A stretch of 32,000 nt of DNA from Planctomycetales bacterium (GTDB lineage: Bacteria > 4484-113 > JAFGCY01), in the NCBI GenBank assembly GCA_022646745.1, contig CP060262.1:1980001-2012000 (forward strand). Direction: 5' to 3'. A program made the position numbers and the translations under genes. Shown here piece after piece: positions 1-32,000 of this stretch. Within the stretch, counting starts at the first letter, position 1. Every line of letters starts with the position of its first letter. Under the pieces are notes generated by a model. It made no database searches. It saw only the letters and a program-made list of their open reading frames with translations, and was not told the origin of the DNA.

Positions 1-348
1 GTGATCAGCCTCGTGGACCTTGCGGCCCGCTTCGCCAAGGCCAAGGGCATGGACAACCTTGATTACCAGTGGCTCCGGACCGCGCCGGGCCGTGGCTCCA
101 GCAAGCGTGAAAAGGTCGGCAACAGCCTCGCCGTGCTGAAGGCGATTCGCGCATTCAATGACAGCAACAGCAAGGCCATCCAGGTCTACAATGCCAAGGG
201 ATATGACGGAACCCCGAAGAAGGTAATGGTCATTGAAAAGGCCGAGATCATCCGCCTGAAGGGATTCCTGCTGCGTGGTGGAAGCCAGAAGCGCGGCCGG
301 ACCAAGGAGACCACCGAGTTCAAGATCATCGGCAAGGCGGAAGTCTGA
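1..348 (+). CDS. hypothetical protein, C-terminal fragment (5' end outside window)
   Basis: Open frame from the window edge to the stop at 346-348. Codon usage matches neighbours, the tail is basic, and a strong hairpin terminator follows. No family motif recognised. Confidence 0.5.
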   Translation: MISLVDLAARFAKAKGMDNLDYQWLRTAPGRGSSKREKVGNSLAVLKAIRAFNDSNSKAIQVYNAKGYDGTPKKVMVIEKAEIIRLKGFLLRGGSQKRGRTKETTEFKIIGKAEV

Positions 349-378
349 GCCGGGGCTTAAATCAGCAATTGAATGACG

Positions 379-406
379 AAAAGGCCGCTCAATCGGGCGG
401 CCTTTT
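379..406. terminator. bidirectional intrinsic terminator between convergent genes
   Basis: aaaaggccgc / gcggcctttt stem has an A-run on one side and a T-run on the other. It lies between the stop of the 1-348 ORF and the stop of the NUDIX gene (409). Confidence 0.65.
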
Positions 407-408
407 GC

Positions 409-927
409 TTATCCAGCGTCGCGGGAAACGTCGGAATTGCGGGCCAGCAGCTGCTCGAGGATTATCTCGGCGCGCTCAATCACCTCGCGGTTGCCGTCAT
501 AGCGCACCACTTCCTTGGCTGCATCAAAGCTGAACCAGTAGGCGCTGGCAATTCCCTCTTCGCGTGTGAAGCGGGTGACGGTGAATTCCCGCGTATGTGC
601 ATGCATCAGGAAGAAGTGCACGGTCTTTCGGTGCAGTTCATGGCGGGGCATCGGCGGGAAGGAATATTCGATCTTGCCGAGGTAGGCCAGCACGTCCAGT
701 TCGCTGACCGGGATGCCGGTTTCCTCGCTCACTTCACGGCGCGCGGCATCCTCGAAACTCTCGCCGGGATTCACGTGCCCCTTGGGCAGCAGCCACTGCG
801 GATGGCGGCCCTTGTCAACCTCGATCAGCACGAGGCGGGCCTGGCCGGAAACCTCGTCCAGCACCACCCCACCGCAGCATGTGTGATCCACGAATGACAG
901 TCCTGGATTGCTGCGGTTATTGCTCAT
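409..927 (-). CDS. NUDIX hydrolase
   Basis: Complete Nudix box GX5EX7REUXEEXGU is present as GHVNPGESFEDAARREVSEETGI. Confidence 0.88.
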   Translation of the reverse strand: MSNNRSNPGLSFVDHTCCGGVVLDEVSGQARLVLIEVDKGRHPQWLLPKGHVNPGESFEDAARREVSEETGIPVSELDVLAYLGKIEYSFPPMPRHELHRKTVHFFLMHAHTREFTVTRFTREEGIASAYWFSFDAAKEVVRYDGNREVIERAEIILEQLLARNSDVSRDAG

Positions 928-935
928 GGCCAGCC

Positions 936-967
936 ATTATAACATTGCAAGATTAATTGTCTGGTGC
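936..967 (-). promoter_or_regulatory. candidate extended -10 promoter for the NUDIX gene (near-leaderless)
   Basis: Minus strand reads cagaca-N16-TGtTATAAT, with the ATG 8 nt after the -10 and no SD. Sequence pattern only. Confidence 0.3.
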
Positions 968-1138
968 TGGAGGTATTGCTGGTTGAGGCGGCCGAAAATA
1001 TCAGACAAACTTGAGTAATTCGAGCCGCACACAAAGGCAGGCTGACACGCCATGATTTATAATTTCGGCGATTGACCAAAGAGATTAAACAGGGGCGGCA
1101 CCAAACCCCTCGCGCACATACCTTGAGGAGGAGCGTGC

Positions 1139-2428
1139 ATGTCGATCATTAAGGAAAAACTGTCTTCACAGATCCCCGCGATCCGTGAGGAGATCAAGGG
1201 CCTGCTCTCTGAGCATGGCGAGATGAAGATCTCCGACGTCACCGTTGCGCAGGCCTATGGCGGCATGCGCGGCATCAAGGGCATGATCTGTGACACCTCG
1301 GTTGTCGAGCCCGATTCGGGCGTGATCTTCCGGGGACACCCGCTGCTGGAGGTCACCCACCTGCTGCCGGAGGAGATCTTCTGGCTGCTTTTGACCGGTG
1401 AGATCCCCAGTGAGGCGGAACGCAAGAGCCTGCGGGCCGAGTTCGCCTCCCACAACAAGGTGCCGCAGTACGTCTGGGATGTGCTGGACAGCATGCCCGC
1501 TGACAGCCACCCGATGACCATGCTCAATACCGCGATCCTCGTGATGCAGCATGAGTCACGCTTCGCCAGCCGCTACCACCAGATGAACAAGCTGGAGTAC
1601 TGGGAGGCCGCGCTCGAGGACTCGATGTCGATCCTCGGCAAGCTGCCCAACATCGCGGCCGCGATCTACCGCAAGCGCTTCAACAAGGGCGAGCGCATCC
1701 AGCCCAATCCTGAGCTGGACTGGGCCGCCAACTACGCCTACATGCTCGGCCTGCCGCAGACCGAGGACGCATACAAGATGATGCGCCTCTACCTGATGTC
1801 GCACAGCGACCACGAGGGCGGCAACGCCAGCGCCTTCACCTGCCACACGGTGGGCAGCGCGCTGTCCGACCCGTTCTACTCCGTCAGCGCCGGCCTCAAC
1901 GCGCTGGCCGGGCCTCTGCATGGCCTTGCCAACCAGGAGTGCCTGGGCTTCGTGCTCGACCTGAAGGAGAAGCTGGGCGGCGGCGTGCCGACCAAGGAAG
2001 AACTGACCAAGGCCTGCTGGGACCGCCTCAACAGCGGCCAGGTGATCCCGGGCTACGGCCACGCCGTGCTGCGCGTGCCTGACCCGCGTTTCGTGGCCTT
2101 CATCAATTTCGGCCGTGAGCACTTCCCGGATGACGAGGTGTTCCAGCTCGTGAACATGCTGTTTGAGGTGGTGCCTGAAGTGCTCACCGAGCAGGGCAAG
2201 GCCAAGAGCCCGTGGCCGAACGTGGATGCATCCAGCGGCACGCTGCTGTACCACTACGGCCTGAAGGAGTTTGAGTACTACACCGTGGTCTTCAGTGTCA
2301 GCCGTGCAATGGGCATGCTGGCGCAGTACGTGCTCAACCGTGCAATCGGTTCGCCGATCACTCGTCCGAAGTCAGTCAGCACTGAATGGATCAAGAAGCA
2401 GGTGGCTGCGGCCTCCGCATCGAGCTAG
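1139..2428 (+). CDS. gltA: citrate synthase
   Basis: Citrate synthase signature GYGHAVLRVPDPRF and the SDHEGGNASA motif. SD GAGGAGGAG lies 6 nt upstream of the ATG; 429 aa. Confidence 0.93.
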   Translation: MSIIKEKLSSQIPAIREEIKGLLSEHGEMKISDVTVAQAYGGMRGIKGMICDTSVVEPDSGVIFRGHPLLEVTHLLPEEIFWLLLTGEIPSEAERKSLRAEFASHNKVPQYVWDVLDSMPADSHPMTMLNTAILVMQHESRFASRYHQMNKLEYWEAALEDSMSILGKLPNIAAAIYRKRFNKGERIQPNPELDWAANYAYMLGLPQTEDAYKMMRLYLMSHSDHEGGNASAFTCHTVGSALSDPFYSVSAGLNALAGPLHGLANQECLGFVLDLKEKLGGGVPTKEELTKACWDRLNSGQVIPGYGHAVLRVPDPRFVAFINFGREHFPDDEVFQLVNMLFEVVPEVLTEQGKAKSPWPNVDASSGTLLYHYGLKEFEYYTVVFSVSRAMGMLAQYVLNRAIGSPITRPKSVSTEWIKKQVAAASASS

Positions 2429-2456
2429 GCGGGAAGGGAAAATATCGGACACCACG

Positions 2457-2483
2457 AAGGCGGCCTCCGGGCCGCCTTTTTTT
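2457..2483 (+). terminator. rho-independent terminator of gltA
   Basis: ggcggcc-tccg-ggccgcc stem-loop followed by T7. Confidence 0.8.
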
Positions 2484-2560
2484 GTTGCCGCCTCGCCCAA
2501 GGGCTCGTCGGTCTGGCGCTGCGGCTGCGCATCCGCGCATCCGTGTCGCGCTGATGGTGA

Positions 2561-2661
2561 GGGAGGCCAGACCCATGGTCTGGCAGGATTGCAGGCCCAT
2601 GGCCTGCGGGATTGCCGGTGCATGGCACTGGCCTCCTGTCATTCCATGGGAATGACCTCCC
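2561..2661. repeat. tandem array of four 17-19 nt hairpins centred on CCATGG/CATG (family 2 palindromic element)
   Basis: ccagacc-cat-ggtctgg (2567-2583), gcaggcc-cat-ggcctgc (2591-2607), ccggtgc-atg-gcactgg (2615-2631, one G-T pair), gtcattcc-atg-ggaatgac (2638-2656). GGGAGG (2561-2566) is complementary to CCTCCT (2632-2637) and CCTCCC (2656-2661). Confidence 0.7.
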
Positions 2662-2687
2662 TTCTTCCCCTCGTTTATGCTTAATCC

Positions 2688-5600
2688 ATGGGAATGACCA
2701 AACGGATTCTCAGCATCGCAGCCCTTGCTTCAGCCACTATCATCGGCCTGATGGCAGCGGCGCAGGCCTCGATGTTCGACCTCGTCTCCGATGCGGACTA
2801 TTCGCAGTGGGGCATGCGCAACCGTCCATTTCCATTCCTGCCGGGGGAGGGCAAGTTTGCCGACTACGGTTGCTTCCCGCTTGGCAACGGCTACATCTTC
2901 GGTCACCTCGGAGTGGACGGTGACTTCTCGCTTATGCGCGGGCTGACCGGCCCCGGCTACCAGACCCGTGGTGACAACGGCGACTGGCAGGTCTGGCAGG
3001 AAGGCAACTGGCCGGACATCGCGCTGTCATTCAAGGCCACGGCCCCGAAGGGCAGCTTCAACCCGGTATTCCATCTCGGAGAGCAGTGGGGCGCGCAGTC
3101 CATCCAGCAGGTGCTGGGGGCGGCGATTGTCAGGGTCAGGCAGAGCGCTGATTTCGGCGAGCTGGACTGCATCCAGTACGCCGTATCCGGCATGCCGGTG
3201 CTGGTACGGGAGTACCGCTTCAGGCCGGTGGAGGGCCGGGCCGACCCGGACTGGCAGTACTGCCTGCAGGTCGGCACGGAGGCGAACGAAACGGAATACG
3301 ACGGCCTGGTCTTTCACCAGGGAGAGAACCGCCTGACGATCCAGTGCAGTGGATTCCTTGAAGTGGACGGCCTGCAGCAGTGCATCGCCGGTGAGATGCA
3401 GGAGGACGGCAGCTGGAGATGCACTGTGGCCTACATTGCCAGCAAGGCCGGTGAACCACGCACTGCGGTGGAGCTTGACAGTGCTGGGCTGGCCGACCTG
3501 GCAACGCGTACCCGTGAATGGTGGCGCGAGTTCAGTGCTGCCAACTACGGATACGAGGATGCGCTGGCGTGGCCCTGGAGCGACATGCCGCATTTCGGCA
3601 GTGAATGGATGCAGCCGCGCCTGTCACACATGATGCTGCAGCTCCCCGTGATCATCGAGACCCAGCGTGACCACTACAGCGGCTCTTCCTCTCCGATGGT
3701 CAGCTACCACGGTTGCTGGGTGCGCGACAACAACGGCATCATCCTGACGGACATCGTCAACAAGCGCTACGACAACGTGATGCGCCTGCTGCGCTACCAC
3801 CGCGCGGCCTGCGTGTCCTACGGCTCCTGCCCGATGCTGGTGCCGCTGGACCTCGACCTCTCCGGCCTCGATGGCTGGCAGCCCGGTGAGCCGGGCACGG
3901 CTGGCGACCTGTCGGGCATTGGCGCAACCGGCTTCGACTGGAGCGCTTTCGGCGTGGAGCATGCCGAGGTGCCGAGCCTGATCGTGCTGCAGCATTACCT
4001 GCTGTGGCGCGCGATGATGCAGGATGGCATGGTGGAGGAAGCGACGGAGTTCATGCAGGAAAGCTGGGGTTTTGTCACGCACAACCTAATGGCGATGGAC
4101 TACTCCACCGAGTACGGCGTGCGCTTCCACGGTGACGAGACCTACACCCAGGGTGCGCTGTACTCCACCTACGACCGCGTGGAAAGCGGGCAGATCGGCT
4201 GGCCCAACGGCTACATCCCGACCAACTTCTACAGCTTTGACAACACCATCCTGCATCGCGCGGCTGCTGCGGCAATCATCGAGATGTCCGGTTCCATAGG
4301 GCTGGACAGTGGTTTTGATGTGGCCCTGCGGATCCGTGATGAGCTGGATGATGTGGTAAATGACAACTACATCCTGGATGGGCGGATCGTGGCTGCCATC
4401 TCACCGAGCACCGGCCAGCCCTGGCTGCCGCCATTTTCCAACATCAACCTGCGGCCCTACTGGCTGGGGCTGGACTACGGCCTCGATGAAGAACTGCTGC
4501 GTGACAACTTCATCCGGGTCAGGAGGTACCTCAACTACATCAGGCCGGTTGACCGGGCGGATGGCAAGCACCTGCCTGACAGCACTCCCTGGAGTGGCTA
4601 CATGACGGGGCACAACATTGCCTATTTCATTTCAGGGAACTGCAGCGTCGCTGAAAATGTGTTCCTCGGGACTGAGAACCTCGGTTATGAGGTCGTGATC
4701 GGCACGGCCAGCCCGGAAGGTGCCTGGTGCGAAGTGCTCGGCCCGGACGGTGCGCCGGTTGACATCTACGGCCGCACCAACCGCATCCGGCCCTGGGAAA
4801 GTGGAGTCAACTACCAGGCAATTGTCCGCATGATGGAAGATGGGATTGACTATATTGCCGAGGAAAAGGTAAGGGAATGGGACAGATCCACAGAACCTCC
4901 CGTTGCCACTGCATCACACGACACGCAGATCCTCGCCCTGACGCGCGACAACCACTTCCGCGAACTCTACCCACTGGACAGCCGCATGGCCTGGGTGGAG
5001 CAGCAGCACATCACCGCCTGGGACATCGCCTTGCCGTTCTCTCCGGATGAGCTGGCGCGCGCGCTGATGTTCGAGGAAGGCGACATTGACTACAACATCC
5101 CCTTCCTGTTCATTGACCGCGACGTGAGAACTGGCCTCGACCGGCGCACCATGAAGGATGAGCACTTCTGGGCGGAGATGGACAAGGTGATCGCTGAATA
5201 CGAGGCTGCCGGTGGGATCGTCGTCACCGAGGATACGCTGCAGCTTTCGCTGGCAGACGATGAGGCGGTCGGCCTGAAGGTGCTGGTCGCGCTCTACCCG
5301 AATACATTTGCGCACCGCATGACGGATGGCGAGATCGCCAACTTCCGTGATGAAGTCGGCAGCTGGATGGACTGGTACCGCGAGATGGCCGGCGACCGGC
5401 TGCAGTTCGAGCTGGACTACCTCGTGATGCCGCATACGCTGTCGCCGGAGCAGTGCGGCCGCGAGAATGGCAACGTGTTCTGGCTCGGCAGCACGGATGT
5501 GGAGGCTGACCTCAGGGCCTACGGCGTGCCTGACAACCACTACGACCTCGTGGCTTGCTTCTGGGGCTGGGACCGTGATCGCCAGCAGATTGAGCTGGAT

Positions 5601-7526
5601 GGTGAACAGGCCCTGCAGGCCTACGGCGGGGCGGCCCAGGGCCCAGCGCCGGACATGGCCTTCATGGGCCAGGCCGGACGCACAGGCTATTACGGCAGCG
5701 CGATCCTGAACAGCCATCCTGACAACATCCACAAGGTGGCGATCCACGAACTGCTGCACAACATCGACGGCCTGTTCCGCACGGCCGGGATGCCGGGGGA
5801 TTTCCTCAATGCTGACGACATGGCGGCCAATATCGAACTGCTGCTCAGGGAACAGCCGGGCTGCTTCGAGGCCGTCGGCTTCACTGACGAGGCGATCCGT
5901 GGGCTTGCCGACAGGGAGATGCGCAAGGAGGCCGGCTTCCCATGGGAGGCGCAGCTCGTCTACTACGAATGGATGCTGAGGCGCACGCCGCGCGACAGTT
6001 ATGCGCGCCTGCTGCTGAACTACGGCGAGCGGGTGAAGCAGTCCGCGGAACCGGTGGATCTGAAGGCGCTGGGTGAGGACTTTGGCAACCGCTATGTGGC
6101 GGCTGTACTCGCTGACGACGACATCGACTGCCTGATCGGGCAGGACTTTGAAATCTACCTAGACATGGAACAGTCAGGTGTGCTGCCGCCGGGAGTGGGC
6201 ATTGAGCTTGTTGCCGAGTTTGCCGGCGAGCGGATGGCGACCCTGCCGGAGGGTGAGGGCTGGATGCTGCGCATCCCGCAGGACAGCATCGGCAATGGAG
6301 CGCTGGCGCTGCATTTCGATGTGCTGGACTACACCCTGCCACGAAACCGGTTGGACACCCAGCTTTGCTTCCCGGTGCGCACTGTGCAGTTGCACCTGCG
6401 ACCGATCTGGCATGCGGAACTGGACTGGGACGACGCGGAGAACAAGATGACAGTGGCCATCAGCGGGCCGGAAGGGACATACGACTGGAAGCTCAGCACG
6501 GCGCACCATCCCAGCCTGATCGAGGAGCGCCTGCATGAGGACGGCCTGCTCGCGGATTTTCAGTACGAAGCCGAGGGCAGCATTGCCAACGGGGGTGAGG
6601 CAGTGCTTGGTATGCATGCGGAGCAGTATGCCCGCCTGCGCAATGAGAGCTTCTCTCTCGATGTGACATTCACGGACGAATCCGGCAACAGCGGCAGCTT
6701 CAGCCACAGCTTCCCCGGCACACAGCGCCTGCGCGACAGGCTGAAGGGGATTGACCCGAAGGCCCTGCCGGACTATGTGATCAGGGCGACTTACTATGAT
6801 GAATCACTGGATGAAGAATACGCAACCGGGAAAATGCCTTTCAATCCGCAGGAGAACTCGATAAGCCCTAAAAATGGCAACGTATTCTCGGGTCAGGTAG
6901 AATCAGAAGTTGATGCAAAGCTGGATTTCACAGTTTACTATGATGAAGATACAGTTCACCTGTTTGTCATCCTTACCGACGATATGGCACCTGGCAACGG
7001 AATCTGGGATTCAGACAGGATAAACCTGTGCTTTGATACACTCGTTGACAGCGATGAAATGGACTATCCAAATGGTCCGGTAGGTCATACGGCTTGGCAG
7101 GCCGACGATTACTGGGTGTTCTTCTGCCCATTTGTTACGGATGGCCCAAGGGTAATGCGACTTGGTGGACTGAACCCCAGCGGCGTTGGAAATGGTTACT
7201 ACGGTCCAGTTGCAGATTGTGACTACTACGTAGGGATAATCAATGACTTGCGCAGCTCCGAAGCTGGAAGAGCAAACTCAGCTGATTCGAGGACTCAATT
7301 TGTCCATGAGTATGGTGTCACCTGGACCATCCCGCTTTCCGAGTTGCCATATCTCGATGCCACGCCCGGCAGCTTCTGCGGTTTCACGATCTTCTACTCC
7401 GACTATGACGAAGGCCTGTCCGAGATGATGTACTTCAACGACTGGGGTGGTGACAACGGCATTGACTGGCGCTTCTGGGATACCGGACTGCTGTACTTCG
7501 AACCTCCCGGGGAGCCGCAGGACTGA
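2688..7526 (+). CDS. secreted 1612-aa multidomain protein: signal peptide, six-hairpin (GH15-like) glycosidase-like region, HEXXH zincin-like region, C-terminal CBM9-like module
   Basis: N-terminal signal MGMTKRILSIAALASATIIGLMAAAQA. YHGCWVRDNNGII and PWESGVNY resemble (alpha/alpha)6 GH15-type barrels. HELLH sits at nt 5745-5759 with a Glu 26 residues after the second His. The C-terminal pattern (VHLFVILTDD ... CGFTIFYSDYDEG) resembles CBM9/DOMON-like modules. Domain calls are by eye only. Confidence 0.8.
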   Translation: MGMTKRILSIAALASATIIGLMAAAQASMFDLVSDADYSQWGMRNRPFPFLPGEGKFADYGCFPLGNGYIFGHLGVDGDFSLMRGLTGPGYQTRGDNGDWQVWQEGNWPDIALSFKATAPKGSFNPVFHLGEQWGAQSIQQVLGAAIVRVRQSADFGELDCIQYAVSGMPVLVREYRFRPVEGRADPDWQYCLQVGTEANETEYDGLVFHQGENRLTIQCSGFLEVDGLQQCIAGEMQEDGSWRCTVAYIASKAGEPRTAVELDSAGLADLATRTREWWREFSAANYGYEDALAWPWSDMPHFGSEWMQPRLSHMMLQLPVIIETQRDHYSGSSSPMVSYHGCWVRDNNGIILTDIVNKRYDNVMRLLRYHRAACVSYGSCPMLVPLDLDLSGLDGWQPGEPGTAGDLSGIGATGFDWSAFGVEHAEVPSLIVLQHYLLWRAMMQDGMVEEATEFMQESWGFVTHNLMAMDYSTEYGVRFHGDETYTQGALYSTYDRVESGQIGWPNGYIPTNFYSFDNTILHRAAAAAIIEMSGSIGLDSGFDVALRIRDELDDVVNDNYILDGRIVAAISPSTGQPWLPPFSNINLRPYWLGLDYGLDEELLRDNFIRVRRYLNYIRPVDRADGKHLPDSTPWSGYMTGHNIAYFISGNCSVAENVFLGTENLGYEVVIGTASPEGAWCEVLGPDGAPVDIYGRTNRIRPWESGVNYQAIVRMMEDGIDYIAEEKVREWDRSTEPPVATASHDTQILALTRDNHFRELYPLDSRMAWVEQQHITAWDIALPFSPDELARALMFEEGDIDYNIPFLFIDRDVRTGLDRRTMKDEHFWAEMDKVIAEYEAAGGIVVTEDTLQLSLADDEAVGLKVLVALYPNTFAHRMTDGEIANFRDEVGSWMDWYREMAGDRLQFELDYLVMPHTLSPEQCGRENGNVFWLGSTDVEADLRAYGVPDNHYDLVACFWGWDRDRQQIELDGEQALQAYGGAAQGPAPDMAFMGQAGRTGYYGSAILNSHPDNIHKVAIHELLHNIDGLFRTAGMPGDFLNADDMAANIELLLREQPGCFEAVGFTDEAIRGLADREMRKEAGFPWEAQLVYYEWMLRRTPRDSYARLLLNYGERVKQSAEPVDLKALGEDFGNRYVAAVLADDDIDCLIGQDFEIYLDMEQSGVLPPGVGIELVAEFAGERMATLPEGEGWMLRIPQDSIGNGALALHFDVLDYTLPRNRLDTQLCFPVRTVQLHLRPIWHAELDWDDAENKMTVAISGPEGTYDWKLSTAHHPSLIEERLHEDGLLADFQYEAEGSIANGGEAVLGMHAEQYARLRNESFSLDVTFTDESGNSGSFSHSFPGTQRLRDRLKGIDPKALPDYVIRATYYDESLDEEYATGKMPFNPQENSISPKNGNVFSGQVESEVDAKLDFTVYYDEDTVHLFVILTDDMAPGNGIWDSDRINLCFDTLVDSDEMDYPNGPVGHTAWQADDYWVFFCPFVTDGPRVMRLGGLNPSGVGNGYYGPVADCDYYVGIINDLRSSEAGRANSADSRTQFVHEYGVTWTIPLSELPYLDATPGSFCGFTIFYSDYDEGLSEMMYFNDWGGDNGIDWRFWDTGLLYFEPPGEPQD

Positions 7527-8710
7527 TGATCGGCTGGCAGCGCATGAGCGATTTCTTCGTGAAGCACTTCGGTGATGAACCGGAGATCGCCTGCTGTGCG
7601 CCGGGCCGCATCAACCTGATCGGTGAACACATTGACTACGCCGGCGGGCAGGTGCTGCCGCTGTCCATCTCGCTCGGTGTCAGCGTGGCCGTGCGTGCCA
7701 CCCGCCAGGGCCTGCTGCGCGTGGTGTCCGACGAGTACCCTGGACAGGGGATCGTCACCCTTGATGGCAGCACTGCGCAGGACGGGCCGGCCGGCTACGT
7801 GCTGGAGCTGGCGCGCATGACGGAAACCACATCCGCCCAGATTGCCATTCTTTCAGACCTGCCGGTCGGGCAGGGCCTGTCCAGTTCGGCGGCGATTGGC
7901 ATCGCCGTGCAATGTGCGCTGCTGGCGCTCAAGCCTGACGCGGTGATGCCCAGTGCACGGGCCGTCTGCCGTGCGGCCCAGCGGGCGGAGCACCTGGCGC
8001 TCGGCACAAGCTGCGGCATCATGGACCAGTACGCTTCGATGTTCGGCAGCCCCGGCAATGCGATCCTGATCGATACCTGGCAGGAGACGCATCAGGCCGT
8101 GCCGCTGGACAGCCTGGCCGGCTGCAGCATCATCCTCGTTGACAGCGGACAGCCGCGGGAGCTCAGCGCTTCGCAGTACAACCAGCGCCATGCGGAGATG
8201 ACCGGTGCGCTGAATGAGGCAAAACGCTTATGTGGCGGCTTCAACTGCTTCAGGGAGAAGGCACATGACGAGCTGTTGACAATCGCTGAAGCGATGCCAG
8301 AGCCGGCAAACCGGCGGATGCGGCACCTGCTGATGGAGCAGCGCCGCGTCGGACGCTTCCAGGATGGCCTGCGCGAACGTGACCTGAAGATGCTTGGCAG
8401 GATCCTGTATGCAGGACATTGCAGCCTGCGCGATGACGCAGAGGTCAGCACACCGCAAATTGACACATTGGTGGAGATGCTCTGCTCGACCCCTGACTGC
8501 CTCGGCGCCCGCCTGATGGGCGGCGGCTTCGGTGGCAGCGTGCTGGCGCTGTTTGAAAGCCCGCCGGACGAGTTCCTCATGGCCGGCCTGCTGCGCGACT
8601 ATGCCGGCGAGACGACGCTTGGCGGACGCTGGCTGCAGGTCGAGCCGGGACCGGGTGCCTGGCTGCAGAGCGGACGGGGCAGCTGGCGCAGCGTGGCGGA
8701 GTGGCTGTGA
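7526..8710 (+). CDS. galK: galactokinase-family GHMP sugar-1-kinase
   Basis: Galactokinase signature GRINLIGEHIDY and GHMP motif PVGQGLSSSAA. The ATG shares one base with the upstream TGA (TGATG at 7524-7528); ATG 7544 is an alternative start. Confidence 0.85.
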   Translation: MIGWQRMSDFFVKHFGDEPEIACCAPGRINLIGEHIDYAGGQVLPLSISLGVSVAVRATRQGLLRVVSDEYPGQGIVTLDGSTAQDGPAGYVLELARMTETTSAQIAILSDLPVGQGLSSSAAIGIAVQCALLALKPDAVMPSARAVCRAAQRAEHLALGTSCGIMDQYASMFGSPGNAILIDTWQETHQAVPLDSLAGCSIILVDSGQPRELSASQYNQRHAEMTGALNEAKRLCGGFNCFREKAHDELLTIAEAMPEPANRRMRHLLMEQRRVGRFQDGLRERDLKMLGRILYAGHCSLRDDAEVSTPQIDTLVEMLCSTPDCLGARLMGGGFGGSVLALFESPPDEFLMAGLLRDYAGETTLGGRWLQVEPGPGAWLQSGRGSWRSVAEWL

Positions 8711-9732
8711 TGAAGGGACTGATCCTCGCCGCCGGTCGCGGTAGCCGCCTGGCCCCGCTGACTGACACGGTTTCCAAGCCGCTGTTGCCACTGGCTAACC
8801 GGCCACTGATTGACTACCCGCTGCAGCAGCTGCTGGATGCCGGCATCACGGAGATCTGCATCGTTGCCAACCCGGACAACCGTAACGAACTGGAGGCTGC
8901 ACTGGATGGCACTGCGGCCCGGATGCACTACATCATCCAGCCGGAACCGCTCGGGCTGGCACATGCCGTCGGCTGCGCCCGTGAGTTCTGCGGCGGCAGT
9001 GAGTTCGTGCTGCTGTTCGCTGACAATGTGTTCCTGCAGCCGCTGGAGACCGGGCTCGCCGCCTGGCGTGAACTGCAGCCGAACTGCATCATCCACACCA
9101 TCGAACTGGATGACCCGCGCGCCTTCGGCGTGGCCGTGCTGGATGGGCAGCGCGTGGTGGACCTCGAGGAGAAGCCGGCGGTCCCACGCAGCAACCACGG
9201 CGTGATCGGCATCGACATCTTCACGCCGGAGATCTTTGAGGCGATTGACAGCATCCAGCCCAGCGCGCGTGGTGAGTATGAAATCACCGACGCAATGATG
9301 GAGCTGGTGCGCCGTGGCCGGCATGTACACGCCGTGCCCCTGATCGGACCCTGGTATGACACCGGTACCTTCGCCGACCTGATCCGCGCTCACCACTGCG
9401 CGATGGACACCTGGCAGCAGTTCGAGCTGGCGGACGGCATCGAGCAGCGCCAGAGCCATACCGTGTTCGACGTGGATGTACAGGCCGGCACCCGGCTGGA
9501 TGGCGCACGCCTGATCGGGCCGGTGCGCGTGGCGTCCGGTTGTGAGATCGTTGACAGCGTTCTCGAGGAGTACGTCTCCGTCGGGCGCGACTGCCGGATC
9601 CAGAGCTGCCATTTCACCAACGTCCAGCTGATGCCCGGCAGCCGGGTGCGGAACCTGGTCGCGCGCGACTGCATCATTGCGCCCGGCCTGCAGGTGACGG
9701 CAGAGGGCGAGAAGATTCCGCTGGACGGCTGA
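8710..9732 (+). CDS. sugar-1-phosphate nucleotidyltransferase (RmlA/GlmU-like fold with C-terminal left-handed beta-helix)
   Basis: MKGLILAAGRGSRLAPLT (GxGxRL motif), PLGLAHAV and EKP motifs, and hexapeptide-like repeats at the C-terminus. The ATG overlaps the galK TGA (TGATG at 8708-8712). The track start at 8701 (GTG) is judged less likely. Confidence 0.85.
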   Translation: MKGLILAAGRGSRLAPLTDTVSKPLLPLANRPLIDYPLQQLLDAGITEICIVANPDNRNELEAALDGTAARMHYIIQPEPLGLAHAVGCAREFCGGSEFVLLFADNVFLQPLETGLAAWRELQPNCIIHTIELDDPRAFGVAVLDGQRVVDLEEKPAVPRSNHGVIGIDIFTPEIFEAIDSIQPSARGEYEITDAMMELVRRGRHVHAVPLIGPWYDTGTFADLIRAHHCAMDTWQQFELADGIEQRQSHTVFDVDVQAGTRLDGARLIGPVRVASGCEIVDSVLEEYVSVGRDCRIQSCHFTNVQLMPGSRVRNLVARDCIIAPGLQVTAEGEKIPLDG

Positions 9733-9758
9733 GCCAGCGTGTTTGCTATGCTTTAGGC

Positions 9759-10826
9759 ATGCAACAGCGCGAGGCCACAAGCGTCCTGCCCGTCCACTGC
9801 TGGAACACCGCGGTGTCCTGCCTGGCCTGCCTCGCTGACAGCCTCAGCCTCGACCTGCCGTTCGAGCATGTCGCCGGCCTGAGCGGCGAGGCCTTCCGCC
9901 TGCCGCTGTTTGCCAACACCACCCCCGGCAGCTGGCAGCACAGCGTGAGCTGGCCACACGCCGCGCTCAACTGGATGGAGTCACTCGGCATCGATGCCGA
10001 GATATGCTGGACTGACAGCGCCGCCGCTTCCTCTGACAACTGGCACTCGAGGCAGCGCACGCTGATCAGCGAAACGCTTGGCAGCGGACTGCCGGTGATG
10101 TACTGGGACAACCTCGCCTGGTCAGTGATCCTTGCCGAGGATGCCGACAGCTACCTTGTGAGCGGCATCCCGGCGCTGCACATCCCGGACGGGCTGCCAC
10201 ATGCCGAAGCCCTGCGCCGGCGCAGCTTCGGGGCGGAGGGCCACGGCCCGGATGGTGCGTTCCGCATCCCGCGCGAGGAGCTGCGTCCTCTATTCGAAGG
10301 TGACCAGCTGTTCATCCATCCGCGCGGGCTGGCTGCATCCGATCCGGAGTACCGCCTGGCAATGGCGCTGGCGCGTGCCGCCAATGAACTGGGCGGTGTG
10401 GTGAACTGGCCGCGGCTGGTTGATTCATCCGGCCACAGGCTTGGCCCGCTGTTCGGTACGGCGGCGATGGAGCGCCTGGCGATGGAACTGAAGGGTGGTG
10501 AGCCGGGTCTGGATGGATTGATCAGCAGCATGCAGACCCTGCTGGAAATGCGGCGCGCTGCCCTGCGCTGGCTGTCGGACCTGGCGGCCGAGACGGAGGG
10601 TGAGCTGCAGCCGCGGCTTAAGCAGGCCGCGGAATTCATGCGCCGGATCGTAGCCGGGCTGAGGCCGGTCGCCGCTGATTTCGCGCTGCCGGCGGACCCG
10701 CGCACACAGCTCCGCAAGGAGCTGCTGGAGCGCAATGCGAATGCGCTGTATGAGGTGCGGCGCACCGAGGAGACACTGACCCGCCTGCTGCGCGGGATTT
10801 CCGGGGACTTCGGCGTTTTCAGCTAG
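9759..10826 (+). CDS. hypothetical protein (possibly BtrH-N / papain-like fold with a helical C-terminal domain; weak)
   Basis: 355-aa ORF with host-like codon usage, 26 nt after the nucleotidyltransferase. An N-terminal HCW motif and the overall length recall BtrH_N+DUF4872 proteins, but this is memory-based and unverified. Confidence 0.6.
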   Translation: MQQREATSVLPVHCWNTAVSCLACLADSLSLDLPFEHVAGLSGEAFRLPLFANTTPGSWQHSVSWPHAALNWMESLGIDAEICWTDSAAASSDNWHSRQRTLISETLGSGLPVMYWDNLAWSVILAEDADSYLVSGIPALHIPDGLPHAEALRRRSFGAEGHGPDGAFRIPREELRPLFEGDQLFIHPRGLAASDPEYRLAMALARAANELGGVVNWPRLVDSSGHRLGPLFGTAAMERLAMELKGGEPGLDGLISSMQTLLEMRRAALRWLSDLAAETEGELQPRLKQAAEFMRRIVAGLRPVAADFALPADPRTQLRKELLERNANALYEVRRTEETLTRLLRGISGDFGVFS

Positions 10827-10887
10827 GGCCCCCGTGAACGATCATTCTTAGTGAACGTCAGGCTGCTGTCCTGACAAGGAGAATGCA

Positions 10888-11376
10888 ATGCAAGGTAATT
10901 TCTTACGCAGAACGCAGATATTCATCCTGCTGGCCTTCATGGCCGGCATGTTCGCCGGTTCAGCCATGCAGCCCACGCGGGCGATGGCGGGCTGGGACCT
11001 CGGCGACCTGATCAAGGACGGCGCCAAGGGAGCGATCGTCGGCGGTGGTATCGCCTACCTGGTGAAGCAGAACGCCAAGGACATCGACAAGACGATCAAC
11101 AAGCTCTACAAGGACAATGACTTCCCGATCGGGGCCGCGACGAGGGTCGTGCCGATCGTCGATGCGCTGGGCACCAAGCACGTCGGTGCCGCCCAGATCG
11201 TTGGGCCGCAGGCTGCTGTGGATGAGGTATCCAGCGTTGTGCTGCTGGAGACAAGCTTCCTCGACAAGGTCTTCCGCATCAACGGTTACGTGCCGGTGAA
11301 GGGCAACGTGGACGACCTGAAGCGTGTTGCCGGAGTCGGCGTGAGCGCGGTGATTGATGTTAAGGTGGCGCCGTAG
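10888..11376 (+). CDS. small secreted hypothetical protein
   Basis: SD AAGGAG lies 7 nt upstream. Signal peptide is MQGNFLRRTQIFILLAFMAGMFAGSAMQPTRAMA. No family recognised. Confidence 0.65.
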   Translation: MQGNFLRRTQIFILLAFMAGMFAGSAMQPTRAMAGWDLGDLIKDGAKGAIVGGGIAYLVKQNAKDIDKTINKLYKDNDFPIGAATRVVPIVDALGTKHVGAAQIVGPQAAVDEVSSVVLLETSFLDKVFRINGYVPVKGNVDDLKRVAGVGVSAVIDVKVAP

Positions 11377-11523
11377 GAATAAAGCGCCGCAGCTGTGCGG
11401 CTTCATGTAACCGATGAGCCGCGCAGTCGTCCTAGAAAAGCAATGAGCGACGGAGTCCTGGAACTCCGCCGCCTGCTTTGGGGAAGCAACTTGTTCTACC
11501 CTGTGCAAAGGGCAGGATAAACA

Positions 11524-11559
11524 GGCGGGTGGTCATTGGCCATCCGCCGTTGCTTTTTT
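11524..11559 (+). terminator. intrinsic terminator about 150 nt downstream of the 10888-11376 gene
   Basis: 9-bp stem ggcgggtgg/ccatccgcc (one G-U pair), 7-nt loop, then gttgcTTTTTT. Confidence 0.5.
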
Positions 11560-11716
11560 CTGGAGCTACCCGCTTTAGCGGTAGTAGCGCACAGTATTTG
11601 CGCAACTGGGAATACCGCTTGCTTGCCAAATGACGAACCTTTCCATTTGCATTGCTGGCATTGGCCTGGCAATTCTTTGGTTTACATGATTTGTCATTAT
11701 ATGATATCATGTCGAC

Positions 11717-12334
11717 ATGAAGTTCGATGGACATCGGGGATTCTACAAGTCACAGCGCTTACCACATTTTGATTCGGCAGGTTTGATTCAATTTGTCACA
11801 ATTGCCCTGGCTGATGCTGCTCCCAAAACAAGGAAACCGCTAACTGCAGGATCAAAGCAGAATAGTGACCAGCAATTCATGGAGATGGATTCAATCCTGG
11901 ATACTTCAAGGGGAGTCTGTCTGTTTAGAATGCCACGGCTTGCCTGGATTGCCGGTGACCTTGCCAGGCAGGGAGAATACCTCGGTTGTATTCCCTTGGC
12001 GTGGGTAATTATGCCCAATCATGCGCATCTGCTGTTTGGTCAGACAAAAGGCACCATGCTCAGTGAGGTCGTCAGGAAATTCAAGGGCAGGAGTGCTTAC
12101 CTTATCAATGCTGAGACAGGAAAGTCCGGGAAAGTCTGGCAAAAAGGATACTTTGACCGTGCCATGCGTGACCTGAACCACTTCGCAGCTACATTGGAAT
12201 ATATCCATGAGAATCCAGTGAAGGCAGGGCTTGCATCCCGGGCTGAAGACTGGAAGCAAAGCAGTATTCATGATACTTCGTTGGAATTGGCAATCAGCGT
12301 GATTGAGCAAAAGGGGTTGCTGTCGGTATCTTGA
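11717..12334 (+). CDS. REP-associated tyrosine transposase (RAYT, IS200/IS605-like Y1 HUH family)
   Basis: HUH motif in VIMPNHAHLLF, then KVWQKGYFDRAMRD, and a catalytic Tyr context in YIHENPVKAGL. Confidence 0.85.
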   Translation: MKFDGHRGFYKSQRLPHFDSAGLIQFVTIALADAAPKTRKPLTAGSKQNSDQQFMEMDSILDTSRGVCLFRMPRLAWIAGDLARQGEYLGCIPLAWVIMPNHAHLLFGQTKGTMLSEVVRKFKGRSAYLINAETGKSGKVWQKGYFDRAMRDLNHFAATLEYIHENPVKAGLASRAEDWKQSSIHDTSLELAISVIEQKGLLSVS

Positions 12335-12414
12335 AGGAGCAGGTTGGCAACGAGGGAACCTCATCCCGTTGAGTACCCAATGGGATAGATCCCGGATAAA
12401 ACCATGGTCCTTGT

Positions 12415-12461
12415 TACCGCTAAAGCGGGCAGCTAGGACTACCGCTAAAGCGGGTAGCTCC
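12415..12461 (-). repeat. two REP copies in inverted orientation relative to 11562
   Basis: taccgctaaagcgggcagct (12415-12434) and actaccgctaaagcgggtagctcc (12438-12461). The second abuts the nadX stop codon. Confidence 0.85.
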
Positions 12462-13255
12462 TACCCAATCCGTAGGCTGCTGCCGAGGTTACCCAGCACG
12501 GCAATGGCGCTCAGGGCCGCCAGGTAGCTCGTCTTCGGGTTCTCCGGGAAGGGTACATTGCGGGAAGTGAACTCCACTTCGCCCGCCGCGCCGCGTGCCA
12601 CCAGGTGGTGTACATTACGGTCGATCGCCGGGTCGGCGATCAGGCGCATGCGGGTCCGCTCAGGGCCGATCCCCGCCAGGCTGAGCGCCACCGCCACATT
12701 CGTGTTCTTCGGGTAGAGCCTGATCACTTCGGCCGCCGTACCCTCAAACACCACGGTCTCCTCCGTCACATCGAGCCCCAGCCCGGCAGGCGGCTTGCGG
12801 CTGGTCAGTTCGACGCTTTCCAGCCCGGCCTGCCGCAGTGCCAGTACGGCATCCAGTCCGCCAAGCGCGCCGCTTAGCACATGCACCGCGGGCTCATGCG
12901 CGGGCCGGTTATGGAATTCCACATCCAGCAGGCCGCCGACTGACAGCACCACGATGTGCTGGTCGCCGCTGCGACCTGCAGACACAGAGCGTGCACACTC
13001 GACAAGCGGAGCCACGGCACTGGGATGCGCACATTCCACGATCACATCGCTATCCCGGCACAGCTCCTCAAGTGTTGAGGCGGCGGGCTGCTCACCGGCC
13101 AGCTCCATCAAGGCCTCAGCGCGCGCGGCCTCACTGTCAAGCACATGCGCCAGCCGGTAGCTGAGCCGGCCATCCAGCAGCGCCTTGACGATGGCCGTCC
13201 CGATGCAGCCTGCACCGAGGATCCCCAGCCGGGTCGTATGCGATTCAGTCTCCAT
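12461..13255 (-). CDS. nadX: L-aspartate dehydrogenase
   Basis: N-terminal GILGAGCIG Rossmann motif. The C-terminal half aligns by eye with Thermotoga NadX (SGALGGLD, KPPAGLGLD, VVFEGTA, PKNTNVA, ADPA, ENPKTS). SD GAGGAG lies 5 nt upstream. Confidence 0.82.
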   Translation of the reverse strand: METESHTTRLGILGAGCIGTAIVKALLDGRLSYRLAHVLDSEAARAEALMELAGEQPAASTLEELCRDSDVIVECAHPSAVAPLVECARSVSAGRSGDQHIVVLSVGGLLDVEFHNRPAHEPAVHVLSGALGGLDAVLALRQAGLESVELTSRKPPAGLGLDVTEETVVFEGTAAEVIRLYPKNTNVAVALSLAGIGPERTRMRLIADPAIDRNVHHLVARGAAGEVEFTSRNVPFPENPKTSYLAALSAIAVLGNLGSSLRIG

Positions 13256-13273
13256 TTCCGCTCCTCAAAGTGA

Positions 13274-13300
13274 AACGGGACACCACCAGGGTGTCCCGTT
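13274..13300 (-). terminator. hairpin downstream of the 13331-14041 gene
   Basis: 11-bp perfect stem aacgggacacc/ggtgtcccgtt. Only a short T-stretch follows on the minus strand. Confidence 0.45.
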
Positions 13301-13330
13301 GTCATTTACCAAATTGCTTGTACTTAACTT

Positions 13331-14041
13331 CTACTTGCCCCAGGTTTCGCTGGAGCCGGTCTCCTCACCACCTGGCGGTGTATCATCGGGCTCCTCGTCC
13401 GCGGCTCCGCTCACGACATCCACTTCCTTGGCCATGAACATCTTCAGGTTGCTGAGCTGCTGCATGTCCTTGTCATCCATGCCTGGGATGGCGGAGAAGT
13501 CCATCACGAAGGGCTTGCCGTAGGCGATGATCCTGTCGCCGGGCTGGGCCTTCGTCGGAGCGTTGCTGCTGTCGATCACCATGAATCCACCCTCGACAAG
13601 GTACATCGTACCCTGCTGGCCGGACTGGTTCTGGAAATCGCTGGACTGCCAGTCGCCGGAGCTGCTGCTGCCGCCGAAATAGGTGCGGCCGAACTCCTCC
13701 GGTGTCATCACCGTGCAGTTCATCGCCACCCACTGGCTGGTGTAGCCGGAGGGGTTGCCGGCCACGACGGTGGCATCCTCACTCTGGGCCTGGGCACGGA
13801 TCGTTGCCGCATCCGTGCTTTCCAGCTCCATTGCCACCTTCATCGCACCACCGGCGATCTTGTTGACGAAGTTGAAGCCGGCAAATCCCATTATGATGGC
13901 GATGATCACGACCACGCCGCAGCCGATGCCGCAACAGGCCAGCCAGTTGAAACCCTTCTTCTTGGGCGGCGGGCCGTAGGTCGGTTCCATCGGCTGGTAG
14001 CCGCCGCCTGGATCCTGGCTTCCCTGGTTGTAGCTGTCCAT
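13331..14041 (-). CDS. single-pass membrane protein, Pro/Gly-rich cytoplasmic N-terminus (hypothetical)
   Basis: SD GGGAG lies 6 nt upstream. TM segment is WLACCGIGCGVVVIIAIIMGFAGF. The extracytoplasmic domain resembles that of the next gene. Confidence 0.7.
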   Translation of the reverse strand: MDSYNQGSQDPGGGYQPMEPTYGPPPKKKGFNWLACCGIGCGVVVIIAIIMGFAGFNFVNKIAGGAMKVAMELESTDAATIRAQAQSEDATVVAGNPSGYTSQWVAMNCTVMTPEEFGRTYFGGSSSSGDWQSSDFQNQSGQQGTMYLVEGGFMVIDSSNAPTKAQPGDRIIAYGKPFVMDFSAIPGMDDKDMQQLSNLKMFMAKEVDVVSGAADEEPDDTPPGGEETGSSETWGK

Positions 14042-14148
14042 GTCAGTCTCCCAATTCCCTGATTGCTTGCGGCATCCCTGCCCGCAATTATTTTACAGGA
14101 AGTGACGCGCAAAGGTTTCAGGGCAACTTGAGCAGGGCCTGAAATGGA

Positions 14149-14172
14149 AACGGCCCGCCGTGGCGGGCCGTT
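14149..14172 (-). terminator. intrinsic terminator of the 14198-14863 gene
   Basis: GC-rich stem aacggcccgcc/ggcgggccgtt, followed on the minus strand by tccatttc. Confidence 0.55.
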
Positions 14173-14197
14173 GTCCTTCCAGATTCAGCAGTTGCTG

Positions 14198-14863
14198 TCA
14201 GCGCTTGATCACTCCGTCAAGGTTGCTGCCGGCAACTTCAGTCTTCGGCACGTCGAGCTGGTCCACTCCCTTGGACAGGAAGAAGATCACCTCCTCGTTT
14301 TCATCCAGGCTGCCGCCGAATTCCTTCTGCAGGTCCTCGCCAAGCACCGGCACATTGAACAGGTCACCGACGCGCAGCACGAACACCTTGCCGTGCCCCT
14401 GGATGTGGTCACCATCGCTGAACTGCTTCTTGCCGCCACTGATGTCGACGAACACAACCTGGTCGTCAAGCACATAGCTGCTGTAGTTCTCTCCGTCAAA
14501 CACCTCGCTTGCCATGTTGGTGGACACGGCGATCGACTGCTCCTTGCTGACGAAGCCGTCAAGCACCACGAAGCGGTCATCAAGCCCGTGCGGGCTGGCA
14601 ATCAGGTCGGCCGCTGAGGTATGGTGCGCCTGCTCGCTGATCTGGGCCAGCGTCAGTTCGTCCATGGCCTTGACGCCCTCATAGAGGCGCTCGGCCTGCT
14701 GGATCAGCTTGTTCTCGCGGAATTCATGCAGCAGCATTGAACCGAGGATGCCGCCGCCGATGAACAGTGCCAGCAGCACCGGCCGCCACCAGCGGATGCG
14801 CTCGGGCTTGCTGGCGTTGGTGTTGATGTCTGCGTTGTCTTCGTGGTTAATGGACTGACCCAT
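14198..14863 (-). CDS. single-pass membrane protein (hypothetical), weak paralog of 13331-14041
   Basis: ATG at 14863 has GGAG 6 nt upstream; the track start at 14866 is a GTG. TM segment is WWRPVLLALFIGGGILGSMLL. Confidence 0.7.
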   Translation of the reverse strand: MGQSINHEDNADINTNASKPERIRWWRPVLLALFIGGGILGSMLLHEFRENKLIQQAERLYEGVKAMDELTLAQISEQAHHTSAADLIASPHGLDDRFVVLDGFVSKEQSIAVSTNMASEVFDGENYSSYVLDDQVVFVDISGGKKQFSDGDHIQGHGKVFVLRVGDLFNVPVLGEDLQKEFGGSLDENEEVIFFLSKGVDQLDVPKTEVAGSNLDGVIKR

Positions 14864-14957
14864 CACATTCTCCAGGCTGGGGTTTTCCTGGAAGTGTAAC
14901 GGGATGACGGGCCGGGGACACGGAGTTCACCGCTATTTGACGACGGCAGCCCGGATT

Positions 14958-15869
14958 TTACTCGGCAATCCCGCTGCGCTGCTTGACCATCACGAGCGCC
15001 CGGCCGCCATCCTCGAACCACATCTCATCCATCAGCGAGCGGATCAGCAGCAGGCCGCGCCCGCTGCTGCGGAACAGCAGCTCGGGTTCCACGTCCTTGA
15101 AGTGGTTGTCAAAGTCAAAACCGGTGCCCTGGTCGCGCACCCTTAGGCTCATGCGGGTCTCGCTGATCTGCAGGTTGACCTCGATCTGCTTCTCGCGGTT
15201 AACGGGGTCCTGCATGCGCTCCATCAGGAAGTCCCGCCAGGCCTGCTGGCTGGTCTCCAGCAGCCGGCTCTTCTCGTCACCGGGGATGCCGAGGTTGCCA
15301 TGCTCGAATGCATTCGTCAGCGCCTCGTACATGCAGACCTTCACGTCGTGCAGGTTCTCGTCGTTGACAAGCCAGCGCGCCCGCAGGTGCGAGAACACAT
15401 AGTTGATCACGGTATTGAGGAATTCGAAGTCGCTGGGGATCGCCAGGCGGATGTTCTCATCCTCGATGTACTTGATGATCTCGCGCTGGTCAGCTTCCTC
15501 GGCCAGCTTGCGGAAGGTCTTCTCAATCGTCTCGATGACATCATTGATGTCAAAGGGCTTCTTGATGAAGTCCTCCGCACCGAGGTGGATGGCCTCGATC
15601 GCGTCGTCCAGCGTGCCGTATCCAGTGATGATGATCACGGGGATACCGGGCTTGATGGCCTTCAGGTTGCGCAGCAGCTCAATCCCGTTCATTTCGCTCA
15701 TCATCAGGTCACTGATCACGAGGTCAATGTTATGGTCCTTGAACAGCTCGAGGGCTGGAACGCCATCGCCGGCGGTATGCACCTTGTAGTCAGTCGACTG
15801 TTCAAGCTTGCGCTTGAGCACATTGCGGATGATCTCCTCATCGTCGACTATCAGGATGGTGCGTTGCAT
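14958..15869 (-). CDS. response regulator: receiver domain fused to an RsbW/SpoIIAB-like HATPase (serine kinase/anti-sigma type) domain
   Basis: REC motifs ILIVDDEE, DLVISDLMM and PVIIITGYG. The C-terminus has N-box EALTNAFEHGN, G1 VRDQGTGFD and G2 GRGLLLIRSLMD. ATG at 15869 is preferred over TTG at 15875. Confidence 0.85.
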   Translation of the reverse strand: MQRTILIVDDEEIIRNVLKRKLEQSTDYKVHTAGDGVPALELFKDHNIDLVISDLMMSEMNGIELLRNLKAIKPGIPVIIITGYGTLDDAIEAIHLGAEDFIKKPFDINDVIETIEKTFRKLAEEADQREIIKYIEDENIRLAIPSDFEFLNTVINYVFSHLRARWLVNDENLHDVKVCMYEALTNAFEHGNLGIPGDEKSRLLETSQQAWRDFLMERMQDPVNREKQIEVNLQISETRMSLRVRDQGTGFDFDNHFKDVEPELLFRSSGRGLLLIRSLMDEMWFEDGGRALVMVKQRSGIAE

Positions 15870-15929
15870 ATTCAATTGGGGCGCGTGTTGCGCTTTGGCA
15901 GATTATATCGCGCAGGTTCCTGACGGAAA

Positions 15930-15956
15930 TTGCAATAAAGAGGAAACTGGTAAAAT
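15930..15956 (+). promoter_or_regulatory. candidate sigma70-type promoter (TTGCAA-N15-TAAAAT)
   Basis: Hexamer match only, the spacer is short, and it lies upstream of the small ORF at 16004. Confidence 0.2.
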
Positions 15957-16003
15957 ATGAATTGGCCTGGGGGAAAGATCAGGTCAGGAGAGTGGCTTTA
16001 GCC

Positions 16004-16228
16004 ATGTCAATCTGGGTTTTCGTACTAATAGGTGTAGCGGTGGGGTCAGTCGCATTGTTCGTCCATGTGCAGCTGTGGATGCACGATCCACGCCGCCGCC
16101 AGTTCAACGAGGAATGGTTCAGGCAGTTTGAGAGCTTCCGTCGTTCCCGTTACGACAGCCGGGAGATGCTCGACAGTGTGGAAGGTTTCAGCGAGCACTT
16201 CCACCGCGATCCTTCCATTGCAGGCTGA
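16004..16228 (+). CDS. small membrane protein (hypothetical)
   Basis: Host-like codon usage and a TM helix IWVFVLIGVAVGSVALFV. The start is uncertain: the track gives TTG 15962 and I prefer ATG 16004. The stop is 3 nt from the convergent ruvX stop. Confidence 0.4.
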   Translation: MSIWVFVLIGVAVGSVALFVHVQLWMHDPRRRQFNEEWFRQFESFRRSRYDSREMLDSVEGFSEHFHRDPSIAG

Positions 16229-16231
16229 ACA

Positions 16232-16672
16232 TCAATCCCGGGACCGGTGCCGGCCGTAATCCAGCCAGGACTGCAGAATCACAGCGGCTGCATGTGCGTC
16301 AATATCCTTCTGCTTTGCCGACTTGCCCGTGCGTCTGCGCACACCCTCGCGTGGTCCAGGTCCGGACATTGCCAGATCACTGGAGAACCGTTCATCCTGG
16401 AACTCGACGGACCAGCCCAGCTCCGCTTGAATCTGCGCTGCAAGTTCGCGGGCCAGTCTGGCTGATTCACCTTCACGGCCCCGCAAATCAAGCGGCAGGC
16501 CCATTATCACCTTGTCAACTGTGAATTCTTTCACGGATTCCTTTAGCCGTTTGGCAAAACCCGAAATTGGATTTGTGTGTATAATCAGATATGGGGATGC
16601 CAGTGTGCATGACGGATCAGCCACGGATATACCGGTACGCACGCTTCCCGCATCGAGGCCGATGATGCGCAT
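16232..16672 (-). CDS. ruvX: Holliday-junction resolvase-like nuclease RuvX/YqgF
   Basis: MRIIGLDAGSVRTGISVAD, VIMGLPL and ERFSS motifs, and IDAHAAAVILQSWL at the C-terminus. The track ORF extends upstream to 16936, but that N-terminal extension has no homology-like features. ATG 16705 is an alternative start. Confidence 0.85.
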   Translation of the reverse strand: MRIIGLDAGSVRTGISVADPSCTLASPYLIIHTNPISGFAKRLKESVKEFTVDKVIMGLPLDLRGREGESARLARELAAQIQAELGWSVEFQDERFSSDLAMSGPGPREGVRRRTGKSAKQKDIDAHAAAVILQSWLDYGRHRSRD

Positions 16673-16763
16673 TTCTTGGTAAAGATTCGATTCCTCGGTT
16701 TGCATGTGTGACCGGCTCAAGTTAGCATACTTCGGGGAATGAGAATAAGCTTGGGAGCTTGTT

Positions 16764-18779
16764 GTGAAAATATCTCGTTCATGGGCTGCGCTAATTCTGC
16801 TGGCAGTGTTATCCTGCAGCTGCAGTAATTCGGAATCGACGTCATCCGGCAATCTCGTCTCCGAGACCGTTCTACCCCTCAGCGAAAATGTCACTGCGGG
16901 TCTACCCGCACCTTCTGAACTGCGTGGCACATCCACTACGGTGTTCTCCCGTGAGGGTTCCTCCTTCGACTACAGCCATAATGCGCTGGCGCAGGATGCC
17001 AGCGCGATGCTGGAATACAAGGGAGCCACGATTCCCGGCACGGACATCAACCAGTATTCCTATGCCGTCTACCTGTTCAATGGCGTGAGCGAACTCCCGC
17101 CGATCCTGAGCGTGCAGATGCATGGTGACTTCACTTCCCGCCTCTATCCGGCTGTTGCCAACTGGCGTACCAACCGCTGGGAATTCGGCTTCGGGCACAT
17201 CTACTCGTATGCCGACCACAACTTCCCGCTGCCCGCCCTGGAGGAACTGCCGGATGACTTCCGCTCCGAGACCGGGCAGGTCGCCTTCGCCCTGCTGAAG
17301 GTTGACAATGACGGACCGTCATTCATTGACGGCCTGAGCTTCTGGCAGCCTGATGAGGTCCTGAATGTGGTTGCCAGTGAGGGCCTGTGGGACGGCATCG
17401 ACATCAGCTGGGAGGTGCCGGGCGGCACCAACTATGTGCAGATCGAGCGCAGGGCCCAGGGCGTGGCCGCCTGGCAGCTGATCACGCCTGAGCCGATCGC
17501 CGCCAACCTGATTACCTACAAGGACATCACCGCCGACGGTGGCATCTACTACGAGTACCGTGTCAGCGGCGGGTACCGCTGGGACACCGTGCTCGGCGAG
17601 CAGTATTACTGGACAAGCGGCAAGAAGGCGATCGGCCTGCGCAATGTCGACACCGTCACCCTCGGCATGAACCAGGATGAATACCTCGTGCCGGGCAACA
17701 GCTTCAACCGCCTGAGCTTCTACTTCGCACCCACGAATGACGCGCACGGTGTGCACGCAGTGCGCAACACTTCTTTCCCGCCGGGGCAGGACTGGGAGCT
17801 GTTCGATGAGACTTCCACGAACTTCCCCTACCTGAACATTGCCGAGGACCCGGACCTCGGTCCCGCGATTTCTGTGTTCCAGCTCAATGAGCTCAACAAC
17901 CCGCTGATCAACATTGCCTACTCGGACGGCACCGGAGCGTATTCCTATGCCGCCCTGCTTGACCAGGAGGGCCACTTCAACTGGCTCGACCCTGGCCAGG
18001 TGCGTACCGGCAACAACCATGTGCTTGGCAGCCTGGCTCTTGAGCGCCGCCTGGCCTGCTTCACCTGGAATGACGACACCAACCGCATCGAATTCGTGGA
18101 AAGCGTCGACCAGGAAGGCACCTTCTGGTGGGAATTCAACGACCAGGCCAAGTACGCGATCGTGACAGACCGCCACCCGACGAACGGCATCTGCGTCTCA
18201 CCGACGATGCGCCAGTCGATCGCCTTCCGCGAGAAGGGCACCAATGGCGTGATCGTCTGCCGCAAGGGCGCGGACGGCTGGGAGACCCAGGTCGTCGGCG
18301 TGGAAACCAGTTCCCAGCCGGTGCTGCAGAACATCAAGACGAACCAGCTTGACAACACGGCCGCGGTGATCTACCGCGACATGGACAACCAGCGCATCCG
18401 CCTCGTGCGCAGCTTCGAGGGCGAGACCTGGCTGACCAACCAGCAGGAGACCCTCGTGCTGGTGAAGGGTGCTGACCAGATCGGCGAGTTCTGCCATTAC
18501 ATGCTTGAGCCGCCGAGCAACTTCAACGTGCTGGCCTACACCCACAATGGCGACCTGAAGTTCAAGTTCAGCTCGAAGACCGGCCAGGACGTCTGGAGCG
18601 AGGAATTCCTGATTGACGACTCCGGCACCTGCCGCAACCTGAACATCACCCGGATCGGCACCGACCTGCAGTGGCAGTACTTCACCTTCCTGAGCTACAT
18701 CCGTACCGATGAGTTCGGTGTGGCCCAGCTGAAGTTCCTCGACCTGAACTCCTTCCTGGAGTCAAACGGACTGCTCTGA
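16764..18779 (+). CDS. lipoprotein with FN3-like domain and probable beta-rich C-terminal region (hypothetical)
   Basis: GTG start with GGGAG 6 nt upstream. Lipobox in MKISRSWAALILLAVLSCS. FN3-like segment is ISWEVPGGTNYVQIERR...YYEYRVSG. Confidence 0.8.
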   Translation: MKISRSWAALILLAVLSCSCSNSESTSSGNLVSETVLPLSENVTAGLPAPSELRGTSTTVFSREGSSFDYSHNALAQDASAMLEYKGATIPGTDINQYSYAVYLFNGVSELPPILSVQMHGDFTSRLYPAVANWRTNRWEFGFGHIYSYADHNFPLPALEELPDDFRSETGQVAFALLKVDNDGPSFIDGLSFWQPDEVLNVVASEGLWDGIDISWEVPGGTNYVQIERRAQGVAAWQLITPEPIAANLITYKDITADGGIYYEYRVSGGYRWDTVLGEQYYWTSGKKAIGLRNVDTVTLGMNQDEYLVPGNSFNRLSFYFAPTNDAHGVHAVRNTSFPPGQDWELFDETSTNFPYLNIAEDPDLGPAISVFQLNELNNPLINIAYSDGTGAYSYAALLDQEGHFNWLDPGQVRTGNNHVLGSLALERRLACFTWNDDTNRIEFVESVDQEGTFWWEFNDQAKYAIVTDRHPTNGICVSPTMRQSIAFREKGTNGVIVCRKGADGWETQVVGVETSSQPVLQNIKTNQLDNTAAVIYRDMDNQRIRLVRSFEGETWLTNQQETLVLVKGADQIGEFCHYMLEPPSNFNVLAYTHNGDLKFKFSSKTGQDVWSEEFLIDDSGTCRNLNITRIGTDLQWQYFTFLSYIRTDEFGVAQLKFLDLNSFLESNGLL

Positions 18780-18804
18780 TCCCTCCCATCACACAACAAG
18801 CAAG

Positions 18805-18829
18805 AAGGCCCGCCATTGGCGGGCCTTTT
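18805..18829 (+). terminator. rho-independent terminator
   Basis: ggcccgcc-att-ggcgggcc stem followed by TTTT. Confidence 0.8.
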
Positions 18830-18879
18830 GCGTTTCTATCACCTGGATCACCGGCGGCTGGAAGCCGCCGCTACGGAAC

Positions 18880-18963
18880 CTGCTTCTGCTTCTGTTTCTG
18901 CTTCAGTTTCTGCTTCTGTTTCTGCTTCTGCTTCTGTTTCTGTTTCTGTTTCTGCTTCTGCTA
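18880..18963. repeat. hexanucleotide microsatellite (CTGYTT)x14
   Basis: Read directly: ctgctt ctgctt ctgttt ctgctt cagttt ctgctt ctgttt ctgctt ctgctt ctgttt ctgttt ctgttt ctgctt ctgcta. It is intergenic, between convergent genes. Confidence 0.95.
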
Positions 18964-18983
18964 ATGGCCGCTGTTTTTTTCAC

Positions 18984-19030
18984 GCGGTCCATGGGACCGC
19001 ATACCTGTCAGGCCATGGGCCTGACCTCCC
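18984..19030. repeat. two CCATGG-centred hairpins (family 2 palindromic element)
   Basis: gcggtcc-atg-ggaccgc (18984-19000) and gtcaggcc-atg-ggcctgac (19007-19025), followed by ctccc. The 27-mer at 19004-19030 matches 2635-2661 except for compensatory stem changes. Confidence 0.75.
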
Positions 19031-19058
19031 ACTGACCACTGCCTACTGACCACTGTTG

Positions 19059-20147
19059 TCAGACCTTCACCATGAAGCGCTCGCCGCTCTTCAGGCTCAG
19101 GCACAGTGCGCACAGCAGGTCCGCGATCCGGTCGAGGTCGCCGAGGTGCACGGTCTCAGCCGGGCTGTGCATGTAGCGCTGCGGCAGGCTGACAACGGCA
19201 GTCGGGATCCCGCCGCGCGTCACGAAGATCGAATCCGCATCCGTGCCGGTATGGCGCGGGGTGGCCTCATGCTGCAGGCCGATGCGGGCCTTGCGGGCCA
19301 CTTCCTCGATGCGGCGGTTCAGCTCCGGGTGGCAGGCGCTGCCGTGTGCCAGCACCGGGCCGTTGCCAACCCGCATGTCGCCCCAGCGCTTCTTCTCCGC
19401 CTGCGGGTGGTCCACGCTCTGGGTCACGTCCACAGCGATTGCGCAGTCCGGATCAGCTCCGTAGGCAGCCATGCCGGCGCCGAAGCAGCCGACCTCCTCC
19501 TGCACGGCGGCCACCGCCGTGATCCTGGCATTGAGCTTCTTCCCGCTCTGCTTCGCGCGGCGCAGGGCCTCGATGCCGCTCCAGATGCCGATGCGGTTGT
19601 CCAGCGCCCGGCCACAGACCAGCCCGTTCTGCAGCTCGTCCAGACCGTAGTCCAGCACGATCGGGTCACCGACCCGCACATGCTTCTCGGCCTCGGCCTT
19701 CGAGCGCGCGCCGATGTCAACATAGACGTTGACACCGAACTGGTAGCGCTTCAGCTCCTGGCCGCCCTGGGCCTCACGCTGCATGTGCGGAGGCAGGCTG
19801 CCGATCAGCCCGGGCAGTTCACCGCCCTTGCCAAGCACCCTGACGCGCATGCTGGGCAGGATCTTGGCATCGTAGCCGCCGATCGTGCTGACCCACAGGA
19901 AGCCGTCGTCGTCAATGTAGCTCACCATCAGGCCGATCTCGTCGGCATGCCCGTCCAGCAGGATGTGCGGGTCGCCCTTCGGGTTGAGCACGGCGAAGCC
20001 GTTGCCATAGGCGTCGGTGTACACCTCATCCGCGAACTGCTTCGCGTAGTCCATCCAGGTGCGCACGACGGGCGCTTCGAAGCCCGAGGGGCCATAGCTG
20101 TTGACAAGTGCTGTGAGGAAATCGCGGGCGGACTGGTCCATGCCCAT
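19059..20147 (-). CDS. M42 family metallo-aminopeptidase (FrvX/YsdC-like)
   Basis: LLDGHADEIGLMV, GRALDNRIG, QEEVGCFGA and GTDA motifs; 362 aa. Confidence 0.9.
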   Translation of the reverse strand: MGMDQSARDFLTALVNSYGPSGFEAPVVRTWMDYAKQFADEVYTDAYGNGFAVLNPKGDPHILLDGHADEIGLMVSYIDDDGFLWVSTIGGYDAKILPSMRVRVLGKGGELPGLIGSLPPHMQREAQGGQELKRYQFGVNVYVDIGARSKAEAEKHVRVGDPIVLDYGLDELQNGLVCGRALDNRIGIWSGIEALRRAKQSGKKLNARITAVAAVQEEVGCFGAGMAAYGADPDCAIAVDVTQSVDHPQAEKKRWGDMRVGNGPVLAHGSACHPELNRRIEEVARKARIGLQHEATPRHTGTDADSIFVTRGGIPTAVVSLPQRYMHSPAETVHLGDLDRIADLLCALCLSLKSGERFMVKV

Positions 20148-20173
20148 ATTCTATCGCGTACGCGGCCCGCGAA

Positions 20174-20788
20174 TCAGTCCGGCAGCTGGCCATAGCTCGG
20201 CAGCTTGAAGATCTCACCGAGACTGGCATAGCGCCCGCCACCCATGCGCGCCAGCGGCTTAAGCCGGTGCGGGTCGATCGCGCCGCGCGCATCAATCAGG
20301 GTGTCGCGGATATGGAACATCAGCACGTCGGCGAGGATCATCGCCCCGCCGCTTTCCTCGAATTCGATCACCTGGCGCAGGCGGCATTCCATGCTGACCG
20401 GTGCTTCCTTCACGAACGGTGCACTGACCACGGATCCGAAGGCCGGCGTGAGCTTCGTGGCCGCGAATTCATCCTCGCCATAGGGCAGTTCCGCGCTGCT
20501 TTCATGCAGCTGGTCGCCGTGCTGCAGGTCGCAGATGCTGATCGTGAGTTCTCCTGTCCGGCGGATGTTGAGCAGCGTGTCCTTGCCTGGCTTGCTTTCC
20601 GTTGGTGAAAAGCCCAGCCCGACCACCGGCGGGGTGGCGCTGAAGGCGTTGAAGAAGCTGAACGGGGCGAGGTTATGCCCGCCCGCCTCATTGTTCGTAC
20701 CCACCCAGGCGATCGGGCGGGGCACGATCGCGCTGATCATCAGGAAGTAGCGCCGCCCGGGGGAAAGGGTCTGTGGGTCGATGTGCAT
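20174..20788 (-). CDS. flavin reductase-like FMN-binding protein
   Basis: VPRPIAWVGTNNEAGGHNLAPFSFFN is typical of the flavin reductase domain. ATG at 20788 has GGAGG 5 nt upstream. The track ORF extension to 21016 overlaps moxR and is rejected. Confidence 0.82.
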   Translation of the reverse strand: MHIDPQTLSPGRRYFLMISAIVPRPIAWVGTNNEAGGHNLAPFSFFNAFSATPPVVGLGFSPTESKPGKDTLLNIRRTGELTISICDLQHGDQLHESSAELPYGEDEFAATKLTPAFGSVVSAPFVKEAPVSMECRLRQVIEFEESGGAMILADVLMFHIRDTLIDARGAIDPHRLKPLARMGGGRYASLGEIFKLPSYGQLPD

Positions 20789-20799
20789 TGCAACCTCCG

Positions 20800-20808
20800 T
20801 GTTAAAAT
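20800..20808 (+). promoter_or_regulatory. candidate extended -10 element (TGtTAAAAT) for moxR
   Basis: Sequence pattern 22 nt upstream of the moxR ATG, in a 42-nt divergent intergenic region. Confidence 0.3.
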
Positions 20809-20830
20809 AGCGGGAACTCAGTATTGTCCC

Positions 20831-21841
20831 ATGAGTACAGGCTCCATGAGCAATCCGGAACCGGTGACGAACAGCCCCTCCGTCTCCATCAGCCCCGCTG
20901 AACTGGACGGCGCGCTGGCGCTTGTCAACCGGGTGATCCGCAACATCGAGCTGGCCATCTTCGGCAAGCGAGACGTGATCGAGCTGGTGCTGATCGGCAT
21001 GTTCTCCGATGGCCATGTGCTGCTGGAGGATGTGCCCGGCGTGGGCAAGACCATCCTCGCCCGTGCACTGGCGCGCAGTGTGAAGGCCGACTTCAAGCGC
21101 ATCCAGTTCACCCCGGACCTGCTGCCGGCGGACGTCACCGGAGCCAATACCTACGACCAGAAGGAAAACAAATTCTCCTTCCGCCCGGGACCGATCTTCG
21201 CCAACATCCTGCTGGCGGATGAGATCAACCGTACCAGCCCGCGCACCCAGTCATCGCTCTTGGAGGCGATGGAGGAGCGCCAGGTCACCGTGGACGGCGT
21301 GACCTACCCGGTGCCACGGCCCTTCTTCGTGATCGCCACCCAGAACCCGGTGGAGCAGCAGGGCACCTACGACCTGCCGGAGGCGCAGCTGGACCGCTTC
21401 ATCCTGCGCGTCAAGATCGGCTATCCGAGCATCGACCACGAGGCGGAGATCCTCGAGGCCCAGCGCCGCACGCATCCGATCGAGGAGCTGGAGCCGATCT
21501 GCGGGCCGGACGAGATCATGTCCATCCAGCAGCTCGTGCGCCGCATCGGGGTCAAGCCGAGCCTCAGGCGCTACGTCGCCGAGATCAGCGCGGCCAGCCG
21601 CGAGCACCCGGATGTGCTGGTCGGCGTCAGCGTGCGCGGCAGCCAGCGCCTGATGACGGCGGCGCAGGCCTACGCGATGCTCAACCACCGCGACTACATC
21701 ATCCCGGACGACATCCAGAGCGTGGCGCCGCACTGCCTGGCACACCGCATCCTGCTGCGTCCCGAGGCCAAGCTGGCCGGCGTGGACGAGAAGAGCGTGC
21801 TTAAGGCCATCCTGCGCCAGATCAGCGTCCCGGCGCAGTAG
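20831..21841 (+). CDS. moxR: MoxR-family AAA+ ATPase
   Basis: Walker A DVPGVGKT, Walker B LLADEINR, and SSLLEAMEERQVTVDG. The start is set at ATG 20831 (MSTGSMSN); the longer track ORF from 20675 overlaps the divergent gene. Confidence 0.92.
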   Translation: MSTGSMSNPEPVTNSPSVSISPAELDGALALVNRVIRNIELAIFGKRDVIELVLIGMFSDGHVLLEDVPGVGKTILARALARSVKADFKRIQFTPDLLPADVTGANTYDQKENKFSFRPGPIFANILLADEINRTSPRTQSSLLEAMEERQVTVDGVTYPVPRPFFVIATQNPVEQQGTYDLPEAQLDRFILRVKIGYPSIDHEAEILEAQRRTHPIEELEPICGPDEIMSIQQLVRRIGVKPSLRRYVAEISAASREHPDVLVGVSVRGSQRLMTAAQAYAMLNHRDYIIPDDIQSVAPHCLAHRILLRPEAKLAGVDEKSVLKAILRQISVPAQ

Positions 21842-21918
21842 GAGCTACCCGCTTCAGCGGTAGTGGAGCAGCGGCGCAAGTCGCACAACGGAGCTACCCG
21901 CTTCAGCGGTAGTGGAGC
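21841..21918 (+). repeat. two direct REP copies (same family as the RAYT-flanking REPs)
   Basis: ggagctacccgcttcagcggtagtggagc occurs at 21841-21869 and 21890-21918. The first copy starts within the moxR stop codon (TAG 21839-21841). Confidence 0.9.
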
Positions 21919-21920
21919 TG

Positions 21921-22129
21921 CGGCGCAAGCCAGGCGCGGAGGTCGAGCGCAAGCTCGGCGCGGTATCCCGGCGCAAGCCGGACGCTGGTTTGATCAACCA
22001 CAAAGGGCACCAAGATCACAAAGTGGCAATCCAGTTCACTAAGCCAATCTTCGTGATCAACTGAAAACTTCGTGTCCTTCGTGTCTTCGTGGTGAATCTT
22101 CCCTACGGATCTACGGCGCAAGCCAGGCG
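21921..22129. repeat. composite repeat: 16-nt direct repeats bracketing GCAA-loop mini-hairpins and an imperfect inverted repeat of (CACRAAG)n / (CTTCGTG)n
   Basis: CGGCGCAAGCCAGGCG occurs at 21921-21936 and 22114-22129. Mini-hairpins are cgagc-gcaa-gctcg (21944-21957) and ccggc-gcaa-gccgg (21968-21981). Inverted-repeat arms are at 21998-22026 and 22068-22094. Confidence 0.75.
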
Positions 22130-22156
22130 GTGTGTTGCTCTGTGAGCAACACACCG
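22128..22156. other. perfect 13-bp stem hairpin, 24 nt upstream of the lipoprotein gene start
   Basis: cggtgtgttgctc-tgt-gagcaacacaccg, with no T-run on either strand. Confidence 0.7.
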
Positions 22157-22179
22157 TCAATTCAAGGTAAAATCAAAGC

Positions 22180-24819
22180 ATGAAAACTCGCCGGGCCACA
22201 TCGCTCGCATTGGTCCCGTTCATGCTCGGGGTGATCCTGCTGGCAGGCTGCAAGGGCGGCACCAGTCCTGAAGCGCTTTCTCCTGATTCCAGTAACACCG
22301 CCAACCAGTTCCCCGAGTTGCATGATGCCCTGGCTGCCGAGTTCGCCCGCCTGGGCATTGACCCTGACAAGGTGCCCGCCAAGGTGGCCAGCGGCGACTC
22401 CAACGCCGTGTTTGATCTGGCCCTCACGGTTGACGACCCCGATGGCGAAGGTCCCACACCTGCCAGTGGAGTGACGCTCAAGTGGACTGAGCGCATGCTG
22501 GGGGACTACGATCAGAACGGCCTGGTGAACGCTTCCGATATCACACCTCTCGGGCAGAATTTCCAGCAGGCAGTTACTTACGACGATCCCTTCAGTCACA
22601 ACGGTCTGGAATACTGGCCCGCAGGCGACCCGGACGACGGCGGCAGTGGCGCTGCAAACTGGCGGCGCGCTCGCGTGGATGGCAACGATGACGGGCTTGT
22701 CGGCCTGTCCGATATCACCACCATCGCCCAGCACTGGAATGAACAGCTTTCCGGCTACGTGGTGCAGATGGCGGTCAACCGGGGCGATGGCGAACTGAAC
22801 TGGACTGATGTGGACAGTGGCAACGGCATAGCTCCCAGCATTGCCCGTCCCAGCGTCAACAATGCAGCGGCCGTGCGCTACGAACTGTATATCCCGTTGG
22901 GCGAAGCGCAGTTTGCTCATCATTTCCGTGTGCTGCCATACGACGCTGTGACAGACGAGCGCGGTGAATTGTCAAACCGGGCGGACTACTATCCGGTGAG
23001 CCAGGGCGATACCACCCCGCCTTACTGGCTGGATACCGTAGGCGTACAGAAACTGGTTCCCTCCAGCGAGCAGATCAAAGTGGAGTTTGGCAACGCAGAG
23101 GACAGCCAGTCCCCGCCCGTCAGCTACCGCATCTACTGGGAGGAAAGCTCAGAGGGCAGCCTCGATCCATTCGATTATGTCAGCGCCCAGTCAGCGGATG
23201 TGATGGATTCACCCTACACGATCACTGGCCTGACGAATGAGCTGTACTACCGCGTGGCGGTGCGCGCGTTGGACAGCGCGGAAACACAGAATGAAGAAAA
23301 GAATCAGGTGCTGCTGGGTGCAATGGTTGAACCGCGTGATGTGTATCCACCGGAGTGGACTGCCCGTGTTGGTTTGCAGGAAGTGCTCTACGGTAACGGC
23401 CTGGCTGTCATGATCTGGGATCCGGCAGTTGACAGCCATACTGATGAACATGGCACCTGGGAAAGTGGCCCGGTGATTTACAGGGTTTACTATGGCGAGG
23501 GCTTAACTCCTGACTTCAACAAAGCGACTACTCTGGACTTCCCTGATAAGGGTCTTGACTATTACATAGTCACGATCCCTGATCTTGACACTTCGATTCA
23601 TCGCTGGTTCAGCGTGCGCGCGTTGGACCAGGCAACAATACCAAATGAGGATGACAACGATGCCGTGATCGTGCGGCGTGGCTCAGTTGTCACCAACCAT
23701 GAGAAACCCGGACCTGGTCCGGGAATTCCTCCGACGGCGCAAAAGGATGCGAGTAGTAAAGCAGCTGAGCCGGATGGTTTCGTGCAGAATGCCAGCCGCA
23801 CGGAGACCTACTATTACGACTGCTATGTGGATCCGCCTGGAGAGGACATGGTTCCACGCGAGAATTGGATCAGCCTCTGGAAGATTGAGGGGAATAGTAT
23901 CACTCATTCGCGTGATCTGATGATCGGTGAATACACCGGGGAGCTGGTGGTGCAGGCGCTTTGTGTTGACAACGTTGGAAAGCTGAAAGTGTTCTCAACT
24001 TTGAACCCCTCCTTGTCAGGAATGACCACAGTTGAGTTTCGGGAAGGGGAAGGTGAAATTTTCAACAAAGAGATGCCAAAATGCTCAATAACACATGCTG
24101 GCTGTACATATGATCCAAGCGACATTTGCTGGTCTGGGATCGCAAAATGGGAAAATGATGATGTGTTGAACCCTAGATTTACTTATTACCTTGACATACC
24201 TCCATTGAATTTGCTGAGTTCATACTGGGATACCGATGATCACGATGGATTCATTTCAAACCCCAGTCTGGACAGCGCATTCCTTAGTGATTCCAGTATT
24301 TTCACGCTGATTAGACCAACAGATCCAAACGATGGAAATTACCTGTACTCACTAGAAGTGACTAGTTCTGAAGTTGTTGTCAAGCCGTTTAACATGTTTC
24401 CAGAAACGAGCGGTGTTAGTGTTACTGGCTGGGATTCAATTAACCCGTTGTTTGTGGAGTATCACAAGAATGGCAATGAACATGTTACTTCAATGTACCA
24501 AGGAGAATGGGAAGGACACTATGAGGAAGTAAGACCGTTGTCAGAGCAAGGAAGATTGTATTACACTGTCCGTTCACAATTTGAAGTAATCATGTCTGCT
24601 AGTGGTTCCGCATTACAATTCTACGATTTTGCTAATCCTGTTAAATTTATTCGAAGAACATACTTAGTACTAGAAGATACTAGTTATGCAATTCCTTCGG
24701 GGCTGGATTTAGGTTTGAACTTCAATTTGGGAATCAACATCCGTACGGATAGTTCTGAATACTGTGGGTTCAGCAATACAATTGGTGGGGACTTGATTTC
24801 AACTGTACAACTCCAGTAA
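22180..24819 (+). CDS. lipoprotein with a dockerin-type repeat pair, FN3-like domains and a low-GC C-terminal region
   Basis: Lipobox in MKTRRATSLALVPFMLGVILLAGCK. Dockerin/EF-hand-like repeats are GDYDQNGLVNASDITPLGQNF (22501-22563) and DGNDDGLVGLSDITTIAQHW (22678-22740). FN3-like segments include SYRIYWEE...YTITGLTNELYYRVAVRALD. Confidence 0.85.
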   Translation: MKTRRATSLALVPFMLGVILLAGCKGGTSPEALSPDSSNTANQFPELHDALAAEFARLGIDPDKVPAKVASGDSNAVFDLALTVDDPDGEGPTPASGVTLKWTERMLGDYDQNGLVNASDITPLGQNFQQAVTYDDPFSHNGLEYWPAGDPDDGGSGAANWRRARVDGNDDGLVGLSDITTIAQHWNEQLSGYVVQMAVNRGDGELNWTDVDSGNGIAPSIARPSVNNAAAVRYELYIPLGEAQFAHHFRVLPYDAVTDERGELSNRADYYPVSQGDTTPPYWLDTVGVQKLVPSSEQIKVEFGNAEDSQSPPVSYRIYWEESSEGSLDPFDYVSAQSADVMDSPYTITGLTNELYYRVAVRALDSAETQNEEKNQVLLGAMVEPRDVYPPEWTARVGLQEVLYGNGLAVMIWDPAVDSHTDEHGTWESGPVIYRVYYGEGLTPDFNKATTLDFPDKGLDYYIVTIPDLDTSIHRWFSVRALDQATIPNEDDNDAVIVRRGSVVTNHEKPGPGPGIPPTAQKDASSKAAEPDGFVQNASRTETYYYDCYVDPPGEDMVPRENWISLWKIEGNSITHSRDLMIGEYTGELVVQALCVDNVGKLKVFSTLNPSLSGMTTVEFREGEGEIFNKEMPKCSITHAGCTYDPSDICWSGIAKWENDDVLNPRFTYYLDIPPLNLLSSYWDTDDHDGFISNPSLDSAFLSDSSIFTLIRPTDPNDGNYLYSLEVTSSEVVVKPFNMFPETSGVSVTGWDSINPLFVEYHKNGNEHVTSMYQGEWEGHYEEVRPLSEQGRLYYTVRSQFEVIMSASGSALQFYDFANPVKFIRRTYLVLEDTSYAIPSGLDLGLNFNLGINIRTDSSEYCGFSNTIGGDLISTVQLQ

Positions 24820-24852
24820 CTTTCGACTAATTTTTTCTAAAAGGAGAATGAC

Positions 24853-25140
24853 ATGGGAATCACTAAGAAAGTCGCGATTGCGATGATTTTGTCGATAATG
24901 CTTGCTTCATGTGGAGGACAGAAAGACAACAGTCTCGATAAGCAGACTTCGATTGCTGAGCAGCTTCGCAGCACAATCACAGTCCAGTGTCGCGATGGCT
25001 TTGATGGCATTCAGGGTGCCAGTGATCTCAGGGTGGAAATCTCTGAAGCTGAGGGCAACGCAGTGCTACGGCCGCCCTTTCCTTTTCTCCTTTGTTACAC
25101 TCCGCTACCCCCGACAACCCAGCTCCCACATCCTCAGTGA
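24853..25140 (+). CDS. small lipoprotein (hypothetical; 3' end possibly degenerate)
   Basis: SD AAGGAG lies 7 nt upstream. Lipobox in MGITKKVAIAMILSIMLASCGG. Low GC, like the 3' end of the upstream gene. The last about 25 codons run into a C-rich tract, giving a Pro-rich tail. Confidence 0.55.
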   Translation: MGITKKVAIAMILSIMLASCGGQKDNSLDKQTSIAEQLRSTITVQCRDGFDGIQGASDLRVEISEAEGNAVLRPPFPFLLCYTPLPPTTQLPHPQ

Positions 25141-25141
25141 T

Positions 25142-25182
25142 CCCCGTTCCCCCGCCCCTTGCCGCCGCTCCCCCTCCCCCCC
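25142..25182. other. C-tract cluster (i-motif on plus strand / G-quadruplex potential on minus strand)
   Basis: C-runs of 4, 5, 4, 5 and 7 within 41 nt: cccc 25142-25145, ccccc 25149-25153, cccc 25155-25158, ccccc 25170-25174, ccccccc 25176-25182. They sit in a G-poor pyrimidine stretch spanning about 25075-25190. Confidence 0.6.
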
Positions 25183-25202
25183 TGCGATACCATTAAAGTA
25201 GC

Positions 25203-26450
25203 TTGCTCTCATCCAAGTTCACAGTGCATTCGGTGGTGTTCCTGTTCCTCACCCTGTTCACGGTCGTCGTGGCCTGGGTTTTCAGGAACCCGCTGCTCGT
25301 GTACACCGCCGTGTTCCTCGTGGTCACGAACTTCGTGCTCTACATCTGGGCGCAGTACTCCGTGAACGGGATGAAGGTCGAGCGCCGCCACCCGCCGCAT
25401 GTGATGGCCGGGCGTGAGGCCGAGGTCGAGGTGCTCTTGGAGAACACCCGCACCACCGCGCGCTACGGCACGATGGGTTTCGACATCCACGCCAAGCTGG
25501 TGCCCGGCAAGGAGTACACCCCGGTGGCCTTCCTGTCGGCCCCGCCCGGTGAGAAGGTGCTCTCCAGCTACCGCGTCACCCCGGCGCGGCGCGGGGTGTA
25601 CGAGCTCGGCCCGTTCTTCCTCTACGGCGGCGACCCCTTCGGCTTCTACAAGTGCTGGCGCAAGCTGCGCGTGCCGACGGAGCTCGTGGTGCTGCCGGAC
25701 CCGGTGCCCTTCCGCTTCCGCCAGCCACCCTCGGCCTCGATGCTTGCCCAGGACGAGCTGGAGACGCAGCCGCTGGCCGGCGAGAGCAGCGAGTTCCTCG
25801 GGGTGCGCGAGTATGTCTCCAGCGACCCGATGAAGCGCGTGCACTGGATGAGCAGTGCGCGCCACGGCAAGCTGATCACGAAGCAGCATGAGATGAACGT
25901 TGCCAGTTCGATCTCGGTGCTGCTGATCTCCGACGAGGCGATGTGGCAGGGCATCGGGCACAACTGCCCGGTCGAGTTCGCGATCCGGATGGTTGCCAGC
26001 CTGGCCTATGCCAGCTGCTTCAACCGCTTCAAGCTGCACTACCTCGCGCTGATGGGTGACAACTACGAGAGCCAGGCCGGCAACGGCCAGGGCTTCTTCC
26101 GCGAGCTGTCCATCCGGCTGGCGCGGCTCAGCGGGCGCGGCGCGATCAACTGGGACCACAGCGGCAAGGTGGTGCTTGGCTACCTGCCGGCGGGCTCGAG
26201 CCTCGTGATCCTCACGATGGACCTCGGCCAGAGCAGCCGCCAGCGCTTCCGCAACATGGCGGCGCGCTACCGCAGCGTGGTGGTCGTCACCTTCAACGCC
26301 GAGAGCTTCCGCAAGATGCAGCCCGCTGAGCGGCCCGGCCCGCGCCTGAGCTTCGGCGAGGGCTACCTGATCCTCGAGGTGTTCTACGGCGACGACCTCG
26401 GTGCCACGCTCGAGCAGATCAACGAGAAGTCGATGGTGGTGGTGCGCTGA
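25203..26450 (+). CDS. DUF58 domain protein (MoxR-associated, vWA-like)
   Basis: Two N-terminal TM helices and the DUF58 hallmark REYVSSDPMKRVHWMSSARHGKLITKQ. The start is uncertain (TTG 25203 or GTG 25222) and no SD is visible. Confidence 0.85.
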   Translation: MLSSKFTVHSVVFLFLTLFTVVVAWVFRNPLLVYTAVFLVVTNFVLYIWAQYSVNGMKVERRHPPHVMAGREAEVEVLLENTRTTARYGTMGFDIHAKLVPGKEYTPVAFLSAPPGEKVLSSYRVTPARRGVYELGPFFLYGGDPFGFYKCWRKLRVPTELVVLPDPVPFRFRQPPSASMLAQDELETQPLAGESSEFLGVREYVSSDPMKRVHWMSSARHGKLITKQHEMNVASSISVLLISDEAMWQGIGHNCPVEFAIRMVASLAYASCFNRFKLHYLALMGDNYESQAGNGQGFFRELSIRLARLSGRGAINWDHSGKVVLGYLPAGSSLVILTMDLGQSSRQRFRNMAARYRSVVVVTFNAESFRKMQPAERPGPRLSFGEGYLILEVFYGDDLGATLEQINEKSMVVVR

Positions 26451-29032
26451 TGAGTGCCAACGGCGTCGGCAGGCGCAGGGAGACGCTCGACATGACGGTC
26501 GCGCTGGACCGCGAGCCGCGCTTCCGCATGCTGCTCTATGTGTTCAGCTACCTCGCCGGTGTGACCGCATTGCAGATCCTGCACCTGACCGTTGACAACC
26601 TGCCACTGAACCTGTTCCTGAGTGGCTCGCTGACGCTGGCCTTCCTCGTCAGCTACTTCCTGCAGCCGCGCTTCCGCCCGCTGGCGACCTACATCGTGTC
26701 CTTCGCCAGCTTCGGCATCTCGCTGTACTACTTCAACCAGATCCGCGAGGACCCCAACAGCCTCGGCGCCGTGCTCGGCATCCTCGGCGGCCTGCTGATG
26801 GTGCTTTTGTCATTCAAGGCCTTCGCCCCGGGGGACCACCGCTTCATCCTGATGTTCAGCGTGGTGTTCCTGATCTTCTCGAGCGTCGCCAGTTACGACC
26901 TGAAGTTCATGCTGCTCCTGCCGGTGTTCCTGACCTTCGCCGGCAGTGCGCTGTACATCGCCAACCAGATCGACGTGGCGGTGCGCGTGGAGGGCACCAC
27001 CGGCTCGCCGTATTCGCCGAAGTCGCGCACGCGCTTCGGCTTCCTGTGGATCCTGCTGAGGGCCGTTTTCGGCATCATCCTCCTGTCGGTGATCGTGTTC
27101 ATCATGATGCCGCAGGGTGGTGGCAGCGGGCAGAGCGTGGCGCTCAGTCCGGCCCCGCAGGTCGATGAGGACCGCCAGGACCAGGCGAATGACAAGCCCG
27201 AGGAACAGCAGCAGCAGGGCAAGGGTGGCGATGCCCAGACCGGCATCAGTGACAACTTCGACCTGTCCGACGGCAGCCGGCTGACGGATGACACCACCGA
27301 GGTGCTGAAACTGCAGAAGACCAACCGGGCCTACTACCTGCGCGCCAAGGTGTTCGATGTCTACACCGGCAGCGGCTGGGTCGAGTCGGACTTCATGCAG
27401 GGCCGGCCCGGCACCAACAACCCGCTGTTCCTGACCACTGACAACACGGACACCAACAACTTCACCTACGACTCCTACCCGGTGCCTGTGCTGGACTTCC
27501 CCAGTCCTAGCAACTACCGAAGCACCAAGAAGGACGGCTGGCTGGCGATCAACGGCGAGCAGGTCAAGTACATGAGGACTGACGAACTGATGGGGATCGG
27601 TTTGACAGGTCTGTCCCTCAACCAGAATGAGGACCTCAGCTTCAGCAAGCTGCGATACGAGATCAGCCTGATGGAGCCATTTGACAACGCAATATTCCTT
27701 TCGATCTTCGAGCCATTCCGCATCGAGAACATTTCCACCGGCAAGAAGTCAGCTCAACCCTACGATACGCCTGCCTTGACGATGGGCAGCACACTCGTGT
27801 CTGGCACGGGCCGCAGCGGACATCCGAGCAAGTTTACATACACAATAGAGTCTCTCGAGCATAAGCGCACCGAATCGGAACTGCAACAGGTCTACAGTGA
27901 CCCCCCTTCATACATTAGGGCCTGGTACACACAGCTGCCCCTGTACCCAATCGGTTTGTCTCCGGATTTCATCGGGCCCCGCCAGAGCGAGTACCAGATA
28001 CCTGCAGACGATCCTGACAGCAGGTCCGGCAAGCAGTTCCTCGATCCGGCGACGGCGGAATACCTGAATATTACGAATGACAACTACCGACTAATAACGG
28101 ACAAGCTGAAGAACTTCGCGCGCACCTTCGAAACGAACCCAAGGAATCCTGATGTTCCTTACACACCATGGGAACGCGTGCAAGCAATAAAGGATTACTT
28201 CGATGATCCAGCAAACAAGTTCGTGTATTCCCGCCAGTTCGAGGCTCCGGTCGGAGACCAGGAAATCACCGAGGCCTTCTGCCTCGGCACCAGGCAGGGT
28301 TACTGCCGCTACTTCTCATCCGCGATGGCCGTGCTGTGCCGGCTCAATGGCGTGCCGGCGCGCGTCGTCACCGGCTACAGCCCCGGTGAGTACAGTCTCG
28401 TGGAGAATGCCTACGTCTACCGCGCCAGCAATGCGCACGCCTGGGTCGAAGTCTACATCGACGGCCACGGCTGGATCGAGGTCGACCCGACACCGGCCAG
28501 CCAGGACTGGTCCAACCAACCGGAGGCCAGCAAGTGGTTTGCCAACCTGATCGGCTTCCTGCAGGACCTGTTCATCATCGACCCGGCCCGCACCCAGGAA
28601 CTGATCATCGAGGCCATCAAGGATGCCTGGGCCTGGGCGATGAAGCACTGGCTTGGCAGCCTGCTGGTGCTGCTGGCAATCGCGGCGGTCATCGGGCTGT
28701 TCCTCTTGTTCAAGCGCGGCATCTTCCACCGCCGTCCGCCGCCGATCGTGCCGGAGAACTCCGTGGTCGAGGCCTATGTGCGCATCAGTGGCCAGCTTGA
28801 CCGGCTCGGCGTGCACCGAGAGGGCGGCATGACGCCGCGCGCGCAGATGATGCAGGCCTCCTCGCGCTATGGCGACCTGGCAACATCGCTCGGCGGGCTG
28901 ATCCCGGTCTATGAGCGGGCGGCCTACGGCCTGCAGGGGCTTGAGGACGGCGATGTGGATGTTGCCAACCGGGCGGTGCAGGCGGTGGAGGACTTCGTGC
29001 GTGATGAGCTGGCACGCCGGAGGCAGCGTTGA
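26450..29032 (+). CDS. membrane transglutaminase-like protein (TgpA-type: multi-TM N-domain, transglutaminase core, C-terminal TM)
   Basis: Catalytic triad context: GYCRYFSSAMAVL (Cys), NAHAWVEVYIDG (His), WIEVDPT (Asp). Several N-terminal TM helices. The ATG overlaps the DUF58 TGA (TGATG). Confidence 0.9.
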   Translation: MSANGVGRRRETLDMTVALDREPRFRMLLYVFSYLAGVTALQILHLTVDNLPLNLFLSGSLTLAFLVSYFLQPRFRPLATYIVSFASFGISLYYFNQIREDPNSLGAVLGILGGLLMVLLSFKAFAPGDHRFILMFSVVFLIFSSVASYDLKFMLLLPVFLTFAGSALYIANQIDVAVRVEGTTGSPYSPKSRTRFGFLWILLRAVFGIILLSVIVFIMMPQGGGSGQSVALSPAPQVDEDRQDQANDKPEEQQQQGKGGDAQTGISDNFDLSDGSRLTDDTTEVLKLQKTNRAYYLRAKVFDVYTGSGWVESDFMQGRPGTNNPLFLTTDNTDTNNFTYDSYPVPVLDFPSPSNYRSTKKDGWLAINGEQVKYMRTDELMGIGLTGLSLNQNEDLSFSKLRYEISLMEPFDNAIFLSIFEPFRIENISTGKKSAQPYDTPALTMGSTLVSGTGRSGHPSKFTYTIESLEHKRTESELQQVYSDPPSYIRAWYTQLPLYPIGLSPDFIGPRQSEYQIPADDPDSRSGKQFLDPATAEYLNITNDNYRLITDKLKNFARTFETNPRNPDVPYTPWERVQAIKDYFDDPANKFVYSRQFEAPVGDQEITEAFCLGTRQGYCRYFSSAMAVLCRLNGVPARVVTGYSPGEYSLVENAYVYRASNAHAWVEVYIDGHGWIEVDPTPASQDWSNQPEASKWFANLIGFLQDLFIIDPARTQELIIEAIKDAWAWAMKHWLGSLLVLLAIAAVIGLFLLFKRGIFHRRPPPIVPENSVVEAYVRISGQLDRLGVHREGGMTPRAQMMQASSRYGDLATSLGGLIPVYERAAYGLQGLEDGDVDVANRAVQAVEDFVRDELARRRQR

Positions 29033-29793
29033 GCCGCATCGTGTTCAATGCCGACGACTACGGCCTGACCGCCGGGGTCAGCCGCGGCATCCTGCAGGCC
29101 AGCGAGGGCGTGGTGCAGAGCACCACCGTAATGGCGAACCTCGTCAGCGAGCCTGACCTGCAGAACCTGATGGCAACCTCGATGACAGCCGGGATCCACC
29201 TCAACCTCTCGCTCGGCCGGCCGCTCAGTGACAACTACCCGGCACAGCTGCTGGATGGCGAGGGCCGTTTCCTGAAGTCGCTGGCCCTGGATGAGGACAC
29301 CTGGCGGGATGTGGAGTTGCGGCGGGCTGTCGCCATGGAGTGGACTGCGCAGTTCGAACTGCTGAAGCGCCGCAACCTGGAGATCTCCCACATTGACAGC
29401 CACCACCACACGCACATGCTCGGGCCGCTGTTCCCGATGGCGCTGGAAATGGCAGTGGGCTTCGGCCTGCCGCTCCGGTGCCGCAGTGAATACCGCGGCC
29501 TGGCGGAGCCGGCGGGCGTGGCCGGGCCAGAGGTGCTGATCGAGGGCTACTTCGGCACTGGCAACATTTCGCGGGACAGCCTGCTCGGGATGCTGGAAGT
29601 GTTTCGCGGAAGACACGTCGAAGTGATGTGCCATCCCGGCTGCGTGGACGACGAGCTGCGGGTAATCTCTTCCTACGTGGATGAGCGCGGCGAGGAGCTC
29701 AGCGTGCTGGGGGATCCCGCGCTCAGGCGGCAACTGGAGGAGGACGGATGGACGGTCAGCGGCTATTCACTGCGGCAGCCCTCATCGGCCTGA
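29029..29793 (+). CDS. YdjC/ChbG-family carbohydrate deacetylase
   Basis: IVFNADDYGLT and HIDSHHHTHML motifs. The TTG start overlaps the transglutaminase TGA (TTGA at 29029-29032). Confidence 0.85.
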   Translation: MSRIVFNADDYGLTAGVSRGILQASEGVVQSTTVMANLVSEPDLQNLMATSMTAGIHLNLSLGRPLSDNYPAQLLDGEGRFLKSLALDEDTWRDVELRRAVAMEWTAQFELLKRRNLEISHIDSHHHTHMLGPLFPMALEMAVGFGLPLRCRSEYRGLAEPAGVAGPEVLIEGYFGTGNISRDSLLGMLEVFRGRHVEVMCHPGCVDDELRVISSYVDERGEELSVLGDPALRRQLEEDGWTVSGYSLRQPSSA

Positions 29794-32000
29794 TCCTGCT
29801 CGCAGCCTGCGGCGGGGGCGGCAGCACTGCGCAGCTGGCAACGGCTGATGCTGCGGCAACCGGGCAGGGCAGGCTCGACGCGGAATTCCTGCGCAGCCAG
29901 TCCGGCATCTCGATTGATGGCCTGGGCTTTTACCGGCTGGACCGCAATATGCATGTGCTGCGCGACTGGCAGGGGATCGAAGTGCATGGCAGCCTCGCAG
30001 CTGGCTTCCAGCTTGACTGCAGTGCCGCCACTCCGGATGACATCTTCCTCGCGATCAGCTATGACGACGATGCGCTGCAGCTGGACAGTGCCCTGCTCAC
30101 TGCTGAAGCCAGCGATGGCAACCTGATCCTTGCAGTGACCCGCCGCATCGAGGATGTGACCCTCGTCGGGATCACCCGCACGCGCGAGCACGGCACGCAG
30201 CGTCAGGCGATGACACTGGCCGATGTGCGTTTCCGCGCCGGCAGCGAACGGATATGGCGCGACCTGAGCCTTGTCAATGAGGACCCAAAAAGTGCTGTGG
30301 AGATGGCCGTTTCTTCAGTCGATGCCAACAGCCTGACACTCGAATGGGATGAGCGCAACATCGGTGACTATGACAACAACGGACTGGTCAGCATCTCCGA
30401 CATCACGCCGATAGGCCTGCTGTTCCAGCAGACGCTCAGCAGCCATGATCCACCGGAAGAAGTGGTGCTCGTTGATGGTGATGGCAACGGTGAAGTGAAC
30501 CTGGCGGACCTGACGCCGATCGCACGCAACTTCAACCGGGGCATCACCGGGTTCGTTGTGAACAGATTCGAGGGCCTGACGGATGACCCGCAGGATTTCG
30601 AAGATGTGCCGCAGCTGCTGGAGCTGCGGGCGAATGTTTACGGCATCGCCAGTCCCGCCGAGAAGCGCCAGCGCCTGCACTATGTGGCGAGCATCAGCAA
30701 GCCGCCGGTGCAGTCCCTCAGCCTGGCGGTCCGGGCATTTGACGATGACATGAACCTCGGTCCATTCAGCAATGTTGTCAGTCTGGAACTGCTGCCGGAT
30801 AACCTCAAGCCTGTGTTCCAGGATAGTTTCTGGAGCCAGAACCAGGTCAATGGGGTGCTGCTGCACCTGCCGATTGCCGTTGATCCCGAAGGGGAAGAGG
30901 TCAGCTACACATTGACCTACCGGCGGGAACTCGATCCTGCCGTGACCGAATTCGAAGACATCCCGCTCAGCGGCGAAACCAGCCATGAATATCCGCTTAC
31001 CGGCCTGGTGCGCGGCTCAGAGTATTCATTCACCCTCACAGCGTCTGATGAAAGCGGGCTGGAAAACTCCATTGGTGAAAGTACGCAGATTCCGACATTC
31101 GACCCTGACCTGCCTGACCGCTGGGACAACATCGGAGCTGACCAGGCCCGGACAGGGAGCCTGATTGCCTGCAAGCTGCATGAGCCGCTGTTCATGGATA
31201 TCGAACTGGAGCTTGAGCCCGGGGACACCATGCGCAGGAATGAAGTTGCATTTTCCTCGAATGACAATCTCTTGTATGCGAAGGGTGAGGAGAAGTGGCA
31301 TTTCATCTTCAAGGACGGGGAGAACTCTGAAGTCCAACGTGGTATCTACGGCAGCGGCCCCTTCCTGCCATCCCTGACACAGACGTTCAACAGCATCTAC
31401 ATGTTGGCAACAGACGGCCAGTCCGCCTGGCGCTCACGCCTCCCGGATCTGGTCTATGAGCTGGAAGTGGAGAACGCTGGCCAGCCCCTGATGATGGGTG
31501 AGCTGATGTTCATCGGCAGGCCGGATGGCAGCATCCACCTGCAGAACTACCATGGCAGTGAGATTGTGCTGTCAACGTCCACCGGGTCGCCTTCATTGTC
31601 AATCTCCAGCGATGGCGACGTCGTGTACCAGCTCTGCGAGGATGGCACGCTGCGGCGCTTTGCCCAGCCATTCTTCGAGGATGTGCAGGGCGCCAGCCTG
31701 CCGCTGCCGCAAGCCGGCAGCAGCCTGGTCCATTTAAGTTCAGTCGATGCACTGGCGGTGGCATTGCCTGATGGAAACTTCACGGTCCGCAGTGCGACTG
31801 ACCTCTCGGAAGTCCATACAAGTGATGCAGCCGATGGCAGTTCCGCCACCTGCCTGGCGGCTGTGCAGTGGACGGATCCACCGATGCTGCTGCTCGGTGA
31901 ATCGGACAGCGGCAACGGCAGGCTGCGTGCAGTGTCAATGGACGACTGGTCCGTTCTCTGGGATGAACCCGTGCAGGTGGAAACGATCTCAGCTTCCGCT
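29748..32000 (+). CDS. lipoprotein with a dockerin-type repeat pair, FN3-like domain and propeller-like C-terminal region; 3' end outside window (not in supplied ORF track)
   Basis: My own translation gives 751 codons with no stop from ATG 29748 to the window end. AGGAGG lies 4 nt upstream. Lipobox in MDGQRLFTAAALIGLILLAACGG. Dockerin-like repeats are GDYDNNGLVSISDITPIG (30363-30416) and DGDGNGEVNLADLTPIARNF (30474-30533). Paralogous to 22180-24819. Confidence 0.82.
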   Translation, partial: MDGQRLFTAAALIGLILLAACGGGGSTAQLATADAAATGQGRLDAEFLRSQSGISIDGLGFYRLDRNMHVLRDWQGIEVHGSLAAGFQLDCSAATPDDIFLAISYDDDALQLDSALLTAEASDGNLILAVTRRIEDVTLVGITRTREHGTQRQAMTLADVRFRAGSERIWRDLSLVNEDPKSAVEMAVSSVDANSLTLEWDERNIGDYDNNGLVSISDITPIGLLFQQTLSSHDPPEEVVLVDGDGNGEVNLADLTPIARNFNRGITGFVVNRFEGLTDDPQDFEDVPQLLELRANVYGIASPAEKRQRLHYVASISKPPVQSLSLAVRAFDDDMNLGPFSNVVSLELLPDNLKPVFQDSFWSQNQVNGVLLHLPIAVDPEGEEVSYTLTYRRELDPAVTEFEDIPLSGETSHEYPLTGLVRGSEYSFTLTASDESGLENSIGESTQIPTFDPDLPDRWDNIGADQARTGSLIACKLHEPLFMDIELELEPGDTMRRNEVAFSSNDNLLYAKGEEKWHFIFKDGENSEVQRGIYGSGPFLPSLTQTFNSIYMLATDGQSAWRSRLPDLVYELEVENAGQPLMMGELMFIGRPDGSIHLQNYHGSEIVLSTSTGSPSLSISSDGDVVYQLCEDGTLRRFAQPFFEDVQGASLPLPQAGSSLVHLSSVDALAVALPDGNFTVRSATDLSEVHTSDAADGSSATCLAAVQWTDPPMLLLGESDSGNGRLRAVSMDDWSVLWDEPVQVETISASA

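Follow-up and report, generated by a model that had tools for sequence, protein, structure and literature searches.

A conserved operon of candidate phylum 4484-113 that may link extracellular carbohydrate harvest to galactose activation without GalT

Organisation and conservation of the locus

Three genes on the plus strand, at positions 2688-7526, 7526-8710 and 8710-9732 of the 32,000-nucleotide stretch of genome that was analysed (CP060262.1:1980001-2012000; hereafter the window), are linked by one-base TGATG overlaps. The first encodes a giant exported protein of 1612 aa (GenBank MCB1221372.1 / UNM09963.1) annotated as a 'hypothetical protein', the second a GalK-family anomeric kinase of 394 aa, the start of which overlaps the stop of the giant by 1 nt, and the third an RmlA-long-type nucleotidyltransferase of 340 aa with a left-handed beta-helix tail, which overlaps the kinase stop in the same manner. 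The overlaps that an earlier, sequence-only reading of this DNA had pointed out are indeed present, at 7524-7528 and 8708-8712, and each internal ATG is preceded at 9-11 nt by a GGAG-type Shine-Dalgarno-like motif; the start of the transferase was taken as the ATG at 8710, with an in-frame GTG lying at 8701. From the overlaps it appears that the kinase and the transferase are translationally coupled to their upstream genes. The complete genome record carries UNM09963.1-UNM09965.1.

The region 2480-11550 is enclosed by terminator-like sites. Upstream, a hairpin followed by a T-run (2456-2479, plus strand) lies 3' of a citrate synthase gene and forms the boundary of the unit, and the transcription unit probably ends at a second hairpin with a T-run (11524-11548, plus strand); a scan of 2480-11376 for terminators found no strong site, the only matches being short, weak-stemmed ones inside the giant gene. 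Two further co-oriented genes are found in the unit: one encoding a 355-aa protein of unknown function (9759-10826, plus strand), which begins 26 nt downstream of the transferase and is kept solely in the window's own clade (L013-L015), and one encoding a small protein of 162 aa with an N-terminal hydrophobic segment (10888-11376, plus strand), which is likewise clade-specific and 81-94% conserved within the clade. As neither has a family or PDB match and both are restricted to this clade, they were not counted as core parts.

Immediately upstream of the giant gene, a leader region (2555-2687, plus strand) consists of an array of hairpin units of approximately 23-24 nt with CATGG loops, as judged from repeats and RNA folding, with a predicted fold of -76.6 kcal/mol (z = -4.78). 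It includes a 12-codon mini-ORF (2646-2684), which ends 3 nt 5' of the ATG of the giant, and the array is kept and enlarged in L013-L015. The proposal that these hairpins are REP elements served by a nearby RAYT transposase is not supported, as the unit motif was found nowhere else in the window.

A comparison of the gene order was carried out among relatives, in which the three-gene order is kept down to approximately 35-40% identity. The kinase follows the giant in 12 of the 13 distinct loci that have downstream sequence (the window, L013, L014, L015, L008/9/16, L010, L011, L012/18, L019, L020, L023 and L026); because this adjacency recurs among giants that are 35-70% identical and in spite of differing flanking genes, the linkage is far beyond chance. 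In L007 a giant homologue is found without a kinase nearby. P0026, which comes from a true Planctomycetes MAG and is more distantly related in the six-hairpin domain (see below), is likewise not accompanied by galactose genes, and the link to the kinase is thus specific to the giant family proper. The transferase comes next after the kinase in eight of the 12 loci and is not adjacent in four lineages (L010, L011, L012 and L023), of which the L010 genome carries it elsewhere on the same contig. The invariant core of the module previously read as three genes is therefore the giant and the kinase, and the constant adjacency of the transferase did not hold. Junctions in the relatives are overlapped too, mostly by 4 nt. 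Kinase and pyrophosphorylase-type transferase are encoded together as overlapped pairs in the window, L008, L013, L026 and one stand-alone contig and as adjacent pairs in L014, L015, L019 and L020, and no fused kinase-transferase form was present among the matches.

In more distant relatives, two cytoplasmic GH63/trehalase-like hydrolases (GHa and GHb, both without signal peptides) and a lipoprotein sugar-binding protein (SBP) with a lipobox are added upstream, and one of the two hydrolases weakly matches an arabinofuranosidase module of the GH142 type. In its wider, ancestral form the locus is thus one of sugar utilisation, in which the giant and the kinase are joined by the two cytoplasmic six-hairpin enzymes and the lipoprotein binding protein. 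Every carrier is a MAG of one candidate phylum, 4484-113 (GTDB), labelled "Planctomycetales bacterium". The host of the window is an uncultured wastewater bacterium, and the phylum occurs in activated sludge and saline sediments.

The claim that galT, galE and galM are missing from the window was borne out in the ORFs scanned, namely the main ORFs within 1-12.4 kb and, in the remainder of the window, most of those with 150 aa or more, and none of the three families is present in the called-gene lists of the relatives' loci. The description of the module as lacking GalT thus stands locally, for the window and these loci, and should be read at that scale, as a genome of 4.1 Mb could hold GalT elsewhere. 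Genes of the rmlB, rmlC or rmlD type were likewise not found among the window ORFs scanned, nor among the Pfam-annotated genes within approximately 10 kb in the listed loci; the mapping of L014-L020 and L023 covered selected queries only.

The kinase and the nucleotidyltransferase

The kinase carries the galactokinase signature GRINLIGEHIDY, and both this and the GHMP motif, as previously claimed, are supported by Pfam profile matches: 69.3 bits to GalKase_gal_bdg (PF10509; cutoff 23.1), 47.6 to GHMP_kinases_N (PF00288) and 46.7 to GHMP_kinases_C (PF08544). It falls below the equivalog cutoff of TIGR00131 (200.4 vs 226.65), and scores 187-228 against other NCBIfam galactokinase models with cutoffs of 385-509. 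The closest PDB match is human GALK1, with 178 bits, as against 80 for GalNAc kinase. A comparison of the sugar pocket was carried out on the residues which we take to be the galactose contacts of human GALK1, R37, E43, H44, D46, G183, D186 and Y236; the window kinase and 41/41 members of its subfamily agree with GALK1 at every one of the seven. The subfamily also has substitutions of its own, adjacent to the signature as well as within the core (T45I, N48A, F177A and V227Q, GALK1 numbering). As the galactose residues are fully canonical, the candidate sugars, previously left open as Gal, GalNAc, GalA, Ara or another, narrow to D-galactose, which this GalK-family kinase is predicted to phosphorylate at C1.

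The third gene product had been read as an RmlA/GlmU-like nucleotidyltransferase with a beta-helix tail, and this agrees with its match to NTP_transferase (PF00483, 161 bits); in Pfam the GlmU-type hexapeptide match of the tail is sub-threshold. The protein can be aligned over its whole length, from one end to the other, with TIGR01208 (rmlA_long), scores below the equivalog cutoffs of both TIGR01208 (264.9 vs 320.25) and TIGR01207 (154.2 vs 360.65), and matches the MurU model weakly, at 76 bits. Its nearest named relatives are glucose-1-phosphate thymidylyltransferases, the Thermus enzymes being approximately 40-45% identical, and it is a member of a separate subfamily that numbers approximately 62 clusters. 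The G-x-G-[ST]-R-L loop, Q83 and the E162-K163-P motif of RmlA are kept, and the subfamily as a whole retains Gln83, N112, G147, E162, K163, T201 and W224. The pocket differs at three positions, at which the window enzyme has F103, A104 and D169 (L109, G110 and Y177 in RmlA). At position 109, F is found in 63/63 members of the subfamily and in 0/56 generic enzymes, in which L is found in 55/56; position 110 is C or A in 62/63 members and G in 55/56 generic enzymes; and position 177 is D in 60/63 members and in 0/56 generic enzymes, all 56 of which have Y. Among these residues Y177, together with L89, E162, T201 and W224, is a known determinant of sugar-1-phosphate tolerance, and the bias towards purine or pyrimidine NTPs depends on Q83 (PMC9415975). 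The residues point to a transferase with a preference for pyrimidines and an altered sugar pocket. With its sub-cutoff score to TIGR01208 and its changed sugar-pocket residues, the enzyme lies outside any firm grouping with the RmlA of the rhamnose pathway. As the subfamilies of both enzymes occur in a single phylum only, some of their distinctive residues could reflect lineage drift.

There is the possibility that this pair belongs to a classical Leloir pathway, in which an ordinary GalK is served by a GalT encoded elsewhere and the transferase is a glucose-1-phosphate uridylyl- or thymidylyltransferase, supplying either UDP-glucose, the co-substrate of GalT, or dTDP-glucose for unrelated glycan synthesis. 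The fully canonical GalK residues would fit this, as would the identity of the nearest named relatives of the transferase (265 bits to TIGR01208; approximately 40-45% identity to Thermus enzymes) and its inconstant adjacency among loci. However, the transferase lies below the equivalog cutoff, the near-universal L109F, G110C/A and Y177D changes of its subfamily are absent from the 56 generic enzymes, overlapped kinase-transferase junctions are kept in many lineages, and neither galT nor rmlBCD was seen in the loci examined; we consider this explanation unlikely.

The exported protein

The claim that the giant is exported is supported by a Sec-type signal peptide at residues 1-27 (2688-2768, plus strand; ...AAQA/S), and hydrophobic N-termini are found in nearly all of its homologues. 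The signal peptide is followed by a beta-sandwich (residues ~38-253) and a six-hairpin, (alpha/alpha)6 domain of catalytic type (residues ~265-720), which together span 2790-4847 on the plus strand and were delimited from an AF2 model (pLDDT 84.6, pTM 0.88), Foldseek and invariant columns. With Foldseek the model matches GH94, GH116, GH15, GH63, GH65 and GH95 with a probability of 1.00 and E = 1e-12 to 1e-9, but these matches are generic, at approximately 10% identity and TM 0.4-0.5 across many GH families and phosphorylases. Seven carboxylates (D347, E427, D483, E484, D518, E682 and E704) are invariant in 32 homologues. Sequence and profile searches with the giant gave no match in Pfam, NCBIfam or the PDB, and its homologues gave only sub-threshold matches to defined GH families. 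The six-hairpin domain belongs to an unclassified family of glycosidase type that numbers a few hundred clusters at 50% identity. The idea that the giant is simply a third paralogue of the MGH1-like hydrolases that neighbour it in relatives was discarded (hhalign probability 0.5%, not significant).

An optional middle region, identified from comparison of homologues (residues ~852-1237; 5241-6398, plus strand), contains a zincin-like domain with a HELLH motif at residues 1020-1024 (5745-5759). In the modelled fragment this motif (fragment residues 181-185) sits inside a predicted helix (fragment residues 176-195), and every homologue that has the domain keeps both HExxH and an Asp that comes after it. 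The region is missing from homologues in L010, L013, L017 and L020, and neither a profile search against the PDB nor a search of the region against Pfam returned a match. Ig-like beta-sandwich spacers then precede a C-terminal CBM9-like carbohydrate-binding domain (6855-7523, plus strand), which was recognised through its Foldseek match to 1i82 (E = 3.4e-8, TMt 0.67). The Pfam model CBM9_1 (PF06452) is sub-threshold in the window giant (18.3 vs 23.4 bits) and matches 11/32 of the homologues, down to E = 2.3e-7.

That this fold is found in enzymes acting on many different sugars, and in phosphorylases as well, counts against a role in harvest, and the giant might release no galactose at all, acting instead on another sugar, as a transglycosylase or remodeller of the envelope or EPS, or as a protease or adhesin through HExxH and the Ig/CBM modules, in which case its linkage to the kinase would represent no more than co-regulation, or else the recycling of glycan that belongs to the cell itself. 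The generic fold matches (~10% identity, TM 0.4-0.5) and the failure of family assignment are consistent with this, as are the invariance of HExxH wherever the middle domain is present and the classical preference of CBM9 for glucan and xylan. Several homologues that lack the HExxH region nevertheless keep the kinase, and the HExxH region is thus not the conserved partner; this, the invariant six-hairpin domain with its conserved carboxylates, and the binding protein and cytoplasmic hydrolases that relatives add, typical of catabolic loci, make a giant that liberates no galactose distinctly improbable.

A proposed route from glycan to NDP-galactose

We favour, with a probability of roughly 0.55, a conserved carbohydrate-harvest operon of candidate phylum 4484-113 in which galactose is converted to galactose-1-phosphate and then to UDP- or dTDP-galactose, GalT being replaced; galactose would probably be captured extracellularly and activated directly, without a classical GalT. 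The giant would be exported via its Sec signal peptide, and its beta-sandwich/(alpha/alpha)6 domain and CBM9-like module would attack an extracellular galactose-containing glycan; both its action as a hydrolase and its release of galactose are inferred. The sugar could enter the cell free or as an oligosaccharide, which, in those relatives that encode them, would be taken up by the lipoprotein binding protein and split by the two cytoplasmic GH63/trehalase-like hydrolases. The coupled GalK-type kinase would then phosphorylate galactose at C1, and the coupled RmlA-like transferase would convert alpha-galactose-1-phosphate and UTP or dTTP to NDP-galactose in place of GalT. The NDP-galactose could subsequently be epimerised for catabolism or go directly into glycan synthesis. 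The harvest-to-NDP-sugar salvage originally proposed thus survives in its conserved gene order, the local lack of galT and the altered transferase, but not in its open list of sugars or a fixed position of the transferase.

It is very improbable that the pair instead activates another galactose-configured sugar such as GalNAc, D-fucose, L-arabinose or GalA, as the substitutions T45I, N48A, F177A and V227Q, the sub-cutoff TIGR00131 score (200.4 vs 226.65) and the weak GH142-type arabinofuranosidase match of one cytoplasmic hydrolase are set against seven invariant galactose contacts, the E43/H44 pair included, a much stronger match to GALK1 than to GalNAc kinase, and a GEHIDY signature which we presume to be of the Gal type, unlike that of plant arabinokinase. 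The galactose route could also be extended to all of phylum 4484-113 being GalT-free, with an RmlA-derived pyrophosphorylase specific for galactose-1-phosphate (Y177D/L109F) and the giant as founder of a galactose-releasing GH family, although we regard this as doubtful. The targets of such a giant would be environmental or sludge glycans, and the pathway bacterial and operon-encoded.

If the favoured reading is correct, the operon would be a natural bacterial case of GalT-independent galactose activation, in which GalK acts together with an RmlA derivative whose sugar pocket has been remodelled, and the transferase would be directly useful in chemo-enzymatic NDP-sugar synthesis, for which RmlA variants are now engineered by hand. 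An unannotated family of exported six-hairpin proteins, for which there is neither a Pfam model nor a solved structure, would also gain its first function, and there would be a first way into the physiology of an uncultured phylum. No description of the module, or of a natural bacterial operon of galK and an rmlA-like gene, was found in the literature.

The Leloir operon (galK-galT-galE-galM) shares with this locus a GalK-family kinase with canonical galactose residues and galactose-1-phosphate as the first committed step; however, here no HIT-family GalT, GalE or GalM is nearby, a PF00483 pyrophosphorylase-type enzyme comes after galK, and translation of the kinase is coupled to that of an exported enzyme. 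The bifidobacterial GNB/LNB pathway, with its extracellular glycosidase, binding protein and anomeric kinase NahK, resembles the proposed route in extracellular release, SBP-dependent uptake and anomeric phosphorylation, but its enzyme families differ and it uses a phosphorylase and a GalT-type transferase. In the AmgK-MurU recycling of MurNAc in Pseudomonas, an anomeric kinase and an RmlA-fold uridylyltransferase bypass de novo synthesis; this is the same bacterial salvage logic of anomeric kinase and RmlA-fold transferase, although AmgK has a phosphotransferase fold rather than that of GHMP and the sugar is MurNAc. At the level of single proteins, the transferase has the fold, length class, beta-helix tail and Gln83 of the long form of RmlA (TIGR01208; Thermus, archaeal and ST0452-like enzymes) and keeps most of its catalytic and sugar-phosphate residues, but differs in its sub-cutoff score, in L109F, G110C/A and Y177D, and in being linked to galK rather than to rmlBCD. 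The giant shares a predicted N-terminal beta-sandwich and (alpha/alpha)6 barrel with the six-hairpin families GH15, GH63, GH65, GH94, GH95 and GH116, but neither by sequence nor by profile does it match any of these families significantly.

The Isselbacher or UDP-sugar pyrophosphorylase salvage of plants and Leishmania, which uses GalK and USP (PMC6329318, PMC4722067), follows the same logic as the proposed route. In both, an anomeric kinase is followed by an NTP-dependent pyrophosphorylase to give NDP-galactose without GalT; however, USP is of the UDPGP family and the transferase here of the RmlA/PF00483 family, and the eukaryotic genes are neither in an operon nor accompanied by a dedicated extracellular enzyme. 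A GHMP kinase is also paired with a nucleotidyltransferase for sugar salvage in Fkp, the L-fucokinase/GDP-fucose pyrophosphorylase of Bacteroides, and in the zebrafish glucuronokinase/pyrophosphorylase (PMC3938481), although these are single fused polypeptides acting on other sugars and nucleotides, and here two overlapped genes are found. The module is a variant of this already known salvage logic.

Layout, leader and surroundings of the operon

Three co-directional genes on the + strand, encoding a giant protein of 1612 aa (2688-7526), a kinase of 394 aa (7526-8710) and a nucleotidyltransferase of 340 aa (8710-9732), are joined by one-base stop/ATG overlaps (TGATG at 7524-7528 and 8708-8712), as had been read from the sequence, and GGAG-like motifs are found 9-11 nt 5' of the internal ATGs of the kinase and transferase. 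On the same strand, a strong terminator-like hairpin lies 3' of the citrate synthase gene (2456-2479) and the next strong one only at 11524-11548; the transcription unit therefore likely extends to two further + strand ORFs encoding proteins of unknown function, p355 (9759-10826) and p162 (10888-11376). GenBank entries identical to the three proteins (MCB1221372-4 / UNM09963-5) come from a MAG contig of 4.11 Mb that carries the label "Planctomycetales bacterium", where they are annotated as "hypothetical protein" (two of them) and "NTP transferase domain-containing protein". The window has a G+C content of ~60%, and the long antisense ORFs, for example that of 393 aa opposite the transferase (8599-9780, - strand) and that of 281 aa opposite the giant, are typical high-GC artefacts and not genes. 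No tRNA genes or Rfam families were found in the window.

Between the citrate synthase terminator and the giant ATG there is an array of hairpin units of ~23-24 nt with CATGG loops and GGATTGC linkers (2555-2700), also present 5' of the giant in three relatives' loci, L015 (9687-9939), L014 and L013; there are ~4 units in the window and ~10 in L015. Its predicted RNA fold has an energy of -76.6 kcal/mol (z = -4.8), and the final ~80 nt of the leader are near-identical between species whose giants are only 70% identical; the array may act as an operator array or form a structured leader. Two copies of a 15-nt direct repeat, TCCATGGGAATGACC, are found at 2643-2699, with the giant start codon inside copy 2, whilst copy 1 begins an in-frame mini-ORF of 12 codons (MGMTSLLPLVYA, then a stop) which ends 3 nt 5' of the giant ATG and is kept in L014 and L015. 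Directly past the operon terminator is a RAYT (REP-associated tyrosine transposase; 11717-12334; NF047646, 91.7 bits, IS200-like Y1 domain). The hairpin motif has no further copies elsewhere in the window, and a REP link to the RAYT is therefore not established.

Further along, a MoxR/DUF58/transglutaminase-type cluster (20675-29793) comprises a MoxR-type AAA ATPase (20675-21841), a weakly matched DUF58 protein (25203-26450), a TgpA-like transglutaminase (26450-29032) and a YdjC-like protein (29029-29793) with a 4-nt overlap with the transglutaminase stop. Within this region G+C falls sharply to 0.415 at 24001-25000, against ~0.6 elsewhere in the window, over the 3'-terminal part and the immediate downstream flank of an 879-aa ORF (22180-24819) which has no Pfam match.

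Families, folds and residue patterns of the three proteins

The assignment of the kinase to the GalK family was borne out, with matches to the galactokinase signature and both GHMP domains, although its score against TIGR00131 (200.4) is slightly below the cutoff of 226.65. Among solved structures, human GALK1 comes closest (178 bits), together with GalKs of bacteria and archaea, the GalNAc kinase scoring only 80 bits. The kinase subfamily comprises ~40 clusters, from 865 down to 247 bits, above a generic GalK plateau near 215 bits and lower. Mapping of residues by HMMER alignment to GALK1 and a 120-sequence alignment found the equivalents of R37, E43, H44, D46, G183, D186 and Y236, which we take to be the galactose contacts of the GALK1 structure, to be invariant in this subfamily, a pattern that makes D-galactose the most likely substrate.

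The transferase has an NTP_transferase domain and a weakly matched GlmU-type hexapeptide tail. Its closest PDB relatives are RmlA enzymes; in line with the sequence-only reading, it does not sit firmly with RmlA of the rhamnose pathway, the best model, TIGR01208 (rmlA_long), giving 264.9 bits, below the cutoff of 320.25. It belongs to a subfamily of ~62 clusters (43-78% identity) separate from generic long RmlAs such as that of Thermus. In E. coli RmlA numbering, read from alignment to that enzyme and a 119-sequence alignment, Q83, N112, G147, E162, K163, T201 and W224 are retained, whilst L109 is replaced by F (63/63 versus 0/56 generic enzymes), G110 by C or A (62/63) and Y177 by D (60/63 versus 0/56). 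The purine/pyrimidine bias of RmlA is governed by Q83, and its sugar-1-phosphate tolerance is altered by L89T, E162D, Y177F, T201A and W224H (review, PMC9415975). Given these roles, the subfamily seems to be specific for pyrimidine nucleotides (UTP or dTTP) and to have a remodelled sugar pocket.

A Sec-type signal peptide is predicted at the N-terminus of the giant, and likewise in almost all homologues. No match was found to Pfam, NCBIfam or PDB sequences. The AlphaFold2 model of residues 1-860 (pLDDT 84.6, pTM 0.88) is a beta-sandwich followed by an (alpha/alpha)6 barrel, for which Foldseek returned GH94 cellobiose phosphorylase, GH116 beta-glucosidase, GH15 glucoamylase and dextran dextrinase, as well as GH63 YgjK, GH65 and GH95, all at ~10% identity and TM 0.4-0.5. 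Six-hairpin GH Pfam models reach sub-threshold scores only in the giant-family clusters tested, and profile-profile comparison with the MGH1-like hydrolases that adjoin the giant in relatives was not significant; a six-hairpin fold with no significant sequence or profile match places the catalytic-type domain, as modelled, in an unclassified six-hairpin family. Seven carboxylates (D347, E427, D483, E484, D518, E682 and E704) are invariant in 32 homologues, including those only 22-25% identical, which fits an active enzyme. The model of residues 840-1612 (pLDDT 76.6) shows, in order, a domain with an invariant HExxH motif (here HELLH, 1020-1024), Ig-like sandwiches and a C-terminal CBM9-like module (match to 1i82, E = 3.4e-8). 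The HExxH region is optional, residues ~852-1237 being missing from the homologues in L010, L013, L017 and L020.

Gene order in relatives

The representative clusters reached by an exhaustive profile search with the giant number 261 at a cutoff of E <= 1e-30 and 1304 at one of E <= 1e-3. In the strict sense the giant family is small, comprising the best 22 of 33 matches (E <= 1e-159) among 5.8 billion clusters; the others are distant six-hairpin relatives. All its carriers in the genome collection are MAGs with the title "bacterium" or "Planctomycetales bacterium", among them the 4484_113 MAG after which the phylum is named. The window probably belongs to this GTDB phylum, 4484-113. The phylum is described as having 12 genomes, 1.54-4.11 Mb in size, recovered from bioreactors and sludge (PMC11382960).

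Gene orders were taken from window proteins mapped onto all loci, together with called-gene tables. The proposed three-gene order stood for its first junction, the giant being followed by the kinase in 12 of the 13 distinct loci whose sequence extends downstream, but less so for its second, as the transferase comes next in only 8 of those 12. The window shares with L013, L014 and L015 the order citrate synthase, giant, kinase, transferase, p355, p162. In L008/L009/L016 the order is GHa, GHb, SBP, giant, fatty-acid desaturase, kinase, transferase; L010, L011, L012/L018 and L023 have GHa, GHb, SBP, giant and kinase with no adjacent transferase; L020 has GHa, GHb, giant, kinase and transferase; L019 and L026 have giant, kinase and transferase; and L007 has the giant alone. 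Junctions in relatives are mostly 4-nt overlaps. In the L010 genome the transferase lies elsewhere on the same contig, one 105-kb contig carries an overlapped kinase-transferase pair with no giant, and contigs of equal length among the kinase and the transferase matches suggest ~10 more co-located pairs. As the flanks are entirely different between clades, gene adjacency is kept by selection and not by recent common ancestry alone.

GHa (~870 aa; MGH1-like/GH63) matches YgjK weakly in the PDB, and GHb (~640-800 aa; MGH1-like/trehalase) gives a similarly weak match to a GH142-type module; both lack signal peptides, and SBP, an SBP_bac_1 protein, has a lipoprotein signal. With an enzyme outside the cell, a binding protein to serve an ABC importer, hydrolases in the cytoplasm and a sugar kinase, these relatives show the layout of a locus for the catabolic use of oligosaccharides.

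Several other features of these loci were observed. In L011 (GCA_900175145.1) the giant-kinase pair is directly followed, on the opposite strand, by trehalose-synthesis genes (11260-15603; TreT-like GT, DUF5752, trehalose phosphatase and OtsA-type GT20), and L026 encodes a ROK-family kinase three genes past its transferase. Within the clade of the window (L013-L015, L017) the operon is syntenic with a 'eukaryotic-type' citrate synthase (1139-2428; PRK09569, 553 bits; TIGR01793, 507 bits, under cutoff) and a divergent NUDIX hydrolase gene (409-927, - strand), of which the + strand ORF 373-897 is a shadow. Two small proteins with no family match are far better conserved than the giant, kinase and transferase (69-78% identity): p162, which has an N-terminal hydrophobic segment (93-94% in L014/L015), and a ~120-aa protein truncated by the window start (1-348; 98-99%).

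A proposed galactose salvage model and its known counterparts

Harvest followed by activation of galactose is the best-supported model of the operon, its observed basis being gene anatomy, families, folds, residue patterns and synteny. The exported six-hairpin giant would attack an external galactose-containing glycan as a hydrolase releasing galactose; the coupled GalK, presumed galactose-specific, would phosphorylate it; and the coupled, pocket-modified RmlA-like enzyme, probably specific for Gal-1-P, would turn this into UDP- or dTDP-galactose. The earlier proposal of a salvage module lacking GalT agrees with the window, in that galT, galE and galM are not among the ORFs scanned (the main ORFs of 1-12.4 kb and most ORFs of at least 150 aa beyond); neither these families nor rmlBCD were found in those ORFs or in the relatives' locus gene tables, and we infer that GalT is absent from the genome. 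The main rival, an ordinary Glc-1-P transferase with GalT encoded elsewhere, is made less likely both by the pocket substitutions and by the conserved overlap of the transferase with galK.

The logic of an anomeric kinase paired with a pyrophosphorylase is already known, in bacteria from AmgK-MurU and Fkp. The same logic underlies USP/Isselbacher salvage in plants and trypanosomatids (PMC6329318, PMC4722067) and the zebrafish glucuronokinase/pyrophosphorylase, in which the two activities are fused in one protein (PMC3938481). Literature searches returned no earlier description of a GalK + RmlA-like operon module. What appears to be new is that a bacterial operon pairs a canonical GalK with an RmlA-derived enzyme, that this pair is tightly coupled to an exported enzyme whose six-hairpin family is unclassified, and that the arrangement is conserved across a candidate phylum.

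Follow-up and report, generated by a model that had tools for sequence, protein, structure and literature searches.

Does this genome, assigned to a Planctomycetales bacterium, encode a single exported chain that joins a glycosidase to a metal-dependent hydrolase, and, if so, on what would such a protein act? The question is raised by a large open reading frame in the window, that is, in the whole 32,000-nucleotide stretch of DNA analysed here. A sequence check established that the frame (2688–7526, + strand) is open and encodes 1612 amino acids, and its product is 100% identical to the 'hypothetical protein H7A35_07835' of the MAG Planctomycetales bacterium. The original prediction, made from the letters alone, had proposed a signal peptide, a GH15-like six-hairpin region, a gluzincin-like HExxH region and a CBM9/DOMON-like tail, and the motifs it named are correctly placed (YHGCWVRDNNGII from residue 340, PWESGVNY at residue 702 and HELLH at residue 1020). 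Structure prediction gave, from the N to the C terminus, a signal peptide, a beta-sandwich, an (alpha/alpha)6 barrel, a small alpha/beta domain, an HExxH module, Ig-like domains and a CBM9-like tail:

2688–7526, + strand: whole open reading frame, 1612 residues
2688–2771, + strand: putative Sec-type signal peptide, residues 1–28 (AQA/S), from sequence reading and a modelled helix, with inferred boundaries
2799–3446, + strand: predicted N-terminal beta-sandwich, residues 38–253 (AF2 model, pLDDT 83.6; Foldseek alignments cover sandwich and barrel)
3480–4841, + strand: (alpha/alpha)6 six-hairpin glycosidase-like barrel, residues 265–718 (AF2 model, Foldseek, homolog conservation)
4929–5225, + strand: small conserved alpha/beta domain, residues 748–846, common to 22 of 22 close homologs
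5241–6035, + strand: HExxH module, residues 852–1116 (secondary structure of the model, family alignments)
6036–6398, + strand: beta-sandwich that travels with the module, residues 1117–1237 (homolog alignments, model)
6399–6767, + strand: Ig/FN3-like beta domain(s), residues 1238–1360, approximate boundaries (model, fold search)
6780–7523, + strand: CBM9/DOMON-like C-terminal domain, residues ~1365–1612 (Pfam, PDB profile, Foldseek)

The N terminus, MGMTKRILSIAALASATIIGLMAAAQA/S, resembles a Sec signal peptide and is modelled as a helix over residues 3–22, in line with the export signal that had been proposed. Searched as a whole against Pfam and NCBIfam, the protein returned nothing but a sub-threshold CBM9_1 match, and no match in Pfam, NCBIfam or PDB sequences was obtained for the barrel part. 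Both presumed catalytic parts lie outside all curated families of Pfam and NCBIfam and have no PDB sequence match. The data described below support an exported protein in which a glycosidase barrel, an optional, unclassified HExxH module and a sugar-binding-type tail are combined in one chain, much as had been suggested from the sequence.

The core (residues ~30–851) was modelled by AF2 with a pTM of 0.87 and the pLDDT given above. With this model, Foldseek matched enzymes of GH94, GH116, GH15, GH63, GH65 and GH95 at a probability of 1.0, ranked about equal, with 10–12% identity and a TM of about 0.45. The GH15 structure 1lf6 was aligned at E=2.3e-10, the matches to GH94, GH116, GH63, GH65 and GH95 were equally good, and the top matches were GH94 phosphorylases. 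The sandwich-then-barrel layout is shared with 1lf6 (a bacterial GH15 glucoamylase), 3d3i (GH63 YgjK), 9sd8 (GH65 PGGHG), 3qde (a GH94 cellobiose phosphorylase), 5bvu (GH116) and 2ead (GH95), whereas these enzymes have neither the extra alpha/beta domain seen here at residues 748–846 nor the long C-terminal extension. The N-terminal beta-sandwich is of the type that precedes GH15, GH63, GH65 and GH94 barrels.

Distant homologs of the core (E 1e-19 to 1e-36) carry Bac_rhamnosid6H, MGH1-like_GH or Trehalase, and both this homology to members of the Pfam clan 6_Hairpin and the barrel fold, which is also that of GH15, place the barrel in the six-hairpin glycosidase superfamily. The predicted (alpha/alpha)6 region is thereby borne out, but the assignment to GH15 was too specific, given that Glyco_hydro_15 of Pfam matched neither the query at E<=1 nor any of 33 family members at E<=0.01 and that no single GH family stands out by Foldseek. 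Because it is a member of no curated family, the barrel is not a GH15 domain but an undescribed branch of the superfamily. When the core profile was compared by hhalign with two MGH1-like GHs encoded upstream in one homologous locus (L005), the probability was <2%, indicating no relationship.

Residues of the barrel that are invariant in 33 homologs include Y340, W344, R346, D347, E427, H436 and D518, together with G482-D483-E484-T485-Y486, E682, R701, W703 and E704. The resulting Y-x-x-x-W-x-R-D motif resembles the substrate-binding motif of GH15. The GDETY segment sits in a loop after the helix at residues 449–469, a loop that is poorly modelled (pLDDT <50 for residues 482–497), while PWESG opens the helix at residues 702–718. 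As judged from the model, the invariant acidic residues would lie in loops where six-hairpin families place their acid and base, and D483/E484, E682 and E704 are candidate catalytic residues only.

At the other end of the chain, the last ~200 residues had been described as CBM9/DOMON-like, and the fold search and predicted structure agree. The Pfam CBM9_1 match in the query is weak (E=0.088, 13.1 bits versus a gathering cut-off of 23.4), and CBM9_1 was matched in 11 of 33 homologs, with a best value of 2.3e-7. CBM9-2 of Thermotoga maritima Xyn10A (1i82) was recovered by the PDB profile search at E=0.027, over an alignment that includes the W-x-x-D segment (W1440), and by Foldseek at E=2e-7 with a TMt of 0.63; other Foldseek matches were 7nwn (1.5e-6), 4jpq and 2ivf_C. 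These matches support a CBM9-like fold for the modelled tail, a putative sugar binder that is attached here to neither a xylanase nor a cellulase.

The HExxH module is the less familiar part. HELLH is the sole HExxH in the protein, and E1050 indeed follows its second histidine by 26 residues, as had been reported. The residues considered as parts of a metal site are:

5745–5759, + strand: HELLH (H1020, E1021, H1024), putative two zinc ligands and catalytic base
5766–5768, + strand: D1027 (HExxHxxD), Asp or Glu in 53 of 59 relatives
5814–5816, + strand: D1043, 19 residues after the second His and just before the helix 1045–1055, in a column with Asp in 52 and His in 7 of 59
5835–5837, + strand: E1050, the Glu of the original prediction, not conserved in the homolog alignments

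All 13 homologs that carry the region in a fused form keep HExxH, as expected of zincin metallohydrolases in the sense of MEROPS clan MA, and in a 59-sequence alignment of diverse relatives of the module its columns hold H in 59, E in 58 and H in 58. Since its column holds only Asp or His, D1043 is the best family-wide candidate for a third metal ligand, and D1027 is likely a second-shell residue on the active-site helix. E1055 (+31) is invariant in the fused subfamily only (14 of 59); because its helix is deleted in 38 of 59 relatives, we discard it as the third ligand for the family as a whole. The query reads HELLHNIDGLF and the family consensus HExxHxxDxxF; neither contains the Asp-zincin motif HEXXHXXGXXD or the metzincin motif HEXXHXXGXXH with its Met-turn. 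The 19-residue spacing to D1043 is close to the His-to-Glu spacing of thermolysin, and HExxHxxD recalls neprilysin and anthrax lethal factor.

In the model, the module runs b1-aA-b2-aB-b3-b4, then the HExxH helix (residues 1011–1032), then four helices; the motif sits in the middle of that helix, which comes straight after a beta-strand and leads into a helical subdomain, in a part with pLDDT >90. Zincins have an N-subdomain built on a mixed beta-sheet, to which the HExxH helix belongs, and their third ligand (Glu, His or Asp) comes from the C-subdomain (PMC3890501). The order of elements predicted for the module fits this layout, with a helix after a strand, as in thermolysin-type Glu-zincins and Asp-zincins, an N-subdomain of sheet and helices, and a helical C-subdomain with a conserved acidic or His residue, although the candidate ligand here is Asp or His rather than Glu. 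None of the MEROPS-type families in Pfam resembles the module in sequence. PDB profile searches with full-length, module and core-motif alignments found no peptidase; beyond the 1i82 match of the tail, they gave only short-chain dehydrogenase noise (E 0.14–1.2). When 31 module sequences were run against Pfam and NCBIfam (E<=10 or E<=1), no family recurred, and the isolated weak matches were Reprolysin_5 (9e-4, one member) and Peptidase_M90 (0.056). Foldseek with a model of residues 745–1612 (868 residues), which contains the module among other domains, was dominated by Ig-like and CBM9 matches against PDB and BFVD, with no peptidase among the 50 matches listed. It is only on the motif and the order of secondary structure elements that the module stands as a putative zincin-like metallohydrolase.

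The module family is uncurated and rare: clustered at 50% identity, it accounts for about 70 clusters out of 1.84 billion representatives. Searching a word index with the module profile recovered a single, already known protein, and the names of ten relatives were all 'hypothetical' or absent. Its members are mostly free-standing secreted proteins, most of them with a signal peptide at the N terminus. CBM9_1 accompanies the module in 17 of 46 free-standing relatives, others carry discoidin, ConA-like, PPC or T9SS domains, and further associations include CBM6 and fusion or proximity to six-hairpin GHs. No common pattern emerged from the gene neighbourhoods of two distant free-standing proteins (P0069 and P0061).

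Together with the beta-sandwich behind it, the module forms an optional cassette (residues 852–1237) between the core and the C-terminal domains. The cassette is cleanly missing from several interleaved lineages, including a syntenic ortholog (P0003), and is therefore accessory; its repeated loss among homologs means that the core does not need it.

Two genes that follow the large reading frame give a clue to the sugar involved:

7526–8710, + strand: galactokinase-like GHMP kinase, whose ATG overlaps the stop of the large frame (TGATG)
8710–9732, + strand: RmlA-long-like sugar-1-phosphate nucleotidyltransferase, with a TGATG overlap with the kinase gene

The kinase matches true galactokinases at 2e-51 and the GalNAc kinase at 2e-21, and the nucleotidyltransferase matches RmlA at 8.5e-40. 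As both fall below their NCBIfam equivalog cut-offs, the sugar is not certain. Of 9 loci taken from divergent lineages (36–70% identity), 8 have a galactokinase-like gene that follows the homologous gene directly or lies near it, the exception being P0006, and 6 have a nucleotidyltransferase gene. The translationally coupled GalK-like and RmlA-like genes recall galactose salvage by an anomeric kinase and a sugar-1-phosphate nucleotidyltransferase, whereas a GalT-type uridylyltransferase, as in the classical Leloir operon, is absent here. No transporter is encoded in the operon within the window. The rest of the window, with an M42 peptidase, MoxR/DUF58/TgpA, YdjC and a response regulator, is unrelated to the large frame.

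In 20,000 shuffles of this protein, HExxH arose in 5.3% and HExxH-x(8,28)-E in 4.1%, in agreement with the earlier estimate of roughly a few percent, and the motif of a single sequence is accordingly weak. Its near-invariance across about 59 relatives at 20–50% identity, however, refutes a chance origin, to which we give practically no credence, and conservation is what makes HELLH more than chance. The proposed M60-like reading fared worse. M60-like proteins are extracellular, commonly carry carbohydrate-binding modules and have a conserved Glu in HEXXH-x(8,28)-E (PMC3267712), and the query shares the extended pattern, the export and a carbohydrate-binding partner, as would suit an M60-like/enhancin-type mucinase domain (as in BT4244) with E1050 as third ligand and a glycoprotein substrate. 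This gluzincin reading fails because E1050 is not conserved: Glu occupies the column in 6 of the 13 fused proteins and in 5 of the 59 aligned relatives, 36 of which have the segment deleted. So of the two things expected to be kept in homologs, HExxH was and the downstream Glu was not. Neither PF13402 (Peptidase_M60-like) nor PF03272 was matched at E<=10, whether by the whole query or by 31 relatives, the partner is CBM9-like instead of the CBM32/CBM5_12 of M60-like proteins, and the extended pattern itself appears in shuffles at the frequency given above. Membership is effectively refuted and, in our estimate, very improbable.

More weight, while still unlikely, goes to a module that binds metal without being a peptidase, with either carbohydrate or a glycan-aglycone bond as its target (in, for example, an amidase or de-N-acylase type reaction) or serving as a metal-dependent binding domain. 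Its domain partners are almost all carbohydrate-related, and neither sequence nor listed fold matches lead to a peptidase. Yet zincin peptidases are typified by just such a strictly conserved HExxH, set in a helix behind a beta-strand and followed by an Asp/His column (PMC3890501), one relative bears a PPC (pre-peptidase C-terminal) domain, and glycoprotein-specific peptidases such as the M60-like ones also often carry carbohydrate-binding modules (PMC3267712). For the barrel, a glycoside phosphorylase, a transglycosylase or a catalytically dead binding scaffold would suit the top rank of GH94 phosphorylases and the low model confidence of the invariant GDETY loop. Known GH94 and GH65 phosphorylases are cytoplasmic, however, while this protein has a signal peptide; a phosphorylase would release a sugar-1-phosphate and make the conserved anomeric kinase redundant; and the many acidic residues invariant across 33 sequences argue against a dead scaffold. 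We consider a non-hydrolytic barrel improbable.

The explanation that we somewhat favour is a secreted modular enzyme that degrades glycoconjugates, made of a core glycosidase and an optional zincin-type hydrolase cassette and linked to a salvage operon. Because it shares an operon with galactose-salvage genes, the protein probably dismantles a galactose-bearing glycoconjugate, and the earlier idea of attack on a glycoprotein or proteoglycan fits these conserved neighbours. The core would cleave a galactose-type sugar off the glycoconjugate; after uptake, the coupled kinase would phosphorylate the released sugar at C1, and the RmlA-like enzyme would then turn the sugar phosphate into an NDP-sugar. 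In the module, H1020, H1024 and D1043 may form a mononuclear zinc site, E1021 acting as general base and D1027 lending support from the second shell, in what would be a zincin-type hydrolase, most likely a peptidase acting on the protein part of the same glycoconjugate. The CBM9-like tail would be the targeting part, the cassette being inserted between it and the core. It is a tentative further proposal, which we hold to be possible, that residues 852–1116 found a new secreted zinc-hydrolase family with the signature HExxHxx[DE]xxF...x(~12)...[DH], dedicated to glycoconjugates and recurrently associated with CBM9-like domains and six-hairpin glycosidases. Here it would act in cis with a glycosidase that is itself of a new family: the barrel would strip galactose-type sugars, which would pass to the NDP-sugar salvage operon, while the module would cleave the protein chain, or a bond between glycan and peptide, in a glycoprotein or proteoglycan.

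Since both presumed catalytic parts are outside curated families and have no PDB sequence match, standard annotation of CAZymes and peptidases in metagenomes would pass them over. If the barrel is active and releases galactose, it would represent a new glycoside hydrolase family for which a genetic clue to the product is ready-made. A module that proves to be an active zinc hydrolase would add a new family, one whose domain partners point to glycoconjugates. Close relatives that differ by a clean, repeated loss of the cassette also provide a natural comparison for asking what a glycosidase gains from a peptidase-like addition.

The open reading frame at 2688–7526 on the + strand of the window runs without interruption and encodes a protein of 1612 aa, identical to a 'hypothetical protein' of a MAG labelled Planctomycetales bacterium. 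Its relatives among 5.8 billion clustered proteins number only 33, and none of these bears a functional name. The three motifs quoted in the original prediction are in place, namely YHGCWVRDNNGII at aa 340, PWESGVNY at aa 702 and HELLH at aa 1020 (nt 5745–5759), and its signal peptide agrees with the N-terminal sequence, MGMTKRILSIAALASATIIGLMAAAQA followed by S, in which charge, hydrophobic core and AxA are laid out as in a Sec signal peptide. In an alignment of the 22 closest relatives, the protein divides into three blocks: a core (aa 1–851) found in all 22, a cassette (aa 852–1237) carried by 13 and cleanly lacking from 6 that keep the C-terminal part, and a tail (aa 1238–1612) absent from three proteins of ~900 aa. 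Family alignments were the input for two AlphaFold2 models, model A covering aa 1–860 (pLDDT 83.6, pTM 0.87) and model B covering aa 745–1612 (pLDDT 90.2, pTM 0.81).

Predicted domain layout of the protein encoded at 2688–7526 (+)
N-terminus: signal helix (model A)
aa 38–253: beta-sandwich (model A)
aa 265–718: all-helical barrel (model A)
aa 748–846 (window 4929–5225): small alpha/beta domain (model A)
aa 852–1116: HExxH module (model B)
C-terminal to the module: several beta-sandwiches, with a large beta domain at the C-terminus (model B)

Foldseek matched model A to PDB structures across ~800 columns with probability 1.0 (TM ~0.45), including GH94 phosphorylases (2.5e-13), the bacterial GH15 glucoamylase 1lf6 (2.3e-10) and, further, GH116, glucodextranase, GH63 YgjK, GH65 PGGHG and GH95 fucosidase. 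Identity is 10–12% in all of these matches. Pfam, NCBIfam and PDB sequence searches gave no match in the barrel region, and distant homologues (E 1e-19 to 1e-36) carry Bac_rhamnosid6H, MGH1-like_GH or Trehalase domains. The structural matches and these six-hairpin-type domains bear out an (alpha/alpha)6 glycosidase-like region. Its narrower description as GH15-like was dropped and GH15 membership rejected, since five other families fit equally well and the GH15 profile test failed. Residues invariant in 33 sequences include Y340, W344, R346 and D347 of the first motif, E427, H436, G482-D483-E484-T485-Y486, D518 and E682, and R701, W703 and E704 at the second motif. In model A, GDETY lies in a loop past helix 449–469, and E682 and E704 lie near the last barrel helices. 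Inverting six-hairpin enzymes hold their acid and base at sites such as these, and by analogy GDETY and E682/E704 may serve in the same way here. The small alpha/beta domain that follows the barrel has no family match; it is kept in all close homologues, including the 900-aa core-only forms, with D779, D810, R819, R820, K823, W828 and G842-G843 invariant.

HELLH is the sole HExxH of the protein. By itself it is weak evidence, because 5.3% of shuffled sequences (n=20,000) contained HExxH and 4.1% contained HExxH-x(8,28)-E; these frequencies favour a chance motif, an explanation that conservation makes almost inconceivable. H1020, E1021 and H1024 are kept in 13 of the 13 fused homologues, which carry core and module in one chain, and D1027, D1043 and E1055 are invariant there too. 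When 1.84 billion cluster representatives were searched exhaustively with a profile, 99 matched at E<=0.001 (46 at E<=1e-10), of which ~70 hold the module proper and the remainder match the Ig-like part only. These relatives are mostly free-standing proteins of 250–900 aa, with the module directly after a signal-peptide-like N-terminus. In an alignment of 59 module sequences (20–50% identity), the columns of the motif are His in 59, Glu in 58 and His in 58, a YGG loop is nearly constant (G980 in 55, G981 in 57), and D1027 is Asp in 45 and Glu in 8. We conclude from this conservation that HELLH is a genuine, active-site-like HExxH motif in a module from an uncurated family.

Assignment to the M60-like family is very improbable. 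The defining features of that family are a match to PF13402 and a Glu conserved within HEXXH-x(8,28)-E (PMC3267712), and E1050, 26 residues past the second His, was the Glu on which the proposal rested. PF13402 gave no match in the full protein or, at E<=10, in 31 module members; position 1050 is Glu in just 6 of 13 fused homologues and 5 of 59 relatives, 36 of the latter having lost the segment around it; M60-like membership was thus rejected. E1055 is subfamily-specific (14/59). The best candidate for a third metal ligand is D1043 (+19), because its column is limited to two classical metal ligands (Asp in 52, His in 7) in register within F-P-x-x-[DH].

In model B, the elements of the module, mostly with pLDDT >90, run b1 859–870, aA 880–901, b2 905–913, aB 935–944, b3 954–961 and b4 1000–1007, followed by a long helix (1011–1032) with HExxH at its middle; D1043 stands two residues ahead of helix 1045–1055, and three further helices end the module. 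This predicted order fits the two-subdomain arrangement of zincins, where the HExxH helix and a beta-sheet make up the N-subdomain and the further ligand (Glu, His or Asp) comes from the C-subdomain (PMC3890501). Pfam (E<=10) and NCBIfam (E<=1) searches over 31 module members yielded no recurrent family, the peptidase-related matches being single ones to Reprolysin_5 (9e-4) and Peptidase_M90 (0.056). Two PDB profile searches found no peptidase, and Foldseek of the multi-domain model B was filled by Ig-like and CBM9 matches. Unlike metzincins and Asp-zincin types, the module lacks HEXXHXXGXXH/D motifs. The motif and the predicted order of elements suggest that it is most likely a putative zincin-type metallohydrolase. 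Its family is rare, and no description of it was found in the literature searched.

In a neighbour-joining tree of the core, cassette-less proteins occupy at least three separate positions amid cassette-bearing ones. The closest of them, P0003 (69% identity), lies in a locus syntenic with the window, in the order citrate synthase, homologue, kinase, transferase, 355-aa ORF and 162-aa ORF. It follows that the cassette is accessory and comes or goes as one block. A free-standing counterpart, P0035 (8001–10454 of its locus), is a secreted protein that combines the HExxH module with Ig-like and CBM9-like parts, as the window protein does in its C-terminal half, and its gene lies 1.6 kb from one for an MGH1-like GH. 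Among free-standing modules, the most frequent partner is CBM9_1 (17/46), others being discoidin, ConA-like, TSP3, PPC and T9SS-sorting domains. The tail of the window protein falls below threshold for CBM9_1 (E=0.088), which 11 of 33 homologues match (best 2.3e-7). The family profile reached the Thermotoga CBM9 1i82 (E=0.027), and Foldseek of model B returned 1i82 (2e-7, TMt 0.63), 7nwn, 4jpq and the DOMON-like 2ivf_C, so that the CBM9/DOMON call is right at the level of fold.

Upstream of the gene, a GC-rich hairpin looks like an intrinsic terminator that parts it from the citrate synthase gene and marks the start of the unit.

Features around the gene in the window
1139–2428: citrate synthase gene
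~2459–2487: GC-rich hairpin ggcggcctccgggccgcc and T-run, directly 3' of the citrate synthase gene
7524–7528: TGATG, stop of the 1612-aa ORF overlapping the ATG of a galactokinase-like gene
8708–8712: TGATG, stop of the galactokinase-like gene overlapping the ATG of an RmlA-long-like nucleotidyltransferase gene (start probably ATG 8710 rather than the mechanically listed GTG 8701)
9759–10826: ORF of 355 aa, no Pfam/NCBIfam family
10888–11376: ORF of 162 aa, no Pfam/NCBIfam family
11717–12334: IS200-like Y1 transposase ORF (Y1_Tnp, 4.5e-10), just downstream of the operon
20675–29793: unrelated cluster of MoxR-type AAA_3 ATPase, DUF58, YdjC-like protein, TgpA-like transglutaminase (26450–29032) and an 879-aa ORF without family match (22180–24819)

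Nine loci were compared (36–100% identity), with otherwise unrelated surroundings. The kinase is immediately downstream in seven, 2 kb off in one and absent from one, and the transferase is also present in six. The kinase matches true galactokinases at 2e-51 and GalNAc kinase at 2e-21, and the transferase matches RmlA at 8.5e-40, both under NCBIfam equivalog cut-offs. This linkage is the strongest pointer to function: galactose or a close analogue is most likely what the core sets free, to be salvaged to an NDP-sugar. The 355-aa and 162-aa ORFs may belong to the operon, since ORFs of the same size occupy the same place in the P0003 locus. In four of the nine loci (L003, L005, L006 and L007), one or two MGH1-like/GH63/trehalase-type GH genes and an SBP_bac_1 ABC-transporter sugar-binding protein gene lie upstream; in L005, genes for trehalose synthesis (TreT, trehalose phosphatase, GT20) also follow closely on the opposite strand, and L007 has a faint Y1_Tnp gene directly upstream of the homologue. 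The loci of P0003 (core and tail, no cassette) and P0020 (core only) are both labelled JAFGCY0, and each homologue has a galactokinase-like and a nucleotidyltransferase gene of its own downstream, so one genome may hold a pair of paralogous operons that perhaps serve different sugars.

We lean, by a modest margin over even, towards an exported glycosidase core joined to a zinc-hydrolase cassette and served by a sugar salvage operon. The CBM9-like tail and Ig spacers would bring the enzyme to a galactose-bearing glycoconjugate, where the six-hairpin core would hydrolyse terminal sugar residues. In cassette-bearing forms, a zinc site of H1020, H1024 and D1043, with E1021 as base, would hydrolyse the aglycone, most likely a polypeptide, and the released sugar would be imported, phosphorylated and nucleotide-activated. 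Of this picture, the domain layout, the conservation, the modularity and the operon linkage rest on observation, and the metal site, the activities and the substrate are inferred. A non-proteolytic role for the module is a minority possibility, and that the barrel is a non-hydrolase seems more doubtful still.

Multi-domain secreted CAZymes are common in uncultured bacteria. Both folds seen here are of known kinds, and neither the barrel nor the HExxH module falls within a curated family. A glycosidase fused to an HExxH module that is lost block-wise, with a salvage operon conserved beside it, makes an arrangement that is unusual and open to testing.
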